DNA of 64,000 nucleotides from Candidatus Micrarchaeota archaeon. GTDB taxonomy: Archaea > B1Sed10-29 > WALL01 > WAMD01. Positions 1 through 64,000 of this stretch are shown here, one piece after another. The notes below the pieces were generated by a model. The model was given only the letters and a program-made list of their open reading frames with translations. It was not told the origin of the DNA and ran no database searches. The first letter of the stretch is position 1, and every line of letters begins with the position of its first letter. The translations under genes and the position numbers were made by a program. The stretch lies in contig CAZZDL010000001.1 in assembly GCA_964652335.1 (NCBI GenBank), positions 89,216-153,215 of the forward strand. Reading direction: 5' to 3'.

Positions 1-15
1 TCCCTGAATCATAGG

Positions 16-492
16 TTGAACAGGCTCACAGCATATCTAGGAGACCTTGCTAAATACAAAGTATCTGCAATCGCGCTTCCAAGCGAGGAGAGAATAGTAT
101 ATGATTCAACCATAGACAGGAGGATTAGCCAATCAAAACCAGAACCAGGAGAGATTGTTTATGATGTTGACCCTTCCATAATAAAGGCAGACCTGCTACC
201 AGAACTATCTGCTAAACATGGGTTGTCTCTTTTTATGTCTGATGGAAAAAGAGCTCTTGTTTACGGGAGTAAAGTAGAATCTGCATTTCTGCAGCCTTTC
301 GTTTTTCTAGGTGAGACAGACAGGCTAGTGGATTTTTTAAGAAAGCAAGGGATTGGCAAGGTTATACTAAGATATAGTATATCTCCAACTGCGTACTACA
401 AGGAGAAACAGAAAATTGAGTCAAAGCTAAGCGGAAATGATACCGCGTATATCTTTAAGTCCAAGAGGTATATCCTACTGAAAAAGATTTAA
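16..492 (+). CDS. hypothetical protein (158 aa); the reading frame is open back to the window edge, so the N-terminus may be truncated
   Basis: ORF track; no recognisable motif; frame 1 has no stop between positions 1 and 15. Confidence 0.4.
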   Translation: MNRLTAYLGDLAKYKVSAIALPSEERIVYDSTIDRRISQSKPEPGEIVYDVDPSIIKADLLPELSAKHGLSLFMSDGKRALVYGSKVESAFLQPFVFLGETDRLVDFLRKQGIGKVILRYSISPTAYYKEKQKIESKLSGNDTAYIFKSKRYILLKKI

Positions 493-916
493 TGATAGTC
501 TTATTTCCCACTATTATCTTTAACGTATAATCTCCTTCATCTAGATTGTGGAACGTTAAATAGACAGGGAAATTGCAACAGTTTCCATCTGTGCTTACTG
601 TTATCTCTATCGTCTTGTTATGATACTTCATCCTGAGTCTTGGTTCTGTGCATGATTTTATGTTCTCCACCACTGTTGCTTTTCTGTTTTCTACTTTGAT
701 TAACTCTTTCTCTGTCTCATTGCATTTCCCGAAGAAATAACTTGTTATAATCGGGAGCTCTTCACTTTCATAGCTGTTCTGATTCTTGTATGAAACATTT
801 TTGGTATTGTTTTGTGTGAAGGTTTCCTGCAAATTAGTCCCTTCATTTATTCCTATGCATCCTGTCCATAATACTAACACAACTACTATAGCCAGACCGA
901 GTATCCAGTTATTCAT
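455..916 (-). CDS. secreted or lipoprotein-like small protein
   Basis: N-terminal hydrophobic signal ending LWTGC (lipobox-like); Cys-rich mature part. Confidence 0.4.
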   Translation of the reverse strand: MNNWILGLAIVVVLVLWTGCIGINEGTNLQETFTQNNTKNVSYKNQNSYESEELPIITSYFFGKCNETEKELIKVENRKATVVENIKSCTEPRLRMKYHNKTIEITVSTDGNCCNFPVYLTFHNLDEGDYTLKIIVGNKTIIKSFSVGYTSWT

Positions 917-1466
917 TTATCACACCCATTATTTTGCTATCTGTAACTGCTCCCCTCCTGATTATTTTGAGTGTGGTTGAATCAAAGACAGTTGATGCTA
1001 CTCCAGGAAGCTCTCCACCGTCTACGTATATATCTGCCCCTTCCAGAGTAAGTGCATCTTCAAATTTCTTTGGTGGTTTTTCTCCAGATAGGTTGGCTGA
1101 ACTAGCTGCTAACGGCCTTTCTGCTAACTCTCTTGCAAACCAGTGATTAGGGACTCGTAGCCCTATCTTTCCTCCTTTGGTGGGTACTATTATAGTCAGT
1201 GGACCTGGCCAAAATTTATCTGCTAGCCTCTTTGCGATGGAGTTAAACTCTCCTAATTTGTATGCCATTTTTTTGTCTCTTACCAATACAGCCAAGGGTT
1301 TTGATCTTGATCTTTTCTTTATTATGTATATCCTCTCTACTGCATCCTTCATGTCTAGATATGCTCCGACACCATAAACTGTGTCTGTAGGGAATACAGC
1401 TACCCCTCCAGCCTTTAACACTCGTTTCGTTTCTTCTAGACATTCCTTTGTATCAGTACATATCAT
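909..1466 (-). CDS. tsaC: L-threonylcarbamoyladenylate synthase (Sua5/YrdC/YciO family, YrdC-only form)
   Basis: Motifs VFPTDTVYGVGA and KPLAVLV are typical of the YrdC domain; 185 aa. Confidence 0.75.
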   Translation of the reverse strand: MICTDTKECLEETKRVLKAGGVAVFPTDTVYGVGAYLDMKDAVERIYIIKKRSRSKPLAVLVRDKKMAYKLGEFNSIAKRLADKFWPGPLTIIVPTKGGKIGLRVPNHWFARELAERPLAASSANLSGEKPPKKFEDALTLEGADIYVDGGELPGVASTVFDSTTLKIIRRGAVTDSKIMGVINE

Positions 1467-1496
1467 AAACTGATTAGTGTTCTTTGATAATAAAAA

Positions 1497-2699
1497 TCAT
1501 TCATATCTTAGTGCGTCAACAGGGTTCATCTTTGCAGCTGCTCTGGCTGGCATCACACCAGATATCACTCCAACTATAAATGAGAAAGCTAGCGAACCAA
1601 CTATAAGCAAGGGATCAAAGCTAGCTTTCAACAACTTTGTTTGCATAGCAGATGCTGCATAAACTTCAACAATCTTTGCAAAGCCTAAACCAATGGATAA
1701 TCCAATTAATCCACCAATTAGTCCAATGATACCAGACTCAAGCAGGAATATCATCATTATATCAACATCTCTTGCTCCAACAGCTTTCATCACACCAATA
1801 TGTCTAGTCCTTTCAACAACAGCCATATACATTGTATTCATTATTCCTATGCCACCAACAACAAGTGAGATTGCAGCTACAGCAATGAATACAATACTAA
1901 CAAGACCAAGTATTGTTTTGGCTCTCTCTAACAATTCCTTTGAGGTAAGCACCTGAAAATCTTCTGTTCCTCTGTGGTTTTTTAGCTTGAGTTTTATAGC
2001 CTTAGCAACGTCTTCAACGTTTCTTCCTTCTTCAACCTTCACCATTATCATATCTATCCTGTCACTCTCTCCAAATATTTCTCTAGCTGCTTCAAGTGGA
2101 ATAGATATCTGGTTATCGTCCATCCTATTCCCTATCTCGTTCATTATCCCTATAACCTTGAACTTTTTTCCTTCAATTTTTATATAACTACCAACGCTAA
2201 CTTTGTCATTGAAGACGTTCTTGTAAACATTGTATCCAACGATTGCCTTGTACATGTCCCCCCTCTTCAAACTTCTACCTTCTTTTAGTCCAACGCTTGC
2301 AAATAGGTCCGTTAACTTCTCCCCATCTTTTGATGGGATGGCATACATAAAGATGGATTTTTTATCTCCTCTGAATTCAACGTTCACTGCTTTGTAGTAC
2401 AACGGAATTGAATAATCCACTCCAGGAACATTTTCAACCACATCATTGTCACTCATCTTTAAAGGTGACCCGAGCATATTTAGAATTGGAGATGTGCTAC
2501 CCTCTGTTCCTGGGAGTATCATTATTGTGTTTGTTCCCATGCTTTCGAATTGGGAGTTTATAGCTTCCATCAGACCTTGATTTATGGATACCAAAGAGGA
2601 GACAGCAGCAATACCAATCACTATCCCTAGGATGGTCAGCCAACTTCTCAATCGCCTGTGTTTGAGGTTTATCACTGCTAGATTTATGTAGTCTTTCAC
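1497..2699 (-). CDS. ABC transporter permease, FtsX/MacB-like
   Basis: N-terminal TM, a large extracytoplasmic domain, then three C-terminal TMs (FtsX fold); 4-nt overlap with the upstream ATPase gene. Confidence 0.75.
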   Translation of the reverse strand: MKDYINLAVINLKHRRLRSWLTILGIVIGIAAVSSLVSINQGLMEAINSQFESMGTNTIMILPGTEGSTSPILNMLGSPLKMSDNDVVENVPGVDYSIPLYYKAVNVEFRGDKKSIFMYAIPSKDGEKLTDLFASVGLKEGRSLKRGDMYKAIVGYNVYKNVFNDKVSVGSYIKIEGKKFKVIGIMNEIGNRMDDNQISIPLEAAREIFGESDRIDMIMVKVEEGRNVEDVAKAIKLKLKNHRGTEDFQVLTSKELLERAKTILGLVSIVFIAVAAISLVVGGIGIMNTMYMAVVERTRHIGVMKAVGARDVDIMMIFLLESGIIGLIGGLIGLSIGLGFAKIVEVYAASAMQTKLLKASFDPLLIVGSLAFSFIVGVISGVMPARAAAKMNPVDALRYE

Positions 2700-3361
2700 T
2701 TTACTATCCTCCCATCCTTTATTTTTACTATCCTCTTAGCCTTCTTAGCTATGCTTTTATCATGCGTAACCACCACAAGTGTTTTTCCTTTTTTGTTCAA
2801 TCCCACTAACAGATCTAGAACTTCTTTTCCTGACTTTGAGTCAAGATTACCTGTTGGTTCATCAGCTAGTATCATTTTGGGGTTGTTCGCCAAAGCCCTT
2901 GCAATTGCAACTCTCTGCTGTTGCCCACCGCTCAACTGATTTGGTAAATGGCCCATTCTATCTCCAAGACCTAGCATTTGTAGAAGTGAAACTGCTCTCT
3001 CCCTCATTTTTCTTTTCTCAACTCCTTGGAAGATCATTGGCAATTCTACGTTTTGCAAAGCTGTTAAGCTAGGTATCAAATTGTAGTTCTGGAACACAAA
3101 CCCAATTATCTTTCCTCTAATTCTTGCTAGCTCAGATGGATCCATCTTTGATATGTCCTTTCCATCCAATAGTATTCTCCCTTTAGTTGGGATGTCCAGA
3201 CATCCCATCAAATGCATTAATGTTGATTTACCGCTTCCACTAGCACCAACTATTGCTACAAACTCCCCGTCCTTTATAGTTAGACTAACTCCTCTAACTG
3301 CATGAACTTCCACACTCTCACTTGGTCTGTAAGTCTTCCACACATTTTCTAGTTTTATCAA
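2696..3361 (-). CDS. ABC transporter ATP-binding protein (MacB/LolD-like)
   Basis: Walker A GASGSGKST, signature LSGGQQQRVAIARAL, Walker B ILADEPTGNLD. Confidence 0.85.
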   Translation of the reverse strand: MIKLENVWKTYRPSESVEVHAVRGVSLTIKDGEFVAIVGASGSGKSTLMHLMGCLDIPTKGRILLDGKDISKMDPSELARIRGKIIGFVFQNYNLIPSLTALQNVELPMIFQGVEKRKMRERAVSLLQMLGLGDRMGHLPNQLSGGQQQRVAIARALANNPKMILADEPTGNLDSKSGKEVLDLLVGLNKKGKTLVVVTHDKSIAKKAKRIVKIKDGRIVK

Positions 3362-3368
3362 TGTGTAA

Positions 3369-4859
3369 TCACCTTATGAACTTCTTGTATGCTATGTATC
3401 CAACGGCAATCAACACAATTAGGCCAATGATATAACCCCATGGAATAGGCTTTGGATACACCCTTATTTTTACTGTGAAATTCTGTGCATATCTGTTCCC
3501 TTGGTTATCTGCATACTCTGCAGTTATTGTTATCTCCTTAGTACCACTACCTTCAATTAGCCTAAAACTTGCAGTGCTTGTGTCTTCGCTTTTGATTGTC
3601 CCCAAGAACACCGTTTGATCGTCTATCTTTGCAACCACATTTCTCGCGTCTCCACTACCTTCATTTTCCAACTGTACAGACAACTTAAATGGCTCCCCTG
3701 CATATATCACATCCACGTCTTCGTCTAAGTCAGATATGACAAGGTGGGGGATGCCTTTTAGATTTATTCCTATCTTTTGTGTTATTGTTTCAAAATCTCC
3801 TCCAGATATTGTCAGGTCTATTGAATACGGTCTTTCCTCTGCATCCTTTGAGAAGGCGATTTCAAATTCAACACTTTTCTTTTCACCTGGGCCTATTCTG
3901 TCTACATATCTAGCAGAACTTCCAATCACAGAGAAAATCTGCTTTGTAGTCGCTCCGCTTGTTAGCCCACCAGTCTCAGATATGTAGATTGGAGCAAGAG
4001 ACACATAGAAGCCCCTTAGTGCAGAGGAACCATGGTTGACTAGATCTATCACCATTTTACATTCCTTACCTGGCTCTGGGGGTTTATCAAATCTGATAGA
4101 TTCTATAGCCAATGGCGGGTACCCAGAGACGTCAATAATAAAGTTCTCTGAGTAAGAGTTTCCATTGTATTCAACAGTAATTGTTCCAGTGTAACTGCCA
4201 GATGAAGCCAGTTTACTTGCATATATCTGGAAGTCTAAAACAGTTTCTTCACCAGTTTTCATATCTATCTCTTTTTCTGATGGGGGCTTGACAAATAAAG
4301 GGGATGGAACAGATAAGCTAACTTTTATGTTGCTTATATCTACGTTTCCATCGTTCAGCAAATGCACAGTTACATTACCTTCTTCCCCAGGCCCAATACC
4401 ACTTACGTCAACACCACTAACTTCTATTTTTTCTTTGTTTTCCACATTTATCCCAATTGTTTTCATTGATTCAATCTTCCAATATCTTGTCTTTTCTTCA
4501 GACTCGCTCCATTCAGCGTAGTAATAAGTTAGCTTATGATTCAGTGTGTACTGCCCAGGGTCAGCGTTCTTGTCTACATGTAATATGTACACCACAGTGG
4601 ATTTTTGCCCAGGATCAAGCCTCGGTATAAACCCTTTCACTTCTACACCACTGAATGGATAGGAGGGTATTACCTCTGTAGAAATGTTGTAATAGGTTTC
4701 TTTTCCCCAGTTTTCTATTGTTACCTCCAGCCTCACATCACTCCCAGGCACAGCTGGATCTGGGTATGCAGTTGGGAAGAAAGAATGGAACAACAAACCA
4801 GATGTCTCTCCAACTGCCAGACCGGTAAAGAGCAACAACACAAATAAAACCTTTTTCAT
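3369..4859 (-). CDS. cell-surface protein with N-terminal signal peptide and C-terminal TM anchor; first gene of an operon with the ABC ATPase and permease
   Basis: MKKVLFVLLLFTGLAVG signal peptide; C-terminal IIGLIVLIAVGYIAYKKFIR anchor; beta-rich repeats. Confidence 0.5.
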   Translation of the reverse strand: MKKVLFVLLLFTGLAVGETSGLLFHSFFPTAYPDPAVPGSDVRLEVTIENWGKETYYNISTEVIPSYPFSGVEVKGFIPRLDPGQKSTVVYILHVDKNADPGQYTLNHKLTYYYAEWSESEEKTRYWKIESMKTIGINVENKEKIEVSGVDVSGIGPGEEGNVTVHLLNDGNVDISNIKVSLSVPSPLFVKPPSEKEIDMKTGEETVLDFQIYASKLASSGSYTGTITVEYNGNSYSENFIIDVSGYPPLAIESIRFDKPPEPGKECKMVIDLVNHGSSALRGFYVSLAPIYISETGGLTSGATTKQIFSVIGSSARYVDRIGPGEKKSVEFEIAFSKDAEERPYSIDLTISGGDFETITQKIGINLKGIPHLVISDLDEDVDVIYAGEPFKLSVQLENEGSGDARNVVAKIDDQTVFLGTIKSEDTSTASFRLIEGSGTKEITITAEYADNQGNRYAQNFTVKIRVYPKPIPWGYIIGLIVLIAVGYIAYKKFIR

Positions 4860-4863
4860 AACA

Positions 4864-5061
4864 TCACCTCATGAATATGTCCTCAATCTTTTTTCTAAAG
4901 AACCTTGATATTTTAAACGCAAGCCTTAAGCTAGGATCATACTTACCTTTTTCTATTGAGATAATAGTTTGCCTAGTAACCCCTAGTTTCTTAGCTAGCT
5001 CTTCCTGACTTATGCCCCTTTTCTCTCTCAGTTCCTTTATCTTGTTTTTCATAGCTTCCAC
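4864..5061 (-). CDS. XRE-family HTH transcriptional regulator (65 aa)
   Basis: GISQEELAKKLGVTRQTIISIEKG matches the Cro/C1 HTH. Confidence 0.7.
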   Translation of the reverse strand: MEAMKNKIKELREKRGISQEELAKKLGVTRQTIISIEKGKYDPSLRLAFKISRFFRKKIEDIFMR

Positions 5062-5411
5062 TCATAGTATTTTGTGAATGCAAATTTCAGTATGAGGAAT
5101 GTTATCAGTGCAATTTCAAGTCCAGCTGATAGTTCTCTTTTTTCAAAGGCAGACAATATGATTATCCCAGTGAGTAGCAGAATTGCAAATACCTGGCTAG
5201 CCCTGGTGGACGCAAGCATATGTATTTGCATTATCCTCTCATCAATCAATGGTTCTTTTACTAATCCCTTGAGGAGGTAAATCAAAGTTATACCAGAAAC
5301 AAACAAGAGAATGGCTGCCCATGTAATGTTTAGCCAAATCAAGATCATAAATCCTATGAATACGATTGCGCCGATGCTCCTAGCGACCAATGTAAAGGTT
5401 TCTGCCTTCAT
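5049..5411 (-). CDS. small integral membrane protein (4 predicted TM); start overlaps the stop of the HTH gene
   Basis: hydrophobicity pattern; coupling to the XRE gene. Confidence 0.45.
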   Translation of the reverse strand: MKAETFTLVARSIGAIVFIGFMILIWLNITWAAILLFVSGITLIYLLKGLVKEPLIDERIMQIHMLASTRASQVFAILLLTGIIILSAFEKRELSAGLEIALITFLILKFAFTKYYEWKL

Positions 5412-5505
5412 GTTATCACGTAAAGGAAACTTTACGTAAAGTTTTGTTTACATAGTATAAAAGATTTACTCAAAGATTTAAATCTTTCTTTCAAAAAAGA
5501 GACAT

Positions 5506-6114
5506 ATGCAATCAAACAGAGACCTAGTAGAGTACCTTGTAAAGGCGGGATATATACGTACATATTCTGTGAAGCGTGCATTTTTGGCGGTGGATAGGAA
5601 GGATTTTGTGCCGTGGAACTACAAGCATTTGGCCTATGTGGATGAGCCTTTGCCGATTGGATATGGACAAACCATTTCTGCTCCAAGTATAATAGCAGAG
5701 ATGATTGAGATATTGAAGGTCAAACCAGATAATAAAGTACTAGAGGTTGGAACAGGATCAGGATATGTTACCGCTATCCTTTCAAAGCTAGCTAAGGAAG
5801 TATATTCAATAGAAATAGTCCCTCAGCTTTTAGAGGAAGCGAAGGAAAAGCTGAAAAGATACCCAAATGTTCACTTGTTCATTGCTAGTGGGTGGGAGGG
5901 GCTCCCCGCGTATGCACCATTTGATAGAATAATCCTTGGCTGCGCTCCAGTAGAGCCACCAGTTAAGCTGTTAGACCAGCTTTCTAATGGTGGGATTGCA
6001 GTATTCCCACTAGGTCCTAAATGGAACCAGTATTTGTACATGGCTAAAAAGAATAAAGAGATCCATCTAGAAAATCTTGGTATTCAGGTTGTATTTGTTC
6101 CAATGGTAAGGTGA
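5506..6114 (+). CDS. pcm: protein-L-isoaspartate O-methyltransferase
   Basis: SAM motif LEVGTGSGY and the PIMT-like N-terminus YIRTYSVKRAFLAVDRKDFVP. Confidence 0.8.
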   Translation: MQSNRDLVEYLVKAGYIRTYSVKRAFLAVDRKDFVPWNYKHLAYVDEPLPIGYGQTISAPSIIAEMIEILKVKPDNKVLEVGTGSGYVTAILSKLAKEVYSIEIVPQLLEEAKEKLKRYPNVHLFIASGWEGLPAYAPFDRIILGCAPVEPPVKLLDQLSNGGIAVFPLGPKWNQYLYMAKKNKEIHLENLGIQVVFVPMVR

Positions 6115-6118
6115 TGTC

Positions 6119-6517
6119 ATGAGACCAGTTTGTGTAGATGCAGTCATAGTGAAGGGTGGAAATATTTTACTACTAAGAAGGAATCATGATCCATTCTTAG
6201 GGTATTGGGTTCTCCCAGGAGGGTATGTGGAAGAAGATGAAACAGTTGAAGAAGCTTTGGTTAGGGAAATCAAGGAGGAAACAGGGCTGGATGTTCGGAT
6301 TGTTAAATTGGTGGGAGTATTCTCTGGCCCAGATAGAGATCCAAGGCACACAGTATCTGTGGCATTTCTAGCTATTCCCAAGTCAGGGAAGCTAGCTTTG
6401 AATAAAGAGGCCACAGAGGCTAAATGGTTTCCAATCCACAAGCTACCGGAAAACATTGGGTTTGATCATAAAGAGATAATAAAGGAAGCAATTGCCCGAT
6501 TGCCTGCTAATATTTAA
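6119..6517 (+). CDS. NUDIX hydrolase
   Basis: Nudix box GGYVEEDETVEEALVREIKEETGL. Confidence 0.75.
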   Translation: MRPVCVDAVIVKGGNILLLRRNHDPFLGYWVLPGGYVEEDETVEEALVREIKEETGLDVRIVKLVGVFSGPDRDPRHTVSVAFLAIPKSGKLALNKEATEAKWFPIHKLPENIGFDHKEIIKEAIARLPANI

Positions 6518-6540
6518 TAACTAGTTCTTCAAAAACTAAT

Positions 6541-7290
6541 GTGGTGAAGTGTATGGAGGTTACCTTTGCTTCTGCAAAACAATTTCAGTCTTTGATAAGT
6601 GCAGTCTCAGCCTTAGTAGAGGAAGGAGAGTTCTTCTTTGATGAGGAAGGAATGAAGCTCAGAGCCATGGATCCTTCCCAGATAGCCATGGTTGACCTTT
6701 TTTATCCAAAATCAGCATTTGAGTCATACTCAAGCTCGGGAGAAAGCATTGGAGTGAATATGGCCGACTTAGAAAAAGTAGTAAAAAGAGCCAAGGCAGA
6801 GGACAGGCTTACAATAAAAAAAGGAGATGGTAGGCTAGTTCTAGTATTCAAAGGGAAGACAAAAAGGACATTTACCCTGCCGTTGATGGATCTGGGAGGA
6901 GTTATGCCAAAGGAACCAAGTATCCCATTTGATGCAGAAGTAAAGGTTTATGCTGACTTCCTAAAAGATTCATTCAAGGACGCAAGCATTGTTTCTTCTC
7001 ATGTTGTTCTCAAGGCAACGAAAGAAGCCTTTTACATAGAAGCTAGGGGAGACAAAGGAGAGGTCAACATAGTTGCAGAGAAAGGGGAAGACGTTATCGC
7101 TGGTCTTGACGTGAAGGCAGATTCCAGGGCAATATTCCCATTGGGCTATCTGAATGATTTGATCTCCTCTGCGGAGTCTACTATGATAGTATCTCTTTAT
7201 CTAAAAACAGACGCTCCATTGAAGATGGTATATAATATAGGAGATGGTAGGGTCTCGTATTATGTTGCTCCAAGGATAGAATCTGCTTAA
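6541..7290 (+). CDS. pcn: DNA polymerase sliding clamp PCNA
   Basis: 249 aa; N-terminal FASAKQFQSLISAVSALVEEGEF is PCNA-like; length and composition fit. Confidence 0.8.
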   Translation: MVKCMEVTFASAKQFQSLISAVSALVEEGEFFFDEEGMKLRAMDPSQIAMVDLFYPKSAFESYSSSGESIGVNMADLEKVVKRAKAEDRLTIKKGDGRLVLVFKGKTKRTFTLPLMDLGGVMPKEPSIPFDAEVKVYADFLKDSFKDASIVSSHVVLKATKEAFYIEARGDKGEVNIVAEKGEDVIAGLDVKADSRAIFPLGYLNDLISSAESTMIVSLYLKTDAPLKMVYNIGDGRVSYYVAPRIESA

Positions 7291-7326
7291 TGAATCTATT
7301 TATACGCATAATGTGTATCTTTATCC

Positions 7327-9606
7327 ATGGAGAATTATGTATTCATGTGGGGTGAGGAGAATCACAACAATTACGACCTTACCCCTTTATTGCTAAATTA
7401 CGGGAGAAAAGCAATCAGCAAATTTGGGATTGGACTGAAAAATGCACTAGTTTTTAGCAGGAACTTTTATACAGAATTTTACATGCCAAAATCAGAGCTA
7501 AGAAGGGCTAAAAGATTAGGACTGGAGTTTTATCGTAAAAAATCCAACCTAAAAAAACTCATTAATGATTCAATGAGAGCCATGGAAAATGTTTACCATA
7601 GGGCAGAAACACTAGTTAACACAGATCTTAGGAGATTAACAGATGAAGAGTTTTTTGATGTATACATTTACTATGAGTCTACACTTGGTGAGATATTTAC
7701 TTGCTACTCAATAACGCAACCGCATTATCTTAAAGGATTTGAAGAGCTGTTATTTAAATTTCTTGATGGGAGAGTGGAGGACGTAAATGCCGCAGCAGCT
7801 TTACTAACAAAGCCGGATGTTAAATTTAGATTTGACAAATCAACAGACATATTCAAGTCCTTTGACGAAATTGTTAATAAGGAATCTGTTAAGATTGACA
7901 AATCTCTCATTGGCAAGAGAATATACACATTGGTTAAGACACGCAGTAAGGAAAGAGATAAATTAATTTCAAAATTGAATCCCCCCAAAAAGATTTTACA
8001 CGTGATAGATGTCTTGAAGGAAGTAGCAAGAATAAGGATGGAGATGAGGATATCTTGGATGATTGGACTGTATTATAGGGAGTTGTTGTTTAATGAGATA
8101 AAAAGGAGGAGAAAGATTAGCAGGAGAGAGCTTAGGGCTTATGACAGTGATGAGCTTGATGAGTTGGTGAGAATAGGGAAGAAATTGCCAAAGAAAAAGT
8201 TAGAGAAGAGAAAAATTGGATTTTTGAAATTAATGGAAAACGGAGAGATATTTACGTTTGAAGGAAAGAAAGCAGAGAAGATGTTTAATGAACTCATAGG
8301 AAAACTTGAAGACAAAAAAACATTGGCAGGTATTGTTGCATCGCCTGGATACACAGTTGGTAGGGCAATAATACTTAGCTATAAAAAATCAAGGGAGCAT
8401 TCGTCAAAGATTCAAAAGATGGAGGAAGGGCAGATCATAGTAACAGAAATGACTAGGCCAAATATTGTAGAAGCATGTGAGAAGGCGGGTGCAATAGTTA
8501 CAGATGAAGGTGGGATAACGTCACATGCAGCAATAGTTTCTAGAGAATTAGGTATCCCATGCATAGTTGGAACATCCATTGCCACCAAGGTCATAAAAGA
8601 TGGAGACTACCTTGAAGTAGATGCAAACAGAGGTATCGTAAGGAAATTGTCCAAAGATGAATATGAACAAAAATTGTCCCACCTTGAAAAAAGAAAGCGC
8701 AAGGGGGAAATGAAAGCAAAGGTAAAACTAGCCAAATTGAAGAAAGGATATGTGTTTTGGTTTAGTGAAATAGGAAAAGAGGATGTTTTGACAGTGGGAG
8801 GTAAGGGAGCGAACCTTGGAGAGTTGTATAAATTCGTGGATGTACCAGATGGTTTTTGTGTGTCAACTAATGCATACAAAGAGTTCATAGAGATGCATGG
8901 AATAGACAAGAAGATAAAAGACTTATTGACAGGAATCAGTTTGGATGATCCACATAAAATTGAATTAGTATCCTCAAAGATAAGAAAAATTATACTAAGT
9001 TATGAAATGCCCCAAAGAATAGAGAAGGCAATTCTTGATTATTATAGAGAGTTGAAGGCTGAAAAGGTTTCAGTTAGATCCTCAGCCACGGCAGAGGATA
9101 TGCCTGGGGCTAGTTTCGCTGGTCAGCAGGATACATACTTGAATGTTTCTGGAGAGAGGCGCGTTATTGATTCAGTTAAAAAGTGTTGGGCAAGTCTGTT
9201 TACTCCCAGAGCCATATTTTATAGGGAGAAAAATGGCATAAATCATTTAGATGTTTTGATAGGCGTAGTTATTCAAAGGATGGTTGATGCCAGATATGCG
9301 GGGGTTATGTTTACCAAGGATCCAATACATAAAAAATACATTCTAATAGAGGTTGTCCAAGGCCTTGGGGAGAAACTGGTTTCTGGTAAGGTGACTCCAA
9401 ACTCTTATTTAGTTAGTATAGAAGGTAAGGATAGGATAATATCAAAGAAGGAGAAATTTAGGTTCAAGAGGGAGCTCTTATTTGAAATTGCTCAAATAGG
9501 AAAAAGGATAGAGAGGCATTATAACTTCCCTCAAGATATAGAATGGGCTATAGATAAAAATGAGAAGATATACATACTACAATCAAGACCCATAACCACA
9601 TTGTGA
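7327..9606 (+). CDS. PEP-utilizing enzyme family phosphotransferase with permuted domain order (unknown N-domain, then phosphohistidine swivel domain, then PPDK_N ATP-grasp domain); no PEP-binding TIM barrel
   Basis: [22 protein letters not shown] (His domain) lies upstream of [33 protein letters not shown] and [22 protein letters not shown] (ATP-grasp). Confidence 0.7.
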   Translation: [759 protein letters not shown]

Positions 9607-9607
9607 G

Positions 9608-10330
9608 ATGAGCGGAATGAAAGGTGCAAAAGAAAGAGGGAGAGGAGCCCCTGGGAAAATAGGACTGAAGTTGGACGTTGGTGGCGTCCTGGTCTCAGGC
9701 GAACACTTTAAAATAGCTGATAAGGAGCTTCTTAAATACGTTGAGAATGGAGATAAGGCAAAGTTTAATGAACTTTTGAGTAAAGCGTTAAACGGTGGAA
9801 AGAAAGAATGGAATGATTTTATTAAATTTAAGCAAGAAATTAGGAGAAAAGTAGCTAAAAGGAATCCAGATAAGTTTAAGGAAGTTTTTGAGAAAGTCTT
9901 GGGCGAGGATTATATAAAGGCTGTGAGAAATGCAATAAGTTACTATAGGGAAAAAACAGGAAAGGGAGTAGCTATCCATACCACAATGGATGAAGCTGTG
10001 GCAAAGATATTCAGGGACATTTTTGGTGCAGATACAGTCGTGAAGAAGTTTTCTGATAGTGAGGGAATAGCAATAGACGATCTAGAGGCAGGAACATTTA
10101 GAAACTTGGAAGAATACGCAAAGGCAACAGGAACTGGAGTCAGGCCCGAGAGGCTAATTCTCTATTACAATTTTCCAGCGGCAATGCAAGTCGTGAAGGG
10201 GAGGGGGCATTTGAGGATAAGAGGAATAGCAGTCTTGGATAATTTTGCCAAAGGAGGAGAGATAAAGACCCCAACTCTGGCAGAACTCATACGAGAGATT
10301 GCGAAAAAAGAAGCAGGAGCGAAGAACTAA
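9608..10330 (+). CDS. hypothetical protein (240 aa), translationally coupled to the permuted PEP-utilizing enzyme
   Basis: 2-nt spacing from the upstream stop; Gly/Lys-rich N-terminus; no recognised motif. Confidence 0.5.
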   Translation: MSGMKGAKERGRGAPGKIGLKLDVGGVLVSGEHFKIADKELLKYVENGDKAKFNELLSKALNGGKKEWNDFIKFKQEIRRKVAKRNPDKFKEVFEKVLGEDYIKAVRNAISYYREKTGKGVAIHTTMDEAVAKIFRDIFGADTVVKKFSDSEGIAIDDLEAGTFRNLEEYAKATGTGVRPERLILYYNFPAAMQVVKGRGHLRIRGIAVLDNFAKGGEIKTPTLAELIREIAKKEAGAKN

Positions 10331-10386
10331 TAAACTTATTAAATCTGGAACTCTAAATCTTAAGAGCTTTCTGTTTAGGTGGTAAT

Positions 10387-13023
10387 ATGAAATGGATATA
10401 CTTTTTTGAAGAGGGAAGTAAGGACCTGAAATTCTTGCTAGGTGGAAAAGGAGCAAATTTAGCTGAAATGAAGAATTTGGGCTTACCAGTTCCAGAAGGA
10501 TTTACCATAGTAACCAAGGCTTGCCTGGAGTATATACGAACAGGAGACTGGCCAAAGAATGTGAAATCCCAATTATACAAATCCATGAAAAAATTAGAGA
10601 AAAAAACTAAGAAGAAGTTTGGAGATCCAGAGAGACCATTATTGGTTTCTGTTAGATCTGGAGCGCCTGTCTCAATGCCTGGGATGATGGATACAATTCT
10701 TAATTTGGGTCTGAACGATGAAGTGGTTGGTGGACTAGCCAAATTAACAAATAATCCAAGGTTCGCGTATGATGCGTACAGGCGGTTAATACAGATGTTC
10801 GGAAATGTTGTTTTGGATATACCTCACGAGGAGTTTGAGGAAACGCTTGCAAAATACAAGAAGAAGATAGGAGTGAAGTATGATTATGAGCTTGATGTTG
10901 ATACATTAAAGGCATTGATAAAAGAGTACAAGAAGATAGTAAAGGAGTTCCATAAACCAGGATTCCCTCAAGACCCATGGAAACAGCTGGAGATGGCAGT
11001 GGAGGCAGTATGGAGATCATGGAATAATCCAAGGGCAATAGTCTACAGAAAAGCGAACAACATACCAGATGACATGGGGACAGCTGTTAACATTGTTGAA
11101 ATGGTATTCGGTAACATGGGGGAGGATAGTGGAACAGGCGTCTTGTTCACGAGAAACCCATCCACAGGTGAGAAGAAGATATATGGAGAGTTTTTGATAA
11201 ATGCGCAGGGTGAGGATGTAGTTGCAGGTATAAGGACACCACAGGACATAAGTCAGTTGGAAAAGGTCATGCCGAAGATAGCAAGGCAGTTGAAGAAAGT
11301 AGCTAAACTTCTGGAAAAGCATTACAGGGATATGCAAGACATAGAGTTTACGGTTGAAAAGGGTAAGCTGTACATACTGCAAACAAGAACAGGAAAGAGA
11401 ACCCCGCAAGCAGCGATAAGGATAGCTGTTGACATGGTGAAGGAGAAGCTAATAACAAAGAAAGAAGCCGTCATGAGAGTGGATCCAGAAGGATTGACAA
11501 AACTCTTGCACCCAAGGATTGACTATTCCTCTAATCCAAAGATAATTGCAAAAGGACTTCCAGCATCCCCAGGAGCAGCAGTCGGTAAGGTTGTTTTTGA
11601 TTCAAATGAGGCGAAGGAACTTGGCGATGCAGGTGAAAGGGTAATCTTAGTTAGACCAGAGACAACACCAGATGATGTTCATGGAATTATAGCTTCAAAA
11701 GGCATTCTTACATCTAGAGGTGGAATGACATCACACGCGGCTGTTGTAGCTAGAGGAATGGGCAAGCCTGCAGTGGTTGGATGTGACGATATAATCATAG
11801 ACTTGGAGAATGAGAGATTTGTTGTTGGGGAGTATCTAGTCAAGAAGGGAGATATTATAACAATAGATGGGGCTACAGGTAATGTTATATTAGGAGAGGC
11901 AAAGGTCTTGCCTCCTGGAGTTTCAAAGGAAATGGACCAGCTGCTCAAATGGGCAGATGGGTTCAAGAGGCTAAAGGTAAAGGCGAATGCAGACTTGCCT
12001 GGAGATGCTAAAACTGCCAGGGAATTCGGAGCTGAAGGGATTGGGCTTTGTAGAACAGAACACATGTTCCTTGGTCCAGATAGATTACCGATAGTCCAAG
12101 AGATGATTTTGGCGACGTCAGATACAGAGAAGAGAAATGCGTTAAGGAAATTGCTTAGAAGGCAAGTGAAGGACTTTGTTAAATTGCTAGAAGTCATGGA
12201 TGGTTTACCTGTTACAATTAGACTTTTAGACCCACCTTTGCATGAATTCCTACCAGATATAACAGACCTAGAAGTAAAACTGGTGGAACTAAAGCTAAGT
12301 CATGGTGATCCAGAGGAGATAAGAAAGCTAGAAGAACTTACAGCAAAGGTTAAGCAATTGAGAGAAGCGAATCCAATGCTTGGTCATAGAGGATGTAGGC
12401 TTGGAATAACGATGCCTGAGTTGTATAGGATGCAGGTTAGAGCAATAGCAAAAGCCACGGCTGAGCTAAAGAAGAAAGGGAAAGATCCGAGGCCAGAGAT
12501 AGAAATCCCGCTTGTAGCATTTGCAGAAGAGGTTGATTATCTAAAGAAAGAGATCCTTGATGAGCTTGACAAGGTTTCAAATGAAGAGGGAATCAGATTA
12601 AAGATAAAAGTAGGGACAATGATTGAGCTACCTAGAGCCGCCATAATTGCTGGAAAGCTTGGAGAAAGAATTGACTTTATGAGCTTTGGGACAAATGACT
12701 TAACACAAACAACTCTTGGGTTCTCTAGAGATGACGCAGGAAAGTTTATTCCTGAGTACATTGAAAAGGGGATATTGAAGTTTGATCCATTCCAGGTCAT
12801 AGACACTGAAGGGGTTGGATTCTTGATGAAGCATTGTCTAGAGAATGCGAAGAAGGCGAATCCAAAAATAGAAATAGGTATATGTGGTGAACAGGGAGGA
12901 GAACCAAAGAGCGTTGATTTTTGCCATAGAATTGGTTTGGACTATGTCTCTTGTTCACCATTTAGGATTCCAGTTGCCAGGCTAGCTGCAGCCCAGGCAG
13001 CCATAAGAGAGGAGAAGAAGTGA
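10387..13023 (+). CDS. ppdK: pyruvate, phosphate dikinase
   Basis: 878 aa; N-terminus MKWIYFFEEG...GGKGANLAEM; swivel His GGMTSHAAVVARGMGKPAVVG; C-terminal PEP-binding barrel with CGEQGGEP. Confidence 0.9.
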   Translation: MKWIYFFEEGSKDLKFLLGGKGANLAEMKNLGLPVPEGFTIVTKACLEYIRTGDWPKNVKSQLYKSMKKLEKKTKKKFGDPERPLLVSVRSGAPVSMPGMMDTILNLGLNDEVVGGLAKLTNNPRFAYDAYRRLIQMFGNVVLDIPHEEFEETLAKYKKKIGVKYDYELDVDTLKALIKEYKKIVKEFHKPGFPQDPWKQLEMAVEAVWRSWNNPRAIVYRKANNIPDDMGTAVNIVEMVFGNMGEDSGTGVLFTRNPSTGEKKIYGEFLINAQGEDVVAGIRTPQDISQLEKVMPKIARQLKKVAKLLEKHYRDMQDIEFTVEKGKLYILQTRTGKRTPQAAIRIAVDMVKEKLITKKEAVMRVDPEGLTKLLHPRIDYSSNPKIIAKGLPASPGAAVGKVVFDSNEAKELGDAGERVILVRPETTPDDVHGIIASKGILTSRGGMTSHAAVVARGMGKPAVVGCDDIIIDLENERFVVGEYLVKKGDIITIDGATGNVILGEAKVLPPGVSKEMDQLLKWADGFKRLKVKANADLPGDAKTAREFGAEGIGLCRTEHMFLGPDRLPIVQEMILATSDTEKRNALRKLLRRQVKDFVKLLEVMDGLPVTIRLLDPPLHEFLPDITDLEVKLVELKLSHGDPEEIRKLEELTAKVKQLREANPMLGHRGCRLGITMPELYRMQVRAIAKATAELKKKGKDPRPEIEIPLVAFAEEVDYLKKEILDELDKVSNEEGIRLKIKVGTMIELPRAAIIAGKLGERIDFMSFGTNDLTQTTLGFSRDDAGKFIPEYIEKGILKFDPFQVIDTEGVGFLMKHCLENAKKANPKIEIGICGEQGGEPKSVDFCHRIGLDYVSCSPFRIPVARLAAAQAAIREEKK

Positions 13024-13024
13024 C

Positions 13025-15373
13025 TCACTCACTACCAGAGCTAATTAACGTCACTCTAGTCGGCTCGTTTGCAGATTTATCTCTTTCAAACCGATAGAGA
13101 GTCCCAGAGACAGCCCTTTCCATTTCATCGTCGTGCGTAATTATAAATATCTGTTCTACTAGACCTGGAAGGTGGTCCTTTAGAGTTAATGCAAGAGTTT
13201 TCACACCCTCTTTATCAAGATTATGTGTGGGTTCGTCTAGTATTAACCAGCTCAGTTTTTGAGTTAGTACCAACGCAAAGGCCACCCTCAAGGCCAAAGC
13301 AGCAGAACTTCTTTCCCCACCAGATGCTATTCCCTCAACATTGACCCATTCCCCATCATTCCTTTGCAGTTCCAGCACATAGTCCTTTTCAGCCACGTTT
13401 AACCTAAGAGATTGATAATCCTCATATGGGTATATTCTTGGCCATATGTCTGCCAAAGCAGCATTCACAGTATCTACGAATTCCTCTCTAAGTTTTAGCT
13501 GACTTGTCTCAAGCGCTGTGGCCAGGATAGCTAGGGATTTTGATATATCCTCAAATATTTTTATCTCTTCCTCCAATTTCCTTCTCCATTCTAGCTTGTC
13601 CTCTAACTCTTTGATTAACCTCTCCTTTTCCCTCACTATTTCAAATTTCCCGGCTAGTTTTGCCTTGATAGAGGAGAGATCTGAGTTTAGTTTTATGTAT
13701 TTTTCCTTTACCCTTTCGTATTCGGATTCATCAAATTTTATTTTATCCAAGTTCTCTTTTAGCTTTGATATCTCAGAATTTATCTTCTCTATTTTTTCCA
13801 GAGTGTTTTTCAGCTCTGTTTTCATTTCGTCTATTTTTCTCAGCTCATTTACCTTCTCGGTAAGCAGCTTTACCTGATCCATCTTAGTCTTTTTCTCCTC
13901 TCTGAGCTTGTTTATTTTATCCTCAATTTCCTTGACTTCATTTGCCAATTGCTCTTCATTCTCAATCTTTATCTCTCTAATCTCTTTTTCAATGTTCTCA
14001 ACGCCTTTCTCAGCCACAAGAATGTCTCTTATGATCCTCTCAATATCCATCTTTTTCCTTTTTCCTTCGTTTATCTTTTCCCTTACTAATTTGATTTCAC
14101 CTTTTGCTTTCTTAATTCCATCTTTGGCATCCATTAATAATTTCACCCTTTTTTCATTAGGTAGATCGGATTCACAAACAGGACATACTCCTTCAGCCTT
14201 TGAAAGAGATCGCTCCCTGTCCTCAAGTTTGTTTATCAATCCGATGAGGTTTGTCAATCTGTCATTCAACTCTTCTAATTCTTTATCTGCCTTTTCAAGT
14301 TCTTTATTCCATTTCTCTTTCTCTTTAATCTTTTCTTTGAGAGAAATAAGTCTTTTTTCCAGCTCTTCCTTCCTCTTTTTTGAGCTTCTTGTTTTCTCCA
14401 ATTTTGTGGCGAGGTCTAGTTTAATATTGGATAACTCGTTGATGCTGTTGTCTATTTCTTTTATGTTGTTCTCAATATCCTGAAGAGATGCCTCTGCTTT
14501 CTCAAGCTCTGGAGCTATATCTATTTCAATATATTTACCTAGCTTTGTTACCATATTTGATTTCCTAGCGTTTAGCAACTCCAATTCTCCGCTCATTTTT
14601 TCAATTTTCCTCAAGTTTTCTTCCCTAGCAATTCTTTTCTTTTCAAGTTCATCTTTTTCCCTCCTAGTTTTGTCTAGTTCTGTTTCAATCGATTTTACTT
14701 CTACCTCTAGGCTGGCTATCTCCTTTTTAGTATTTTCTATTTCAGATTTGATCTTTTCTATGTTAGATCTTATTTCCTCTATCCTCATACCTTCAATCTC
14801 TTTCTTTCTGTCTTTGATTCTATCCTTCACCCGGTTTAGTGCAGAGACTAAGTTTTTCCTAGCGTCTTCAAATTTGTCTATCCCAAGCAGTTCATCTATT
14901 TTCTGTTTTCTTTTACCGGCAGGAATTTGAAGGAAGTAGTCTATCTGGTTCTGTTCGGAGTATATTGCTTTAGAGAATAAGTCGTAGTTCATTCCTATTA
15001 TCTTTGTAACACTTTCATTTACTCTGGAGATTATGGCCTCTTTTAACTTTCCTTCCTCAAACAGTTCTGCCTTGCTAGTCCCTTTTCCCCTTGTTATCTC
15101 TCTTATTATCCTATACTCTTTCCCATCCACTTCTAGATCTAGCTCTATTCTAGCTTTGTTCTTCACCTCAGGCTTATTCATTATGTAATCCTCAAGTTTC
15201 ACCTTCCTTGACTGAACGTTTGGAAATGTCCCAAATAAAGCAAAACATATAGCATCCATAACTGAAGATTTACCAGAGCCCATTCTCCCAACTAGGACAT
15301 TAGTCCCTTTAGAAAAGACCAGTTCTGATCTTTGGTGGGATCTCCAGTTCTCTAATAGGATTCGCTTAATCAT
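13025..15373 (-). CDS. rad50: Rad50-family DNA double-strand-break repair ATPase (solo; no adjacent mre11)
   Basis: Walker A GRMGSGKSS, central zinc hook CPVC, long K/E-rich coiled coils, signature SGGERS, Walker B LILDEPTHNLD. Confidence 0.8.
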   Translation of the reverse strand: MIKRILLENWRSHQRSELVFSKGTNVLVGRMGSGKSSVMDAICFALFGTFPNVQSRKVKLEDYIMNKPEVKNKARIELDLEVDGKEYRIIREITRGKGTSKAELFEEGKLKEAIISRVNESVTKIIGMNYDLFSKAIYSEQNQIDYFLQIPAGKRKQKIDELLGIDKFEDARKNLVSALNRVKDRIKDRKKEIEGMRIEEIRSNIEKIKSEIENTKKEIASLEVEVKSIETELDKTRREKDELEKKRIAREENLRKIEKMSGELELLNARKSNMVTKLGKYIEIDIAPELEKAEASLQDIENNIKEIDNSINELSNIKLDLATKLEKTRSSKKRKEELEKRLISLKEKIKEKEKWNKELEKADKELEELNDRLTNLIGLINKLEDRERSLSKAEGVCPVCESDLPNEKRVKLLMDAKDGIKKAKGEIKLVREKINEGKRKKMDIERIIRDILVAEKGVENIEKEIREIKIENEEQLANEVKEIEDKINKLREEKKTKMDQVKLLTEKVNELRKIDEMKTELKNTLEKIEKINSEISKLKENLDKIKFDESEYERVKEKYIKLNSDLSSIKAKLAGKFEIVREKERLIKELEDKLEWRRKLEEEIKIFEDISKSLAILATALETSQLKLREEFVDTVNAALADIWPRIYPYEDYQSLRLNVAEKDYVLELQRNDGEWVNVEGIASGGERSSAALALRVAFALVLTQKLSWLILDEPTHNLDKEGVKTLALTLKDHLPGLVEQIFIITHDDEMERAVSGTLYRFERDKSANEPTRVTLISSGSE

Positions 15374-15464
15374 TGCCTAATTTTTTGTTTGTTTGTGTTA
15401 TAATTATTTCCGGTTATGGTTATAAACAGGAAGAATCATTAAACTAAAGGACAAAGGTGGTTAT

Positions 15465-17924
15465 ATGAAGAGAAAGCTCAAAAAAGATGATAATAAGGGA
15501 ATATCCCCCATTGTTTCCGTCGTCCTGTTGATTGCTATTGCAGTCATAGCCGCGGTTAGCATTTATTTCTGGTCCGCAGGCCTAGTCACAAAGCAACCGA
15601 CGCCTGAGGGCCCAATCCCAATAACTGCTGTTCCTTTGGACAATCAAGGCCATGTGGCTGTTGCAAACCTTGGTAACAAGCCATTGACACTTAGCAAGTT
15701 AAACTCTACTGCGGGTGTTGAGTGTGACTTTGGTGGGACCGTCACAATCCAGCCTGGAGGGCAGGCTATTTGTACTATTCCTCCAAAGTCTGGGAAGATT
15801 GTTTTGTGGGGTTCTGGGACAGGTTCAACAGAGATAGAGCTTTCTGGTGTTGCAGAGGTAACTGTTACGAGCTCGCCTGGGTTTTCCACTTCATCCGTTA
15901 CTCAGGCAACTGAAGAGGACTTTGAAGAGGGAGCGTTCACAAATACAAGCACAGGATCAGACGAAGTCACATTAAAGGAACAATCCGTGGTGAGCATCGC
16001 CGACGTAACAGATTCAGGCTTTTTTGGAGGAGGGAGTGACAGTCATTTACCAAACGCAGGTTATCCTGGAGGTCTAGCTGTAGGAGACATAAACGACGAT
16101 GGGAAAAAAGACATTATTATCTCCTCCCCAGGATCATATTCAAACGATGGTAGGGTTTACATATTCTTTGACATAGAGAATACTCAATGGGATCATGGCA
16201 TAGGTTATGCTAACATTACAATATATGGAGCCACTGATGGAGTTATTACTGGTCCGAGTGGGGTCTTGGGAGACATAAACAATGATGGGAAGGATGATCT
16301 GATTATAGGAGAACTTTGTGATACTTCATCTTGTGACGGTAAGGTTTTCATAGTGTATGGTCCATTATCTCCTGGTAGTTACAATATAAAGTATATAGCT
16401 AATGCAACGATATCTGGAGGACAATATTCCAACCTTGGTTACGGAATATTCGTTTATGATATAAACAAGGATGGAAAGATGGATTTCATGGTCGGCGCAT
16501 CTAATGAATCAGGAGGGAACGGTAGTTATTATTTAGTATATGGGAACAGCTATTCAGGCAACTATAACATCACAGATGTTTACTCAGCTAAGATAACAGG
16601 GAATCAATCCAGTGAGCATGTGGGGTATGGACCAGTAGCATTTGGAGATGCAAACGGAGATGGAAAAGTAGATATTTTGATAGGTTCTCCTTATTACGAT
16701 GTAGAAACAGGTTTAGCGTATGATAATCCATATGATGGTAGGGCTGTATTGTTCTATGGGCCCATCTCTGGTAACCTCAGCATGAGCTCAGGGAATGTTA
16801 CTATCTATGGTAGAAGGATGTATGATTACCTTGGTTGGGACGTTGCTCTGTATGATATAAACAAAGACGGCAAAGACGATCTTATTATCTCTTCTCCAGG
16901 GTATGATCTATATGGTCCAGCTGCTGGCACTTGGAAGGATAGAGGTGCTGTTGCAGTCTTTTTCTCTCCAGCATCTTCAGGAACGTTCCAGTTCAATGAT
17001 ACACTGGATGCACATGGCAAATGTACATTTTCTACGAATGCGGATATGGCATTCACCTTTGACAACTCCACAGATCAGAAATTTGGAAGTGCAATAGGAA
17101 TAGGTGACTTCAAAGGAAATGGAGATATTGATATTGTTATAGGAGCAAAGGATATCAATAGAGCTTTTGTATATTATGACATTGAACCCACTAATGAAAT
17201 ATATGCTCAGGCTTATGGTATCGAAAGATATTGCTCAGGAGCCGATGTTACTCTTACGATTCCGTGGGATACAAGCGCATCTCTTGGAAGTTCCATATTG
17301 ACTAAGGACGTTAACAGTGATAACAAATACGACCTATTAATTGGATCTCCTGGTTACCATGGTGATGAGGGAAGAGTGGATATTCTATCAGGCAGTTTTC
17401 CATTTACACTGGCAAGCGATCATGGGAAATATTACTCAAAGGTCTTTGACTTAAATCATCTCTCTAATCTGACATATGTCACATGGACGTCAGATGAGCC
17501 AACTGGAACAGACCTAACTATAGAGCTGAGAATAGGGAATGCATCTGACGTAGATAACTCCTCAGGGTATGACATCTTGAACGTAGCTGGAACGAACGTT
17601 TCTAAGGGAAGTATCTCGTTGGGACCTGGAACCAAAGCTCAATACATAGCTTACTTCAATACAAGCGATACATCAAAGACACCAGTCCTCTACGACATAC
17701 AGCTTACCTACAAACCGCTCTACACAAATGTAACCTATACAATAAACTACGCCTCTGGCTTAAAATGGGTTGCACTAAACAGGAGCGATGGGACATTGGT
17801 AGCCAATGAAACAGTGAGCAATTGCGATACATTCTACACGAATACTAAGGAGGTTTCCACAGCGTATAGTTATACAGTTATATACAAGGGATGCGATGGT
17901 CAGACAAAGACATATGCGGTTTAA
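15465..17924 (+). CDS. large secreted FG-GAP (integrin-alpha-like beta-propeller) repeat protein with an N-terminal archaeal class III (pilin-type) signal peptide
   Basis: N-terminus MKRKLKKDDNKG then ISPIVSVVLLIAIAVIAAV; repeated DINNDGKDDLIIG, GDANGDGKVDILIGSP and DINKDGKDDLIISSPGY motifs. Confidence 0.7.
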   Translation: MKRKLKKDDNKGISPIVSVVLLIAIAVIAAVSIYFWSAGLVTKQPTPEGPIPITAVPLDNQGHVAVANLGNKPLTLSKLNSTAGVECDFGGTVTIQPGGQAICTIPPKSGKIVLWGSGTGSTEIELSGVAEVTVTSSPGFSTSSVTQATEEDFEEGAFTNTSTGSDEVTLKEQSVVSIADVTDSGFFGGGSDSHLPNAGYPGGLAVGDINDDGKKDIIISSPGSYSNDGRVYIFFDIENTQWDHGIGYANITIYGATDGVITGPSGVLGDINNDGKDDLIIGELCDTSSCDGKVFIVYGPLSPGSYNIKYIANATISGGQYSNLGYGIFVYDINKDGKMDFMVGASNESGGNGSYYLVYGNSYSGNYNITDVYSAKITGNQSSEHVGYGPVAFGDANGDGKVDILIGSPYYDVETGLAYDNPYDGRAVLFYGPISGNLSMSSGNVTIYGRRMYDYLGWDVALYDINKDGKDDLIISSPGYDLYGPAAGTWKDRGAVAVFFSPASSGTFQFNDTLDAHGKCTFSTNADMAFTFDNSTDQKFGSAIGIGDFKGNGDIDIVIGAKDINRAFVYYDIEPTNEIYAQAYGIERYCSGADVTLTIPWDTSASLGSSILTKDVNSDNKYDLLIGSPGYHGDEGRVDILSGSFPFTLASDHGKYYSKVFDLNHLSNLTYVTWTSDEPTGTDLTIELRIGNASDVDNSSGYDILNVAGTNVSKGSISLGPGTKAQYIAYFNTSDTSKTPVLYDIQLTYKPLYTNVTYTINYASGLKWVALNRSDGTLVANETVSNCDTFYTNTKEVSTAYSYTVIYKGCDGQTKTYAV

Positions 17925-18338
17925 ATGAAGTTTATCTGCGATGCAATGCTCGGAAAGCTAGCTAGATGGCTCAGGATTATAGGATATGATACTATCCTGG
18001 CAGATAAGCAGAAGGATAGCGAGTTAGTTAGATTGGCCAAATCAGAAGATAGAGTTTTGCTGACCCTAGACAAATCAGTTCCAGGCGTACATCTTCCGTC
18101 CAGCGATCTTGAAGATCAACTAGTTTTTCTAGCAAAGGAATTGGGAATAGAGATCCCTGGGGAGCCAGTCCCTTTATTCTGTCCAGAGTGTAACGGAAGG
18201 CTGAAAGAGACAAAGGACAAGCTGCCAAAGTATGTGAATAAAGGATGGATCTGCACATCTTGTGGAAAAGTCTATTGGGAAGGATCGCATTGGAGAAGAA
18301 TTAGGGGATTCTTGAGCAGAGTTAGGAGGAGGTTATAG
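17925..18338 (+). CDS. Mut7-C RNase domain protein (DUF82) with C-terminal Zn-ribbon
   Basis: N-terminus FICDAMLGKLARWLRIIGYDT; C-terminal CPECNGR...CTSCGKVYW. Confidence 0.65.
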   Translation: MKFICDAMLGKLARWLRIIGYDTILADKQKDSELVRLAKSEDRVLLTLDKSVPGVHLPSSDLEDQLVFLAKELGIEIPGEPVPLFCPECNGRLKETKDKLPKYVNKGWICTSCGKVYWEGSHWRRIRGFLSRVRRRL

Positions 18339-18584
18339 CCTACCTAGGTCTATTACCTTGACATCAGAAACCTCTGGGATTTCAGCTAGCTTCTTCTCTA
18401 CGGCCTCAGTCCCACCTTCTTCATCCTTCACTACTACGGTTACCTTCAAAGCTTTTAATCCAAAGGCTATTGGCTCTTCCTCAATCTTTTCTGCCTTTAC
18501 AGCAGAGGCAACCTTTTCCTTCATTATCTCAAATTTTTCTGGATCTTCAGGCATGATTCTCATAACAGCAACTACTTCTCCCAT
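18333..18584 (-). CDS. ef1b: translation elongation factor 1-beta (aEF-1beta)
   Basis: 83 aa; IMPEDPE...EEPIAFGLKALKVTVVVKDEEGGTEAVE pattern. Confidence 0.8.
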   Translation of the reverse strand: MGEVVAVMRIMPEDPEKFEIMKEKVASAVKAEKIEEEPIAFGLKALKVTVVVKDEEGGTEAVEKKLAEIPEVSDVKVIDLGRL

Positions 18585-18593
18585 AAAAACACC

Positions 18594-18794
18594 TCATGGT
18601 CCTTGGAACCCACAGCTCGGGCAGGTCCATCTGACTGCCTTTGACCTGCATTCCAAGCATCTTATTATTGTCCTCCCGCAACTAGGGCACTTAAACTCTA
18701 CATATTCCTCTGTCTCCTTGTTGCATGATGTACATCTAACCACTTGCATACTCTCACCTATCCTGTTTGGCTCTATAATTTTAAATTGGGTCAT
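18594..18794 (-). CDS. Zn-ribbon protein (double CxxC); conserved EF-1beta neighbour in archaea
   Basis: CTSCN...CPSCG...CLEC...CPSCG; position next to ef1b. Confidence 0.6.
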   Translation of the reverse strand: MTQFKIIEPNRIGESMQVVRCTSCNKETEEYVEFKCPSCGRTIIRCLECRSKAVRWTCPSCGFQGP

Positions 18795-18814
18795 TTATAA
18801 ATCTAATGCCAAAT

Positions 18815-18887
18815 GCCCCAGTAGTCTAGCTGGATAGGATCAGGGGTTGCGGACCCCTGGACCCGGGTTCAAATCCCGGCTGGGGCA
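18815..18887 (+). tRNA. tRNA-Arg (anticodon GCG), CCA not encoded
   Basis: Acceptor GCCCCAG/CTGGGGC; T-arm CCGGG-TTCAAAT-CCCGG; anticodon stem AGGGG/CCCCT with loop TTGCGGA. Confidence 0.8.
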
Positions 18888-18900
18888 CTATGGGGCCTTG
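18878..18900. repeat. direct repeat copy 1 (GGCTGGGGCACTATGGGGCCTTG), spanning the tRNA 3' end plus 13 nt downstream
   Basis: exact 23-nt match with 18953-18975. Confidence 0.6.
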
Positions 18901-18952
18901 TGCCCCATGTGGGGTTATGAGTTTTCCCAAGGCTTTTTGTCAAAAGGCTTCT

Positions 18953-18975
18953 GGCTGGGGCACTATGGGGCCTTG
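18953..18975. repeat. direct repeat copy 2 of the tRNA 3' end (att-like remnant)
   Basis: exact 23-nt match with 18878-18900. Confidence 0.6.
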
Positions 18976-19023
18976 AAAGTAATATAGCTCACGCTAGTTA
19001 AATCTCTTTCGTTAATGTTCAGA

Positions 19024-19293
19024 TTAGAGCTTTTTAGATATCAATATATCAATCAGTGCTAGTCCAGCTATCACGAGATCTGTCTGCCAAGATCTCAGGA
19101 TAACTGGATTCACTAGAATCAAGAGCAAAATTACCAGCAATGAAAGATCAAGAGATACATGGACAAGCAACAGTACTATGTATCCTAGGGTGGAGGTTAC
19201 TGTGGAAGTTATTTGTTCTCCAACCTTTTCAGGCGGTCCTACTCCAGGTGGACCCAATCCATATTCCTTTTCTATATTCACCATTTCCCTCAC
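19024..19293 (-). CDS. small membrane protein (89 aa)
   Basis: two hydrophobic helices; ORF only. Confidence 0.35.
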   Translation of the reverse strand: MREMVNIEKEYGLGPPGVGPPEKVGEQITSTVTSTLGYIVLLLVHVSLDLSLLVILLLILVNPVILRSWQTDLVIAGLALIDILISKKL

Positions 19294-19385
19294 CTCCGTT
19301 TAATCTAATCTAGTTTTCTAGGATAAAAGACTTTTCTAAATTTTGCTTGATTAGGGTTTCAATATTAGGCAATTTTACAGCGTAA

Positions 19386-20357
19386 TTGATAAATATGGTA
19401 AAAAACTATAATACGAATATGGAAGAACTGACAAAAATAGAGAAAAGAGTGTTGATTTATCTGATAGCTCATGGCCTTTCTGAGCCTATAACAGCCGTTT
19501 CTAAGAAATTAAGGATAAAAACATCTACTTTAAGCTACATACTCAAAAAAATGGAGTCAAGGGGATGGATAAAGGGGTATAGGTACAGACTGAACCCATT
19601 AGCATTTGGTTATTCATATCCTTTTTGGTTTTTTGTCAAGGCAAGGCACCACAAAGACATGCATCTTCTTGATGATGCCATATTAAACCACCCAGAGGTT
19701 TATTCCACAAACAGGATAACTGGACCATACGACATAGCTTTTCTAGCATTCTTTAGGAATCAGTATGAATCAGCAGACTTCATGAACAGACTTGTAGAGG
19801 ATACATCAAAGTACATGAGAAGGATATACTCTTATCCTGTTCTCTCTCTGGAAAAGTTTCATAACATAGAAATAAGGAATAGAAACCAAGTAAAATTGGA
19901 CAAGAGGTCCATAATGATCATCAATTACCTTATGGAAAATCCAGTGTCTAACGTTTCCAAAATAGCCAGTGATTTAGGGCTCCATAGAGACACTGTGTCT
20001 AAGAGACTTAAATGGATGAAAGATAATCAGGTAATAATCAAGAGGAGCGTCGTTTTAGATAAAAGAATAACACCTCAGTTAGGCCTGGCTATAAGAAGCA
20101 TACTATTCCTGAACGTTGAACCATCAATAAGGAAAAAAGCGTTAACAACAGCCAGAAGAGAGGGATTTGTTCATGAAATGTTTTTACTTGGTTCTAGGTT
20201 TGACTCCCTATTATTGACTAGAGCTGACAGTGTTGATTGCCTTTATTCAAATATACAAAACCTTTTCTCAAAGGGCATAGCAGTTGCCACAGAAACCAGC
20301 ATAGTCTTTTATTTCAAAGAAAAAGATTCACCAATCCATTTCCTCAATGATTCTTAA
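19386..20357 (+). CDS. transcriptional regulator with two tandem Lrp/AsnC-like HTH plus ligand-binding units
   Basis: two winged-helix segments (LIYLIAHGLSEPITAVSKKLRIKTSTLSYILKKMESRGWI and IINYLMENPVSNVSKIASDLGLHRDTVSKRLKWM). Confidence 0.5.
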   Translation: MINMVKNYNTNMEELTKIEKRVLIYLIAHGLSEPITAVSKKLRIKTSTLSYILKKMESRGWIKGYRYRLNPLAFGYSYPFWFFVKARHHKDMHLLDDAILNHPEVYSTNRITGPYDIAFLAFFRNQYESADFMNRLVEDTSKYMRRIYSYPVLSLEKFHNIEIRNRNQVKLDKRSIMIINYLMENPVSNVSKIASDLGLHRDTVSKRLKWMKDNQVIIKRSVVLDKRITPQLGLAIRSILFLNVEPSIRKKALTTARREGFVHEMFLLGSRFDSLLLTRADSVDCLYSNIQNLFSKGIAVATETSIVFYFKEKDSPIHFLNDS

Positions 20358-20756
20358 TATCTTGCTCGTTTTATGTAATTTCCCATTTGTCATTCTTTTT
20401 ATCCTTACTATCTTTGGCTTTAAACCCCTCTTTTCCAGCTCTTTTTCTAGATCATCTTCATTTACATCCTGATCTGGACCAAGCGCTATAATATCTGGCT
20501 TTATCTCTTCTATTACTCGCAAGAGATCATCTTCATGTCCTAGAATCGCTTTATCCACTGGCTTCAACGCACTTACCACTACGAGCCTTTGCTCTTCAGG
20601 AATCGGACAGCCACCTTTTTTTCTTGCAACGTTTTTATCTCTAGCTACAACAACCACTAGACGATCCCCAAGCTTCTTTGCCTCCGTTAGATAGTATATA
20701 TGTCCGGGATGGATAATCCCAAATGTTCCAAATGCCATTACAGTTATCTTTTTCAT
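20328..20756 (-). CDS. cytidylyltransferase-fold nucleotidyltransferase (RibL-like FAD synthase family); the likely start is an internal Met immediately after the asnS stop
   Basis: MKKITVMAFGTFGIIHPGHIYYL has the (H/T)xGH nucleotidyltransferase motif; the track ORF is extended at the N-terminus. Confidence 0.55.
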   Translation of the reverse strand: MKKITVMAFGTFGIIHPGHIYYLTEAKKLGDRLVVVVARDKNVARKKGGCPIPEEQRLVVVSALKPVDKAILGHEDDLLRVIEEIKPDIIALGPDQDVNEDDLEKELEKRGLKPKIVRIKRMTNGKLHKTSKILRIIEEMDW

Positions 20757-22015
20757 GGATATACCCTGTTTATTGTTCTTGGGAAAGGAAGAGCGTCCCT
20801 TATATGCTCTAGATTGAGTATCCATTTAAGGAATCTTTCTGTTCCCAGCCCGAATCCAGAGTGAGGGACAGAGCCATATCTCCTCAGGTCTATGTACCAT
20901 TCATAGTTTTCTTCCTTCAATCCCTCTTCCTTTATTCGCTTGACCAGCTCATCAACTTCCCATATTCTTTCAGACCCTCCAATTATCTCTCCATGCCCCT
21001 CTGGGGCCAATAAGTCGGAGCATTTAACCAGCTTTGGGTCGTCTGCCAGCTTCATGTAGAAGGCTTTGCTCTCCTTTGGCCAGTCATAAACAAATAATGG
21101 CTTTTCCAAATCCTCGGTTAGAGCTGCTTCATGTGGCGCACCGAAGTCATCTCCCCATTCTATCTTGAATCCCTTCTTTTGCAGAGTTTCAATAGCTTCG
21201 TCATAACTCATTCTTTCAAACGGGTATTCTATCTTTTTCAGCCTGGCAATGTCTGTGAATTGGGAGATTAAATTGGCATTTTTTTCCACTAGGCTTTGAA
21301 CCACATGCGTTATCATCCTTTCCTGCAGCTTCATATTATCCTCATTTGAGAACCAAGCCATCTCAGCCTCCAAATGCCAGAACTCTGTCAAATGTTTTCT
21401 TGTTTTTGATTTTTCAGCTCTAAAACTTGGTGTGAATGAGTAAACCCTTTCAAGGACATATATCAAAGCCTCAAGATACAACTGCCCTGTTTGGCTAAGA
21501 TATGCCTCTTCTCCAAAGTAGTCAAATCCAAACAAAGTAGATCCACCTTCAGCCCCAGTTTTTGTTATTATAGGAGGATGAACCTCCCAAAATCCCTCAT
21601 TGTGGAAGAATTCTCTGAAATACCTCAAGCTTAGATCCCTAATCTTCAGTATTTTCCCCATCTTCTGGCTTCTTAGCCATAGGTGTCTTACATCTAAGAG
21701 AAACTCTGTTGACTGGTCTTTTGTAATTGGGAATCTTTCTGCCAGATGGACTATCTCTATCCATTTACCTTCTACTTCAATACCTGTTGGTGCTCTTGGG
21801 TCTTCTTTCACGATTCCTTTGATCTTTACACTTGATTCTATTGACAAATTAGCAGCTTCAGAGTTTGGATCTTTGAATACAACTTGGACTATCCCAGATG
21901 AATCTCTTAACACTACGAAAACAGCATTCTTGGTAACCCTATGCCTGTACACCCAACCCCAGATTTCAACTTCTTCTCCGACTTTTCCAGCTAATTCAGA
22001 AATCATAGTTCTCAT
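20753..22015 (-). CDS. asnS: asparaginyl-tRNA synthetase (class IIb; AspRS not fully excluded)
   Basis: class II motifs FRAEKSKTRKHLTEFWHLEAE and GSVPHSGFGLGTERFLKWIL; C-terminal FPRTINRVYP; 420 aa. Confidence 0.7.
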   Translation of the reverse strand: MRTMISELAGKVGEEVEIWGWVYRHRVTKNAVFVVLRDSSGIVQVVFKDPNSEAANLSIESSVKIKGIVKEDPRAPTGIEVEGKWIEIVHLAERFPITKDQSTEFLLDVRHLWLRSQKMGKILKIRDLSLRYFREFFHNEGFWEVHPPIITKTGAEGGSTLFGFDYFGEEAYLSQTGQLYLEALIYVLERVYSFTPSFRAEKSKTRKHLTEFWHLEAEMAWFSNEDNMKLQERMITHVVQSLVEKNANLISQFTDIARLKKIEYPFERMSYDEAIETLQKKGFKIEWGDDFGAPHEAALTEDLEKPLFVYDWPKESKAFYMKLADDPKLVKCSDLLAPEGHGEIIGGSERIWEVDELVKRIKEEGLKEENYEWYIDLRRYGSVPHSGFGLGTERFLKWILNLEHIRDALPFPRTINRVYP

Positions 22016-23263
22016 TTACCACACCCACATCTTCTTTTTGTACTCCTTCAAGATATAACTAGTTTCTGGTTTGATTATCCTAGTCTTTTTGCCTAAATGC
22101 TTTGGGGATCTTGCTAGCAGGGATTTCACCAGCCTTTTGGCCTCCTTGAACTCTCTCTTCTTTTGACTGACAAGCCTGTCTTTGCTAATATACACTCTTT
22201 TATGCTTCTCAATAAATCTCTCTGAATTTTTAAAGTCAAACACACTTGGGCCTTTCACTAGTTTCATATCCGGAAGTTCATCAACTTCAAGGTCAAGTAG
22301 GATTTCAGCTTTTCTCTTAGAATCTGTCCACCACATCTTATCAGACACTTTGAACCCATTTAGCTCTAATTGCTTTTCTAGGAAATTTGCAAACGCCTCT
22401 AGCTGACTCCATATTATTTCCTCATTTTCTTCTTTTATACTCCAAGATATAACTAAAGGCCTTTCAGGAACCTTTCTTCCCTTTCCAGGAAGTTTCCCAG
22501 TTTTTAGGAACATTCTGGCTGCGAGAACAAACCTGGCTAGGGATTCTAAGCTAACTGGTGAGGCTACATTTCTATTTGGATCAACAGGGTCAATTACTAT
22601 TAGATGCCAATTGAACCTTTTTCTCAGGTAATTTGGGTCACAGTCATCAAGACAAATAACAACTGGAGGCTCCCAAACACTGGCTTCCTCCAGCACTCTA
22701 ATAAAGCTACCATACTTTATCACAAGTAATTCACACAAATATCCAGAGAACCCTCTAACGCGGATTTCTGCTCCATAAACACCAATTTTTTTCATGAACC
22801 ATTTTAGCTTGATAACTTCCTCTGGATTTTTTAGGTGTGAGATCACATAGTCTGTATGTAGAGGAGTTCTGTCCACAGCTGATATTATCCGCTCTCCTGG
22901 AGATATCTTGTAAGCAGGGACAATATCTATGAATCTTCCCTTTAGTTCTATCCTTGTGTATGGGTGCTCTGCATAATGTATTCTGGCTTTTCCCTTAAGG
23001 AGCGAGGCAACCGCCTTTCCTATTCTCAACCCTTCCTTTCTTAGAGTATCCTTGTCAATCCCCTTGTCAAATAAGACAAAGATATCCATATCTTTTTTTC
23101 CTCTTATAAACGTCCCCTTAGCTATTGAGCCAACAAGCCTGGCTTCTAATCCAAATTTGTCATTTACGAATGAGATTATCTTTTTAGCTAACCTTTTCTC
23201 TCTTTCCATTTCAGATCTGGATGGGAATATGCTCCCAGGTACTATTTTTTCAACCTTGTCCAT
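22016..23263 (-). CDS. cca: archaeal class I CCA-adding tRNA nucleotidyltransferase (start moved to the internal Met MDKVEK)
   Basis: GSIAKGTFIRGKKDMDIFVLF nucleotidyltransferase motif; the 488-aa track ORF would overlap the divergent ATPase gene. Confidence 0.7.
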   Translation of the reverse strand: MDKVEKIVPGSIFPSRSEMEREKRLAKKIISFVNDKFGLEARLVGSIAKGTFIRGKKDMDIFVLFDKGIDKDTLRKEGLRIGKAVASLLKGKARIHYAEHPYTRIELKGRFIDIVPAYKISPGERIISAVDRTPLHTDYVISHLKNPEEVIKLKWFMKKIGVYGAEIRVRGFSGYLCELLVIKYGSFIRVLEEASVWEPPVVICLDDCDPNYLRKRFNWHLIVIDPVDPNRNVASPVSLESLARFVLAARMFLKTGKLPGKGRKVPERPLVISWSIKEENEEIIWSQLEAFANFLEKQLELNGFKVSDKMWWTDSKRKAEILLDLEVDELPDMKLVKGPSVFDFKNSERFIEKHKRVYISKDRLVSQKKREFKEAKRLVKSLLARSPKHLGKKTRIIKPETSYILKEYKKKMWVW

Positions 23264-23309
23264 CAAATCAACACCTAGTTTTTTATGTATTTTTTGCTTT
23301 TCTATATTT

Positions 23310-24749
23310 ATGTCTTCCATTAAGAAAATCAATGATATTACCGTATATCTTGTTGATCTTCCAAAGTTAAGCGAGGAGGAAAAGAAATTCATTGATTCAA
23401 TAATAGAATCTGCAGTTAGGGATTTCACAGACGCAGAGTTATCTAGGATATTCTTGGTGGATGAAAAGAAGGGTGAATTCATCCACGACGTAAAGGCATT
23501 GCTGTCTAAAGTGCAGTTTACTGTTTATCCACACGAGAGGGATCTTGTTAGATCAAGGGTTGAGAAGTTGGTTGCGAAGTACATTGGTTCAAAAAGTAAA
23601 AAGATAGTTGACCTTGCGATAGATTACTTGTTTGGTTTTGGAAGGATAACGCCTCTGCTTTTGGACCCTGATATTGAGGAGATAATGATAAATGGAGAGT
23701 CCAAGCCAGTTTTTGTAGCTCATAGGTCCTACGGTATGTGCAGGACAAATATTGTTTATGATTCAAGAGAGGAGCTAGAGCTGTTAGCTGAAAGAATATT
23801 GAACATGAGGAAGCCAACGAGGCCAATAATAGATGGCTCATTGGAGGATGGCTCTAGGTTTAGTTTGGTCTTGCCACCCGTGTCACACGCTCCAACGATA
23901 ACAATAAGGAAGTTCACGTCGGAGCCGTTTAGTATAGCCGAACTAGTCCTGAATGGGACAATGAGTATAGATCTGGCAGCTTTTCTTTGGATGGCAGTTG
24001 AAGGGATGAAGGTGAGGCCTTCAAATATCTTGATAGCTGGGGGAGCAGGATCTGGAAAGACCACGACTCTTAACGCGTTAATAGGATTCATCCCTTCTGG
24101 TGAGAGGATAGTTACAATTGAAGATACCCCCGAGCTAAACCTAGCCGAACGAGATAATGTGGTTAGATTGTATTCTTATTATGATAGTAAGAATTCTGTT
24201 AGCTTGGCAGACTTGGTTAAAGCTTCATTGAGACTGAGGCCAGACAGGATAATAGTTGGTGAAGTTAGAGGTAGTGAAGCAGAATCAATGTTTACAGCAA
24301 TGGATGTTGGATGCTCAGGATCAATGGGGACTATCCATGCTAACTCTGCAAAGGAAGTGATAAAGAGGTTAAAGAATAAGCCAATGAATGTTCCAGAGAC
24401 TTTAATTCCATTGCTTGATATAATCTTAGTACAGCATAGAGTGAACGTTCCAGGAAAAGGGATAGTTAGGAGAATAGTTGAAGTGACAGAAGTGGATTAT
24501 CTAGACAAGATAACGCTTAATACAATATACAGATGGGATAGAGAATCTGACAGTTTGGTGAAATCAGATATACCTCCAACCTTGTTTGATAAGCTTTCCT
24601 CCTTGACAGGTCTTACTAAGCTGGAGATAATGGACGAGCTTGAGAAAAGGAAAAGAACATTGAAGAACGCGTTGAACAGAGGAATTAAGACTTACAATGA
24701 GTTATATCCTGAGATATCCAAAGACCTTAGTTCCAGATCTATGTCTTAG
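23310..24749 (+). CDS. FlaI/TadA/VirB11-family secretion ATPase (orphan paralogue of the 35031 gene); start moved to the internal Met MSSIKK
   Basis: Walker A GGAGSGKTT, Asp box, Walker B RPDRIIVGEVRG, His box GTIHANS, and a TITIRKF motif shared with the 35031 paralogue. Confidence 0.8.
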   Translation: MSSIKKINDITVYLVDLPKLSEEEKKFIDSIIESAVRDFTDAELSRIFLVDEKKGEFIHDVKALLSKVQFTVYPHERDLVRSRVEKLVAKYIGSKSKKIVDLAIDYLFGFGRITPLLLDPDIEEIMINGESKPVFVAHRSYGMCRTNIVYDSREELELLAERILNMRKPTRPIIDGSLEDGSRFSLVLPPVSHAPTITIRKFTSEPFSIAELVLNGTMSIDLAAFLWMAVEGMKVRPSNILIAGGAGSGKTTTLNALIGFIPSGERIVTIEDTPELNLAERDNVVRLYSYYDSKNSVSLADLVKASLRLRPDRIIVGEVRGSEAESMFTAMDVGCSGSMGTIHANSAKEVIKRLKNKPMNVPETLIPLLDIILVQHRVNVPGKGIVRRIVEVTEVDYLDKITLNTIYRWDRESDSLVKSDIPPTLFDKLSSLTGLTKLEIMDELEKRKRTLKNALNRGIKTYNELYPEISKDLSSRSMS

Positions 24750-26280
24750 TGATTACTCCTATCTCAACAAGTTTTTCTACAGCCGCTTTCACTAGAACTT
24801 TACTGTAACCTAATGTAACACTTGCATTATCTACATTCATTACTCCACCCCTGGATTTTATGTACTCAAATACGTCCATTAGTAGCGGATCCTCCGTTGA
24901 GAAATCAGGTCTCGTTATGTGGTATGTGCCGTCTACCACTAGTCTCTTGGTTGGCTTCTCTGCCATCAGTCTAGCTATTAAATTAGATTTATATGTTATT
25001 CCAAAGAAGCCGATTATAGTTAGCAGGACTACCACCACTATTAGCCAAATTACATTGATACAGAACTTCCCTATACATACTATTCCAACTTTTACCGCAC
25101 TTTCAAACGCGCAGTTTCCTATTTCATCTTTACAAAAGTAAGGATCTGGTTCCTTGTATATAACGTCGTATTCTGTCTTTAAGTTGAATGGGTCGTATTC
25201 CCTTGTTAACTCCCCAAGATTCGTTTCAACCCAAGCATAGTAGTTTCCCCCTCTTTGTTTCCCTATAATCAGCCTGGCAGGAATACCTACCCTCCTTGCA
25301 GATTCTCTAAATATCAATGCCTTTTCCAAACTGTCATATGACGATTTATTGCTCATCACTAGCCAGTCTACATTCGTTGTCAATGGGAAATCTGGACTGC
25401 CTGATGGCAAGTCGTTCACGTAGTCTACAATTGTTGCGTATATCTCGGAGGAGCCAGATGTTAGGTCTATGCTCGGTACGAATGTTGAGGAGGCGTATTT
25501 GTTTTCTTCATTTAGTAATGGATCTTTCTCAGATAGTAGGAACACTTCCTTGTCAACAACTGATTTCACAGGAAATGCATTGAGTATTGTTGATTCTGCA
25601 AAGTACGCTCCCAAGTAATGAAACTCTAGAGTATAGGTGGATTTGGCAGGAATCTTAACTGCCCATATGAACACTTTAGATGGTTGCATAGTAACATTCA
25701 CATCTGGGAGAGGATAACTTGGAGGGTACGGTTCAAAGTATATTATTAACATGTTTCCATACAATCCCCTATCTGTTGGAGACAAATATGCAAAATGTTT
25801 TGATTGATCCTTTGCAAATGGTGCGTACATTGAATAGGGATTGTTTTCATCAGTGATCTTTACCTCAACTATAACGTCTGTTTCCTTTGTATTTTCTAAT
25901 TTTATCTCCTGTATAACATCCTTGTCAGTTATAGTCACTTGAACGTTTGCATAGACATCCTCTGCAAAGGCTTCAGGATACGTTACCTTGAAGTTACTTA
26001 TGTCTGATCCAACCACAGGCTTGTCAAATCTCGGTTCAGGCATCTCTATCTCAGAGTTTAATACTCTCATGTATGGAAACGGGAATATTGGCATTAGATT
26101 GTTTACTAGCATTCTGTTCTCTGATGGGTTTATCTTTACTAAATGTTTGTCAGACGAAAAAAGCATGAAATTGTTTTCGTCTTCTCCAACGAAGGTTAGA
26201 GCAAATACAAATTGCGACGCTAGTAATAAACCAGTAATGATGACTAGTATGTTAAAGCAATTTTTCATGCACAATTTCAT
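24739..26280 (-). CDS. secreted, membrane-anchored protein with a large extracytoplasmic domain, one TM and a C-terminal cytoplasmic winged-helix-like domain
   Basis: signal peptide MKLCMKNCFNILVIITGLLLASQFVFA; TM VIWLIVVVVLLTIIGFFGI; C-terminal LLMDVFEYIKSRGG...SVTLGYSKVLVKAAVEKLVEIGVI resembles a wHTH. Confidence 0.5.
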   Translation of the reverse strand: MKLCMKNCFNILVIITGLLLASQFVFALTFVGEDENNFMLFSSDKHLVKINPSENRMLVNNLMPIFPFPYMRVLNSEIEMPEPRFDKPVVGSDISNFKVTYPEAFAEDVYANVQVTITDKDVIQEIKLENTKETDVIVEVKITDENNPYSMYAPFAKDQSKHFAYLSPTDRGLYGNMLIIYFEPYPPSYPLPDVNVTMQPSKVFIWAVKIPAKSTYTLEFHYLGAYFAESTILNAFPVKSVVDKEVFLLSEKDPLLNEENKYASSTFVPSIDLTSGSSEIYATIVDYVNDLPSGSPDFPLTTNVDWLVMSNKSSYDSLEKALIFRESARRVGIPARLIIGKQRGGNYYAWVETNLGELTREYDPFNLKTEYDVIYKEPDPYFCKDEIGNCAFESAVKVGIVCIGKFCINVIWLIVVVVLLTIIGFFGITYKSNLIARLMAEKPTKRLVVDGTYHITRPDFSTEDPLLMDVFEYIKSRGGVMNVDNASVTLGYSKVLVKAAVEKLVEIGVITKT

Positions 26281-26779
26281 AAACTGGTCCCTCCCTCGTT
26301 AGTTTGCTCTTCATCAGCAAGATCTTATCAATTTTAAATTCTCTCTCAATCTTTTTTCCGATCATGCTTGATAATGCACTATTCGGCCTTTCCTTTACTC
26401 TTGCAAGTGTTATGTGTGGCACGTAGTTCTTATCTCTTTGGAATCCGATTTCAGCCAACTCTGCATCTATAAAATCATGTATACTTAAAATGCTTTCTGA
26501 TTCTACACCCAGCCATATCACTCTTACATAGTTTTTGTTTGGAAAGGCTCCTACACTAGTAGTATGGCATTCAAACGGTCTTTCATCAACTAGTTCAAGA
26601 ATATTTACCAATTTGTCAATCCTACTCTCTGGGACTTCTCCCAGGAATTTTAATGTTATGTGCAGGTTCTCCCTCTCAACCAATTTCATTTTTACCCCAG
26701 TTTTCTTTAGCTCCTCCTGGAGAGAAAGACATTCTTTTATGATATCATCGGTTATTGGGAACCCGAGAAACAGTCTCAC
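26252..26779 (-). CDS. thpR: RNA 2',3'-cyclic phosphodiesterase / 2'-5' RNA ligase (2H phosphoesterase)
   Basis: two H-x-T-x motifs, HITLKF and HITLARV. Confidence 0.75.
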   Translation of the reverse strand: MRLFLGFPITDDIIKECLSLQEELKKTGVKMKLVERENLHITLKFLGEVPESRIDKLVNILELVDERPFECHTTSVGAFPNKNYVRVIWLGVESESILSIHDFIDAELAEIGFQRDKNYVPHITLARVKERPNSALSSMIGKKIEREFKIDKILLMKSKLTREGPVYEIVHEKLL

Positions 26780-27441
26780 GATAACCGCCTCTCGTAGGTC
26801 TTTGTCCTAACCCATACATTGTCCTTTAGCCCTGCTAAGAATTCCTCGTCCCATTCACCATCTATATTTAGTTTTGGATCCATGCAGTTGCCCTTCTCAA
26901 ATGGCACGATGACCCATTTTCCAGGAATGGATTTACTCATTTTAGCTAGATCCTCTCTATCCAGCTGGGGATGCCATACCGTTACTACTTCCCAATATCC
27001 ATTCCAGCCGGTCAACGCCTTCAACGACTCTATTACTCCATCCCCACTCGATCTAGTTATCTCTTCATATTTTTCAAATGGTCCTTTTACGTCCAGTCTT
27101 ACAAAGTCAACAAGCTTTCTATTGATTATTTTTTTCAACATTTCTGGATTTTCACCATTTGTCTCTATCATAATCTTTAGTCCGAGAAGCTTAAGATTTC
27201 TCAGAAATATTGGAAGATCCTTTTGTTCTGTTGGCTCCCCACCAGTTACACATATGGCTTGCATGACTCTTGACGCTTTTATCTTTTCCACAGCTTCCCT
27301 TCCACTCATACCATTTCTAGCTTTTACTATCTCAGGGACGAAGCAGTATCCACATTTCCATTTACATCCACACGTATAAACCTTTCCAAATATCATACCA
27401 TTCCAATTGAAACTTTGCAGATCTAACCTGCACACCTGCAT
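26776..27441 (-). CDS. radical SAM protein of the NrdG/PflA-activase or QueE family
   Basis: CKWKCGYC (Cx3Cx2C) cluster and a VTGGEPT SAM motif; 221 aa; 4-nt overlaps with both neighbouring genes. Confidence 0.7.
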   Translation of the reverse strand: MQVCRLDLQSFNWNGMIFGKVYTCGCKWKCGYCFVPEIVKARNGMSGREAVEKIKASRVMQAICVTGGEPTEQKDLPIFLRNLKLLGLKIMIETNGENPEMLKKIINRKLVDFVRLDVKGPFEKYEEITRSSGDGVIESLKALTGWNGYWEVVTVWHPQLDREDLAKMSKSIPGKWVIVPFEKGNCMDPKLNIDGEWDEEFLAGLKDNVWVRTKTYERRLS

Positions 27442-27445
27442 AGAA

Positions 27446-29458
27446 TCACTTTCCTAGTATGAACACAGACGGAGCGTCTTCCAATATATCATAAATCATT
27501 TTGAGTTTTGGATCTTTCCCTTTCTGCTTTGCATACTTTTCCAAACTAACAGAAAACCAGTTACCACCCAGGCTGGACTTCTGCAGGTCTCTTTCTGCCT
27601 TCATCCAACCAATTAACTCTGTGCTTTCATTTATGTATGTGTTATAGTAAACATCTTTGACGCCAAAGTTTCTGTAGTTAAGATCCATGAATCTTTTTCT
27701 CACTTTTTCTGTTTCTATGTTTGCTAACTCTATGTAGACACCATCATTTTCCTGGAAGGATGTAAGTTTATTCCTAACAAAGGACACCACTTTTTCTGCG
27801 AATAGGAATGCATCTTCATCTTTTACAATGCTTTTACCTTTAAACTCCTGTATGGACGAGTCTAGGCCAACCAGATTGACTAGGGAAGGGGCGAGGTCAA
27901 GTTGGAAATATACTTCATCGTTTGAAGAATTTGTCAAGAAAGGCAATATTCTGTTTTCAAACATTCTTCTTTCTATAATCTTCCTTTTAATTACTGCGAT
28001 TTCCTTTGCATAATTCAATGCCTTTTCCAGCATTGAGAAGAATTGCGTTTCATCCTTAGCTTTCAATCCTATGTAGGGCATATTCACTGAGATCTCTTGG
28101 AGGACACCAGTCCTTAGAGTTTCAAACCACTTCCCCTTTCTACCCAACAACATATGATTTGGTGCTATTATCCCAGCGTTTTCCTTTATGATATCTGACC
28201 TTGCGTTTACTATCATAACTTTATTCTCCTTTAGGAATTCCTCTAGCTTGTTCATCGTGGAGTTTGGTATAGGTCCATCCCTGATCTTTATCACTATCCT
28301 TGGTGTCTTGAACGGTTTTTTAAGGAAATCTCCTTCACTCATGACATCAAGGAAAGAATTTAGGATCCTTACCGCTTCTCTCTCATAGTCTAGATAAGTA
28401 TCTGTGGAAGTCACTCCACCAGGGAGTATAGCCTTTTCTTTCTTTATGAAGGATGGAGCTTCAAGCTCAAAGTTCAAACTAGCTAGTGCTAGTCCACCCT
28501 TCACTCCTAGAAGTTGGTTCAGCTGATATAAAAAGCCTTGAACCAGCTGGCTTAGTTGGTTGTTATTCAAATGCATGGTATATGGGGCCAAGAACAGATT
28601 GAAGAAATCAAATCCTTGTCCTCCAGATATATGAGTGGACGCAGATATTAGTATTCTTATTATATGCGAGAACGCAGTATCTGCATGCTTTGGTGGGCCG
28701 GCCACAGTGATGTTTTCATCAATGAATAATCCATTCCTTAAGAACCATCTAATATCATTTTGCAAGGATGTAATCCTTGTCCCAAAGTAGGGTATATCAT
28801 GTATATGTATAAACCCTGAAAGATGAGCCTTTGCTATTTCCTCTGGCAACAGCTTTGTCAATGCATATTCGCTTGTGACACTGTCTCCGAATATCTTGTG
28901 TATCGTTTCTGGGTTTTTTGGAGTCACAGGAGGATTTTCTATTATATTATGCACATCGTACAACGGTAGCCCAAGCCTTGAGTACTCAAGTCTTGCTCTT
29001 GTATACTTCCTTTCCAGCAGTTTTGAATTGACCATGTCTCTTATGAGGGGAGCTGATATATACCTGAGCTCTAGCCTTCTGATATCTGATTCAACTTCGT
29101 TCGCTATCTCTTCGCATACCTTTTGAGTAAGTGTGGTTTCCTTTAGCAGACTAGAAACAATCTTTTCTTTGTCAAATGGTTCCAGTTCGCCGTTAGAGGT
29201 TCTAACGTATATTCTGTGATAGTTTTCGTACGCCCTAGCAGCGTTTTCATCCTTTTTTCTCAGCTCTTCAATTATTAGGTCATCAATCTCATCCTCTGTC
29301 ATTCCAGGTTTTACCCTATCTTTTATCCGCATTATTACCTCTGTAGCATCCCAGAAGGGGATTCCAGCCTTTCTACACTTCTCCTGGATGACCCTCGGGT
29401 TAAAATTCGAACCATTCATCACTGTATGTTTTAAATTTCGAAATATATAATTTAGCAT
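27446..29458 (-). CDS. ATP-cone domain protein with a class III ribonucleotide reductase (NrdD)-like body, lacking all cysteines and the glycyl-radical motif
   Basis: ATP cone YVRTSNGELEPFDKEKIVSSLLKE; NrdD-like AHLSGFIHIHDIPYF; no Cys after residue ~115 and no RVxGY at the C-terminus. Confidence 0.55.
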   Translation of the reverse strand: MLNYIFRNLKHTVMNGSNFNPRVIQEKCRKAGIPFWDATEVIMRIKDRVKPGMTEDEIDDLIIEELRKKDENAARAYENYHRIYVRTSNGELEPFDKEKIVSSLLKETTLTQKVCEEIANEVESDIRRLELRYISAPLIRDMVNSKLLERKYTRARLEYSRLGLPLYDVHNIIENPPVTPKNPETIHKIFGDSVTSEYALTKLLPEEIAKAHLSGFIHIHDIPYFGTRITSLQNDIRWFLRNGLFIDENITVAGPPKHADTAFSHIIRILISASTHISGGQGFDFFNLFLAPYTMHLNNNQLSQLVQGFLYQLNQLLGVKGGLALASLNFELEAPSFIKKEKAILPGGVTSTDTYLDYEREAVRILNSFLDVMSEGDFLKKPFKTPRIVIKIRDGPIPNSTMNKLEEFLKENKVMIVNARSDIIKENAGIIAPNHMLLGRKGKWFETLRTGVLQEISVNMPYIGLKAKDETQFFSMLEKALNYAKEIAVIKRKIIERRMFENRILPFLTNSSNDEVYFQLDLAPSLVNLVGLDSSIQEFKGKSIVKDEDAFLFAEKVVSFVRNKLTSFQENDGVYIELANIETEKVRKRFMDLNYRNFGVKDVYYNTYINESTELIGWMKAERDLQKSSLGGNWFSVSLEKYAKQKGKDPKLKMIYDILEDAPSVFILGK

Positions 29459-29459
29459 T

Positions 29460-29885
29460 ATGATAGAGTTAGATGAAGTGGATAAAAGGATACTTGAGCT
29501 CCTAAAACAGAATTCTAGGCTTTCATTCTCTGAGATAGCTAGGCAGTTCGGCTTTTCTGACGTAGCAATAAGGAAGAGAATAGAAAAGCTAGTTGAGAGA
29601 GGGGTTGTAAAAAGGTTTACCTGTGAGCTAGACTACGCAAAGCTAGGGAAACCAGTATCTGCGTTTATCTTCATAAAGACTAGAGCAGATAGGACAAGTG
29701 AAGTATTGGATGCCTTGAAGGAGATTCCAGATATACAGGAAATATATCAAGTGATGGGAGAGTACGATATAATAGCAAGGGCAAATGTTTCCAGCATAGA
29801 GGCGTTAAAGGAGATGACAGAGAAAAGGATATCCAATATCCATGGTGTAATGGAGGTAAAACCAAACATCATCTTCTCCCAGTGA
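29460..29885 (+). CDS. lrp: Lrp/AsnC family transcriptional regulator
   Basis: KRILELLKQNSRLSFSEIARQFGFSDVAIRKRIEKLVERGVV HTH followed by a RAM domain. Confidence 0.8.
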   Translation: MIELDEVDKRILELLKQNSRLSFSEIARQFGFSDVAIRKRIEKLVERGVVKRFTCELDYAKLGKPVSAFIFIKTRADRTSEVLDALKEIPDIQEIYQVMGEYDIIARANVSSIEALKEMTEKRISNIHGVMEVKPNIIFSQ

Positions 29886-29889
29886 TTGT

Positions 29890-30267
29890 ATGCGTATTAG
29901 AGTTTCAGCTAGGATCTATCCGACAGAGGATGAGAAACAGGTTAGGAGAGCCATTTTGTCTGTTTTTCCAGATGCAAGACTGGAAAAGGAAGGAGATATC
30001 CTGACGGGGGAGGCCAGCGGTGTTGAGAGGTTTAGGGAAGTTATTAGGTCTAGGAGGATAAGAGACACAATTGAGGAGATACTTGAAGGGAACTATTCCT
30101 CTGGAAAGACATGGATTGATTTGAATAAGCAAGATGCATTGAAAGGAATAGTGAATGTATGTGAAGATTCACCTCTTGGTTGCTTGCATGTTGAGTTTTT
30201 TCTTGAAAGAGATGAGATAAAGGAGCTAGTCTGGGGTAGTAAGAATGGAGATAGAGGCGAAGTTTAG
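29890..30267 (+). CDS. conserved archaeal hypothetical protein (125 aa)
   Basis: ORF only; overlaps the downstream CYTH gene start. Confidence 0.4.
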   Translation: MRIRVSARIYPTEDEKQVRRAILSVFPDARLEKEGDILTGEASGVERFREVIRSRRIRDTIEEILEGNYSSGKTWIDLNKQDALKGIVNVCEDSPLGCLHVEFFLERDEIKELVWGSKNGDRGEV

Positions 30268-30784
30268 AGTTAAGGATTTTTCTGGTTTGGAGAAGGCTTT
30301 GAGTAGAGCAGAGTTTGTTGGGGAGATGTCTGAGGAGGATGTATACTATGACCTGGGAAAGGAGGATAGGGTTTTGAGGCTTAGAATTAGGGATATGGAT
30401 GGGCGTCGGTCTATGATACTTACTTTGAAGATAAAGAAAAATAACAAAGGAGTAATGGTTGTGGACGAAAGGGAATGTGAGGTGGGAGAAGGCATAGCTG
30501 AGATCCTGGAAGGATTAGGTTTTAAGCAGTTTTTCAAGAAATCAAAGAAGAGAAGGACATTTGTCTTGGATGGAGTTAGTGTCAACCTGGATGATGTTGA
30601 CGGTCTAGGAAAATTTGTTGAGCTGGAATTTATAGGAGACCAAAACGATGGAGAGATAAAGCTTAAGGAGGTTGCTAGAAAGCTAGGGTTAGATTGGGAT
30701 GAAAGGATAGTTGACACATACATGGCAATGCTCCAGGCAAGTGAGCGGAAAGCTATTAAACCAGAGAAACCAAAAAAGAAATGA
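30245..30784 (+). CDS. CYTH-domain protein (triphosphate tunnel metalloenzyme / class IV adenylyl cyclase-like)
   Basis: N-terminal MEIEAKFRV, the EIExKF signature of CYTH. Confidence 0.6.
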   Translation: MEIEAKFRVKDFSGLEKALSRAEFVGEMSEEDVYYDLGKEDRVLRLRIRDMDGRRSMILTLKIKKNNKGVMVVDERECEVGEGIAEILEGLGFKQFFKKSKKRRTFVLDGVSVNLDDVDGLGKFVELEFIGDQNDGEIKLKEVARKLGLDWDERIVDTYMAMLQASERKAIKPEKPKKK

Positions 30785-31557
30785 TGAAAAAATTGATTGC
30801 TCTGCTGTTATTAATGCCTTTGTCTTTGGCATATGTCATTCATTTGGTTACACCTGTAAATACATACTTAGAGCCATTGATCCCTGTGGAAATCTCCCCA
30901 GTTGGCCCAGGTTACAGAGTGGTTTTGGCTGTTGATAGGAATACTCCAGAAAATTTTGTTTGGGACAACATTGATATGGAGACAGGTCCAAATTGGACAG
31001 TGACGTATGCAAAGGATTATAGATATATATATGCAATAATAGAAGTCCCTGTTGATGCTGAAGAGGGAGATTATCTATTAAGCTTTGTCGTTAGTGACAG
31101 AAATGGCGATCACGTTCAAGAGGATTCAATAGTGAGGATAACTGTCACCAGAAATCCAAACGATTTAGCAGAGATAGGAGACCTTGCTTCCACATCCCTA
31201 GTGGCTGGGAACGATTCAATATCATTTACAGTATACAATAAGGCGCTTGGAGAAGCCAGATACAGAATCTTTTATTCCATAGAGGGAATATCAAAGGAAT
31301 ATTCAAAGGATGTTATAATAGATCCAAACACGACAAAGTCAGTGGAGATCCCGATCAACATACCAAATGAGGGATTCTACAATATCACAGTTAGAGTGGA
31401 AAGCTTAGATACTCCAATAATAAACAAGACCATGTCCAGGCAGTATTACGTAAGGCCGACATTGAGGTCAAAGTTGTCAAGCATAAGGAATGCGTTTCCA
31501 ATAGTCCCAATAAATCTTGCACCGTTTTATGCCATACTAGGATTATTTCTGTGGTGA
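30781..31557 (+). CDS. surface protein with signal peptide and C-terminal TM anchor
   Basis: N-terminus MMKKLIALLLLMPLSLA; C-terminus FYAILGLFLW. Confidence 0.45.
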   Translation: MMKKLIALLLLMPLSLAYVIHLVTPVNTYLEPLIPVEISPVGPGYRVVLAVDRNTPENFVWDNIDMETGPNWTVTYAKDYRYIYAIIEVPVDAEEGDYLLSFVVSDRNGDHVQEDSIVRITVTRNPNDLAEIGDLASTSLVAGNDSISFTVYNKALGEARYRIFYSIEGISKEYSKDVIIDPNTTKSVEIPINIPNEGFYNITVRVESLDTPIINKTMSRQYYVRPTLRSKLSSIRNAFPIVPINLAPFYAILGLFLW

Positions 31558-33122
31558 ACATGGGGTTTTACGAGGAAATAATAGACGCAGTTCTATCTGG
31601 GAAAATAAAAGACGCAGATAGCCTACAAAAGGAAAAACAGAGACTTGCAAAAAAATATGGCCTGCAGAATATACCAAGCAATGTGGACATTTTGATGCAT
31701 GCTGATCCTTCAGTTAGGAAGAAGCTTAGTTTGCTTGTCAAAAAACCCACTAGGACCTTGTCTGGGGTTTCAGTCATAGCAGTTATGACAAAGCCATTGC
31801 CGTGTCCTGGCAGATGCATATACTGTCCAAGGGGGGACGCAGCTCAAAGCTATACTGGCCAAGAGCCGGCTGCACTGAGGGCAAAGCAGAATGTATTTGA
31901 CCCATACAGGCAAACATTAGCTAGGCTTAGGCAGCTGGAAGCTAGTGGACATCCAACAGACAAAGTGGAAGTAATTGTCATGGGAGGGACATTCACATCT
32001 GCACCAGTGGATTATCAGGAAGATTTTGTTAAAGGCATATTTGACGCACTAAATGGAGTTAAAGCAGCCAATCTAGAAGAAGCACATGAGATTAATCAGA
32101 GTTCAGAGCATAGATGTGTTGGTTTGACATTTGAGATAAGACCAGACTACTGTAGCAGAGAGGATATAAAGAGAATGCTTACGTATGGCGGGACAAGGGT
32201 TGAGCTTGGTGTACAAACAATATACAATGACATATACGAAAAGATAATGAGAGACCATACGGTAGAGGATGTCATTAGGGCGACTAAAGATCTAAAGGAC
32301 TCAGCCTTTAAGGTCTGCTACCACTTGATGCCGGGTCTTCCATATTCTTCAAGAGATAGGGACCTAGCAATGTTCAAAGAGATATTTACAAACCCATCAT
32401 TCATGCCAGATATGCTTAAGATATATCCGACGTTATTGGCCAGAGAGGAGTTTTATTCAGACAAGACCATTTGGGATTTATACAAGCGTGGTGAGTGGAA
32501 ACCTTTGACAAATGAGGAGGCTGTTGACTTACTGGCGGAAGCTATGCGGTTTGTCCCTAAATGGGTAAGGATAATGAGAATGCAGAGGGATATACCAGCT
32601 AGATTGATAGCAGCGGGTGTGACTGCTGGGAATCTAAGAGAATTAGTTTATGCGAAGGCTAAAGAAAAGGGGATAGACGTAAAGGAGATTAGGGCTAGGG
32701 AAGTTGGGATTAGGCAGAGAGAGGGGTTTGATATCGGTGAACCGGAGCTTGTGAAGGAAGAGTATGAAGCAAGTGGGGGGAAAGAAGTATACATAGCCTT
32801 TGAAGATGATAATGAAACTCTGTTCGGGTTCCTAAGGCTGAGAAAACCAGATAAACCGTTTATAGAATGGGCAAAGAATGCGGCGTTTATAAGAGAGTTA
32901 CATGTGTACGGACCAGAGGCTGAGATTGGGGAAAAGTCAGGAGCTAAGATTCAGCACAGAGGATTAGGAGAAAGGCTTGTTAAGACCGCAGAAGAGATTG
33001 CTCTGGACTGGGGATTCAAAAAGATAATAGTAATATCTGGTGTTGGAGTTAGGCCTTACTACAAGAAGCTTGGTTATTATAAACATGGCCCATATATGGC
33101 AAAGGATTTGGCTAGCAATTAA
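31551..33122 (+). CDS. elp3: Elp3-family radical SAM tRNA uridine(34) acetyltransferase
   Basis: CPGRCIYC radical SAM cluster; C-terminal GNAT motif QHRGLGERLV; 523 aa. Confidence 0.8.
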   Translation: MVNMGFYEEIIDAVLSGKIKDADSLQKEKQRLAKKYGLQNIPSNVDILMHADPSVRKKLSLLVKKPTRTLSGVSVIAVMTKPLPCPGRCIYCPRGDAAQSYTGQEPAALRAKQNVFDPYRQTLARLRQLEASGHPTDKVEVIVMGGTFTSAPVDYQEDFVKGIFDALNGVKAANLEEAHEINQSSEHRCVGLTFEIRPDYCSREDIKRMLTYGGTRVELGVQTIYNDIYEKIMRDHTVEDVIRATKDLKDSAFKVCYHLMPGLPYSSRDRDLAMFKEIFTNPSFMPDMLKIYPTLLAREEFYSDKTIWDLYKRGEWKPLTNEEAVDLLAEAMRFVPKWVRIMRMQRDIPARLIAAGVTAGNLRELVYAKAKEKGIDVKEIRAREVGIRQREGFDIGEPELVKEEYEASGGKEVYIAFEDDNETLFGFLRLRKPDKPFIEWAKNAAFIRELHVYGPEAEIGEKSGAKIQHRGLGERLVKTAEEIALDWGFKKIIVISGVGVRPYYKKLGYYKHGPYMAKDLASN

Positions 33123-33149
33123 ATATCTCTTTTTCCAAAACTGATTGGT

Positions 33150-34991
33150 ATGAGAATGGTTTTGCTACATTCGGACAGTATAAATGTGATCCCTAGAAAG
33201 AAGGCGTTGAAACAAGTAAAGGAAGCTAAGCCATTGAGCGTTGGAGAATGTTTAGTAGTTTTTACTGCGTTTGAGGATGCAGATGAGTCAGGAAATCCAA
33301 TACCGAACGCCGTCAAAGAGATAATGTCAATACTAAATAAGATCAAGGTAAGTAGGGTTGTTGTCTATCCATGGGTTCATTTGACAAGTGAGCCTTCTTC
33401 TCCAGGTTACGCTGAGAAAATGTTTACTCAGTTGTACGATGCATTGAAAGCTGAGGGTTTAGAGGTTTACTTAGCTCCATTTGGATATTACAAAGAATTT
33501 GAAATACATGTAAAGGGTCATCCACTTGCAGAATGGTCAAGGAGAGTACTGCCAGTTGAGGAACCAAAGGAAGAGGAGATTGATGAGGAAGAAGGAGAGA
33601 TGGAAGAGTTGTTTGTCATATTGCCGTCAGGGGAAGTCAGAAAGAGGGAAGAACTTGGCAAGGAGAATGAAAGGATCGAGATGGCGATAAAGGCCGAGCT
33701 TCACGAGATAAAAGAGACAAGCTTTGGGAAACCACCACACTTGGAGCTAATGAGAAGGCTTGAGATAGCGGATTATGAGGAAGTGTCTGACGCAGGGAAT
33801 TTGAGATTTTATCCAAACGGGCAGATAATCGTTGAGTTATTGAGAAAATTAGGCTGGAAGATGGCTGTGGATGATCTTGGGGCTTTGCCTGTTAGAACCC
33901 CTTACATAATAAATCCTTATCATCCAAGTGTTAGCAAAATGATATCTAAATTCCCGGAAAGAATGTACAGAGTTCTACCAGGACTAAGAGAGAAGAAGCA
34001 GGAGTTTAGGCTTAGACCTGCTTGTGACTATGGAGTATGGTCTATTTTAAAGGATGCAGTTGTTACATACAAGAACTTACCCTTCGGCTTGTACGAGTAT
34101 GATATAATCTGGAGATATGAGCAGAGAGGGGAACTCTTGGGGTTGTACAGGCTTAGAAATGCCCAGATGCCAAACCTACATGAGGTATGTAAGGATATAA
34201 ACCAAGCATTTGATAGGTTCCAAAGACATATAGAAAAGTTCGCTCTTGCTCTCTACAACTACCTGGACATGAATCCAGAGGTATTGGTGCTAAATTGTAA
34301 AAGGGACTTTTATAAGGAGCATGAGGGAGTATTCAAGAAATGGGCTAGAGAGTTAGATATACCTATAATTGTCAAGCTGTTCTCTAAGATGAAGACATAT
34401 AAGATAGCATGGGTTGATGTTCTAGCCTTTGATAGCTTAGGAAGGCCAATGGAAGTAGATACTGTACAATTGGATACAGAATCCCCTGATTGGTGGGGAA
34501 TTAGGTACGTGGATGAGGATGGAAAGGAGAAAAAGCCATTGATATTGCATACAGGTTTTGGTGTTGAAAGGACAATCGCAGCGCTGCTTGAGAAGGCATC
34601 CAGTGAGGGATCACCATCATTGCCTACTTGGTTATCCCCGATACAGCTTAGGTTTATACCTGTTGGCGAGAAGCATCTGGACATTTGTATATCTTTAGCT
34701 GAGAAGGCTAGGGAGGTTGGAATAAGGGCCGATGTCAATGATAAGAATCAGGCACTTGGGAAGAAGATCAGAGATGCAGAAAGGCAGTGGATTCCTTATG
34801 TGGTGGTTATAGGGGATAAGGAATCTCCTGATGATTTGAGCGTTAGGGTCAGAAGGACAAAGACTCAAGAGAGAATGAGCATTGACGAACTGATAGCTAG
34901 GATAAAAAAGGAATGTGAAGGCAAGCCAGAGTTGTCAGCCCCGTTCCCAGTTAGATTATCCAAACGGCCAATATTCGTTGGCTCTAGTTAG
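33150..34991 (+). CDS. thrS: threonyl-tRNA synthetase, archaeal type with N-terminal editing domain
   Basis: class II motifs FRLRPACDYG and GFGVERTIAALLE; 613 aa. Confidence 0.85.
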   Translation: MRMVLLHSDSINVIPRKKALKQVKEAKPLSVGECLVVFTAFEDADESGNPIPNAVKEIMSILNKIKVSRVVVYPWVHLTSEPSSPGYAEKMFTQLYDALKAEGLEVYLAPFGYYKEFEIHVKGHPLAEWSRRVLPVEEPKEEEIDEEEGEMEELFVILPSGEVRKREELGKENERIEMAIKAELHEIKETSFGKPPHLELMRRLEIADYEEVSDAGNLRFYPNGQIIVELLRKLGWKMAVDDLGALPVRTPYIINPYHPSVSKMISKFPERMYRVLPGLREKKQEFRLRPACDYGVWSILKDAVVTYKNLPFGLYEYDIIWRYEQRGELLGLYRLRNAQMPNLHEVCKDINQAFDRFQRHIEKFALALYNYLDMNPEVLVLNCKRDFYKEHEGVFKKWARELDIPIIVKLFSKMKTYKIAWVDVLAFDSLGRPMEVDTVQLDTESPDWWGIRYVDEDGKEKKPLILHTGFGVERTIAALLEKASSEGSPSLPTWLSPIQLRFIPVGEKHLDICISLAEKAREVGIRADVNDKNQALGKKIRDAERQWIPYVVVIGDKESPDDLSVRVRRTKTQERMSIDELIARIKKECEGKPELSAPFPVRLSKRPIFVGSS

Positions 34992-34996
34992 AGCTA

Positions 34997-35010
34997 ATTA
35001 TTTTAAATAT
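34997..35010 (+). promoter_or_regulatory. putative archaeal TATA box (ATTATTTTAAATAT) about 27 nt upstream of the pilus ATPase ATG, implying a leaderless transcript
   Basis: AT-rich TATA-like element in the 39-nt thrS-ATPase spacer. Confidence 0.3.
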
Positions 35011-35030
35011 CTCATACGTTTACTTCTTGT

Positions 35031-36602
35031 ATGGCGTATCTAGATGAGTTAATAAAATTAGGTAAAGAGAAGGAGAAGAAGAAAACTGAAGAAAAAAAGA
35101 CAGAGGAAGAGAAGAAACCATCTAAGATAGACGAATGGGTTGAAGGGTCTTTACCTCCTGGAAGCGAGCTTATAGACGCATATGGAATATGCAAGATATA
35201 CAAAGTAAAAGGAGAAAAACAGCTAATCTATGCAGTTCCAGTTCCAAAACCTGCTGGACCTGATAGAGTCATAATTGACACAATAAAAGAGGCAGCAACA
35301 AAATTGATAACTGTTTCACCCGAGCAGATAAAGGATCCAGACGAGAGAAGGGAGTTCTACAAAAAGAGAGTTATGGAAATAATAAAATCCACACCAGAGC
35401 TTGGAGTCCCTCCGAACTGGCAGCCATTCTATGCAGAAACTGTTGTTAGGGAGATGATAGGATACGGGGCGCTAGATCTCCTTCTTGAGGATGATGCATT
35501 AGAAGAAATAATGGTCATTGGTCCGGGAAAACCAGTGTATGTATTCCATAGAAAATATGAGATGTGTAAAACAAATGTAATATTTGGAACTGATGATGAT
35601 ATTAGAGCTATAATAGATAGGATAGCGAGGGACGTTGGAAGAAGAATAGATATACAGGTCCCATTGTTGGATGCTAGACTACCAGATGGGTCCAGGGTAA
35701 ATGCTACAATTCCTCCAATCAGCTTAAACGGTTCAACTATAACAATAAGGAAGTTTAGGGAAGATCCTTACACTATCGTTGATTTAATAAAGAACGGCAC
35801 CGTTAGCTCTGAACTAGCTGCCTTCATGTGGATAGCTGGGGAAGGGCTTTCAGCTAAGCCAGCAAATGTTATAATATCTGGAGGAACAAGTTCTGGAAAA
35901 ACGACAACGCTAAACGTCATGAGCATGTTTATCCCACCAACAGAAAGGGTTATTACAATAGAAGATACAGCAGAGTTGAAGCTTCCAATAGAACATTGGA
36001 TAAGGTTTGAGACTAGACCGCCAGGACTTGAGGGAACTGGGGAAATAGACATGAATGCATTGGTGAAGAACTCACTGAGAATGAGGCCAGATAGGGTTAT
36101 AGTTGGTGAAGTAAGAGGTGAGGAGGCGTTTACATTATTCACTGCAATGAACACAGGTCACGACGGTTGTATGGGCACTGTTCACGCCAATGATTCAAGG
36201 GAAACCATAGTCAGGCTAACGAATCCGCCAATGAATGTCCCAAGCGTCATGCTGTCTGCATTGGATATAATAATAACACAGAAAAAGATACATGATAGAA
36301 GGAAGGGCACCATAAGAAGAGTAACAGAGGTTGCAGAAGTCACTGGTGTTTTGGAGGGCAAACCACAACTCATTTATCTCTATGAATGGGATCCAGTCAC
36401 TGATCAAATCAAGCCTACAGGTGTCCCGAGTAAGTATCTTAGAACACTGGAAAGGTATACTGGTCTTAGTCATGCAGAGGTCATGGAGGAGCTAGAAAGA
36501 AGGAAGGAGTTCCTTGAAGGGCTTGTTTCAAAGGGTATCAGGGACATAAAATCTGTTTCTAAAGAGATAACAGCTTACATAGCTGGTGGACATAATGGCT
36601 AA
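35031..36602 (+). CDS. type IV pilus assembly ATPase, FlaI/TadA family
   Basis: Walker A GGTSSGKTT, Walker B RPDRVIVGEVRGEEA, His box GTVHANDS, TITIRKF motif. Confidence 0.85.
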   Translation: MAYLDELIKLGKEKEKKKTEEKKTEEEKKPSKIDEWVEGSLPPGSELIDAYGICKIYKVKGEKQLIYAVPVPKPAGPDRVIIDTIKEAATKLITVSPEQIKDPDERREFYKKRVMEIIKSTPELGVPPNWQPFYAETVVREMIGYGALDLLLEDDALEEIMVIGPGKPVYVFHRKYEMCKTNVIFGTDDDIRAIIDRIARDVGRRIDIQVPLLDARLPDGSRVNATIPPISLNGSTITIRKFREDPYTIVDLIKNGTVSSELAAFMWIAGEGLSAKPANVIISGGTSSGKTTTLNVMSMFIPPTERVITIEDTAELKLPIEHWIRFETRPPGLEGTGEIDMNALVKNSLRMRPDRVIVGEVRGEEAFTLFTAMNTGHDGCMGTVHANDSRETIVRLTNPPMNVPSVMLSALDIIITQKKIHDRRKGTIRRVTEVAEVTGVLEGKPQLIYLYEWDPVTDQIKPTGVPSKYLRTLERYTGLSHAEVMEELERRKEFLEGLVSKGIRDIKSVSKEITAYIAGGHNG

Positions 36603-37680
36603 GAACATAGAAGTAGAGGAAAGAAAACAAGCAGGTTATAGGAAGACCGACGTAGAAACAATAATACGAAGAATGAAAAAAGTCTATCAAGAGAGAGGAT
36701 ATTCAGAAGAAGAAGCAAAAGCACTTGTTTTGAAAAGGGCAGTTACAGGTACAAGGGCTATTGATATTGAGACAATGGCCCCAAAGGACCTAGTAAAATC
36801 CAACAACGCATTGCTGCGGATAGTTGGGATTGTTTTTTCCAGATTTAGCTTTCTTTCTTCCCTAGCAGAAAAGATTGCTGACTCTGATATAGGATCAAGG
36901 TTAATGAGGGCACTAGATTCAGTAAATTCAAGGTATTCAACAAGTCAGTACATAGCTATTGCCATGTTTGTATCCTTGTTCTCGGCTTTCATACTTTCTT
37001 TACTGTTTACATTCGCTTTGATGGACATAGCTGACCCAGTGGTGATGTTTCCGATAGTGTTTATCACTTCGTATCTGTTCTCATTTTTTATTGCGTTGAA
37101 GCTCCCTGAATCAAATGCTAAAAGGAGAGGAAAGAACATAGATAAAGTTCTTCCATTCGCATTGAGACATTTTGCGACTGAGATAAAGGCAGGTGTTGGT
37201 ATTCACAAAGCAATGAGAGCCATTGCAAATTCAGGATACGGAGCTTTGTCAGAGGAGTTTCAGAGGGTGATAGACGAAATAGAAAAGGGAGTTACCACAG
37301 AGGATGCTCTAGAAGCTTTGGCAAATAGGACAGAGTCTGATGATCTTGCTAGATCAATATTGCACATAATAAGAGCCTTGAGAACTGGTGGAAATCTGTC
37401 AGAGATATTAACAAAGATTGCAGATGATGTTTCTTTTAACCTAGCTGTTAGGATGAGAGATTTCTCAGAAAGATTGACATTGATAAGTTTGTTCTATATG
37501 ATGGCAGGAGTTGTGTTCCCTGTTTTCATATCTGTTTTGTTTGCGATATTCTCATCTGCCCCGTCCTTGGGTCTAGCCGGTGTTGTAGGACCAGATATTC
37601 TCATGATGATATATCTCATAATAATTCCCATGTCCCTGGGTGTTATCCTGTACATAATTAATGTAACTCAGCCAATGTGA
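36586..37680 (+). CDS. type II secretion system F-domain membrane protein (TadC/FlaJ-like, single domain)
   Basis: multi-TM protein with one T2SSF-like soluble domain; overlaps the ATPase stop. Confidence 0.65.
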   Translation: MDIMAKNIEVEERKQAGYRKTDVETIIRRMKKVYQERGYSEEEAKALVLKRAVTGTRAIDIETMAPKDLVKSNNALLRIVGIVFSRFSFLSSLAEKIADSDIGSRLMRALDSVNSRYSTSQYIAIAMFVSLFSAFILSLLFTFALMDIADPVVMFPIVFITSYLFSFFIALKLPESNAKRRGKNIDKVLPFALRHFATEIKAGVGIHKAMRAIANSGYGALSEEFQRVIDEIEKGVTTEDALEALANRTESDDLARSILHIIRALRTGGNLSEILTKIADDVSFNLAVRMRDFSERLTLISLFYMMAGVVFPVFISVLFAIFSSAPSLGLAGVVGPDILMMIYLIIIPMSLGVILYIINVTQPM

Positions 37681-38549
37681 TGATCATGGAGATATACAGG
37701 CAGTACAAGGCCGCCATAAAGGCGATGAATGAAGAGTGGGAACCAGACATAGTTCTGCTAGAGGCATTGTTCTTATCGTCCATATTGTTCGTTTATGTTG
37801 GATTATTCGTTGATATCTTCCTTGGTGGATTACTAGCTTTGATAGTAATGGATCTAGCTGTTGGATATCCAATTCACAGAGTGCAAAAACGGATAGAGAG
37901 CATAGAAAAAGGTCTTCCTGATGTTTTAAACCATATAGCTATCAGCATAAGGGCAGGGGCGACAGTTGAGGCGGCTTTGAAGGAGATAGCGGAATACAGG
38001 TATGGCATTCTCTCTAAGGAAATGAAAAAGGTCTTGCTGGCAATGAAGAAGGGAAAGACATTTGAGGACGCATTTAGAGATTTTGCAGAATCTTCAGGTT
38101 CTCCACTTGTTGAAAAGACAGCAGAGGTTATAATATCTGCGAAGATGTCTGGAGGAGGATTGACTGCAGCGTTAACTAGTATAGCAGATGATATTAGACA
38201 CATATACAGGCTGAAAAAAGAGAGAAAAGCAAGAACAACGACGCAAGTTCTGTTCATAATAGTTGCAGCAAATTTCGTTGCACCAATGATATTTAGCTTG
38301 CTTACCGGTGTCATGCAGTTTATGGGTTATATTGCTGGTGAAGCAGCAACGCCAGCGTTTGAGGCAATAACGTTTTATTTCAAGGTTTATCTAATAATCT
38401 CAGCCGTTTTCTCATCTGTTGCAGCGGCATTAATAAGGGAAGGAAACCTGAGTAAGGTAGTTATATATGCACCAGTTTTGTTACTAATAACGTATGGTAT
38501 ATACATGGGGGTGAGTAGCTTTGCACTCAAGCTTTTTATCGGAGGATAG
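37677..38549 (+). CDS. second type II secretion system F-domain membrane protein (TadB/FlaJ-like, single domain)
   Basis: ATGA-coupled to the previous gene; hydrophobic N-terminus and T2SSF-like segment LPDVLNHIAISIRAGATVEAAL. Confidence 0.65.
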   Translation: MMIMEIYRQYKAAIKAMNEEWEPDIVLLEALFLSSILFVYVGLFVDIFLGGLLALIVMDLAVGYPIHRVQKRIESIEKGLPDVLNHIAISIRAGATVEAALKEIAEYRYGILSKEMKKVLLAMKKGKTFEDAFRDFAESSGSPLVEKTAEVIISAKMSGGGLTAALTSIADDIRHIYRLKKERKARTTTQVLFIIVAANFVAPMIFSLLTGVMQFMGYIAGEAATPAFEAITFYFKVYLIISAVFSSVAAALIREGNLSKVVIYAPVLLLITYGIYMGVSSFALKLFIGG

Positions 38550-38679
38550 AGGGCAGATATCACTTGAACAGATACTGCTGTTGTCATCTATAGTCATGGG
38601 AATGTTGGTGCTTGGGTATTTGGTCAAAACACAGCTGAAGAATTTGTTTGCTGAGCAGAAGGTGGTTGCCAACGAAACA

Positions 38680-38716
38680 TTTAATAAGAGCATATGAGTT
38701 TATGCTAAAGGAGGTG
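38680..38716 (+). promoter_or_regulatory. TATA-like box (TTTAATAA, 38680-38687) plus a strong Shine-Dalgarno (AAGGAGGTG, 38708-38716) ahead of the major pilin gene
   Basis: GGAGGTG lies 6 nt before the ATG; own promoter in the 173-nt spacer. Confidence 0.35.
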
Positions 38717-38722
38717 TAATTT

Positions 38723-39100
38723 ATGTTTGGTAGAAAAGGTCAAGGAGCATTGGAATACTTATTGATATTGGCTGCAGTTTTAGTGATAGCAGTAATAGTG
38801 ATATTGGTTGCACACAGGATATCTACACCAGCTCAAACATCTGTTACAGTAAACCAGGACAAATTTGACTGTGCAAAGGTAGGTATAGAATTGTTGAATT
38901 ACAATGAGCTTCCACAACAGGCCAGTGACGTATCTGTGAAGTACAACGACATTTCAGATACGTGTGAGCAAACCACAACTGAGCCAGACAGTTACGATGC
39001 AAGCTGTAAGATACACTTTAAGGACAACTCAGAGCACTACCTATACGTGAATCAGCCAAATACAACATCGGTAGAGTGTTATATACAGGTATCAGCATAA
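38723..39100 (+). CDS. major pilin, Flp-like, with class III signal peptide
   Basis: MFGRKG then QGALEYLLILAAVLVIAVIVILV; G-Q cleavage context with Glu+5 and Tyr+6. Confidence 0.75.
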   Translation: MFGRKGQGALEYLLILAAVLVIAVIVILVAHRISTPAQTSVTVNQDKFDCAKVGIELLNYNELPQQASDVSVKYNDISDTCEQTTTEPDSYDASCKIHFKDNSEHYLYVNQPNTTSVECYIQVSA

Positions 39101-39113
39101 GAGGAGTGAGTAG

Positions 39114-39284
39114 ATGGATGACCGCGGCCAGACCTCGTTGGAATACTTGTATCTTCTAGCTTTTGTTGTAGGTCTGGCCGCAGCAGTTGCTCTGATAGTC
39201 AATGACATTCTAGCTATTCAGTCCAGGGCAAAGACAAAACTAGAGTATTATAGAGATCACATCCTAGGGAAGATATTAAGATGA
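39114..39284 (+). CDS. Flp-like mini-pilin (56 aa), not in the ORF track
   Basis: translation MDDRGQTSLEYLYLLAFVVGLAAAVALIV...; TGA overlaps the ATG of the peptidase gene (ATGA). Confidence 0.6.
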   Translation: MDDRGQTSLEYLYLLAFVVGLAAAVALIVNDILAIQSRAKTKLEYYRDHILGKILR

Positions 39285-40231
39285 TCTACATAGGCATAGC
39301 ATTGATAATGGTCTGTTTGGCTACTTATTTTGATTTAAAAAATAGAGTCATCCCAAGAGAAATAACCCTGGGTGGATTAGGATTAGGTCTTGCACTTAGA
39401 TTCTTGGATTCTGGGATTCATTCAAACCCTTTAAGCTTTGTCACAGTCTTGTTTTCTGTATTGACCACATTTGTTCTTGTTTATTTTCTCTGGAGGATAG
39501 GAGTCCTTGCAGGGGGAGATGCTAAGCTTTTGACAGCTTTGGCAGCTTATTTACCAGTATTCCCTTCATCCACATTTCATATCTTCTATAGACTATCCTT
39601 TGTCCCGATAATATACAATGGGATCATGGCATTTACCCCGTTTTTGTTGGTCTATTCTTTTGTCTTAGGAGATGGTTTTAGGAAACTTACACGCATTGCG
39701 CAAAAGGCGATTGGCCTTTCATTCCTTTCATTCTCTTCTTTCTCATTTTTTAGTTGGCCATTGAGTATTATTGTATTCTTAGTATTAAGCTACCTACCGT
39801 ACAAGGCATTAATTTTTCTGGTACCAGCAATCCTGGCAGGGTTAAGATTTGGATTTGGCGGATTAATTTATCAGTTCTTACTGTTCTTCTTATTGTCGTC
39901 CTTCTACGAACTTACAGTTGGGTCTATTTCATTATTTGTTAAGACAAAGAAAGTTAACGAGCTCAAAGAAGGGGATGTTTTGTACGATGTGGTGATTGAT
40001 TGTAAAATTGTTAAAAGGGATTTGTTCAACATTATCAAAGCTATTACCCAGGGAATAGCTCCATTGTCTAGAGGATTGTCTAAGGGTGAGATAGCCAAAC
40101 TAAAGAAATGTGGAATTGATACAGTTAGAATCCAGCAATCTTTCCCATTCACACCAGTCATCCTTGCCGGTTTTATTATCTGTGTAACATTTGGGGATTT
40201 GATCTATCTCTTACTTAATAGCTATTTCTAA
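39281..40231 (+). CDS. prepilin peptidase (A24 family, TadV/EppA/FlaK-like) with a C-terminal extension
   Basis: catalytic Asp contexts YFDLKNRVIPRE and LAGGDAKLL; poly-TM. Confidence 0.75.
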   Translation: MIYIGIALIMVCLATYFDLKNRVIPREITLGGLGLGLALRFLDSGIHSNPLSFVTVLFSVLTTFVLVYFLWRIGVLAGGDAKLLTALAAYLPVFPSSTFHIFYRLSFVPIIYNGIMAFTPFLLVYSFVLGDGFRKLTRIAQKAIGLSFLSFSSFSFFSWPLSIIVFLVLSYLPYKALIFLVPAILAGLRFGFGGLIYQFLLFFLLSSFYELTVGSISLFVKTKKVNELKEGDVLYDVVIDCKIVKRDLFNIIKAITQGIAPLSRGLSKGEIAKLKKCGIDTVRIQQSFPFTPVILAGFIICVTFGDLIYLLLNSYF

Positions 40232-40266
40232 CCAAAAAGGCTAAATAGGTATGATATGTTATTCTC

Positions 40267-40734
40267 TTGATGAGGGGTACATTATCAATTGATCTTTTAG
40301 TCACATCAATAGTTATTCTAATGTTAACATCAACAATAATAAGTTTTGTCTATTTTGAGGAAGAAAGAATACTTGAAGCAGGGTACGAATTGGGGGCTCA
40401 GGCTTTGGCTATATCAATTGGTTCTGCGATCAACCAGTTCATTGCAATATCCCCAGATTCTGGTAATTTATCAATATACGTAAAAGACATATCCAATGAC
40501 CCAGCTACAATATCCATGGCAGGAATTCCATTCTCCAATGTGATAGTTACATCTAAGTATTGCAATTACACAATATCAAATGGGAATGTTAATGTTACAA
40601 TAAAACTTGAGTTTGCAGGAACAGGTAGGACAAAAATAGTGAGCGCAAGTTACCCAATATTTGCAAAGGGTTTGTATAGGTCAGGCGATTGTGGGAGTAC
40701 TATAATAATAGATGCGTCAGAGGTGATTCAGTGA
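40267..40734 (+). CDS. minor pilin-like protein (class III signal)
   Basis: MMRG then TLSIDLLVTSIVILML (Asp+5). Confidence 0.5.
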   Translation: MMRGTLSIDLLVTSIVILMLTSTIISFVYFEEERILEAGYELGAQALAISIGSAINQFIAISPDSGNLSIYVKDISNDPATISMAGIPFSNVIVTSKYCNYTISNGNVNVTIKLEFAGTGRTKIVSASYPIFAKGLYRSGDCGSTIIIDASEVIQ

Positions 40735-41003
40735 AGGGGCAGATATTCACAATGGACCTGTTTCTTTCATTGATGGTTATGGTTTTGATAATCAGCATGG
40801 CAGTCGTTATTATTGATGAGCATATAGATGGATTGTATGAAAGGGCTACTGAAGTAAAACTGCAATCCATTGCAATGGACACAGCCAGTTTGCATTACTA
40901 CACGGGTAAGACAGATAACCTAACAAAGATCACGGGAGAGACATGCATACACGCAGTGAGAGGAACAGCGTCCAATGAGGTGATTGGGATTGCATGCGAG
41001 TAA
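40731..41003 (+). CDS. minor pilin-like protein; proposed GTG start (GTGA overlap with the upstream stop)
   Basis: GTG start gives MKG then QIFTMDLFLSLMVMVLI, a clean class III signal; the track ATG start would add 14 non-signal residues. Confidence 0.5.
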   Translation: MKGQIFTMDLFLSLMVMVLIISMAVVIIDEHIDGLYERATEVKLQSIAMDTASLHYYTGKTDNLTKITGETCIHAVRGTASNEVIGIACE

Positions 41004-41259
41004 GGGCGTCGTTTTTAGTATAGAAGTGGCGATTGCCTCTTTATTGTTCATGGTATCCATTGCCATGCTTTATTATTCCTCAGCAGGCTCTGAAGATATG
41101 CCATTTGAATTTCAACAGTCAATGAGGGTAGCTCATGATATGGTTACATCTGGAGATATTAGTTTGCCTGATGGATACTCAAACCAAAGCTGTGATTGGT
41201 ATGCAAGATACGCACCATTAGACTATGAGGGGTATCACGCGGAGGTATGCTTCAAATGA
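40984..41259 (+). CDS. minor pilin-like protein
   Basis: MGLHASKG then VVFSIEVAIASLLFMV. Confidence 0.45.
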   Translation: MGLHASKGVVFSIEVAIASLLFMVSIAMLYYSSAGSEDMPFEFQQSMRVAHDMVTSGDISLPDGYSNQSCDWYARYAPLDYEGYHAEVCFK

Positions 41260-41837
41260 AGGGATTTGTTAATTCATGGAGTGTCATACTAATTGCAACA
41301 TCAATAATTGTACTACTGTCTATGTTCCTGTTTATAGATATAGATTTTAGGGCATTGGACAGCGGATACATAGTTGAATTGTCAAGATGGTATGGAGACG
41401 CTGCGTACACAGCTGCCAAGGGAGGCACATGTGATCCGAAGATATTTGAAAAAAACGTTGTGAAAGAGGGTAAAGATATCCAATTTTCTTCATCTGGCAG
41501 AACCAGAAAACTCTTGTACACTGGTAAATTGGTCAATCTCAATATAACGTATGTGAAAAATTATCCGCCGGTGATAGACATAATAGATCCGTTGAATGGG
41601 ACTACTAATCAATGTGTGAACACATACACAATACAGTGGACAGCGTGTGATATAGATGAAGACAGTTTGAATTACACTGTTTTTTTAGATTCCGTGGTAA
41701 TAGGAGAGACAAATAAAACGTATTTAGACGTACCATGCACTACTCTTGATGGAACTCATGCAATCAAAGTAACTGGTACAGATGGAGAATTAAATGGTAG
41801 TGATACAGTCATCGCAACATTTACTTCATCTAGCTAG
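41247..41837 (+). CDS. minor pilin-like protein with a larger C-terminal domain
   Basis: MLQMKG then FVNSWSVILIATSIIVLL. Confidence 0.45.
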   Translation: MLQMKGFVNSWSVILIATSIIVLLSMFLFIDIDFRALDSGYIVELSRWYGDAAYTAAKGGTCDPKIFEKNVVKEGKDIQFSSSGRTRKLLYTGKLVNLNITYVKNYPPVIDIIDPLNGTTNQCVNTYTIQWTACDIDEDSLNYTVFLDSVVIGETNKTYLDVPCTTLDGTHAIKVTGTDGELNGSDTVIATFTSSS

Positions 41838-43193
41838 TTTTTCTAAATATGCTTGTGGTTTCATCCCTCTCCTCTTTGCAAGTTTCCTAATAGCTTTGTC
41901 TACCCCTGATCCATATTGAGCTGCTTTTTTAGGTCTCTTTGCTACATAAGCTGGGACTCCTTCTTCCTTTGCTATCTTTCTTAGGACTTCTTTCTTTGCA
42001 TCCCCTAGCTTTAGCTTAGGATGTATAAGCATCGCTTCCTTTACTACGTCAAGGTCTAGGAAAGGAGTTCTTAGCTCAATACTGTTTGCCATTGTTGCTA
42101 AGTCATCTCTATACAAGTCCCTTTCCCACATGGTCTCTAGGCCATCCCACATCGCATTGTGAAGGCCTGTCCATCCACCAGACCTATACGCTTCCAGATG
42201 CCTTTCATATCCAGCAAACAGTTCTTCTGTTCCCAAACCAGAGAATATGACCTTGTTTCCATCTTCTTTAGCTAGCTTTGATGCAACGTAGAATGGAAAT
42301 GCAACACCTATTTTCATGACATTTGTAGTCTCTAATTGCCTAACTAGAGTAGGTAACAATCCTTCCACAGCCTTTAAATCTAGTTCTATTGTTTTTAAGT
42401 CTATTCCTAGCTCTTCACCAACTCTTTTTGCCCATTCCATATCTTGCGAATCAGGAAACCCAGTTGTGTATGCCTGAACTTTTACTCGCTTGGATAGTAG
42501 CACGTATAAAAGCGTAGAATCAACCCCGCCAGAGAATAGGAGTGCGACTTTCTTAACATCTGATGTCATCTTCTTTACTGCGTTTTTTATTTTTTTCTTT
42601 AGAGCAGAATAGTCTTTCTTTACTGGTTCCTTCCTTTCCAGTCTTTCCCTTTTTCTTTCAATAATACCCTTTGTTGATAGGACAAGTGTTTCACCTGGGA
42701 GCACTGGCCATGTTTCACCTGGCAGAACCTTTGCCTCGCTTGCAAATTTTGGCTTCCCATTTGTAGATATCCATAACGGTTTTACTCCTAGAATGTCCCT
42801 CCCAACGATTATTTCTCCTTTTTCAATGTTAGGAATATACGCAAATGCGTATGTCCCATCTAGTTTATTCAACCCGTCTACACCGTATTTCCTTAATACA
42901 TTTATAATAGCGTCAGCACCAGATTTTGCTTTTAGTTCTTTCAGATTGTATATCCTCCCGTCAAATACTATTGCGGAATTGTATTTTGTTATTGGCTGTT
43001 TTGGTTCTTTTGTTATTCTGAATAAATTATGAGCTATCACTCCTCTTTGCTTTGCTTCTAATTGATCATAGTCTCCGTATATTAGATCACCACTTTCATC
43101 CATTAAGCCAAATCCGTTAGGCCCTCTGTGGGCTAGGCCAGTCACAAGTTTGCCGATTACTCCTCCACCAACCGTTCCAGAAACTCCAGACAT
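41826..43193 (-). CDS. asnB: asparagine synthetase (AsnB family) with Ser in place of the N-terminal Cys nucleophile
   Basis: MSGVSG N-terminus, HRGPNGFG, FDGRIYN, PP-loop SGGVDST. Confidence 0.7.
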   Translation of the reverse strand: MSGVSGTVGGGVIGKLVTGLAHRGPNGFGLMDESGDLIYGDYDQLEAKQRGVIAHNLFRITKEPKQPITKYNSAIVFDGRIYNLKELKAKSGADAIINVLRKYGVDGLNKLDGTYAFAYIPNIEKGEIIVGRDILGVKPLWISTNGKPKFASEAKVLPGETWPVLPGETLVLSTKGIIERKRERLERKEPVKKDYSALKKKIKNAVKKMTSDVKKVALLFSGGVDSTLLYVLLSKRVKVQAYTTGFPDSQDMEWAKRVGEELGIDLKTIELDLKAVEGLLPTLVRQLETTNVMKIGVAFPFYVASKLAKEDGNKVIFSGLGTEELFAGYERHLEAYRSGGWTGLHNAMWDGLETMWERDLYRDDLATMANSIELRTPFLDLDVVKEAMLIHPKLKLGDAKKEVLRKIAKEEGVPAYVAKRPKKAAQYGSGVDKAIRKLAKRRGMKPQAYLEKLAR

Positions 43194-43196
43194 GTA

Positions 43197-43433
43197 TCAG
43201 ACCTTCTTTAATTCTTCTAAAGTTGTATTTACAAAGATGACATCTTTCATAGATTCAACAAGCTTGAATGGTATTTTGACTCTAAGGTTTATTACCTTTC
43301 CAAGCACCCCGGGTGGGGACGCAATTAAAAATTTAACTTTGCCCTTTTCGTCAAAATCAATATCTGAAAGCAAACCTATCCTGTCGCCGTTTTTGTCTAT
43401 TATCTCAACCCCTTCCATCTCTGAAAATAACAT
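43197..43433 (-). CDS. PRC-barrel domain protein
   Basis: 78 aa; GVEIIDKNGDRIGLLSDIDFDEKGKVKFLI. Confidence 0.5.
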   Translation of the reverse strand: MLFSEMEGVEIIDKNGDRIGLLSDIDFDEKGKVKFLIASPPGVLGKVINLRVKIPFKLVESMKDVIFVNTTLEELKKV

Positions 43434-43480
43434 GCTATAATTGAGGAAAGGAAACTATAAAAAAATTAACCATTAATTTG

Positions 43481-44614
43481 CTATTTCTCAATCACAAGAA
43501 CACTCTCCCTTAGTGGACCGACCTTTTTCACTCTGTCTCTCATACACCATCTTTGATTGGCAACCCAGATATCTCTAGTAACAAAACCAATGTCCTCTGC
43601 CATTCTGGCCAGGACAACATCACTTTCTATTACTCTATCTGGAAAACACCCATTTCCAATTACTATACAGGCCCTTCCACCGTCAGTCAGAACCCTATAC
43701 ATTTCATCTAGGACCAGCTTCATGTCCTTGAAGTATTTGTACGCTATAAGTGGATCATCCTCCTTTAGGTAGCTTTGTAATGATAGAATTTCATCGTTAC
43801 TGAGTTTTACGTCTAGTCCTATCGCTGATGATATTCCTCTTTGTTGTCTTTTTCCAAAGAATAGTTCATTTTCTATTGAATATACTTGTGTATATTCTAT
43901 CTTGTTTAGGTAAGGTGGAGATGTTATTATGAAATTTACACATTCATCTTTCATCGGCAATGACCTGGCATCACCCTTTTCTGGATATGTGGGGACAGGT
44001 TTCAGCGGGAGCTTTCTTACATCAGATATCATTTTTTTAACTGTCCTTTTCAGCATTGGTCTTATTGGTGGAACAGGCCTCTTTCTAATCTTTATCACAG
44101 CACCGTCCTTGAATGCGTAACTACATTTGTTCGCCGCAGTCATCAAAGCTAGCAAGAAGAAGTCCCTAACCTTTTCATTGTCAATGGTGTTTATCAGATC
44201 CCTAAAGAAAACGATTTCTAGGAGTGTTATTTTTTTGAAAGCTGCCTTTACTAGACCAGAGAACTCCATTTCCCTTTCTACAAATTTTTGCTTGAATAAC
44301 CAATCTCTCCATTTTTTCAGCTCTTTTATTTCATAATCCCTTGTTTTAACTTTAGAAACAAAAACTGCAATATCTGAAACGTCAAATCCGTAACTTAAAT
44401 TGCCAACTTCTCTAGAGGCAAGGAGGCTGGTTCCCACTCCCATGAATGGATCTAGCACAACATCGTTTTCTTTTACTTCTAACTCCTTGAACATCTGTAA
44501 TACAAAGTCTCTTGAGAACCCCTCTTTATAGTAAAACCAAGAGTATATAGGAACTCTCTTGTTTGGAACGAATGTAACCAAAGGTCCCAATTCCTTTCTA
44601 TATTCTATGTTCAT
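43481..44614 (-). CDS. SAM-dependent methyltransferase (probable N4-C or N6-A DNA methyltransferase; FxGxG then SPPY order)
   Basis: motif I DPFMGVGTS; motif IV IITSPPY about 190 aa later. Confidence 0.65.
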   Translation of the reverse strand: MNIEYRKELGPLVTFVPNKRVPIYSWFYYKEGFSRDFVLQMFKELEVKENDVVLDPFMGVGTSLLASREVGNLSYGFDVSDIAVFVSKVKTRDYEIKELKKWRDWLFKQKFVEREMEFSGLVKAAFKKITLLEIVFFRDLINTIDNEKVRDFFLLALMTAANKCSYAFKDGAVIKIRKRPVPPIRPMLKRTVKKMISDVRKLPLKPVPTYPEKGDARSLPMKDECVNFIITSPPYLNKIEYTQVYSIENELFFGKRQQRGISSAIGLDVKLSNDEILSLQSYLKEDDPLIAYKYFKDMKLVLDEMYRVLTDGGRACIVIGNGCFPDRVIESDVVLARMAEDIGFVTRDIWVANQRWCMRDRVKKVGPLRESVLVIEK

Positions 44615-44946
44615 TTTACTCTCCTTATTTTTCTCTTCCTTCTTCTTGGCACCTCTTCTCCAAACATTTCAAAGCTCCTTAGTATTTCTTCCTGGCTTTC
44701 TTCTAGTATTGGCATTACATGAACTATTCTTTCAAGCATATTTTCAACTTCTAGTCTCTTCCATATATCCTCTATATCTCTTTTATCTTTGCCAGTCAGT
44801 TGTTCTCCTTCACCTATCTTAGCAACCACCCTAATGAGTTTACTCACTTCCTCTTTGGTTAATCTATCTCTCATAACAAGTATTGAGTGCATTTTCCCAG
44901 CAAGCTCCTTTATTTCTTCATCTGTTAATCCTTCACTCATTTTCAT
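44611..44946 (-). CDS. small acidic protein with a basic C-terminal tail, ATGA-coupled upstream of the methyltransferase
   Basis: 111 aa; C-terminus RRRKRKIRRVK; 4-nt overlap with the methyltransferase start. Confidence 0.4.
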   Translation of the reverse strand: MKMSEGLTDEEIKELAGKMHSILVMRDRLTKEEVSKLIRVVAKIGEGEQLTGKDKRDIEDIWKRLEVENMLERIVHVMPILEESQEEILRSFEMFGEEVPRRRKRKIRRVK

Positions 44947-44956
44947 TCACCAACAT

Positions 44957-46705
44957 TCATTTTCCTACCTCGTAATAATACTCCCCGGAAGATTTTTGCT
45001 CTATATCCTTCTGAGAACCTGGCTTATTAGCTCTTGGCCTCCCAGTGTCGGGGTCCCTTCTAAATGTTATCTGCATATCCTTTAGGAATTTATTCATACC
45101 AGATCTCATGTCCATTGGAGCTGATGCCTTTCCTGACTTACCAGGTTTTCCACTAAATACTATTAACCTGTCGGATATATAGTCTATAAACGTTATGTCA
45201 TGATCAACCACTAATGTAGTTTCCTCAGTGGATTGAGTTATTTTCCTTATTATGTCTGAAAACCTTAACCTCTGTTCTATGTCTAAAAATGCAGATGGTT
45301 CATCCAGGAGGCAAATATCTGCCGGTTTGGCCAGTGCTAGGGTTATACTTAATCTTTGTAATTCTCCACCAGACAGATTCGCCACATACTTATTTTCTAT
45401 ATCTGCTATCTCTTTCTTAAGATAGCTGTTGAATACATCAAAATCTATCTCGCTTTGCGAGATCAATTCCTTGACTGTTCCGTCAAACTCCAGGGAAATG
45501 TATTGTGGTTTATACGCTAGCTTCATTTCCAGCTCTAGTTTTCCTGAGTCATGCTCTAGCTTTCCTGCCATTATATTCATGAATGTTGATTTACCTATTG
45601 CATTTGGACCAACTATCCCTATTACTTCTCCTTTTCTAACGCTTCCCCCCTCAGCAGTTAGTGAAAATCCTGTAAATGTCTTTGTGAATGATGGGTATTC
45701 AACTAGTGTTTTTCCCTTCCATTCCTCAGCAGGAGGCTTAACTTCAAACCTTACAGGTTCTTCCCTTATCCTCATATTCTCCGCTTTGAGGAAACCGTTC
45801 AAGTATTCATTTATCCCGTTTCTTGCAGGTTTTAGTGTGGAGACTATTCCGTAGGCTCCTGGCTTACCATAGAGTACGTGAATCCAGTCACTTAAATAGT
45901 CTAGTACGACAAGATCATGCTCCACAAGCATAAACTTTTTATCCCTTGACATTCCTGCCAACAGCTTAGCCAATTTCAATCTTTCCCGTATATCCAAAAA
46001 GCTGGATGGTTCATCCATAAAGTACAAATCTGCGCCTCTTGAAAGTGATATTGCTATTGCTACTTTTTGCAGCTCTCCACCAGATAGTTCTGAAAGCTTC
46101 CTGTTTAGGTCTGGGAGAGCCATTTTATCTGCTAGCTCATTTAGCTTGTCCATGTTGCAATTGCTTTCCTTCCCTAGTTCTAATATGGTTTTATCTGATC
46201 TTGCTAGCAAGTCAACCTCCTGCGGCTTGAATGAAACTCTTACTCTCCCACTCTTCAACGCTAGGAGGTAATTCTGTATTTCTCTCCCCTTGAACTTCTC
46301 TATCACACCATCCCAAGAATCATTGTTCTTTCCTAGGTTAGGGATAAGCTTGCCGGCCAGTATCCTCATTATCGTCGTTTTCCCAATACCGTTTTGTCCT
46401 ATCAAACTTACGATTCCATCTCTTGGTGTTGGCAGACCAAATATTCTGAATCCATTCTCTCCATATTGATGTATTGGATTTTCTTTCATTTCAGGAAGGT
46501 TTATCACGGTTATAGCATGGAACGGACACTTCTTTACACAGATACCACAGCCAGTGCATAGCTCTTCATTAATAACTGGGAATCCTGTTTCTTCATCTTC
46601 CACAATGGTCTTTTCCCCCATTCTTACTCCTGGACATACCTTTATGCATACATACCCACATGCCTTTGGTCTACATTTATCCCTGTCTATGACGGCTATT
46701 CGCAT
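44957..46705 (-). CDS. abcE1: ABCE1 (RNase L inhibitor / ribosome recycling factor) with N-terminal 4Fe-4S domain and twin ABC domains
   Basis: CRPKACGYVCIKVCP and CTGCGICVKKCP ferredoxin motifs; two Walker A plus signature sets. Confidence 0.9.
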   Translation of the reverse strand: MRIAVIDRDKCRPKACGYVCIKVCPGVRMGEKTIVEDEETGFPVINEELCTGCGICVKKCPFHAITVINLPEMKENPIHQYGENGFRIFGLPTPRDGIVSLIGQNGIGKTTIMRILAGKLIPNLGKNNDSWDGVIEKFKGREIQNYLLALKSGRVRVSFKPQEVDLLARSDKTILELGKESNCNMDKLNELADKMALPDLNRKLSELSGGELQKVAIAISLSRGADLYFMDEPSSFLDIRERLKLAKLLAGMSRDKKFMLVEHDLVVLDYLSDWIHVLYGKPGAYGIVSTLKPARNGINEYLNGFLKAENMRIREEPVRFEVKPPAEEWKGKTLVEYPSFTKTFTGFSLTAEGGSVRKGEVIGIVGPNAIGKSTFMNIMAGKLEHDSGKLELEMKLAYKPQYISLEFDGTVKELISQSEIDFDVFNSYLKKEIADIENKYVANLSGGELQRLSITLALAKPADICLLDEPSAFLDIEQRLRFSDIIRKITQSTEETTLVVDHDITFIDYISDRLIVFSGKPGKSGKASAPMDMRSGMNKFLKDMQITFRRDPDTGRPRANKPGSQKDIEQKSSGEYYYEVGK

Positions 46706-46810
46706 GCTTCAATTTTTCTATCCAAGATTTAAATTTCTTCTGGAGCAACGCTATGCTTTCATATCTGTCTTAATGTAGCATATATATCTCTGATTTGAGA
46801 AAAACTAGTC
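46706..46810. promoter_or_regulatory. divergent promoter region between abcE1 (-) and pelota (+), with TATA-like elements TTTAAAT (~46729-46735) and TATATAT (46781-46787)
   Basis: AT-rich boxes about 25-30 nt from each start codon. Confidence 0.3.
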
Positions 46811-47833
46811 ATGAGAATTCTAAGCCAAGATTATCCTAGTGTGAAACTAGTCCCAGAGACTCCAGAGGACCTTTGGTATTTAGAAAAGGTTATAGACCCA
46901 GGGGATATTGTTGAGGGTATTAGCTTTAGAAGATTTAAGGCAGAGACGTCCTCAGAGAAGAAAAAGATATTTGTTAAACTAAAAGTGGAGAAGGTTTCCC
47001 TCCAAAAACACGCAAATACTCTTAGGGTTCTCGGGATCATCATAGAGGGTAGGCCTGAAGAATTCGTGAGCTTAGGCTCTCATCATACGTTGGATATTTC
47101 CCTTGGTCATTCAATTAAGTTAACAAAGAGTAGATGGTTGGACTACCATAAAAAAATGCTGGAAAAAGCTGTTGCGTCTAGCAAACGCCCAAAGCTAGTG
47201 CTAGTGGCTTTGGACGATGAGCAGGCAACTATCGCTGTCTTATCGGAAACTGGATTGGACATAAAGGCTGAAATAGAAAGAAAAGGTGGGGGGAAACAGT
47301 ACCCTGATGAAAGCATAATGAAAAAATATTTCCATGAGGTATGCAAGAAACTTTCAGAATTTGATGTTCCTAGCATTCTCCTAGGTGGACCCGGTTTTAC
47401 TAAGGAGAATATCTATGCATTCTGTCAGGAGAGTTATCCAGAGCTTGCAAAGAAGATAATCCTAGCAGATGTTAGGTCTCCTGGCAGAGCTGGCATTCAG
47501 GAAATGTTATCAAGACCAGAACTTCTTGGGTTGCTTAAGGAGAACAGAATAGCATATGAAACAGGCTTAGTAAACAAGCTTCTTGAAGAAGTATCAAAGG
47601 GAGGTCTAGCTGTGTACGGGTTGGATCAGGTAAAAGAGGCCTTGGAATTCGGGGCTGTGGAGGAGCTTTTGATCCCAGAGAGTTTTTTCTTAAACAATAG
47701 GGATGCATGCGAGGAACTGATGGAGAAGGCAGAAAATGTAAGGGCAAAGATCCATGTGATATCAGAAGATCACGACGCAGGAAAGCAGCTTAAAGCAATA
47801 GGCGTATCAGCCATATTGAGATTTAAGATATAA
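46811..47833 (+). CDS. pelA: Pelota (Dom34 homologue), mRNA surveillance and ribosome rescue
   Basis: 340 aa eRF1-like fold without a GGQ motif; typical N-terminus MRILSQDYPSVKLVPETPEDLWYL. Confidence 0.8.
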   Translation: MRILSQDYPSVKLVPETPEDLWYLEKVIDPGDIVEGISFRRFKAETSSEKKKIFVKLKVEKVSLQKHANTLRVLGIIIEGRPEEFVSLGSHHTLDISLGHSIKLTKSRWLDYHKKMLEKAVASSKRPKLVLVALDDEQATIAVLSETGLDIKAEIERKGGGKQYPDESIMKKYFHEVCKKLSEFDVPSILLGGPGFTKENIYAFCQESYPELAKKIILADVRSPGRAGIQEMLSRPELLGLLKENRIAYETGLVNKLLEEVSKGGLAVYGLDQVKEALEFGAVEELLIPESFFLNNRDACEELMEKAENVRAKIHVISEDHDAGKQLKAIGVSAILRFKI

Positions 47834-48425
47834 CATCAAATACCCGTCTAAATTCTTTTTCAAATCTTTTCCATGCTTTATCATTCTTGTCTATTTTCTC
47901 ATTCGCTTCCTTGACTAGCACTCTCCCATAGTCTTCAGTTATGACGAAATTCTCACTTTTTACTGGAACCTCCATTCTCTGTGTTCCTTCCAACTCTATT
48001 TGGAATCTATCCTTGCTAATCGCGAATATCCCCCCTCTCTTGATCCCAGCTTTGTTTTTTACTTCTAGAAGTTTTTTCACAGCTTCCATATCCTTCGCTG
48101 ATATATGAATTATAAGGGGCTCCATCTTAAACCATATAGATTTACCATTTGCCTTTTTGAGTGCATCCCAGAATTCTTCAAAGCTTATTTTTCTGTGCCA
48201 TTTAGCTAGAAATTTGGAATCCTTTTTTAGACCAGTGGGTATATCCATCAGAACAATTCTTCCATAACATGAACTTGACGTCGCAAGACTAGGAACGGAG
48301 TTTATGAGATCCAGATATGGAACCACTTCCCAATCTACTGTCCCGTCTGATTTAGCTTTTTCCAAACCTTTCATCAGTCTAGACTTAGTAGTTTCCCAGG
48401 TCAATGTTAACACCCAGTCTTTCAA
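47823..48425 (-). CDS. hypothetical protein, possibly a TYW3-like tRNA wyosine methyltransferase
   Basis: 200 aa; SSSCYGRI resembles the TYW3 signature; tentative. Confidence 0.4.
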   Translation of the reverse strand: MKDWVLTLTWETTKSRLMKGLEKAKSDGTVDWEVVPYLDLINSVPSLATSSSCYGRIVLMDIPTGLKKDSKFLAKWHRKISFEEFWDALKKANGKSIWFKMEPLIIHISAKDMEAVKKLLEVKNKAGIKRGGIFAISKDRFQIELEGTQRMEVPVKSENFVITEDYGRVLVKEANEKIDKNDKAWKRFEKEFRRVFDVIS

Positions 48426-49104
48426 ACGTTATCTTCGCTTTCTCAAACGTATTACATTCAACCACAACGTATTTGGGTTTACATACAGATATTAGAGTCT
48501 TTGTTATGTCAACCCCTAGAAGGCCATCACCTATCGCATTATGCTCATCCTTGCTTCCATGATTATCATGGATATGCATAACTAATACTCTATCTGATAT
48601 TCCAGATTCCCTAACAGCATCAACAACTCTCCATGGGGCTTTGTAGGCATACAAGGCATGACCTATGTCCAATGTTATGTTCAATCCAAATTCCTCTGCA
48701 GCTATCTCTAAGTCGGGTAGTCTGTATAAATAGTGTTTTGCATTATTTTCCAATGCTAGATTTTCTCCTTCTAGTATATTCATTATCTCCACAAGGTCTG
48801 ACCTTGAATACGCATGAAAGTTTACATAGAGAGCATCAACTTCCTTCGCTAGTTCATTTGTAACTAACATAAAATGCCTAAAGAAGCTGGAATAGGGCTC
48901 CCTTGCGAATTGATCCTTTATGTAAGCATTCGGGGCGTGAATACCAATAGTCCCCTTTACTGCCGTAATCTCTTTCATCTTAGTTATAAGCTTTGACCAG
49001 TTTAGATTGTATTCAATAAAGTCAAGACCAGTAGCCTTCAGGAATTGAGGGTATTCTTCCTCCATTACATGATGGAGGACCTTTGACGAAACCCCCCACA
49101 TCAT
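48385..49104 (-). CDS. xylose isomerase-like TIM-barrel protein (sugar phosphate isomerase/epimerase or AP-endonuclease 2 family)
   Basis: metal-binding His/Asp/Glu pattern (HAP...VNFH...DIGH...HIHDN) typical of the family. Confidence 0.55.
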   Translation of the reverse strand: MMWGVSSKVLHHVMEEEYPQFLKATGLDFIEYNLNWSKLITKMKEITAVKGTIGIHAPNAYIKDQFAREPYSSFFRHFMLVTNELAKEVDALYVNFHAYSRSDLVEIMNILEGENLALENNAKHYLYRLPDLEIAAEEFGLNITLDIGHALYAYKAPWRVVDAVRESGISDRVLVMHIHDNHGSKDEHNAIGDGLLGVDITKTLISVCKPKYVVVECNTFEKAKITFERLGVNIDLGNY

Positions 49105-49108
49105 ATTA

Positions 49109-50074
49109 TCACTTCTTTTTTATCAAGGATAAACCAGCCAATAATGCTTCCAACTGTAGCCTTTCATTAGCTCCTTCTGTTACTCTGAAATTTACTTCCC
49201 CTATCTTGTCTATTATTTCCAATTTTGCATGATCATCCATATTCATATCAAGGACTTCTCTATGCACTTGAATTAGTACGTCCTCGGCTGATAATCCATA
49301 TTCATACAGAAGTTTGTCTAGTTGCTTTCTAGCCTCTAGGAACTTCCCTTTTATTGCTAGGTCTATCATCTTCCTAGCTTCTTCTGGTTTTGCTCTAGAT
49401 GCAACTTTGTAGACCGCATCCTCATCTATTTTTTTGCTAGTTATGGCTGCCACTTGCAGTATGTTTATGGCCTTTCTCATGTCACCCTCGCTTACATAGA
49501 CTATTGCTTTGTATCCATCCTTTGTGACATGCAGTTTTTCTTTCTTAGCTATGAATTCCAGCCTGCGTATTATGTCCTTGTCGTCCAGGGGCTTGAATCT
49601 GAATAATGCACATCTAGATTGGATTGGTTCTATTATTTTGCTAGAATAGTTACAGGATAGTATGAATCTACAAGTCCCAGCAAATTTTTCCATTGTTCTT
49701 CTCAAAGCTTGTTGTGCGTCTCTTGTCAAAGCATCTGCCTCATCTAGGAATATTATCTTAAAAGGAACATCTCCGTACGGCAACGTAGCAGCAAAGTCTT
49801 TTATCTTTCCTCTTATTATGTCTATTCCCCTTTCATCGCTTGCATTCAACTCTAGAAAGTTTCTTGATATATCTTCCCCGTATAATTCATGTGCCAGGGC
49901 TAATGCTGAGGCGGTTTTGCCAACACCTGCCCTTCCAGCAAATAGCATTGAAGGCATGTTTTTGGCTTTTACATAAGCTTTTAATCGCTTTGTTATCTCT
50001 TCCTGCCCGACCACTTCGTCAAGCTTTTTCGGTCTGTATTTCTCAACCCATGGTAACTCTAGCTCCATTTGCAA
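49109..50074 (-). CDS. rfcS: replication factor C small subunit
   Basis: PWVEKYRPKKLDEVVGQEE, Walker A GRAGVGKT, DEAD, SRC motif (PIQSRC). Confidence 0.85.
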   Translation of the reverse strand: MQMELELPWVEKYRPKKLDEVVGQEEITKRLKAYVKAKNMPSMLFAGRAGVGKTASALALAHELYGEDISRNFLELNASDERGIDIIRGKIKDFAATLPYGDVPFKIIFLDEADALTRDAQQALRRTMEKFAGTCRFILSCNYSSKIIEPIQSRCALFRFKPLDDKDIIRRLEFIAKKEKLHVTKDGYKAIVYVSEGDMRKAINILQVAAITSKKIDEDAVYKVASRAKPEEARKMIDLAIKGKFLEARKQLDKLLYEYGLSAEDVLIQVHREVLDMNMDDHAKLEIIDKIGEVNFRVTEGANERLQLEALLAGLSLIKKK

Positions 50075-50143
50075 CCCTCCTAGTGCTAACTATTTATAAT
50101 AGCCATTCATATTAATAATTACGTTCCAGTTGGAGGTGTCGTC

Positions 50144-50491
50144 ATGGCGAAGAAGACCAATCCAAGAAAGAGGATAATCGTCACAACAACAGAGGAAGTT
50201 CCAGGATACAAAATTCATGACTACCTTGGTCTAGTCTGGGGGACAAGTGTTAGGGCAAAGTTTATAGGACATGACATACTAGCCATATTCAAGACATTGA
50301 TAGGTGGGGAAGTTGAACCATACACAAGAATGGCTAACGAGGCTAGGATGAGAGTGATAAAGAAGATAGTTGCCAATGCCAAAGCTCTAGATGCTGATGC
50401 GGTTATTGGATTGAGGATGCAGACTGCTCAAATAATACCTGGGACCATTGAGATATTAGCTTATGGGACTGCAGTAAAACTAAAGAAGTGA
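50144..50491 (+). CDS. YbjQ/UPF0145 family protein
   Basis: IIVTTTEEVPGYKIHDYLGLV...DADAVIGLRM...AYGTAVKL pattern. Confidence 0.7.
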   Translation: MAKKTNPRKRIIVTTTEEVPGYKIHDYLGLVWGTSVRAKFIGHDILAIFKTLIGGEVEPYTRMANEARMRVIKKIVANAKALDADAVIGLRMQTAQIIPGTIEILAYGTAVKLKK

Positions 50492-50850
50492 TTCAAATGT
50501 GCGATTTGACTGATTTAATATTGGGAGTAATAGGACTTGGGATTATTATTGGGATGTCCTATCTTATTGCATGGGATTTACCCTGGCTAATGATATTCAT
50601 AGGTTTATACTTGGTTGGGATAGTTATTGCGTGGTCATGGAGAGAATGGGTGGGTTATCCAGATTGGTGGATACTACCCATTGAGTTCTTTGGTTTGTTG
50701 ATTGGTTTTGCGATTACGTTATCTTTCAACTTTAATCCATTAACAAATGCTTGGTATTCTATCCCATACGCTCCACCACTAGTCATTCTAGTGATTTGTG
50801 TTATGGTTGGAAGCGCGGTTTATTTCATTAGAAATTTAGTAAAGCATTAA
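50488..50850 (+). CDS. small membrane protein (4 TM)
   Basis: hydrophobicity; ATGA overlap with the ybjQ-like gene. Confidence 0.4.
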   Translation: MIQMCDLTDLILGVIGLGIIIGMSYLIAWDLPWLMIFIGLYLVGIVIAWSWREWVGYPDWWILPIEFFGLLIGFAITLSFNFNPLTNAWYSIPYAPPLVILVICVMVGSAVYFIRNLVKH

Positions 50851-50874
50851 TTGTTCCATACACCAAAATAGTCC

Positions 50875-52140
50875 ATGCGTTTTTATTGGGAGAGCTATGG
50901 ATGTGCAGCTAGCACCGCAGACATGGAGAGGATACTTGGGATAGTCAAGGGACTAGGCCACTCTGAAACAAGAAACCCTGAGGATGCAGATTTTATAATA
51001 CTAAATACATGTGCTGTCAAGCTGACCACCGAAAATAGGATGATAACGAGGTTTAAGCGTTTGGCTGATTACGGAAAGCCTATTGTAGTCACAGGATGTT
51101 TACCAAGGATGAACTTTGATAGGTTTAAGAGGGAGTGCACTGGATTCGCAGCCGCTATGGATCCGTCTACAATTGATAGGATAGGGGAAGTGATCAGAAG
51201 GGTGCTATCAGGTGAAAGGGAGATAGTTGTCTTCGGAGACAAGTGGAGGTTTGATCTGCCTTGCCAAGACTTGCATCCGGTAATCCATATAGTCCCAATT
51301 AGTAATGGTTGCCTAGGTAATTGTGCATTTTGTGGAGTGAAGAACGTGAGGGGAAAACTTCAATCAGTTGAACCAGAGCTCATAATTTCAGATATAAAAA
51401 GAGCGTTGGTAGCTGGGAAGAAGGAGATATGGTTGACTTCGCAGGATAATGGAGTTTATGGCTGGGACATAGGAACAGATCTAAATGAGTTATTAGAAAT
51501 GATAGTTAAGATAGATGCAAAATTCAGACTGAGAATAGGAATGATGAACCCTCATGGAGCGAAGTCTCTTTTACCAGATATCCTTGAGTATTATTCTGAT
51601 CCTAGAATATACAGTTTTGCCCACATACCTGTCCAGAGTGGGAGTGATAGGGTTCTGAGAGCGATGAAGAGACAGCATACAGTCAAGGACTTTATTGATG
51701 TCGTGAATGAGCTGAGGGAGATAGATGATATGGCGATTTCAACTGACGTAATTGTAGGATTCCCAGGAGAAACTGAGGAGGATTTCGGGATGACAGTTAG
51801 TCTTATAGAAGAGACAAGGCCTGATATTGTGAATATTTCAAAGTTTTACCCAAGACCAAATACAGAGGCAGCGAAGATGAAAAAGGTTAAAACACAGGTG
51901 ATCTCTGACAGAACGAGGAGGCTGGCCAAGCTTGTAGATGAGATATCTTTAGAAAGAAACAAACGCATGGTAGGAAGGGAGTTCGAGGCTTTGGTAAGTG
52001 ATAGAGGAAGAAGAGCAAATTTGATTGCTAGAGCTCCAAATTACAAGCAGGTCATAGTTAGCGGGGTTGAGCTTGGTGACTTCTGCACGGTTAGAGTAGT
52101 ATCTGCTAGCAAGCATTCCCTTTTTGGTGAGGTAAAGTAA
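50875..52140 (+). CDS. radical SAM tRNA methylthiotransferase (MiaB/MtaB family)
   Basis: MTTase N-terminal Cys triad (YGCAAS...NTCAV...TGC), CLGNCAFC radical SAM cluster, C-terminal TRAM. Confidence 0.8.
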   Translation: MRFYWESYGCAASTADMERILGIVKGLGHSETRNPEDADFIILNTCAVKLTTENRMITRFKRLADYGKPIVVTGCLPRMNFDRFKRECTGFAAAMDPSTIDRIGEVIRRVLSGEREIVVFGDKWRFDLPCQDLHPVIHIVPISNGCLGNCAFCGVKNVRGKLQSVEPELIISDIKRALVAGKKEIWLTSQDNGVYGWDIGTDLNELLEMIVKIDAKFRLRIGMMNPHGAKSLLPDILEYYSDPRIYSFAHIPVQSGSDRVLRAMKRQHTVKDFIDVVNELREIDDMAISTDVIVGFPGETEEDFGMTVSLIEETRPDIVNISKFYPRPNTEAAKMKKVKTQVISDRTRRLAKLVDEISLERNKRMVGREFEALVSDRGRRANLIARAPNYKQVIVSGVELGDFCTVRVVSASKHSLFGEVK

Positions 52141-52172
52141 ACGTTTTTAACATCTAGACTCATAACATAATT

Positions 52173-52928
52173 ATGAATGTATCGTCCATCATGAAGGAAT
52201 CTATTGAAACCTATGAGGAAATGGTAGAGTTAGTTATCCCGCTTGGCCTTTTGGTCTTGCTTGTTTCTAGTTTTCTGATGCTCGGTGCTACGTATATTAG
52301 CGCAGGTGCCGGTTTTGTTAGATACCAGGACATTGTGACTATGAATCCAATTAGTATAATCTTGTTCATTGCCATTTCCCTTGTCGGCTTGTTTGCATTT
52401 TCCTTCCTTTCAGTCGGCGTTACTGCATTAGTCAAGTTTAAGAGAACCATGGACGAGCTATCATTTTTCAAACTAGCTAATAGAGCTTTGAAGTACTCGT
52501 TGAGGGTGTTTGTGGCTTGGTTTTCTCTTAGTGCGGTTTCATTCGTAATAGGATACGTTTTCAAGTCGTTTGAGGTTCCTGATATATTATTAGCTCTCGT
52601 CCTTGTCCTGCTTTGGTGGGGGGTGATATTTCTTCCTCAGACCATTGTTTTGGATGACTCTAGGCTGTTAGAGGGGATAGCGTCTAGCATAAGGTACTCG
52701 TTGAAGAATCCAGTTCAACTTTTGGTTTATTATTTCATTGGTTTTGTGATGATATTCTCTCTTACTGTTCTTGAGGTCCTCTTGGAGGCTATTCCAGCCT
52801 TTTACTGGATTGCTCCATTCATATCTTCTTTGTTCCTTTTCCTCTTCGTTGTCCCATTCCTTGAAATAATCAAATGCCAGTATTACATATCCACAAAGTA
52901 TAAGATAACCAAGGCAGGATTGACATGA
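52173..52928 (+). CDS. integral membrane protein (about 6 TM)
   Basis: hydrophobicity only. Confidence 0.4.
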
Positions 52929-54517
52929 AGTTTATTGTTGTAACTGGGGGGGTTTTCTCTGCTCTGGGAAAAGGAATAGTGACGTCTAGTGTTGGCAAGC
53001 TTCTCCAGGCAAGAGGGTTTAATGTTGTGCCAGTGAAGTTTGATGGATATCTAAACGTTGACGCTGGGACAATGAATCCATTCAGACATGGAGAAGTATT
53101 TGTTCTTGATGATGGGACAGAGTGTGATATGGATCTTGGGAATTATGAAAGGTTTCTTGGCTCAAACCTTAATTGGTGGAATAATCCCACCGGAGGGAAG
53201 ATATTTTCCAGAGTTCTAGAAAAGGAAAGGAAGGGAGAGTATCTAGGTAGAGACGTCCAGTTTATACCTCATGTAACGGATGAGATAAAGGCTTGGATAA
53301 GGAAGGTAGGAAATGATGGTAGGGCAGATATTGTGCTTGTGGAAGTTGGAGGAACTGTTGGAGATATAGAGAATAGCTATTTCATTGAGGCTATGAGACA
53401 GCTGAAGATGGAAGCTAGAAAAGACCTGATCTTTATTCACTTAACCTATGTCCCTAAGCCACCAAGTGTTGGAGAGCAGAAAACAAAACCAACTCAGCAT
53501 TCAGTTAGGCAGTTGCTTGGTATGGGTATCTGGCCAGACTTTATAATTGCTAGGAGTGAAGACCCATTATCTGAGGATGCCAGAAGGAAAATAGCGTTGT
53601 ACTGTAATGTTCCAGAGGAAAATGTTATATCAGATTACAACGTGGAAACGATATACGAAGTTCCCTTCCTACTTGAGGAGCAGGGCTTAGCCAGTAAGAT
53701 TCTTGCCAAGTTGGGGCTACAGGACAATAAGCCGAAGTTAAACGAATGGAGTAGATTAGTACATAGTATAAAGAATCCAGATACCGAAGTGGAGATAGCT
53801 ATAGTTGGAAAATACACAGCAGTCAGGGATGCGTACGCTAGCATTACAGAAGCATTGGTGCATTCTGGGGCATGGGAGAAGGCGAGGATTAAGGTCAGAT
53901 GGGTAGAGGCAAGAGATTTTGATTCAGAGGGAATAGCAGAGGCTTTGTCTGGAGTAGACGGGATAGTGGTCCCAGGTGGGTTTGGTTCAAGTGGAGCAGA
54001 GGGAAAGATTAAAGCCATAAAATATGCAAGGGAGAATAAGATACCATTTTTAGGTTTGTGTTATGGGTTTCAATTAGCTGTAATAGAGTTCGCAAGAGAT
54101 GTTTGCGGTATGGATAAAGCTAACTCCACAGAGATAGATCCGGAGACTCCCTATCCTGTTATTGATATAATGCCTGAGCAGAAGAAAATAGATAAGAAGG
54201 GTGGGACAATGCGACTTGGGGCGTATCCAGCCAAGCTAGCTCCAGGAAGCTTAGTTCAACGGTTGTATGGTAGTGAAATGGTTAGTGAGAGACATAGACA
54301 TAGATATGAAGTGAATCCAGATTATATTGAAGTGCTAGAGAAACATGGGTTGGTGTTCTCTGGTAGATCCCCTGATGGGAAGCTAATGGAGTTTTTGGAA
54401 CTTCCAGATCATCCATATTTTGTTGCAACTCAAGCTCATCCAGAGCTTAAGTCTAGGCTTGAAAAACCTGCACCTTTGTTCCTTGGATTGGTTAGAGCTA
54501 GTTTGGGGAGACTCTAG
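52925..54517 (+). CDS. pyrG: CTP synthase
   Basis: N-terminus [17 protein letters not shown]; GATase triad context GLCYGFQ and HPE. Confidence 0.9.
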
Positions 54518-54560
54518 GTTTTGGCATGGAATTTTAAATAAGGAATATCATAACTTTTTG

Positions 54561-56606
54561 ATGCGATTGATAATAGCTGAGAAGGACAAAGCAGCCAGGA
54601 GGATAGCTGAGATACTTGATAAAAAATTCAAAACCTTGAAAGAGGGCAGGGTAAATGTTTACGAGATAAACCTAAACGGGGAAGAAACATTTGTCATACC
54701 ACTGGCTGGACACATAGTTGACGTTGATTTTGATAAGGATTTCTCTTCTTGGAAAGGCACAAATTTGTATGATATAATAGACTCTGGATTTGTTTATAAA
54801 CCGAGCAGGAAAGACATTGCTCGGCTGTTAAAAGAGTATGGAAAGCTGGCTGATAGGGTAACAGTGGCGACAGACTTTGACAGGGAGGGAGAAGCCATAG
54901 GGAGAGAGGCAGTGAACATAATCAGAGAGGTAAATCCAAACATAATAGTGGACAGGGCTAGGTTCTCTGCAATAACAAAGGACGAGATAATAAACGCGTT
55001 CAAAGAGGAAAACCTTCATGAGCTTGACGAGAGTTTGGCTGACTCAGCTGATGCTAGGAGAGAAATAGATCTTTCATGGGGTGCAGTCTTGACGAGATTT
55101 ATATCCCTTGCTTCTGGGATGCTTGGAAAGAATTTCCTCTCAGTAGGTAGGGTGCAAACCCCCACGTTAGCACTCATAGTTAACAGGGAAAGAGAGATAC
55201 AAAAATTTATCCCAGAGAAATTTTGGGTAATTGAAGCGTTAGTTGAAAAGGAAAAACAGTTCAAAGCAACACACAAAGAAGAAAAATTCAAAGATAAGAA
55301 AAAGGCAGAGGAAGTGATTAGCAAGATTAACTCAGCTAGGGAAGGATTGGTACGCTCTGTGACAATGCGAAAAAGGAAGCAGTCTAGACCAATACCATTT
55401 AATACGAATGAATTCCTGAGGGCTGCAGCTTCTCTTGGTATATCTCCTTCAAGAGCAATGCAGATAGCAGAGAATCTCTACATGTCAGGTTATATCTCTT
55501 ATCCTAGAACAGATAATACAGTTTATCCAAGTTCTATAAATCTAAAGGGGTTAGTCAAAAAATTCTTGAGATCAGATTTCAAGGAAGAAGCAGAGAAACT
55601 TTTGCAGGGGAAACTTGTGCCTAGCAAAGGAAAAACGAAAACAACGGATCATCCACCTATTCATCCTACAGATATTGCGAAGAAGTCAAAGCTAGATTCT
55701 CAGTCATGGAAGATATATGAGTTGGTGGTTAGAAGGTTTTTTGCCACTCTAGCTGAAGATGCTGAAATAGCTGGAACAAAGGTTGAGATAGATATAGAGG
55801 GAGAACCGTTCATAGCTAGAGGACAGACAATAGTGAAAAAAGGCTGGCTAGAATTTTACCCATATTCAAAGGTTAAGGAAGAGGAACTGCCAAAACTGAA
55901 GAAAGGGGATGTAGTTACAGTATTGTCTGTTGAAATGCTTGAGAAAGAGACTCAACCACCAAACAGGTACACTCCTGCTTCGTTGCTGAAGGAGATGGAA
56001 AAACTAGGGCTAGGTACAAAGTCAACGAGGCCAACGATTATACAGAAGCTTTTAGACAGGGGATACATCATAGGTAGAAAAAACTATCAGCCATCCAGCA
56101 TAGCATTTAGAGTTATAGAAAGCCTGGAGAAACATGCTAGGCATATAACATTACCAGACATGACTGCATTACTAGAGAAAGAGATGGAAAGAATAGCAGA
56201 AGGCAAGAGAAAGAAGGATAAGGTTGTGAACGAGTCAAAGGAGCTACTTAGGAAGGAACTGAAGGCCTTAGAAGAGAACAAGGAGAGCATAGGCGAGGAG
56301 ATAAAGAAAGGAGCAAGGGCGGATAGAATGAAGGCTAGACTGATAGGGAAGTGCAAATGTGGTGGAGATCTAGTTATCAGACGATCAAGGAAGACAGGGA
56401 AGAGATTTGTGGCTTGTACAAATTATCCAGAATGCAGAGAGATATATCCTCTTCCACAAAAAGGCAAGATAGTTCCTCTCGGCAAGAAATGCCCAAAATG
56501 TGGTGCGCCAATGATAAAAGTTATAACAAAGAGAGGGAGCTATGAAATGTGCTTGAATCCAGACTGCGAGACCAAGAAGGGGTGGAAGAATGCCAACAAA
56601 GGTTGA
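54561..56606 (+). CDS. topA: DNA topoisomerase IA (archaeal TopA/Topo III) with two C-terminal Zn-ribbons; start moved to the internal Met MRLIIAEK
   Basis: Toprim MRLIIAEKDKAARRIAEIL...ATDFDREGEAIG, active-site region YISYPRTDN, C-terminal CxxC pairs. Confidence 0.8.
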   Translation: MRLIIAEKDKAARRIAEILDKKFKTLKEGRVNVYEINLNGEETFVIPLAGHIVDVDFDKDFSSWKGTNLYDIIDSGFVYKPSRKDIARLLKEYGKLADRVTVATDFDREGEAIGREAVNIIREVNPNIIVDRARFSAITKDEIINAFKEENLHELDESLADSADARREIDLSWGAVLTRFISLASGMLGKNFLSVGRVQTPTLALIVNREREIQKFIPEKFWVIEALVEKEKQFKATHKEEKFKDKKKAEEVISKINSAREGLVRSVTMRKRKQSRPIPFNTNEFLRAAASLGISPSRAMQIAENLYMSGYISYPRTDNTVYPSSINLKGLVKKFLRSDFKEEAEKLLQGKLVPSKGKTKTTDHPPIHPTDIAKKSKLDSQSWKIYELVVRRFFATLAEDAEIAGTKVEIDIEGEPFIARGQTIVKKGWLEFYPYSKVKEEELPKLKKGDVVTVLSVEMLEKETQPPNRYTPASLLKEMEKLGLGTKSTRPTIIQKLLDRGYIIGRKNYQPSSIAFRVIESLEKHARHITLPDMTALLEKEMERIAEGKRKKDKVVNESKELLRKELKALEENKESIGEEIKKGARADRMKARLIGKCKCGGDLVIRRSRKTGKRFVACTNYPECREIYPLPQKGKIVPLGKKCPKCGAPMIKVITKRGSYEMCLNPDCETKKGWKNANKG

Positions 56607-57387
56607 AATAGATCTGAGGAAAAGTATTCCTGAGAATGCAGCTCATTATTACGAAATGGCAAAAAAGGCAAAAAGGAAGATACCGAGATTGATAGAGGAG
56701 ATAGAAAGGACAAAGCGGTTGATAGAAGAACAAGAGAAAGAATTGGAAAAGAAACCAAAGAAGAGGAGAGAAAAGGATTGGTACGAAAAGTTCCATTGGT
56801 TTTTCACATCTGATGGTTTTCTCGTGTTAGGTGGAAAGGATGCACGTTCAAATCAAAAATTAGTTAGAAATTATCTTGAGGATAGGGATTTGTTTTTCCA
56901 TGCGGACATAAAAGGAGCGTCTGCGGTTATCCTAAAGTCTGGTGGTAAAACTATCAGCGACGAGGCAAAGAAGGAAGCAGCCAGGTTTGCATCTGCTTTT
57001 TCAAAGGCATTTTCCCTTGGGTTGAGAGCAGTGGATGTTTACTGTGTTAAGCCAGATCAAGTGAAACTGGCTGCCAAGTCAGGAGAGTTTCTGCCAAAGG
57101 GAGGTTTTGTAATTTTGGGCGAAAGGGAATGGTTTAAGGATGTCCCAGTGGAGATAGCTGTTTCATATGATAAGGAAAAGCAGAGGATAGTGTCTGGTCC
57201 AGCTGAGGCAATGAAGAGATACGGTAATTATATTCTTGTTGTCCCAGGTGAAAAGGACAAAGGAGACGTAGCCAAGGCAATAAAAAATAAGATAGACGAA
57301 TGGTTTTCAGTTGATTCATCTATAGATGAGATACTGGCTGCACTCCCAGCTGGAAAGGCTAGACTAATCCTGCCCCAACAATCCTGA
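56590..57387 (+). CDS. NFACT-R / DUF814 domain protein (FbpA/Tae2 C-terminal-like)
   Basis: GFLVLGGKDARSNQKLVRNYLEDRDLFFHADIKGASAVIL. Confidence 0.6.
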   Translation: MPTKVEIDLRKSIPENAAHYYEMAKKAKRKIPRLIEEIERTKRLIEEQEKELEKKPKKRREKDWYEKFHWFFTSDGFLVLGGKDARSNQKLVRNYLEDRDLFFHADIKGASAVILKSGGKTISDEAKKEAARFASAFSKAFSLGLRAVDVYCVKPDQVKLAAKSGEFLPKGGFVILGEREWFKDVPVEIAVSYDKEKQRIVSGPAEAMKRYGNYILVVPGEKDKGDVAKAIKNKIDEWFSVDSSIDEILAALPAGKARLILPQQS

Positions 57388-58024
57388 ACCTTGCAATTCC
57401 TTCTTTTCTAAATGGATGTTTTACTAGCTTAGCAATCCTTGTATCTCCCTTTCTTGATAACTCTACCCTAACCTTTGCATTATAGCCCAATACCTCTTTA
57501 GCTAATGGCTCATATTTGCCTTTGAAATCTGAATAGATTTGATTTGTCACCAGCACGGCTGCGTTTTTTTCTCTAGCATGCCAAGCTAGCATGGCCAGCT
57601 GCCTTGCAAGTGTTTGGTTAACTGGAAACGGATCCAGTCTATCTAGCTCCAGTCTGTAATGGTATGTTATTGGATCAGCTACTATTAGTGAGAATTCCTT
57701 CCCGGCTATGCTATTTATCATTTCTCCTTGTTCCGCAAGGCTCTTGGGCTCTAGCAGGATTGTATTCTCAAGGACCTTGGAGAATGATTCTTCAGCAATT
57801 TGGGAAACCCTTTCAAAATGAAATGATCCCTCTGGATCAATGTAAGCTACTTTGCCACCTGCCTTTATCGCATTAACCGTAGCCTGAATAGCGATATTTG
57901 ATTTTCCAACCCCAGGAGGCCCGTAGAATTCAGTTATGACTCCAGTGGGTATGCCACCGCCCAATAGGGAATCTACAGAACATCCAAGAGGAATAGCTCT
58001 TCTTCCTAAGATGGATTTTTCCAT
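57359..58024 (-). CDS. radB: RadB recombinase (RecA/RadA paralogue)
   Basis: 221 aa; Walker A GPPGVGKS; RecA-fold. Confidence 0.75.
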   Translation of the reverse strand: MEKSILGRRAIPLGCSVDSLLGGGIPTGVITEFYGPPGVGKSNIAIQATVNAIKAGGKVAYIDPEGSFHFERVSQIAEESFSKVLENTILLEPKSLAEQGEMINSIAGKEFSLIVADPITYHYRLELDRLDPFPVNQTLARQLAMLAWHAREKNAAVLVTNQIYSDFKGKYEPLAKEVLGYNAKVRVELSRKGDTRIAKLVKHPFRKEGIARFRIVGAGLV

Positions 58025-58118
58025 GCTAGTTTTCTAGTTTTGGTGTCTAATAAGTCTTTGCGTCCTAATAAGTTTTATATCCTTGTTCGGTAATAAGATT
58101 TTACTTAGGGTGGTGAGC

Positions 58119-60458
58119 ATGTCAAAAAAAGAAATAATACTAAAGGTTGCAGAGGCCTTCAGATCAGACGCTGGAAGAGGGATAGTTAGACTGGATACAG
58201 AATCTAGGAGAGCCTTAGGCGTAATGTCTGGAGATATAGTAAAGATCACTGGGAAGAGGGAGACAGCAGCCATAGTTTGGCAGGCTCATCCACAAGACGA
58301 AGGATTGGGTATAATAAGAATGGATGGAATCCTCAGACAGAACGCAGACGTCAGCATTGGAGACAAGGTGAAGATAGAAAAATTTGAGCCACAGGAGGCA
58401 ACTAAAGTAGTCCTTGCTCCTAGCCAACCGATAAGATTTTCTCCAGGATTTGAAGATTATGTTAGGAACAGAATTTTAGGGAGGCCGGTTGCAAAGGGTG
58501 ATAGAGTCTTAATTGGCGTTTTTGGCCAATCCTTGATGCTAATGGTTGTTAATACAAAGCCAAGAGGGATTGTCCAAATAGGTGAAAAGACGATTATCCA
58601 GCTTAAAACAGAACCGGTTAAGGAGTTGGCAGGGGTTCCTCAAGTTACATACGAAGATATAGGTGGATTGAAGGAGGCCATTCAGAGAGTTAGAGAAATG
58701 ATTGAGATACCGATGAAGCATCCGGAATTATTTGAGAAGCTAGGTATAGAGCCTCCTAAAGGAGTCCTGCTTTATGGCCCTCCAGGAACAGGAAAGACCC
58801 TTTTAGCCAAAGCAGTCGCCAATGAAACAGATGCGCATTTTATAGCTCTGAATGGACCTGAGATAATGAGTAAGTTCGTTGGAGAAGCAGAGGAGAGGCT
58901 TAGACAGATATTTAAGGAAGCCCAGGACAATGCTCCAGCAATAATATTCATAGATGAGATTGACGCTATAGCTCCAAAGAGAGAGGAAACAGTTGGAGAA
59001 GTTGAAAGAAGGGTAGTTGCTCAGCTTCTTGCCTTAATGGATGGTTTGCAGTCTAGAGGGCAAGTGGTTGTAATAGCCGCAACAAATAGACCAAATGCTC
59101 TTGATCCAGCATTAAGAAGGCCAGGGAGATTTGACAGGGAGATAGAGATAGGTGTTCCTGATAGGAATGGAAGGAAGGAGATTTTACAGATACATACAAG
59201 GAACATGCCAATAGAACCAGACTACAATAAGAAGCTAGTCATTGAGGAATTAAAGAAGCTAAAGCTTGATGACAAGGTGAAAAAGAAAGTAATAAAAGAA
59301 GTTGAGGGAGCTAAGAGAGGAGAGATTTCCAAAGCATTGAAGAAGCTTCCATCCAATATCAGAGAAGAACTACATAGAAAATTAGTTGACAAGCTATTGG
59401 AGGAGTTAGCGGACAAGACATATGGATTTGTTGGAGCTGACCTTGCTGCATTATGCAAGGAGGCTGCTATGAAGGCATTAAGAAGGATACTTCCGAAGAT
59501 AGATCTTGAAAAGGAGGAGATTCCAAAGGAGATCCTTGAGTCTTTACATGTAACAAAGGATGATTTCCTAAATGCTCTACGCGAAATACAACCTTCTGCA
59601 ATGAGGGAAGTGCTAGTGGAGGTTCCAAAGGTCAGGTGGTCAGACATTGGAGATCTGGACGAAGCTAAGCAAGAGCTTAAAGAGGCGGTGGAATGGCCAT
59701 TGAAATATCCACAAATGTTTGATAGAATGGGAATAAGACCGCCAAGCGGCATACTCCTGTTTGGACCTCCTGGAACAGGAAAGACCCTGTTAGCCAAAGC
59801 AGTCGCCAATGAGTCCGGAGCCAATTTCATAGCTGTAAAAGGCCCAGAGCTGTTGAGCAAGTGGGTAGGTGAAAGTGAAAAGGGAGTCAGAGAAATATTT
59901 AGGAAAGCTAGGCAAGTAGCTCCATGTGTTATCTTTTTTGATGAGATAGATGCGATAGCTCCAAGAAGAGGAATGTATGAAGGGAGCCATGTCACAGAAA
60001 GCGTGGTTAATCAATTGCTAACTGAGATGGATGGTATTGAAGATACCAGAGGAGTTGTAGTTCTAGGAGCCACAAACAGACCTGACTTGATAGATCCAGG
60101 CCTTCTAAGACCAGGAAGGTTTGATAGATTAATCATGGTCCCTGCCCCAGACAAAAAGGGAAGGCTAGAGATATTCAAAGTGCATACAAGGAAGGTCCCG
60201 TTGGCAAAGGATGTTAGCTTAGAAAAACTAGCAAAGGAGACAGAGGGTTACTCTGGAGCAGACATTGAAGCATTGGTCAGAGAGGCTGTAATGACTGCAT
60301 TGAGGGAAAACAAAGAAGCAAAGGAAGTGAAAATGAAACATTTCAAGAAAGCAATGGAAAAGGTTAGACCGAGCATAAAAGAGGATTATATGAAGAGATA
60401 TCAGATGTTCCTTGAAGGCTACAGGAAGACGAAGGAAGATCTAGGATACTATGGCTGA
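58119..60458 (+). CDS. cdc48: CDC48/VAT AAA+ ATPase (two AAA domains)
   Basis: two [17 protein letters not shown] Walker A motifs, two [12 protein letters not shown] Walker B motifs, N-terminal double-psi barrel region. Confidence 0.85.
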
Positions 60459-61045
60459 GGTTTTTCAGGCTTCTTTAGAACCAAATATATTTTTCTTTTC
60501 TTTGGATTTTTTGGATTATCTATTGCAAACTCTCCTTCAAATCCCTGTGAAACGAATGCCTTTCCAACTGCAATCATGTCCTTTTCTGATTTTGGGTAAA
60601 ACTGTATTACAGCAGATCCACCGGGTTTCAAAACACGGAAGAACTCCTTGGCTACTTTCTTTAAGTCTTTTCTTTCTATCCATTGCAATGCAGATATTGA
60701 TAATATTCCGTCAAAGCTCTCATCTTCAAACGGTATGTCTCTCATGTCAGCTAGCTTGACGTTCAGCTTTTTCCTCTTCGCTTCTTCAATCATTTTTTTT
60801 GATAGGTCTATACCTACAGTTTCAAATCCTTTTTCAATTAACACTTCCATTGAGAATCCAGGACCACAACCAACGTCAAGAATCTTTGCATTCTTTTTCC
60901 AATCGGCTAGCTCCAATGCCCTTAGAGTTATTCTTTTTTGTATTGTTTTTATCGCATTAGATTGTGAGTATGCTTCAGCGTGCTTGTCAAAGTATTCATC
61001 TGCGGTGGTTTCCTCTTCTGGCCTCTTCTTTTTTACCTTCCACAT
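60449..61045 (-). CDS. class I SAM-dependent methyltransferase
   Basis: ILDVGCGPG motif. Confidence 0.65.
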
Positions 61046-61053
61046 TTCTATCC

Positions 61054-61626
61054 CTAGAACAATGTTAGTAGCATAAATCCAGGAATTGCAATACTGATCA
61101 GCCAGACCACTGGATTCCAGAGCATTACCTTACTTCCATCTAGAGGGGGAAATGGGAGTAGATTAAAGGATGCTAAGAACAGGTTCGTCCAAGCTCCATA
61201 TACACCTATCAGTGCCAAGGTCTTTATTCCAGAAAAAACTAGGCCTAAAAATAGTATCCCCAATATTATGTTCACTGCTGGCCCTGCTATGCTGATTATG
61301 CCGTTTTCTCTTCTTGTTATTGGCCTGCCACCTATGTATACCGCTCCAGGCGCAGCGAACACGAATCTTCCACCACTCGCTAGTGCCATGCCTAGAGCTA
61401 GAATTAGCCCAGGGATCCAAGCCCTGTAAAAGGCGTGAAGGCCAAACATTCTAGCCACAGTCCTATGACCTAGCTCGTGGAATATAAATCCTAGTCCCAA
61501 AACAAAGAGGAGTATTGCAAAATCTCTGAAGAACCTATCTATTCCCAAGTATATAGAGTCTATTGAGAATGCCAAAGTAATGGTTATCCATGACACTACA
61601 AGATGAACAATCTCTGTCTTTTCCAT
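61054..61626 (-). CDS. site-2 protease family (M50) membrane metalloprotease
   Basis: HELGH and NLLPFPPLDG motifs within TM segments. Confidence 0.7.
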   Translation of the reverse strand: MEKTEIVHLVVSWITITLAFSIDSIYLGIDRFFRDFAILLFVLGLGFIFHELGHRTVARMFGLHAFYRAWIPGLILALGMALASGGRFVFAAPGAVYIGGRPITRRENGIISIAGPAVNIILGILFLGLVFSGIKTLALIGVYGAWTNLFLASFNLLPFPPLDGSKVMLWNPVVWLISIAIPGFMLLTLF

Positions 61627-61727
61627 GGCAAGAATTTTAGTGAAGTGATGTTTATATTAATAGCTTTCTTGCCACTGGTAGAAATCTTTAAATAAATCAT
61701 TTTCTCCAAGCTAATTGGGGGAGAGGT

Positions 61728-61904
61728 ATGGATGACCATGGTCAAGTATCTGCTGAGTTTTTGGTTTTAATGGCTGCAGTCTTAGCTTTGGCAACCCTTG
61801 TTGTAACCCACCTATACACAACAAGCAAGGATTTTACACGATCCAGCTTTGATTCTACAAACAAGGCAATAAAGACGATAAAGAAAATGAATGGAGGTAA
61901 ATAG
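61728..61904 (+). CDS. Flp-like mini-pilin (58 aa), not in the ORF track
   Basis: translation MDDHGQVSAEFLVLMAAVLALATLVV...; preceded by GGGGGAGAGG. Confidence 0.6.
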   Translation: MDDHGQVSAEFLVLMAAVLALATLVVTHLYTTSKDFTRSSFDSTNKAIKTIKKMNGGK

Positions 61905-61916
61905 GGGGAGAGGATT

Positions 61917-62087
61917 ATGGATGACAAAGGGCAAGTATCTGCTGAAATGCTTGTTCTAATGGCCGCTGTCCTGGCGGTAGCATGGCTAGTCCTTTCAAGC
62001 ATGAGCAGTACAGCTAAATCAAGCACAGAGACAGTAAACAGGACGACTGGAAAGATCCTAGACAAGATAGAAAAAATGACTGGTTAA
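61917..62087 (+). CDS. Flp-like mini-pilin paralogue (56 aa), not in the ORF track
   Basis: translation MDDKGQVSAEMLVLMAAVLAVAWLVL...; the same GGGGGAGAGG RBS-like element upstream. Confidence 0.6.
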   Translation: MDDKGQVSAEMLVLMAAVLAVAWLVLSSMSSTAKSSTETVNRTTGKILDKIEKMTG

Positions 62088-62088
62088 A

Positions 62089-62469
62089 ATGAAGGCACAA
62101 ACTAGCCTAGAATTCCTAGTGGTGCTTGCTGCCATGCTCTCTTTCCTAGCTGTCTGGGTAGGCATGGCAGCAAGCACAGGGTCAAGGATTTCTTCTAGCC
62201 TTGACTCTAGGGACGTTTCTCTGGCAGTGAAGACCTTGGCTAGTGACGCTGATTCCATTTGCCTAATGGCTGTTGGTTCTAGGATAGAAGTAGAATTGAT
62301 ATTTCCTGTTGAAACAGAGTTGGCTGCAAATGGGAATAACTTAGTCGCTAGCTGGGGGAACGAAAGTGTATCCTACCCAACGAGGTGTAAAGTATTTACA
62401 AGGAAGGTTGTATATGGCAATGAAAAATTCACTTTGGAGAGAGGGTTACTTGGCGTCTACATAACCTAA
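62089..62469 (+). CDS. pilin-like protein with class III signal
   Basis: MKA then QTSLEFLVVLAAMLSFLAV (Gln+1, Glu+5). Confidence 0.55.
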   Translation: MKAQTSLEFLVVLAAMLSFLAVWVGMAASTGSRISSSLDSRDVSLAVKTLASDADSICLMAVGSRIEVELIFPVETELAANGNNLVASWGNESVSYPTRCKVFTRKVVYGNEKFTLERGLLGVYIT

Positions 62470-62801
62470 TAGCCAAAGTAAAAATAGACATCCTCGGGCT
62501 TATCTCCAGAGAAATCTACTCTGCGTATGACAAATACATTTTTAGGATTTTCCCATTTCACTTTTGTCTCAATTCCGTTTCTAATTATTTTCATCTGAAG
62601 GTCTGGATTCGTGGCTTCTAGTATAATCCTTGCCTCTGATGTAGACAACCCCAAATCAAGTATTATCTCTGATATATCACTCCCTTGCTTGTATGCAACT
62701 GCTTTGTCTAGATTCACATTGTAAACTGGTCTAGCTAGAATCACTACAAGTATAAGTAATGATATTACTGCTTCAATTGTGAATGATGCCCTGCTACCCA
62801 T
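62466..62801 (-). CDS. pilin-like protein (start moved to the internal Met MGSRA)
   Basis: MGSRA then SFTIEAVISLLILVVIL. Confidence 0.4.
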   Translation of the reverse strand: MGSRASFTIEAVISLLILVVILARPVYNVNLDKAVAYKQGSDISEIILDLGLSTSEARIILEATNPDLQMKIIRNGIETKVKWENPKNVFVIRRVDFSGDKPEDVYFYFGY

Positions 62802-62802
62802 T

Positions 62803-63207
62803 TTATACTTTAAGATAAATGATATTTCCATCTTCATCCATAACCACCCTGGTTACTGAGCCGTTTCCGCAAACGGTGCAATTTTTTGAATTCACAAATC
62901 CGAGCTTGGCTAGTCTTTCTCTGGATATCCTTTGGGGTATGACCACCATTCTATCCTTGGAGAAAATAGCGGCCCCTGTTAAATGGTTGTTTATTATCAA
63001 ATCGGATCTCACAATAGACTCAGCCTGACTCCTTACCATTGACGCCGAGTTAGCGATTATAGTAGTATGGATCAAGAGTTGAGTCAGTCCAATTGAAATT
63101 GTCATTATGGTTATTATCATCCATATCTGAGCGTCAATCATCCGTATACCTCCTATAGCTTGTGTTACCAATCCCAGTTGCCCAATCGTCTTTGGAAAGC
63201 AGTTCAC
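62803..63207 (-). CDS. hypothetical protein with an N-terminal hydrophobic segment, in the pilin operon
   Basis: IWMIITIMTISIGLTQLLI; operon context. Confidence 0.35.
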   Translation of the reverse strand: MNCFPKTIGQLGLVTQAIGGIRMIDAQIWMIITIMTISIGLTQLLIHTTIIANSASMVRSQAESIVRSDLIINNHLTGAAIFSKDRMVVIPQRISRERLAKLGFVNSKNCTVCGNGSVTRVVMDEDGNIIYLKV

Positions 63208-63352
63208 CTACATTTATTTCTGTGGATTTGTAGCTTATCCTAGTAACTGGGAGAATTGCAGATACGAAAATGAACACAGCCACAAGGATGATTACAATCA
63301 CAAAAAGGGTTTCAATGCTTACCTGTCCCCTCTTCCCTCTCATACCAGACAC
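63134..63352 (-). CDS. pilin with class III signal
   Basis: MRGKRG then QVSIETLFVIVIILVAVFIFV (Gln+1, Glu+5). Confidence 0.55.
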   Translation of the reverse strand: MSGMRGKRGQVSIETLFVIVIILVAVFIFVSAILPVTRISYKSTEINVGELLSKDDWATGIGNTSYRRYTDD

Positions 63353-63764
63353 CTCCTTTTATGGTGAAGTTCGTTTCTCCAGTTAGGATTATCCCATAGT
63401 TGGATATATTTTCCGCAGGCCTGAGTATTGTCTTCCCGTTCACTATATCAATATTTATCTTTGCTACTCTTCCAGAAGCAAGATCCCCAACAAATATCTT
63501 AAATCCCCTACTCACCCAGTATTCAGTCCAACGCTTAGAATATTCCTTACATAACTCAGGTGATTTTTCACAATGCATGGCCATCTGGGAAAATGTCCTG
63601 TATATATCGTTTTGTAGGTTCAGCTGGGATTGTCTTTCTATTAATCCTAATTCAAGCTTTTTTGCATCTTCAACAAGCTTTGTTTCCACTACTAGCAACT
63701 GGACAAAGCACAGAACGAAGATCAAAACTAATATAAAACTGAATCCCTTCATCCTCTCCCCCAT
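63312..63764 (-). CDS. pilin-like or signal-anchored protein, first gene of the minus-strand pilin operon
   Basis: MKG then FSFILVLIFVLCFVQLLVV. Confidence 0.4.
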   Translation of the reverse strand: MGERMKGFSFILVLIFVLCFVQLLVVETKLVEDAKKLELGLIERQSQLNLQNDIYRTFSQMAMHCEKSPELCKEYSKRWTEYWVSRGFKIFVGDLASGRVAKINIDIVNGKTILRPAENISNYGIILTGETNFTIKGGVWYEREEGTGKH

Positions 63765-63840
63765 ATTTTCTGGGCAAAAGCTTTATAAAAAGATTAGCTC
63801 AAAATTAACTAGCTTTTTGACTATTGATGAGGGATAAGGA

Positions 63841-64000
63841 TGGGATCAGACGAACTTAGAAAGACAAGGGAAAAGATGGCAGAAGTTACATCCAGGATAA
63901 GAAGACTTAGATCCAAGGTTAGAGAACTTAAGCAAAAGAGAGACAAGGCAAATGAAAAGGTAAAAGAGCTAAAGGAGAAGAGAGACAAGGCAAATGCAGA
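63841..64000 (+). CDS. partial CDS (5' end only): K/E/R-rich coiled-coil protein running off the window
   Basis: MGSDELRKTREKMAEVTSRIRRLRSKVRELKQKRDKANEKVKELKEKRDKANA... Confidence 0.35.

Follow-up and report, generated by a model that had tools for sequence, protein, structure and literature searches.

Alignment, motif and orthologue comparisons show that the gene at 23310–24749 encodes what is, by its sequence, an intact ATPase of the hexameric type, belonging to the archaeal FlaI/TadA/GspE2 family and under purifying selection. Our preferred interpretation, which we hold tentatively, is that this enzyme would be an accessory motor for a type IV pilus operon 10 kb away and that its convergent neighbour, a 513-residue membrane protein referred to here as TGwH, is a candidate membrane adaptor. 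The window analysed is a stretch of 64 kb from a 177.6-kb contig of a very small, symbiotic archaeon of the DPANN group.

Gene organization

The ATPase gene (23310–24749, plus strand) runs from an ATG at 23310 to a TAG at 24747–24749 and encodes a platform-less secretion ATPase of 479 residues. A longer, TTG-initiated reading frame from 23052 was judged to be an artefact because the lengths of the orthologues (475–482 residues) fit the ATG at 23310. The gene is divergent from cca, which encodes the CCA-adding enzyme (22016–23263, minus strand; Pfam tRNA_NucTransf2, CAA_C and NTP_transf_2), and the two are separated by a spacer (23264–23309) that reads as 46 bp of 78% A+T. This spacer is presumed to be a bidirectional promoter with leaderless starts. 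Its counterpart is 40–75 bp long in nine of the ten relatives measured and 328 bp long in lineage L017.

On the other side lies TGwH (24739–26280, minus strand), a type I membrane protein with a Sec signal, a β-sandwich, an inactive transglutaminase-like core, a transmembrane (TM) helix and a cytoplasmic winged helix. Its stop codon (24739–24741) gives an 11 nt overlap with the ATPase gene, on which it converges, and the two are therefore not co-transcribed. The start of TGwH overlaps the 3′ end of ligT by 29 nt on the same strand; ligT encodes a 2′-5′ RNA ligase/LigT phosphoesterase (26252–26779, minus strand; Pfam LigT_PEase, 2e-30), and nrdG and nrdD lie upstream, also on this strand. TGwH looks like the last gene of an nrdD–nrdG–ligT operon, an arrangement which, together with the convergent orientation, was counted against an adaptor role. 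Flanking the ATPase in the wider surroundings are RibL, AspRS and cca (upstream) and ligT, nrdG, nrdD and lrp (downstream). A Pfam search of the window found no platform, pilin or peptidase gene directly adjacent to the ATPase; the nearest pilin-like gene, encoding an FG-GAP protein, is 5.4 kb away and the pilus operon starts 10.3 kb downstream. These coordinates agree with the first-pass annotation of this DNA, which had described an AT-rich divergent spacer of this length, the 11 nt convergent overlap and the lack of adjacent pilus genes.

The ATPase and its relatives

The product of the 23310 gene matches Pfam T2SSE (PF00437) with 129.2 bits (cut-off 24.9; E = 1.9e-37). Its best match in the PDB is afGspE from A. 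fulgidus (PDB entry 2OAP; 2.8e-69), which aligns to residues 59–465, and FlaI from S. acidocaldarius (PDB entry 4II7) aligns to residues 77–466. These alignments indicate that the N-terminal domain of the FlaI/GspE2 type is present in addition to the ATPase core. As the first-pass annotation had proposed, this is a second ATPase of the FlaI/TadA family which has the TITIRKF and box motifs in common with the ATPase encoded at 35031; the two share 38% identity over 472 aligned residues. The motifs include TITIRKF, the Walker A sequence GGAGSGKTT, the Asp box IVTIEDTPEL and the Walker B sequence RPDRIIVGEVRGSEA with its catalytic Glu, and the Walker A, Asp box and Walker B motifs are kept in all orthologues (40–74% identity). 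In the His box, GCSGSMGTIHAN, the second (distal) His is present and the first (proximal) His is replaced by Cys. This Cys is shared with about seven to eight orthologues, which form the closest clade; in the remaining clade the residue is mostly His, with Ile in P0027 and Gln in P0022.

The protein falls below every NCBIfam equivalog cut-off. Its score against the FlaI model NF058587 is 282.7 bits, compared with a cut-off of 550, and no fla genes are found nearby, so that an identity as the archaellum motor FlaI was rejected. Neither PIN nor KH domains are present, and the match to the PINA model is weak (E = 3e-8) compared with that to the FlaI model (6e-84).

Orthologues of 475–508 residues were found in at least seven DPANN lineages. 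The comparison of the two ATPases called for in the first-pass annotation places them well apart. In a neighbour-joining tree the 23310 ATPase falls in a tight clade with 100% bootstrap support, and the operon paralogue groups with CpaF-like ATPases from Thermococcus (74% bootstrap, 57–59% identity). On this tree the 23310 ATPase belongs to an ancient, DPANN-rich clade and is no recent duplicate, a point overlooked in the first-pass annotation.

That annotation had also raised the possibility of a pseudogene with broken motifs, i.e. a decaying copy of the operon ATPase. In favour of decay one may cite the Cys at the first His-box position and one orthologue from a metagenome-assembled genome that was called as two open reading frames (411 and 68 residues). 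However, the frame is full-length and uninterrupted, no other motif is damaged and the Cys recurs in eight orthologues; orthologues have been kept down to 41% identity, in a clade that did not arise as a recent copy of the operon gene. We consider this explanation to be effectively refuted.

Pilus genes in the window

A complete type IV pilus operon occupies 35031–41837 on the plus strand, as identified by Pfam (T2SSE, two T2SSF matches, Class_IIIsignal and Peptidase_A24) and by a scan of N-termini. It comprises the operon ATPase (35031–36602; T2SSE), a split TadC-like platform (36586–37680 and 37677–38549; T2SSF in each), pilins (38521–39284), a prepilin peptidase (39281–40231; Peptidase_A24) and pilin-like genes (40267–41837), all on the plus strand. 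A tblastn search found no second TadC in the window, in which the sole platform pair adjoins the 35031 ATPase. This count covers the window, and as this is only 64 kb of the 177.6-kb contig a further platform could be encoded in the rest of the genome.

There are two further sources of pilin-type proteins. A second pilin island (61917–63764), made up of class III signal peptide genes in either orientation, has no ATPase or platform of its own. An FG-GAP repeat protein of 819 residues (15465–17924, plus strand; Pfam FG-GAP 1.6e-37 and a weak Pilin_N match) is encoded 5.4 kb upstream of the ATPase and has the pilin-type N-terminus MKRKLKKDDNKG↓ISPIV...; it is a candidate pilus-dependent adhesin. 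We note that the island and the FG-GAP protein are pilin substrates without a motor of their own, and they were counted in favour of an accessory motor.

Architecture of TGwH

TGwH belongs to a tiny family, with 50 representatives among 1.84 billion proteins, and matches no Pfam or NCBIfam family above threshold. It is an unannotated family representing a new combination of known domains. Hydropathy and the AlphaFold2 (AF2) and Foldseek results support the layout given in the first-pass annotation, namely a signal peptide, a large ectodomain, one TM helix and a cytoplasmic winged helix–turn–helix (wHTH). The signal peptide (26197–26280, minus strand; residues 1–28) coincides with an N-terminal hydrophobic stretch at residues 9–31 and has a predicted cleavage site, VFA↓LT, and an A-x-A-like site is kept in homologues. 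It is followed by an extracytoplasmic β-sandwich (25606–26196, minus strand; residues 29–225 approximately), for which the AF2 model has strands at residues 28–225 with pLDDT values of 70–89 across residues 30–150. Foldseek relates this region to the supersandwich N-domains of GH94/GH65 phosphorylases, the P1 domain of YidC and aldose epimerases.

The second part of the ectodomain is the transglutaminase-like core (25153–25452, minus strand; residues 277–376 approximately), a fold that the first-pass annotation had suggested searching for. Its match to PF01841 (Transglut_core) has an E value of 0.0022 and 18.7 bits, which is under the gathering threshold of 23, and a precomputed PF01841 match exists for a single homologue, P0005, where it carries the label 'faint'. 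The AF2 model is mostly at pLDDT 68–92 over residues 277–376, with a dip to about 56 at 300–310, and Foldseek returns a putative cysteine protease (PDB entry 3ISR; E = 1.2e-4) and a transglutaminase (PDB entry 4XZ7; E = 3e-3). The TM-scores are low because the query was the whole TGwH model. Alignment by hhalign with a canonical Cys-His-Asp paralogue of L010 covers the GIP...HAW...DP segment. Taken together, the model and alignments indicate that a transglutaminase/papain-like core fold is present in the ectodomain. Mapping of the triad on the same paralogue places Ser317 and Tyr348 at the positions of the catalytic Cys and His, with Ser and Tyr/Phe invariant across the family; the triad aspartate, Asp363, is kept in close members only. 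This destroyed triad points to a binding module rather than an enzyme.

The TM helix (24988–25059, minus strand; residues 408–431 approximately) reaches a Kyte–Doolittle value of 3.06 and is modelled by AF2 as a helix at residues 410–431. The sequence that follows is rich in Lys and Arg, in agreement with the positive-inside rule, and a linker of about 17 residues leads to the winged helix (24742–24936, minus strand; residues 449–513). The fold prediction proposed for this C-terminus in the first-pass annotation confirms a three-helix wHTH fold, and a profile comparison indicates homology of the helix–turn–helix to that of Lrp/AsnC (hhalign 95.6%). The domain is acidic in eight of nine homologues (pI 4.5–5.6, net charge −2 to −5), compared with pI values of 7.9–10.3 and charges of +1 to +8 for three bona fide HTH domains from the same window. 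Opposite the basic R-K-R in the recognition helix of Lrp, the TGwH family has K/I/T-A/S-A, and the weak Pfam matches of the domain include the protein-binding winged helices EAP30 and RPA_C. There is a single TM helix in the TGwH of the window, but in a whole subfamily a second TM helix follows the winged helix. A ToxR-like DNA-binding regulator is unlikely in view of the acidity, the loss of the basic recognition-helix residues and the second TM helix in some relatives; DNA binding by the winged helix is, on these sequence features, unlikely.

Conservation of the locus

The gene cca is the divergent neighbour of the ATPase in all seven DPANN lineages, and cca and ligT together flank it in six to seven of the seven, the ATPase being convergent either on ligT or on TGwH. 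A search of the 7 kb on either side of the ATPase, in the window and in L014–L019, and of the shorter stretches available for L020–L026 found no T2SSF platform gene. In L017 and L019 ligT directly adjoins the ATPase and TGwH is missing, which indicates that the ATPase does not need TGwH. The synteny check suggested in the first-pass annotation finds the pair to be conserved. Wherever the context can be seen, in five lineages (the window type, L016, L015, L018 and L020–L026), TGwH lies tail-to-tail with the ATPase, at ATPase identities of 41–74% and TGwH identities of 21–68%, with 3′ junctions of −33 to about +50 nt and nothing inserted between the two genes. Around them nrdG, ligT, AspRS, RibL and a dCMP deaminase have been gained or lost. 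Two further TGwH members lie on contigs whose sizes are shared with those of ATPase orthologues.

The wider block rad50–EF1-beta–cca–ATPase–(TGwH)–ligT–nrdD–lrp–ELP3 is also syntenic, at 32–50% protein identity. Because the whole neighbourhood is conserved, adjacency alone is no proof of coupling, which the first-pass annotation missed. TGwH is present where the block includes nrdD–lrp, a pattern that a single insertion, with inertia afterwards, could explain.

Interpretation

In the interpretation that we favour, the ATPase, having no platform of its own, would most likely borrow, in trans, the one split TadC-like platform, which belongs to the pilus operon 10 kb downstream. As an alternative motor it may handle other pilins, for example those of the second island or the FG-GAP pilin-like adhesin, or it may move the pilus the other way. 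The TGwH ectodomain would be the binding part, with a glycan or a protein of a surface or of the host as its target. The winged helix, instead of contacting DNA, would dock onto protein and so recruit the ATPase to the membrane or regulate it there. The functional link between the ATPase and TGwH is a putative one, suggested by their conserved gene order.

It is quite possible that the two are simply neighbours by descent, the ATPase being an accessory or alternative pilus motor and TGwH an unrelated surface pseudo-transglutaminase whose gene entered the gap between ligT and the ATPase in a single event and has stayed there in a slowly rearranging DPANN genome block. The synteny of the entire rad50–ELP3 block, the retention of cca–ATPase–ligT in L017 and L019, the convergent orientation and the overlap of TGwH with ligT on its own strand are all consistent with this, and the coincidence with nrdD–lrp suggests a single gain event. 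It does not readily account for the absence of any insertion between the pair in five deep lineages despite the gain and loss of neighbours; moreover, a winged helix that is non-basic and held at the membrane calls for a protein partner in the cytoplasm, and among the genes nearby only that of the ATPase offers a candidate. We regard as improbable the one-component transmembrane regulator of the first-pass annotation, in which the ectodomain would respond to a surface cue as part of a surface-sensing circuit and the winged helix would bind DNA, perhaps to regulate the ATPase gene or those of the pilus. In its favour, the wHTH at the C-terminus is real and is related by homology to the DNA-binding HTH domains of Lrp/AsnC, and bitopic sensor–TM–HTH regulators exist in bacteria (ToxR/CadC). 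Nevertheless, the acidity of the domain in eight of nine homologues, the replaced R-K-R, the short linker to the TM helix and the tethering of many members at both ends by a second TM helix all argue against DNA binding; in addition, the catalytic Cys and His of the ectodomain are gone, the topology is inverted with respect to ToxR/CadC and there is no Lrp-type ligand/oligomerization (RAM) domain.

A role for the ATPase outside secretion, with cca and ligT in RNA or nucleic acid metabolism, like the one put forward for the MJ1533/PINA branch of the superfamily, appears to be very unlikely. The two genes do flank the ATPase in nearly every lineage, a platform gene is never adjacent, and MJ1533-like ATPases have no secretion context (PMC4858521). 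However, the ATPase lacks PIN and KH domains and aligns end to end, N-terminal domain included, with FlaI and afGspE, the PINA match being weak; cca and ligT are on the opposite strand and therefore form no operon with it, and unrelated housekeeping genes are equally syntenic.

An extension of the accessory-motor interpretation, for which the chances seem to us slim, would make the ATPase and TGwH a DPANN-specific two-part host-contact device. The ectodomain would bind a host glycan or S-layer component and, through the TM helix, the winged helix would recruit or release the ATPase, so that the shared platform switches motors. If this were true, the pilus might, for instance, change over from extending to retracting, or the platform might turn to secreting the large FG-GAP pilin-like adhesin, and Archaea would have a functional counterpart of a dedicated second pilus motor, under surface-contact control. 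We know of no retraction motor in Archaea.

Attachment to host cells is the way of life of DPANN archaea, and few non-housekeeping genes are kept in their small genomes. This ATPase has been held at one chromosomal position over very deep divergence, always platform-less; for this reason it is likely to be important for the cell surface. Two ATPases on one platform would bear on how archaeal motors might share a platform, and TGwH provides a concrete candidate adaptor. For annotation purposes, we advise against naming the ATPase FlaI or CpaF and against labelling the 513-residue protein a protease or a transcription factor.

Comparison with known systems

[quoted passage not shown] It differs in never lying beside a TadC/FlaJ platform, pilins or a peptidase in seven lineages, in its fixed position between cca and ligT, in scoring under all NCBIfam equivalog cut-offs and in the Cys at the proximal His-box position of the closest clade. 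The presence of two paralogous ATPases, one platform in the sequenced region and pilin loci without motors recalls the two-ATPase type IV pilus systems, in which PilB and PilT work on one PilC platform; however, the 23310 ATPase is not PilT-like and platform sharing is here only presumed. Archaea lack the PilT family, and paralogous ATPases sharing pilins have been described in Euryarchaeota (PMC4858521), although the unit duplicated there is an ATPase with its TadC and not an ATPase alone.

TGwH, a single-pass protein whose cytoplasmic domain is small and whose gene adjoins that of a secretion ATPase, is comparable, by functional analogy only, to the bitopic proteins that anchor the ATPases of type II secretion and type IV pilus systems (GspL, PilM–PilN) and to the archaellum accessory proteins FlaH/FlaX. 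There is no kinship in sequence or fold: the cytoplasmic domain is a winged helix and not actin-like or KaiC-like, the ectodomain is a β-sandwich with a transglutaminase-like core, and the gene is convergent rather than part of the ATPase operon. Surface proteins of the transglutaminase family (arCOG02164, arCOG09555 and arCOG03450) have been linked to archaeal type IV pilus loci (PMC4858521), and TGwH may be likened to these and to PF01841 in its extracytoplasmic transglutaminase-like fold and its genomic link to a type IV pilus-type ATPase. It departs from them in the family-wide replacement of the catalytic Cys and His, the match below the gathering threshold and the C-terminal TM helix and winged helix. 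With ToxR/CadC and the Lrp/AsnC HTH it shares a membrane-tethered wHTH with a large extracytoplasmic domain and the homology of the HTH to Lrp/AsnC. In ToxR and CadC, however, an N-terminal cytoplasmic DNA-binding domain precedes the TM helix and a C-terminal periplasmic sensor, whereas the HTH of TGwH is C-terminal and acidic and no longer has the basic residues of the recognition helix; many members have a second TM helix behind it, and no RAM/effector domain is present.

Locus organization

The orphan ATPase gene, so called for want of an adjoining platform gene, runs on the plus strand from an ATG at 23310 to a TAG at 24747–24749 and encodes 479 residues. A longer reading frame from a TTG at 23052 was rejected: it overlaps cca, and orthologues of 475–482 residues give it no support. 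The gene junctions are as described in the first-pass annotation. On the minus strand, the cca gene (Pfam tRNA_NucTransf2 and CAA_C) begins at 23263, separated from the divergent ATPase by a 46 bp AT-rich spacer (78% A+T), and the 3' end of the ATPase overlaps by 11 nt the convergent gene for a 513-residue membrane protein (TGwH; 24739–26280, minus strand). The start of TGwH in turn shares 29 nt with the 3' end of ligT (26252–26779). Upstream of ligT on the same strand are nrdG and nrdD; TGwH therefore resembles the final gene of an nrdD–nrdG–ligT string. The earlier statement that no platform, pilin or peptidase gene adjoins the pair holds, the nearest neighbours being housekeeping genes. The G+C content is about 40% across the window, with no compositional break at this locus. 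The window derives from the MAG of a DPANN archaeon; database records place TGwH and the ATPase each on a 177.6 kb contig, and both genes are present on one identical 8 kb Logan contig.

The window contains a complete pilus operon (35031–41837, plus strand), comprising an ATPase (35031–36602), two T2SSF proteins that form a split TadC-like platform (36586–37680 and 37677–38549), three small pilins with class III signal peptides, an A24 prepilin peptidase and a further four pilin-like genes. A second pilin island occupies 61917–63764. Searches of the 64 kb with tblastn found neither another platform nor a third ATPase. Upstream of the orphan ATPase, at a distance of 5.4 kb, the plus strand encodes (15465–17924) an 819-residue protein that combines a class III signal peptide of the pilin type (MKRKLKKDDNKG/ISPIVSVVLLIAIAV) with six FG-GAP (integrin-like) repeats and, judged from its sequence, is a candidate giant pilin-like adhesin. 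We also note a 258-residue secreted protein without family assignment between a CYTH gene and ELP3 (30781–31557, plus strand); among close relatives whose loci extend to that region, orthologues of 257–260 residues occupy the same position in L002, L003, L005, L006, L008 and L014.

Identity and descent of the orphan ATPase

The orphan ATPase matches Pfam T2SSE (E = 1.9e-37), as expected of the second FlaI/TadA-family member that had been annotated. Residues 59–466 align with the archaeal structures afGspE (PDB entry 2OAP; E = 2.8e-69) and FlaI (PDB entry 4II7) and also with CpaF, which indicates that the protein has an N-terminal domain and an ATPase core. It falls below all NCBIfam equivalog cut-offs, scoring 282.7 bits against the 550 required by the FlaI model. 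The Walker A, Asp box, Walker B and TITIRKF motifs are intact, as is the distal histidine of the His box. The proximal histidine of this box is a cysteine (GCSGSMGTIHAN; residues 334–345, window positions 24309–24344), a substitution common to the window enzyme and seven orthologues. Most of the more distant clade members have histidine here; the database proteins P0027 and P0022 have isoleucine and glutamine, respectively.

The orphan and operon ATPases share 38% identity. In a neighbour-joining (NJ) comparison drawn from 120 database relatives, the orphan ATPase and six orthologues (53–74% identity) form a tight clade with 100% bootstrap support, located inside a poorly resolved DPANN-rich assemblage. 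The deep nodes have bootstrap values of 16–29%, and for this reason we do not claim an exact sister group. The operon ATPase groups instead (74% bootstrap) with Thermococcus 'CpaF family' proteins, to which it is closer (57–59% identity) than to its paralogue in the same genome. The two enzymes are therefore old paralogues, and the orphan copy is not a recent duplicate of the operon copy. A pseudogene, which these separate groupings also refute, has a negligible likelihood, as full length and motifs are kept in orthologues down to 41% identity. In one relative (L006, GCA_027000005.1; 9141–10572) the orthologue is called as two reading frames of 411 and 68 residues, and nrdD is split too; errors of assembly or frameshift are a more probable cause than decay. 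The sequence similarity of the operon ATPase to the Thermococcus proteins may reflect gene exchange between a vent DPANN lineage and the Thermococcales, which could be its hosts.

Structure of TGwH

The architecture annotated for the 513-residue protein was borne out. Hydropathy indicates a signal-like N-terminal segment (residues 9–31, VFA/LT) and one transmembrane helix at about 408–431, followed by K/R-rich sequence. The AlphaFold2 model, calculated from a six-member family alignment, is of moderate quality overall (pLDDT 64.8), with confident regions corresponding to a β-sandwich (28–225), an α/β core (277–376) and a C-terminal three-helix domain (451–512). Foldseek matches the sandwich to the supersandwich N-domains of glycoside phosphorylases, the YidC P1 domain and aldose epimerases, and the core to transglutaminase-like proteins (PDB entries 3ISR and 4XZ7). 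Against Pfam Transglut_core the protein scores 18.7 bits, under the 23-bit threshold, and no NCBIfam model exists for it. When a whole-length profile was compared with the PDB, the only matches were weak ones to winged helices, and the ectodomain was left unmatched.

The catalytic triad was mapped using a canonical C-H-D paralogue from a related genome (L010, 9908–11491). The nucleophilic cysteine corresponds to Ser317 and the histidine of 'HAW' to Tyr348, while Asp363 is kept in close members. Serine and Tyr/Phe are invariant at the first two positions throughout the family, and the domain is therefore a pseudo-enzyme; an active transglutaminase or protease was rejected on the same grounds. 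Most plausibly, from its sequence, it serves as a binding module. The L010 paralogue itself is a membrane-anchored protein of 527 residues with an intact triad, encoded 5 kb from the ATPase/TGwH pair; we searched for a counterpart within the window and found none. Just outside the TGwH membrane helix are four cysteines (C383, C390, C402 and C407; residues 383–407, window positions 25060–25134, minus strand), which are invariant in the close family and L016 and which the subfamilies of L015 and L018 lack. These cysteines may pair in juxtamembrane disulfide bonds or bind a metal.

Modelled alone, the C-terminal domain (77 residues) is a winged helix with a pLDDT of 88.4, in agreement with the wHTH-like fold first proposed. 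Its profile matches the HTH encoded by an Lrp/AsnC gene in the window itself (29460–29885, plus strand) by hmmsearch (6e-8) and hhalign (probability 95.6%, E = 1e-8; AVEKLVEIGVITK versus RIEKLVERGVVKR). The Lrp/AsnC gene is three genes away from the TGwH winged-helix segment (24742–24936, minus strand), and on this homology TGwH may have acquired the domain from a regulator of the Lrp type. It is acidic (pI 4.5–5.6) in 8/9 homologues, compared with a pI of 7.9–10.3 in three genuine HTH domains encoded in the window, and the R-K-R that opens the Lrp recognition helix corresponds to K/I/T-A/S-A. The linker from the membrane helix is only about 17 residues long. In a large subfamily (L015; P0143–P0166) the winged helix is followed by a second transmembrane helix or a long K/E-rich tail, and in members with the second helix the domain is membrane-tethered at both ends. 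Weak Pfam matches include the protein-binding winged helices EAP30 and RPA_C. From these features together we infer a membrane-apposed protein-docking module that is unlikely to bind DNA.

Distribution and gene order

A word-indexed search found only six close TGwH homologues. When 1.84 billion representatives were searched exhaustively with an HMM, 50 matched, about 45 of which have the transglutaminase-like/transmembrane/winged-helix core; the named members are DPANN. A metagenome scan with the close-family alignment gave no matches; the scan that did was run with alignment A7, alignments A2 and A6 being too divergent for pattern extraction. Two further family members lie on contigs of the same size as those of ATPase orthologues.

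Gene context is readable in five deep lineages: the window type (L002–L010, L014), L016, L015, L018 and L020–L026. In all five, TGwH converges on the ATPase, the junction ranging from −33 nt to about +50 nt, with cca divergent on the far side, while identity to the window copies falls to 41–44% for the ATPase and 21–30% for TGwH. Around the pair, nrdG, ligT, AspRS, RibL and dCMP deaminase are variably gained or lost. TGwH is absent from two more distant lineages, L017 and L019 (a Diapherotrites MAG), in which cca and ligT flank the ATPase. The 7 kb on either side of the ATPase in L014–L019, and the shorter stretches covered in L020–L026, contain no T2SSF platform gene. The data fit a single TGwH insertion followed by long retention.

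The block as a whole (window 13025–33122; L014–L026) is unusually deeply conserved, with the order rad50–(Mut7-C)–EF1-beta–cca–ATPase–(TGwH)–ligT–(nrdG)–nrdD–lrp–...–ELP3 retained at 32–50% protein identity in lineages labelled Nanobdellati, Micrarchaeota and Diapherotrites. L017 additionally has a KaiC/FlaH-like ATPase (PF06745; 4606–5364) just past cca and, 6 kb downstream, a second T2SSE ATPase (14490–15434) with 52% identity to the window's operon ATPase.

Interpretation

The orphan gene, at a fixed locus in DPANN, thus encodes a FlaI/TadA-type ATPase that is intact, diverged long ago and lacks an adjoining platform gene. TGwH is a rare type I membrane protein whose transglutaminase-like ectodomain is dead and whose cytoplasmic winged helix is non-basic; it is found beside the ATPase wherever context is readable. 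Their adjacency is suggestive of a functional link, not proof of one. We tentatively favour a reading in which the orphan ATPase would act in trans on the window's single platform as an alternative motor, with TGwH as a candidate adaptor. That the two are uncoupled and are neighbours through pure synteny is a possibility to be taken seriously: rad50, EF1-beta, nrdD, lrp and ELP3 are likewise syntenic across the same divergence, and TGwH presence goes together with nrdD–lrp in the block.

The first-pass annotation was accurate in its observations and its interpretation stands in part, the portion that found no support being the one-component transmembrane regulator. A ToxR-like membrane-tethered regulator is unlikely, since the winged helix shares the Lrp fold but is acidic, has lost R-K-R and in one subfamily precedes a second transmembrane helix. 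An RNA-linked role for the ATPase with cca and ligT, which flank it in L017 and L019, is still more improbable.

In the literature on DPANN and transglutaminase-like proteins or pili, we did not find this pair described. Individual elements have parallels in the survey of archaeal type IV pilus loci by Makarova et al. (2016; PMC4858521), which reports nanoarchaeal ATPases whose pilins could not be found, surface transglutaminase-family peptidases linked to such loci and the lack of PilT in archaea. In that survey the loci consist of ATPase–TadC pairs, whereas the orphan ATPase described here stands without an adjoining platform.

Follow-up and report, generated by a model that had tools for sequence, protein, structure and literature searches.

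The protein encoded at 27446-29419 on the reverse strand of the window (the whole 64,000-nt stretch of archaeal DNA analysed here), which we call psiNrdD, is a pseudoenzyme, a paralog of the catalytic subunit of class III ribonucleotide reductase (RNR; NrdD) that has lost its catalytic residues and is kept by selection (Table 1). A first-pass annotation, made from the sequence alone, had described a 670-aa open reading frame with an ATP-cone and an NrdD-like stretch. The frame at 27446-29458(-) does encode 670 aa, and YVRTSNGELEPFDKEKIV, IHIHD and SGGQGFDFFN were each found in its product. The true start is almost certainly M14 at position 29419; the resulting 657-aa form equals the database protein P0001 at 100% identity, and the first 39 nt of the longer frame are occupied by the TATA-rich divergent promoter. 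Profile searches related the body of the protein to NrdD (PF13597, NRDD, 220 bits, profile positions 5-479 of 562; Pfam ATP-cone PF03477, 63 bits), and the NrdD equivalog TIGR02487 was matched with 210.1 bits, under its cut-off of 326.35.

Table 1. Features of the psiNrdD locus (positions in the window; residue numbers of the 657-aa protein)
Feature	Position	Strand	Evidence or remark
ThpR/LigT 2H phosphoesterase, 175 aa	26252..26779	-	TIGR02258; overlaps radical SAM gene by 4 nt
NrdG-like radical SAM protein, 221 aa	26776..27441	-	PF04055 63 bits; TIGR02495; 4-nt gap after psiNrdD
psiNrdD, class III RNR paralog, 657 aa	27446..29419	-	Pfam NRDD, ATP-cone, AF2 model, P0001 identity
Finger-loop tip APNH, aa 419-422, at place of QCCR/MCCR thiyl-radical motif	28154..28165	-	alignments
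S218, at place of beta-A ('bottom') Cys	28766..28768	-	alignments
HIHD, aa 205-208, retained HxHD motif	28796..28807	-	H205/H207/D208 invariant
ATP-cone, aa 71-160, with clade-specific invariant C102	28940..29209	-	PF03477 63 bits
N-terminal four-helix domain, aa 1-70, degenerate ATP-cone remnant, with invariant C15	29210..29419	-	Pfam and model
Divergent promoter region psiNrdD-AsnC/Lrp, 40 bp	29420..29459	.	two TATA-like boxes flanking TTCGAA
AsnC/Lrp-family regulator, 141 aa	29460..29885	+	Pfam HTH_AsnC-type and AsnC_trans_reg

The protein consists of a degenerate ATP-cone remnant, an ATP-cone and an NrdD alpha/beta barrel, and its C-terminus lies directly past the last barrel strand; no DNA-binding domain was found in it by Pfam profile search. 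The remnant scored 25.5 bits against the Pfam ATP-cone (cut-off 25.8), over profile positions 34-84 of 88 only, and has four helices in the predicted model (residues 8-17, 22-33, 42-56 and 58-68). The N-terminal hairpin of the ATP-cone proper is a 'VRTS' variant common to psiNrdD and its canonical archaeal relatives. The only cysteines are at ORF positions 28 and 115 (C15, invariant in 24 sequences, and C102 of the 657-aa form), and the barrel has none, as the first reading of the sequence had it. In the AF2 model (pLDDT 91.4) the NrdD fold is kept, and the 36 best PDB matches of this model were all class III RNRs (NrdD), with TM-scores of 0.57-0.72. The archaeal double-cysteine NrdDs (Archaeoglobus-like, P0027-P0033) share this fold and the order of ATP-cone, linker and 10-stranded barrel; they are 38% identical to psiNrdD overall and about 50% in the N-terminal third (aa ~70-315: ATP-cone, HxHD and specificity-site hairpin), but psiNrdD differs from them in a series of catalytic elements.

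Alignment to bona fide NrdD placed these differences. The beta-A cysteine (Cys79 of the T4 enzyme) is replaced by S218, invariant in the clade (RPYCFQH of NrdD reads RITSLQN in psiNrdD), and the finger-loop motif MGCR/MCCR, whose thiyl-radical cysteine is T4 Cys290, aligns with A419-P420-N421-H422, so that the Cys-Cys pair has become A419/P420 (P420 is invariant, N421 nearly so). The substrate-site elements of NrdD are the HxHD motif, which binds the substrate triphosphate, the NxN flap and a phosphate-binding loop (PMC11226230); psiNrdD keeps HxHD, the NxN flap is deleted (IENPPVTPKNPE), the loop TPAES is replaced, and the YTN motif is also gone. [quoted passage not shown] A frameshift hiding such a C-terminus was also considered: no Gly-radical or Zn-ribbon sequence was found in any of the three gene-strand frames, read through the stop codon and beyond it, the stand-alone glycyl-radical ORFs of relatives matched nothing in the window as tblastn queries, and all of the roughly 25 full-length orthologues (P0001-P0026, minus one truncated and one shorter entry) share the same end point. 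Having lost its radical and redox cysteines (the bottom one and both of the finger loop) along with the substrate flap, phosphate loop, zinc ribbon and glycyl-radical domain, psiNrdD cannot reduce nucleotides and can neither make nor use a thiyl radical, which upholds the earlier statement that it is not a functional class III RNR.

With every catalytic residue lost, and with gene loss ongoing in DPANN genomes, psiNrdD might be taken for a functionless relic of a decaying nrdD, a reading that we regard as hardly credible. Far from decaying, the gene is under strong purifying selection, and its conservation across Iainarchaeota (DPANN archaea) equals that of a catalytic NrdD or of an aminoacyl-tRNA synthetase. 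More than 25 lineages have an uninterrupted ORF (48-100% identity), omega between the loci L007 and L012 is 0.097 (0.096 for catalytic NrdD), 117 positions are invariant, and amino acid identity between the window and L091 is 83% for psiNrdD compared with 83% for AspRS, 76% for ELP3, 63% for the radical SAM protein and 46% for ThpR. The functionless relic is contradicted by these selection data (omega, intact ORFs), and psiNrdD counts as a pseudoenzyme because its catalytic residues are lost while selection maintains the gene.

Conservation is highest in the ATP-cone, with further peaks at the HxHD motif and in the region of the specificity-site hairpin. Residues conserved in canonical NrdD are retained at 78% (50/64) in aa 61-240 versus 19% (13/67) in aa 451-657, and clade-invariant positions make up 34% of the ATP-cone versus 7% of aa 451-657 (the distal barrel). 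About 25 barrel positions, including the finger-loop tip, reach 90% conservation or more within the clade yet depart from the canonical consensus. Clade-specific conservation of P420, N421 and other barrel residues would also suit a newly acquired ligand or catalytic site. It is quite improbable, in our estimate, that the barrel has been re-tooled as a non-radical NTP enzyme or binder through HxHD together with P420, N421, R255, H263, E320 and N581; the clade-wide invariance of HxHD and the off-consensus conserved positions would fit such an activity, but of the triphosphate site the TPAES half is gone, as is the NxN flap, conservation is lowest in the distal barrel, HxHD itself is lost in most other dead-NrdD lineages, and profile and structure searches gave no likeness to other enzyme families.

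The first-pass annotation had correctly placed a Cx3Cx2C radical SAM gene 4 nt after psiNrdD and an overlapping thpR behind it. In the radical SAM protein the CX3CX2C motif is intact as CKWKCGYC (27343-27366) and GGEP is present as TGGEPT; its best family by far is NrdG2 (TIGR02495, 121.4 bits, under the cut-off of 131.15), with PflA second at 41 bits. ThpR scored 152.2 bits against TIGR02258, above the cut-off of 65.7; its two HxTx motifs both read HITL (aa 40 and 122). No NrdD with a glycyl-radical domain lies beside the radical SAM gene at the window's locus; its syntenic orthologues trail such an RNR in L048 and L017. In related Iainarchaeota, psiNrdD and the radical SAM gene of the same syntenic block are separated by a catalytic class III RNR, namely an NrdD in L017 and in the MAG Zod_Metabat.1420 (L014 and L048), and an NrdD with its own NrdG in L007 and L012 (in L048 and L017 the NrdD is split, and a stand-alone glycyl-radical ORF and a glutaredoxin, Grx, accompany it). 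Relatives hold a catalytic NrdD at this place and the window's lineage does not, so that psiNrdD and the radical SAM gene stand side by side as a relic, a deletion scar. Judged by synteny, the radical SAM gene belongs as activase to a catalytic split class III RNR that is missing at the locus in this lineage. The gene is intact through a subclade of only 50-63% identity in which no catalytic NrdD is nearby, so it still has a job. In L007, L012 and L008 the orthologue is devoid of CX3CX2C and GGE, in L094/L095 it is absent and ThpR directly follows psiNrdD, and it is also absent from the rearranged loci L002, L003 and L015, where psiNrdD is conserved. The cysteine-less orthologue of L007/L012 is under purifying selection (omega 0.165).

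It had been proposed that psiNrdD, the radical SAM protein and ThpR could act jointly on nucleotides or RNA, or in a new radical chemistry. In such a chemistry the radical SAM enzyme might directly attack a substrate bound in the dead barrel. The four genes are tightly packed (a 4-nt gap, and overlaps of 4 and 29 nt) and so probably co-transcribed, the radical SAM cofactor motifs are all kept over the divergence given above though catalytic NrdD is not nearby, and even the cysteine-less orthologue is still selected. We nevertheless consider such a module very unlikely, because the radical SAM orthologue trails a catalytic NrdD in L017 and L048, psiNrdD is conserved where the Fe-S ligands or the whole radical SAM gene are lost, and the glycyl-radical domain that NrdG recognises is missing from psiNrdD. 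ThpR evolves fast relative to psiNrdD (identities above) and is a mere syntenic neighbour, belonging to an extended, conserved run of housekeeping genes that starts with ELP3 and ends with the CCA enzyme. PADLOC matched no system. The dead RNR is confirmed, and its reading as a nucleotide-sensing pseudoenzyme is the one that our analysis favours; the three-gene module and the new radical chemistry are not supported.

The most constant neighbour of psiNrdD is the AsnC/Lrp gene, which flanks it in divergent orientation in all Iainarchaeal loci examined; the product in the window is 85% identical to the L091 orthologue. In relatives the promoter shared by the two genes has a palindrome, GGTTCG-N5-CGAACC, at the place equivalent to the promoter region of the window. 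The adjacency of the AsnC/Lrp gene and psiNrdD could be simple synteny, because the entire block from ELP3 to the CCA enzyme is conserved. Five lineages have a catalytic RNR no more than 6 kb from psiNrdD (including a class II NrdJ in L015), a dCMP deaminase gene is found within the gap in L016 and L007, and catalytic NrdD is absent from the window and from nine other loci of 16-22 kb.

Such neighbours might point to a non-catalytic partner that heterodimerises with or scaffolds a catalytic RNR and lends it allosteric sites or stability, as the dead Rnr4 does for Rnr2 in the class I RNR of yeast. NrdD works as a dimer with the specificity site at the interface (PMC11226230), the corresponding region is among the best conserved of psiNrdD, and a catalytic NrdD adjoins psiNrdD in L017, L014/L048, L007 and L012. 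A partner role is unlikely, however: the nearby RNRs are of three unrelated types (that of L048, closest to bacterial NrdDs; that of L007b; and the class II NrdJ of L015), which makes a single conserved partner surface improbable, the catalytic NrdDs align to psiNrdD from about residue 70, suggesting ATP-cones of their own (P0121 has a Pfam ATP-cone), and a catalytic NrdD is missing from the window and the nine other loci named above.

From the conserved parts of the protein and its gene context, we infer with moderate confidence that psiNrdD is an RNR-derived pseudoenzyme that senses nucleotide pools, with its output on deoxynucleotide metabolism. It would bind ATP or dATP through the cone and probably also dNTPs, in what was the specificity site, on a dimer interface. 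The status of the nucleotide pool may then be translated into control of deoxynucleotide metabolism, exerted by contacts with other proteins or jointly with the neighbouring AsnC/Lrp regulator.

Dead NrdDs are not confined to the clade of the window, as at least 60 clusters (50% identity) are devoid of both the thiyl cysteine and the glycine. In Bathyarchaeia, a protein with a winged helix (wHTH), an ATP-cone and a dead NrdD is encoded immediately upstream of a catalytic NrdD in all five loci examined, with a glutaredoxin gene between the two in L092 and L093 (the two loci with called genes); the N-terminal domain is an ArsR-type wHTH/DUF7347 in P0061 and P0067. In some Bathyarchaeial relatives SRITGY is replaced by FSRVSAKH, which puts Ala for Gly at the radical site; these relatives have lost the beta-A cysteine, and many also the finger-loop cysteine. 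Dead RNR homologues are known from class I, in which yeast Rnr4 and betaherpesvirus R1 homologues such as M45/UL45 lost catalytic or radical residues and were kept for a non-catalytic role (cofactor assembly partner; host cell-death inhibitor). psiNrdD differs from these in RNR class, domain of life and role, and literature searches returned neither a description of the dead-NrdD group nor a class III example of a catalytically dead RNR homologue. Alanyl, seryl and threonyl 'aminoacyl radical enzymes' are glycyl radical enzymes with the glycine replaced, from the PFL-like superfamily IPR004184, for which NrdD served as outgroup only (PMC11528403). The Gly-to-Ala replacement of the FSRVSAKH relatives resembles them, but psiNrdD of the window has no radical domain and the Bathyarchaeial relatives lack the beta-A cysteine.

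NrdR is described as a bacterial repressor of nrd operons composed of a Zn-ribbon and an ATP-cone (PMC9110341, PMC12176259). psiNrdD is like it in having an ATP-cone outside a working RNR and an RNR-linked context, and its Bathyarchaeial relatives, encoded ahead of an nrd operon, have a DNA-binding domain as well; psiNrdD is unlike NrdR, which is small, two-domain and free of an RNR barrel, in that it has no DNA-binding domain, its homology is limited to the cone and its regulatory role is a proposed one. The Bathyarchaeial proteins may do the same job as psiNrdD as one-component factors (winged helix, ATP-cone and dead NrdD) upstream of Grx-NrdD-NrdG operons. We tentatively suggest that dead NrdDs could be widespread archaeal nucleotide-pool sensors derived from RNR, acting in Bathyarchaeia as one-component factors on the nrd promoter and in Iainarchaeota in an HTH-less form, perhaps with AsnC/Lrp, and with the cysteine-less 'pseudo-activase' as a second dead partner in some lineages. 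If this is true, they would be a functional counterpart of bacterial NrdR made from a whole RNR scaffold.

The region is made up of four tightly packed minus-strand genes, among them psiNrdD (a catalytically dead paralog of NrdD, the class III ribonucleotide reductase (RNR)), an NrdG-like radical SAM gene (rSAM) and the gene of the 2H phosphoesterase ThpR (see the table). M14 is most likely the start of psiNrdD, and the 39 nt before it form a TATA-rich divergent promoter. In Pfam searches, the cone of psiNrdD matched ATP-cone (63 bits) and its body matched NRDD (220 bits, profile positions 5-479 of 562 only), whereas the curated NrdD equivalog model gave 210 bits against a cut-off of 326; the best family of the radical SAM protein was the NrdG2 activase (121 bits against a cut-off of 131). 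The two cysteines of psiNrdD, C15 and C102, both lie N-terminal to the barrel. The sequence description in the first-pass annotation was accurate, since its ORFs, domains, cysteines, missing C-terminal motifs and rSAM and thpR neighbours were all verified. The frameshift or sequencing error that it had named as a way of hiding a Gly/Cys-containing C-terminus was rejected: glycyl-radical and zinc-ribbon sequences are absent from the three forward (gene-strand) frames across and downstream of the psiNrdD stop, and all orthologues end alike. The locus is neither an artefact nor an ordinary RNR.

Features of the window and of the related loci, with coordinates
Feature	Position	Remarks
psiNrdD	window 27446-29458(-)	long ORF, 670 aa; 657 aa from M14 (29419); identical to database protein P0001
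C15; C102 of psiNrdD	window 29375-29377; 29114-29116	
Radical SAM protein	window 26776-27441(-)	4-nt gap after psiNrdD; CKWKCGYC and GGEP
ThpR, bona fide	window 26252-26779(-)	4-nt overlap with radical SAM gene; both HxTx motifs
Divergent AsnC/psiNrdD promoter	window 29420-29459	two TATA-like boxes, TTCGAA between
Intergenic regions compared with it	L007:3148-3219; L012; L002; L003; L014; L015	
PEP-utilising enzyme genes	window 7327-9606; 10387-13023	neighbouring
Stand-alone glycyl-radical ORFs	L048:2616-2882; L047:2738-3001; L017:14084-14236; L007:10245-10388; L012:15186-15329	
Cys-less rSAM orthologue	L007:11409-11978; L012:16317-16877; L008:10936-11451	CX3CX2C and GGE lost, 0-1 Cys left
dCMP deaminase	L016:10154-10636; L007:7530-8039	interval after dead NrdD, two lineages
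Class II (B12) RNR (NrdJ)	L015:17247-19340(-)	Iainarchaeum MAG, 5 kb from dead NrdD
NrdD-like protein and class II RNR	L037:9965-12028 and 14761-16944(-)	Altiarchaeota MAG; GRD-less, Cys-substituted (687 aa); 3 kb apart
Bathyarchaeial loci	L092:6001-10919; L093:6001-12315; L043:3001-7988; L029:2808-7119; L044:9863-13719	

A word-indexed search of 5.8 billion proteins placed psiNrdD in a clade of about 26 proteins that are 48-100% identical to the query, measure 646-674 aa (apart from two shorter members, of which one or both are truncated) and derive, where the source is named, from ‘Candidatus Diapherotrites’/Iainarchaeum MAGs; beyond this clade, identity drops to 38%, to canonical archaeal NrdDs. 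Sites were assigned by alignment to published NrdD descriptions. In the alignment with canonical archaeal NrdDs, a check that the first-pass annotation had suggested, both cysteine sites are lost (beta-A cysteine, RPYCFQH to R(P/I)(V/T)SLQN; finger-loop Cys-Cys, AQCCRL to (A/S)PN(H/Q)), the NxN substrate flap is deleted, and other sequences stand in for the TPAES phosphate loop and for the YTN motif. The protein ends exactly where the zinc ribbon and the glycyl-radical domain (GRD) would start. The HxHD triphosphate motif (for its role in NrdD, see PMC11226230) is kept, with H205, H207 and D208 invariant. An AlphaFold2 model built from 110 homologues (pLDDT 91.4, pTM 0.86) found class III RNRs throughout its 36 best PDB matches (TM-scores 0.57-0.72). 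By homology psiNrdD belongs to the NrdD superfamily, and by its cysteines, zinc ribbon, glycyl-radical domain and equivalog score it falls outside the functional class III RNRs. Its first 70 residues match the ATP-cone profile at positions 34-84 only (25.5 bits) and are the remnant of a second ATP-cone. Neither cysteine varies among the 24 clade sequences aligned. C102 occurs in this clade alone, canonical NrdD ATP-cones having alanine there, and the pair might serve, between the cone remnant and the cone, as a disulfide, a metal site or a redox switch. In the NrdDs P0034-P0039, which are canonical and closely related to the query in its N-terminal half (51% identity across the first third), inteins (LAGLIDADG/Hint Pfam domains) extend the protein to 1137-1172 aa.

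Because synonymous sites are saturated between the window and its nearest relative (L091), amino-acid identity relative to neighbour genes was used for this comparison, and omega was computed from the close pair L007/L012. In that pair, omega was 0.097 for psiNrdD compared to 0.096 for the catalytic NrdD of the same locus, values beside which a functionless relic appears extremely improbable. Between the window and L091, psiNrdD is 83% identical, as is AspRS, followed by ELP3 (76%), the CCA enzyme (68%), the radical SAM protein (63%) and ThpR (46%). Residues conserved in canonical NrdDs are retained at 50 of 64 positions (78%) in aa 61-240 (ATP-cone, linker, HxHD and specificity-site hairpin) compared to 13 of 67 (19%) in aa 451-657, and 34% of the ATP-cone positions are invariant within the clade compared to 7% in the distal barrel. 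Selection thus preserves psiNrdD and acts mainly on its allosteric half. Certain barrel residues show conservation peculiar to the clade (e.g., P420, N421, R255, H263, N581), and a re-tooled, non-radical active site is conceivable, if quite unlikely.

A full HMMER scan with the clade profile was run against 1.84 billion cluster representatives and gave 597 matches at E<=1e-30, and 91 full-length representatives (540-900 aa) from the best 150 of these were classified. Of the 91, 27 had neither finger-loop Cys nor RxxGY glycine nor zinc ribbon, and another 33 were without the Cys and the glycine but had the ribbon; 20 were canonical and 11 ambiguous. Where named, family members stem from MAGs of Thermoplasmata, ‘Euryarchaeota’, Altiarchaeota and Bathyarchaeia, and most are annotated as anaerobic ribonucleoside-triphosphate reductase (the dead NrdDs P0006, P0007, P0010, P0020, P0022, P0361, P0366 and P0380 carry the NCBI/JGI name “(anaerobic) ribonucleoside-triphosphate reductase”). 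The largest sister group is Bathyarchaeial and combines an ArsR-type winged helix/DUF7347, an ATP-cone, a dead NrdD and a zinc ribbon; alanine takes the place of its radical glycine (FSRVSAKH) or else the tail is truncated, E or Q occupies the beta-A Cys site, and HxHD is gone. In all five Bathyarchaeial loci examined, the gene of the winged-helix dead NrdD lies immediately upstream of a catalytic NrdD; in the two with called genes (L092 and L093) a glutaredoxin gene stands between them, and in L093 an rSAM gene follows the catalytic NrdD. These proteins resemble one-component regulators that sense nucleotides and act on the nrd operon. In a neighbour-joining tree each dead clade was monophyletic (100%), and the two were joined at only 74% support, which could reflect long-branch attraction. 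psiNrdD is a member of a sizeable RNR-derived pseudoenzyme family, and in the literature searched we met with no account of NrdD homologues that are Cys-less or GRD-less. A comprehensive RNR phylogeny groups class III enzymes according to the cysteine motifs in the finger loop (bioRxiv 10.1101/2022.04.23.489257), and the passages searched in it have no mention of a cysteine-free group.

The adjacency of psiNrdD, rSAM and thpR was compared across 17 related loci, which share one conserved block: ELP3, a ~260-aa ORF, (CYTH), a PF01877 protein, AsnC and the divergent psiNrdD, then a variable interval, rSAM, ThpR, a ~510-aa membrane protein, a T2SSE ATPase and the CCA enzyme. The psiNrdD-rSAM interval differs by lineage. 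In L017 and in MAG Zod_Metabat.1420 (L014 and L048) a catalytic NrdD (MCCRL finger loop), a small, separate ORF with the SRITGY glycyl-radical motif and a glutaredoxin-like gene are followed by rSAM, and L007 and L012 have another type of catalytic NrdD, accompanied by a glycyl-radical ORF and an NrdG of its own. The dCMP deaminase found in L016 (within the psiNrdD-ThpR gap) and L007 is a further deoxynucleotide-metabolism gene at the psiNrdD locus. In L094 and L095 rSAM is absent and ThpR follows psiNrdD directly. In the window and its closest relatives (L091, L004, L005 and L011) the interval is empty, so that psiNrdD abuts an intact rSAM; on the simplest reading of this gene order, the adjacency would be a residue of an interval from which the catalytic nrdD, glycyl-radical and grx genes have disappeared, by loss or relocation. 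ThpR simply comes next in the block. The interpretation in the first-pass annotation is partly supported: it was right about an RNR-derived pseudoenzyme, but the three-gene functional module that it proposed is best explained as a syntenic leftover, and a radical module of this kind is very unlikely. A defence system (viperin-like rSAM with a 2H phosphoesterase) was considered and rejected, as the radical SAM protein gave only weak, generic PADLOC matches to pVip and the remaining proteins gave none.

The catalytic class III RNR of the Iainarchaeota relatives comes in two pieces, a large subunit that stops at or just past the zinc-ribbon region and a stand-alone ORF of 47-88 aa with the SR(I/V)xGY glycyl-radical motif (33.8 bits to Pfam NRDD, positions 509-560). 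TAA, 12 nt and ATG lie between the two in L007, and an omega of 0.155 for the small ORF indicates purifying selection; no description of a split NrdD or of a stand-alone glycyl-radical subunit for it was found in the literature. The Cys-less rSAM orthologue of L007 and L012 (and likewise of L008) is an intact ORF of 171-189 aa whose omega of 0.165 is similar to that of the adjacent working NrdG (0.140); this ‘pseudo-activase’ is retained by selection, with a putative non-radical role. The window-type rSAM is intact despite 37-50% divergence within its subclade and so must still work, on a putative substrate outside the 64-kb window: no catalytic NrdD, glycyl-radical ORF or NrdJ was found within it. 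Pfam searches of 15 of the 19 ORFs of at least 420 aa (including all of at least 500 aa) revealed no second RNR in the window, and in a whole-window tblastn with the relatives' catalytic NrdD, glycyl-radical ORF, Grx and NrdJ, psiNrdD itself was the sole match. Among the homologues listed for the NrdD of L048 and the NrdJ of L015, none was matched to a contig that carries psiNrdD (matches at 62-69% identity from many phyla saturated the NrdJ list), and the locus of the closest canonical NrdD (P0027) has no activase. Class II RNRs near dead NrdDs (L015, L037) mean that dead NrdDs coexist with RNRs of different classes; that psiNrdD is a non-catalytic partner subunit of an RNR is unlikely. Elsewhere in the window, the second of two neighbouring PEP-utilising enzyme genes encodes a complete PPDK/PEP-synthase-like protein, and the product of the first has the unusual order of a mobile domain ahead of the PPDK_N nucleotide-binding domain, without the PEP-binding C-terminal domain.

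psiNrdD is an NrdD paralog that has lost catalysis but is maintained by selection, with conservation concentrated in its nucleotide-binding and allosteric parts, and its family recurs near deoxynucleotide-metabolism genes and is fused, in one lineage, to a DNA-binding domain before an nrd operon. We infer a function as sensor or regulator: ATP/dATP would be sensed at the cone and dNTPs possibly at the former specificity site, and the nucleotide state would be converted into a regulatory output. The only constant partner candidate in Iainarchaeota is the divergent AsnC/Lrp regulator, although general synteny could also account for this adjacency. The shared promoter measures 40-80 bp across lineages and carries two TATA-like boxes, and in several relatives a 17-bp palindrome (GGTTCG-N5-CGAACC), plausibly an Lrp-type operator, lies close to the start of AsnC. 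In function, the nearest analogues are NrdR, a repressor with an ATP-cone, and the dead homologues of class I RNR (Rnr4, herpesviral R1-like proteins), neither of them homologous in the relevant sense.

To our knowledge, all RNRs studied to date are enzymes; if the above is true, a large, conserved set of class III homologues that keep allostery and shed chemistry would be a natural experiment on the ATP-cone and specificity site alone. The split class III RNR with its stand-alone glycyl-radical subunit and the Cys-less activase relic under selection are testable by-products. Since dead NrdDs are annotated as reductases, metabolic reconstructions may credit archaea with dNTP synthesis that is absent, a problem that covers DPANN, Bathyarchaeia and other uncultured archaea. 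NrdR is, as far as we know, missing from most archaea, and we know of no described archaeal counterpart that regulates dNTP supply, which makes dead NrdDs candidate regulators of this supply in archaea.

Follow-up and report, generated by a model that had tools for sequence, protein, structure and literature searches.

An eleven-gene locus of a DPANN-type archaeon that probably encodes an Epd-like type IV pilus

A filament locus and the class of its ATPase

Type IV filament loci of archaea share an assembly ATPase, a membrane platform and class III signal peptides, and the question raised by the eleven ORFs lying on one strand at 35031-41837 (+) is which of these machines they encode. The ORFs, found in a 64-kb stretch of DNA (the window), are spaced at only -29 to +38 nt, in agreement with the preliminary description of an eleven-gene, same-strand cluster (Table 1). 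They are read here, with a probability of roughly 0.85, as a compact operon that encodes an archaeal type IV pilus of the Epd-like kind in a DPANN-type host. Judged by three PDB references, by a simple neighbor-joining (NJ) tree and by its orthology to loci of Thermococcus, it very probably falls in the class named 'Clade 1' by Makarova and 'System 1' by Sivabalasarma & Albers, sister to bacterial Tad. The core of this reading, a complete non-archaellum Tad/Epd-type operon with a split platform and the EppA-type Gln+1 rule, is supported; what is directly established for the locus is its set of genes with their domain families and catalytic motifs, the paralogy of the platform proteins, the affinity of the ATPase, and the conservation of both synteny and cleavage motif. 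It is a clean and complete, yet ordinary representative of a pilus class already described. Its traits were all known before, including in DPANN: a platform split in two, an EppA-type peptidase of large size, pilins with Gln+1/Glu+5, and short ones that lack a globular domain.

Table 1. Features of the locus and its putative promoter elements (window coordinates; / marks the predicted cleavage site)
Feature	Coordinates	Strand	Evidence
TATA-like box TTTTAAATA	35001..35009	+	21 nt 5' of ATPase ATG
Assembly ATPase, CpaF/TadA/EpdL-like, 523 aa	35031..36602	+	PF00437 T2SSE, E 4e-48
Platform protein 1, 361 aa, one T2SSF domain	36595..37680	+	PF00482, 7e-24
Platform protein 2, 289 aa, one T2SSF domain	37680..38549	+	PF00482, 1e-19
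Mini-pilin 1, 58 aa, TTG start, MHSSFLSEDRG/QISLEQ	38521..38697	+	cleavage motif, public gene calls
TATA-like TTTAATAA	38680..38687	+	in final codons of mini-pilin 1, 35 nt 5' of 125-aa pilin ATG
Pilin with small C-terminal domain, 125 aa, MFGRKG/QGALEY	38723..39100	+	PF04021, 2e-8
Mini-pilin 2, 56 aa, MDDRG/QTSLEY	39114..39284	+	PF04021, 0.014, sub-threshold
Long A24 prepilin peptidase, 316 aa, EppA-like architecture	39281..40231	+	PF01478, 1e-12
Putative minor pilin d1, 154 aa, MRG/TLSIDLL	40270..40734	+	N-terminal motif, single N-terminal TM
Putative minor pilin d2, 90 aa, GTG start, MKG/QIFTMDLF	40731..41003	+	N-terminal motif
Putative minor pilin d3, about 89 aa, M-HASKG/VVFSIEVA	40990..41259	+	N-terminal motif only
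Putative minor pilin / tip adhesin d4, 193 aa, MKG/FVNSWSVIL	41256..41837	+	N-terminal TM, C-terminal Ig-like region

Assignment of the ATPase to the FlaI/TadA family, as first proposed, is borne out by its PF00437 match and by all four motifs: Walker A (GGTSSGKT284), the Asp box (EDTAE311), Walker B (RPDRVIVGEVR) and the His box (TGH375). FlaI is its best-scoring NCBIfam model and several homologues carry the JGI label 'flagellar protein FlaI', which could suggest a FlaI ATPase or an archaellum locus for motility; however, the score of 317 bits is far under the 550-bit cut-off of the FlaI equivalog, and in the PDB both A. fulgidus GspE (afGspE, 288 bits) and CpaF (272 bits, 325 aa) outscore FlaI (216 bits, 430 aa). 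Over the core, the ATPase is 46% identical to CpaF of C. crescentus (303 core columns), 43% to afGspE and 38% to FlaI; CpaF itself shares only 32-33% identity with the latter two. A phylogeny of the ATPase against FlaI, which the preliminary description had named as the test that could refute it, separated {FlaI, afGspE} from {window clade + CpaF} in 200/200 NJ bootstraps; a second ATPase of the window, serving as an internal control, scored 165 bits to CpaF and lay outside the CpaF clade in 197/200 replicates. Homologues of the ATPase are named 'CpaF family protein' by NCBI.

The remaining gene content points the same way. An archaellum (FlaI/FlaJ/FlaH/archaellins) has in common with the locus the ATPase superfamily, a platform, an A24 peptidase and class III signal peptides, but its FlaJ differs from a platform made of two single-domain genes, and no gene for archaellin, FlaH, FlaJ, FlaG/F or FlaCDE/X was found among the ~70 scanned proteins of the 64-kb window. 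The pilins of 56-125 aa with Gln+1 are, moreover, of a kind that FlaK, the preflagellin peptidase of M. maripaludis, leaves unprocessed (PMC4371748). The archaellum reading, exceedingly improbable, is thus effectively refuted, and the earlier statement that no archaellum gene is present and that this is not a motility apparatus holds within the 64 kb.

A split platform and its relatives

The platform consists, as previously claimed, of two separate proteins with one T2SSF domain each. Platform 1, for which the ATG start (giving 361 aa) agrees with the public gene call and a GTG at 36586 is an alternative, aligns with the N-terminal half of the two-domain UpsF/BasF, and platform 2 aligns with the C-terminal half of UpsF/ArlJ; the two proteins are paralogous, sharing 32% identity across 150 aa (E 4e-20). 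The preliminary description took this arrangement to be bacterial in style, which is not so: two single-T2SSF platform genes, together with short pilins, occur in Epd-like as well as Tad systems, and bacterial Tad is thought to descend from the archaeal Epd-like clade (PMC6668835). As the split is a published hallmark of that clade, it is native there and no bacterial oddity.

Of 80 related loci from DPANN, Thermococcus, Hadesarchaea and Hydrothermarchaeota, nearly all keep the order ATPase–platform–platform, and in many of those from DPANN and Hadesarchaea pilins and the peptidase follow. Such Clade 1/System 1 loci (Thermococcales, Hadesarchaea, Hydrothermarchaeota and other DPANN) have ATPases 50-86% identical to the one described here, and the DPANN and Hadesarchaea loci likewise encode QGA(L/I/T)EY pilins and then the peptidase, although the copy number of tandem pilins varies among relatives. 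In Thermococcus, unlike in the locus, pilins and peptidase are encoded elsewhere and a DUF515 gene lies upstream. System 1 is reported to occur in DPANN with a split platform (bioRxiv 10.64898/2026.04.22.720090).

Two platform genes could also indicate another pilus class, either the DPANN 'subsystem 4A/4B' or the euryarchaeal Clade 2/System 2, rather than an Epd-like one. Many Clade 2 loci carry two tadC-like genes (PMC4858521), as do subsystems 4A/4B, some DPANN included (bioRxiv 10.64898/2026.04.22.720090), and the top full-length PDB match of the ATPase is afGspE. Over the shared core, however, the ATPase is nearer to CpaF than to afGspE and its whole clade groups with CpaF, as published for the Epd-like class. 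Thermococcus orthologues are 58-60% identical with shared gene order, and Thermococci belong to Clade 1 and are absent from Clade 2; the long EppA-like form of the peptidase is known only with Clade 1 (PMC4858521). The pilins show the motif of PF04021, Gln+1 with Glu+5, and the platform of System 2 is a single gene (bioRxiv 10.64898/2026.04.22.720090). Membership of another two-platform class is therefore unlikely.

Within the Epd-like class, the closest described system is the Epd pilus of Methanococcus maripaludis, in which the single ATPase EpdL acts with the two single-domain platform paralogues EpdJ and EpdK, and in which the much larger, dedicated A24 peptidase EppA requires Gln+1 in substrates that bear Glu+5 (PMC4371748). 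Like the locus, this non-archaellum system (pilins EpdA-E) has short pilins without a globular domain, several minor pilins and cleavage at [KR][GA]↓Q. The locus differs in being a single 6.8-kb operon of a DPANN host, whereas the Epd genes of the methanogen are spread over at least three loci with a stand-alone major pilin, and in having no large DUF2341 adhesin. Several observations count against the Epd-like class. EppA, the NCBIfam model that fits the peptidase best, aligns over its whole length, but a score of 30 bits (cut-off 450) marks the peptidase as very divergent; of the four pilin-like proteins downstream, d1, d3 and d4 do not have the Gln+1 needed by M. maripaludis EppA; and a scan of ~70 window proteins found no TadZ/FleN/MinD-type or FlaH-like partner ATPase. 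A FleN/MinD/TadZ-type gene is often, though not always, present in Clade 1 and Tad loci, and the earlier statement that every expected part is present was in this respect overstated.

Bacterial Tad/Flp (type IVc) shares with the locus the CpaF-grouped ATPase, a tadA–tadB–tadC-like order, a pilin gene of roughly 50 aa (mature) directly 5' of the peptidase gene, and Glu+5/Tyr+6. It differs in having TadZ, a secretin (RcpA), TadD, TadG and Pfam Flp_Fap/TadE matches, and the locus is set apart by its long archaeal peptidase, cleavage before Gln and archaeal host. Among the HMM searches originally proposed, T2SSE, T2SSF and A24 (PF01478) gave matches, whereas Flp_Fap and TadE gave none among the scanned proteins.

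Pilins, cleavage signals and peptidase

Mini-pilin 1, independently called in public records, completes the count of eleven genes. Its TTG start is preceded by the Shine-Dalgarno (SD) sequence GGGGTGAG at 38508-38515, it has no globular domain, and its C-terminal ANETFNKSI bears two N-x-S/T sequons; homologues are present in the related loci L001 and L002 and in six more. The 125-aa pilin, first described as the major pilin, is a candidate for that role. It is the sole one in the locus above the threshold of PF04021 (Class_IIIsignal; 34.4 bits, threshold 23.7), and its homologues occur in many related loci, often as tandem copies. Both the TATA-like box and the GGAGGTG ribosome-binding site earlier ascribed to it are present, the latter at 38710-38716, 6 nt 5' of its ATG. 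The motif TTTAATAA and its spacing (34-35 nt) are kept in L001 and L002, so that it may be a promoter of this pilin; alternatively, its conservation may reflect constraint on the protein through the glycosylation sequons of mini-pilin 1. Mini-pilin 2, whose 3' end shares 4 nt with the start of the peptidase gene, is 84% identical in L001 and 74% in L002 and at least as conserved as the ATPase; the 56-aa RG/QTSLEY pilin was correctly recognized, and the term Flp-like stands as an analogy only.

A further claim, that every cleavage site has G or A followed by Gln with Glu+5, fails for d1 (RG/TLSID), d3 (KG/VVFSIE) and d4 (KG/FVNSWS). Gln+1 is found in 4/7 pilin-like N-termini, namely the three small or 125-aa pilins and d2, and the only A↓Q site, at 62089, is outside the locus. 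Among 277 pilin-like ORFs downstream in related loci, G/A↓Q…E(Y) is nevertheless the predominant motif: 161 have Gln+1, 156 of these 161 have Glu/Asp+5, and 112 of the 277 have Tyr+6. Their length distribution is bimodal, with one group at about 50-78 aa and the other at about 95-185 aa.

All four downstream proteins, d1-d4, have a leader that is short and basic, [KR]G and a single hydrophobic helix at the N-terminus. A homologue of d1 is found in L001 and homologues of d2 in L001 and Hadesarchaea loci, and d4 reaches 21 bits on Big_7 (sub-threshold, 24.1). The proposal of four minor pilins is consistent with these pilin-like N-termini, but Pfam/NCBIfam-type profile searches gave no match for d1, d2 or d3 and no support for any of the four as a pilin.

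The peptidase, with about 8-9 hydrophobic segments and weak additional matches to Arc_PepC and Arc_PepC_II, is confirmed by its PF01478 match as an A24 enzyme with both Asp motifs. Wherever an aligned homologue has a residue at the positions of D18 and AGGD80xK (28-29 sequences), these motifs are invariant.

Proposed assembly and role of the pilus

Expression, processing, filament composition and adhesion can be proposed from these features. Transcription would begin at the TATA-like box just 5' of the ATPase, as TTTTAAATA, with only 2 occurrences on the + strand across the 64 kb, is probably the operon promoter, yielding a leaderless or near-leaderless mRNA; the second box, lying within the final codons of mini-pilin 1, may raise output of the 125-aa pilin. 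The seven pilin-like precursors would enter the membrane via their N-terminal hydrophobic helix, and the EppA-like aspartyl peptidase (D18, D80) would cut the short basic leader after Gly, exposing Gln+1 and leaving Glu+5 in the helix. A hexameric CpaF/EpdL-like ATPase would power the platform of two T2SSF paralogues, comparable to TadB/TadC or EpdJ/EpdK, which would raise mature pilins from the membrane into the filament. The d1-d4 proteins probably form a priming or tip complex, with the Ig-like domain of d4 as a candidate adhesin. By analogy with the M. maripaludis Epd pilus and Tad, the filament would serve surface attachment or, in DPANN, attachment to a host cell, and not swimming.

It is quite possible, if tentative, that the same machine has another composition and role, with the short pilins (58 and 56 aa and one at 61917) being the major ones, as EpdE/Flp are, the 125-aa pilin being minor or forming a second filament, and attachment of DPANN to a host archaeon, not to abiotic surfaces, being the chief function. 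The major pilin of the Epd and Tad lineages has no globular domain (PMC6668835; bioRxiv 10.64898/2026.04.22.720090), two filament types have been proposed for System 1 (bioRxiv 10.64898/2026.04.22.720090), and conservation among the pilins is highest for mini-pilin 2 (identity to L001 of 84%, vs 55% for the 125-aa pilin). Host attachment is favored by the nearest relatives of the locus being DPANN MAGs, and a pilin N-terminus is also found on an FG-GAP protein of 819 aa encoded in the window. Against short major pilins, the 125-aa pilin has the strongest SD and possibly its own promoter, is alone in passing the PF04021 threshold in the locus, and belongs to a family tandemly amplified in relatives. 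The short pilin at 61917, outside the locus but inside the window, is again 56 aa long.

Layout and class of the pilus operon

The pilus locus is real and complete, and with a probability of roughly 85% the operon encodes an Epd-like pilus (Clade 1, or System 1), the archaeal class that forms one clade with bacterial Tad (Denise et al. 2019, PMC6668835). The eleven-gene, same-strand cluster first described is seen as eleven ORFs at 35031-41837 (+), neighbours overlapping by up to 29 nt or lying up to 38 nt apart; the refined starts of the 58-aa ORF and of d1 and d2, the first two of four downstream putative minor pilins (d1-d4), are the same as those of the proteins called on the public 177.6-kb contig. 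Genes for ThrRS and Elp3 lie upstream and a convergent asparagine-synthase-like gene downstream, the latter overlapping the 3' end of d4 by 12 nt (41826-41837), which leaves no space for an intergenic terminator.

Table. Pilus-related and neighbouring features, in window coordinates; a slash marks the predicted leader cleavage site
Feature	Position	Strand	Characteristics
ATPase	35031-36602	+	PF00437 T2SSE, 4e-48
Platform protein, 361 aa	36595-37680	+	one PF00482 T2SSF domain, 7e-24
Platform protein, 289 aa	37680-38549	+	one PF00482 T2SSF domain, 1e-19
Mini-pilin 1, 58 aa	38521-38697	+	TTG start behind GGGGTGAG; ...DRG/QISLEQ
125-aa pilin	38723-39100	+	KG/QGALEY; PF04021 34.4 bits vs 23.7 cut-off
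Mini-pilin 2, 56 aa	39114-39284	+	RG/QTSLEY
A24 peptidase, 316 aa	39281-40231	+	PF01478, 1e-12
d1-d4, four ORFs	40270-41837	+	short basic leader, [KR]G, single N-terminal hydrophobic helix each
Asparagine-synthase-like gene	41826-43193	-	convergent with d4
PEP-utilising enzyme	7327-9606	+	
PEP-utilising enzyme	10387-13023	+	
819-aa FG-GAP protein	15465-17924	+	TIGR02537 35 bits vs cut-off 20; KG/ISPIV
Second T2SSE ATPase	23310-24749	+	~479 aa
513-aa membrane-anchored protein	24739-26280	-	convergent with second ATPase
RadB	57359-58024		RadB equivalog, 186.7 bits vs 172.4 cut-off
Second pilin-like cluster	61917-63764	both	five genes, runs to window edge
56-aa pilin-like	in 61917-63764		MDDKG/QVSAEM; PF04021 27.6 bits > 23.7 cut-off
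126-aa pilin-like	in 61917-63764		MKA/QTSLEF
123-aa pilin-like	in 61917-63764	-	..SRA/SFTIEAV
72-aa pilin-like	in 61917-63764	-	RGKRG/QVSIETL
150-aa pilin-like	in 61917-63764	-	MKG/FSFILVL

The operon shares with Epd-like/System 1 loci two adjacent single-T2SSF platform genes beside the ATPase, as well as pilins with Gln as the first residue after the cut (Gln+1) and Glu+5, including short ones without a globular domain. Two platform genes are also known from some loci of Clade 2 and of subsystems 4A/4B (PMC4858521; 10.64898/2026.04.22.720090); membership of another archaeal pilus class is improbable. In Epd-like and Tad systems the platform is encoded by two single-T2SSF genes, attributed to gene fission, and the pilins are short (PMC6668835); a 2026 preprint likewise lists the split platform as a System 1 feature and reports System 1 in DPANN (10.64898/2026.04.22.720090). 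Clade 1 is defined as methanococci, methanobacteria and thermococci; its features are EppA, a pair of TadC-like genes, five or more minor pilins and major pilins of ~70 aa (Makarova et al. 2016, PMC4858521). EppA, a much larger peptidase, depends on Gln+1 and its substrates bear Glu+5, and EpdL acts with the paralogues EpdJ and EpdK (Pohlschroder & Esquivel 2015, PMC4371748). Every feature that appeared striking in the preliminary description is thus a known hallmark of the class; the class itself, the split platform, the cleavage rule and the DPANN occurrence are already published, and current understanding is unchanged.

The statement that every expected part is present was too strong, as scans of the window proteins gave no FleN/MinD (TadZ-like) or FlaH-like ATPase; such accessory ATPases are frequent in Epd-like loci but not obligatory, according to the papers. 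RadB, the sole RecA-like protein among those scanned, was considered as a FlaH/KaiC-like partner and rejected on its equivalog score. Window scans also returned no domains of the bacterial Tad markers TadZ, secretin RcpA and TadD, of which the secretin would not be expected in an archaeal cell. The claimed lack of archaellum genes holds within the 64-kb window, with no archaellin, two-domain FlaJ, FlaH or FlaF/G among the ~70 proteins scanned; on this and on the ATPase comparisons below, the locus does not belong to an archaellum.

The closest homologues of the ATPase are found in DPANN MAGs, at 86% identity in a 'Nanobdellati archaeon' and 75-76% in Micrarchaeota or unclassified archaea, followed by Thermococcus (58-60%) and then Hadesarchaea and Hydrothermarchaeota (50-55%). 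Nearly every one of 80 related loci has the ATPase–platform–platform order, and the pilins and peptidase come after the platform genes in many DPANN and Hadesarchaea loci; in Thermococcus, unlike the single operon here, the pilins are located elsewhere. Among 277 pilin-like ORFs downstream in related loci, with two size groups (~50-78 aa and ~95-185 aa), 161 have Gln+1, nearly always with Glu or Asp at +5 (156/161), and 112 of the 277 have Tyr+6. The operon adds a tidy single-operon Epd-like pilus, the archaeal sister of Tad, from a DPANN-type genome.

ATPase, platform proteins and prepilin peptidase

The expected FlaI/TadA-type ATPase is confirmed by its T2SSE profile and complete motifs: Walker A, Asp box, Walker B and His box were all found. 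It scores 316.7 bits against the FlaI equivalog NF058587 (cut-off 550) and 242 bits against the TIGR03819 TadA family, below the curated cut-off of 373. Among solved structures the scores are 288 bits for A. fulgidus GspE (afGspE), 272 for C. crescentus CpaF (over only 325 aa) and 216 for S. acidocaldarius FlaI, and over 303 ungapped core columns identity is 46% to CpaF, 43% to afGspE and 38% to FlaI; CpaF is itself only 32-33% identical to FlaI and afGspE over the core columns. In a neighbour-joining (NJ) tree with only three references (CpaF, FlaI and afGspE), {FlaI, afGspE} is split from the window ATPase clade and CpaF in 200/200 bootstraps, placing the protein apart from S. acidocaldarius FlaI. 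A homologue search with the ATPase gave thousands of relatives, none of them identifiable as a Methanococcus EpdL reference. NCBI names its homologues 'CpaF family protein', and judged by sequence the operon ATPase is a close relative of TadA/CpaF, though under the curated TadA cut-off.

The platform proteins each hold a single T2SSF domain, are encoded by adjacent genes beside the ATPase and are paralogues, with 32% identity over 150 aa (E 4e-20); PDB sequence searches with both gave no useful match. The split into two separate genes was described correctly, but not its reading as a bacterial arrangement, since archaea of this clade have it natively.

The A24 prepilin peptidase with both Asp motifs was likewise recovered. 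Its catalytic residues, D18 in YFDLKNRVIP and D80 in AGGDAKL, match the A24 two-Asp pattern with a GxGD-type second motif, and of 29 aligned homologues from related loci all keep D80 and 28 keep D18, the other one having a gap. The protein consists of the A24 domain and a C-terminal extension, with about 8-9 hydrophobic segments, an architecture in keeping with the large EppA type (about 9 TM). EppA is its best NCBIfam model and aligns end to end, yet the score of only 30 bits against a cut-off of 450 indicates that it is not an EppA equivalog; a PDB sequence search gave no useful match.

Pilins and proposed working

A cleavage site of Gly or Ala followed by Gln, with Glu+5, had been claimed for every pilin. 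It stands for the 58-aa, 125-aa and 56-aa pilins, which have Gln+1 with an acidic +5 residue, but not for d1 (RG/TLSID), d3 (KG/VVFSIE) and d4 (KG/FVNSWS), all without Gln+1, nor fully for d2, where Gln+1 is present but Asp is at +6. The PF04021-type class III signal is above cut-off in the 125-aa pilin, and both mini-pilins show RG/Q...E. The proposed Flp_Fap and TadE searches failed to match any of the seven pilin-like proteins at E <= 0.1 (Pfam). The designation of d1-d4 as minor pilins agrees with the basic leader, [KR]G and N-terminal helix of each, but not with any HMM family match, the sole sub-threshold one being Ig-like Big_7 in d4. AlphaFold2 single-sequence models of the 125-aa pilin (mean pLDDT 52) and d4 (37) are confident in the N-terminal helix only. 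An 818-aa DinG-like helicase representing the '90% identity' cluster of mini-pilin 2 has no sequence relation to it and was dismissed as a database clustering artefact.

GGAGGTG sits 6 nt ahead of the 125-aa pilin ATG. The C-terminal ten residues of mini-pilin 1 (AANETFNKSI, 38668-38697), together with the DNA that encodes them and contains TTTAATAA, are kept in three genomes (the window and the related loci L001 and L002), across which the rest of the protein is only ~55% identical. The TATA-like box in these last codons (38680-38687) is conserved at synonymous sites in all three, with a fixed spacing of 34-35 nt to the next ATG. Either a promoter embedded in coding DNA or a protein-level constraint on the N-glycosylation sequons NET and NKS could account for this end. 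There are two candidates for the major subunit. The 125-aa pilin has the strongest SD, a possible own promoter and, in relatives, tandem copies; in favour of a mini-pilin are the analogy to EpdE and Flp and the 84% identity of mini-pilin 2 in L001, vs 55% for the 125-aa pilin.

By homology, the EppA-like aspartyl peptidase would cut the leader after Gly, and a CpaF/EpdL-like hexamer would power a TadB/TadC-like heteromeric platform that pulls mature pilins out of the membrane into a filament, likely primed or capped by d1-d4 and serving attachment. A more speculative and rather unlikely joint reading sees one compact machine with two pilin classes and two expression levels, the host-attachment organelle of a DPANN cell. 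The conserved TATA-like box would raise the transcription of the globular 125-aa pilin, so that filaments of two kinds could be made, thin and Flp-like or thicker and decorated, and a single divergent EppA-like peptidase with relaxed +1 specificity would cut both Gln+1 and non-Gln (T/V/F/I) proteins, among them the 819-aa FG-GAP adhesin, whose gene is 17 kb distant. With the ATPase, both platform genes, the peptidase, the three Gln+1 pilins and the four putative minor pilins in one operon, the locus offers a handy minimal set of genes to reconstitute heterologously or to study structurally, and could be of use in addressing host attachment by DPANN cells and the stringency of EppA-type peptidases towards Gln+1.

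Other pilus-related and neighbouring genes

The 819-aa protein has an archaellin/type IV pilin N-terminal domain without Gln+1, a signal peptide type unlike that of Epd-like pilins, followed by at least six FG-GAP repeats (1.6e-37), and is a candidate pilus-borne adhesin. The five pilin-like proteins of the second cluster, beside which no ATPase or platform gene was found, are probably further substrates of the operon machine.

The second ATPase is 38% identical to that of the operon, scores 237 bits against afGspE, 196 against FlaI and 165 against CpaF, and falls outside the CpaF-related clade in 197/200 NJ replicates. Its assignment as FlaI was rejected (283 bits vs a 550 cut-off, without neighbouring archaellum or platform genes), and it resembles the extra orphan VirB11-like ATPase of M. 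maripaludis (PMC4371748). In its longer ORF call (23052) it would run into the gene of the CCA-adding enzyme, and thus the true start is probably internal. The 513-aa protein has no Pfam or NCBIfam match; its 'GIPARLIIG...YYAWVE' segment is by eye like a putative transglutaminase-like core lacking the catalytic Cys and His, and transglutaminase-family surface proteins have been tied to Clade 1 pili (Makarova 2016, PMC4858521). Two large PEP-utilising enzymes are encoded near each other, the first with PPDK_N and mobile domains and an apparently missing C-terminal PEP-binding domain, the second a full PEP synthase/PPDK-like protein.
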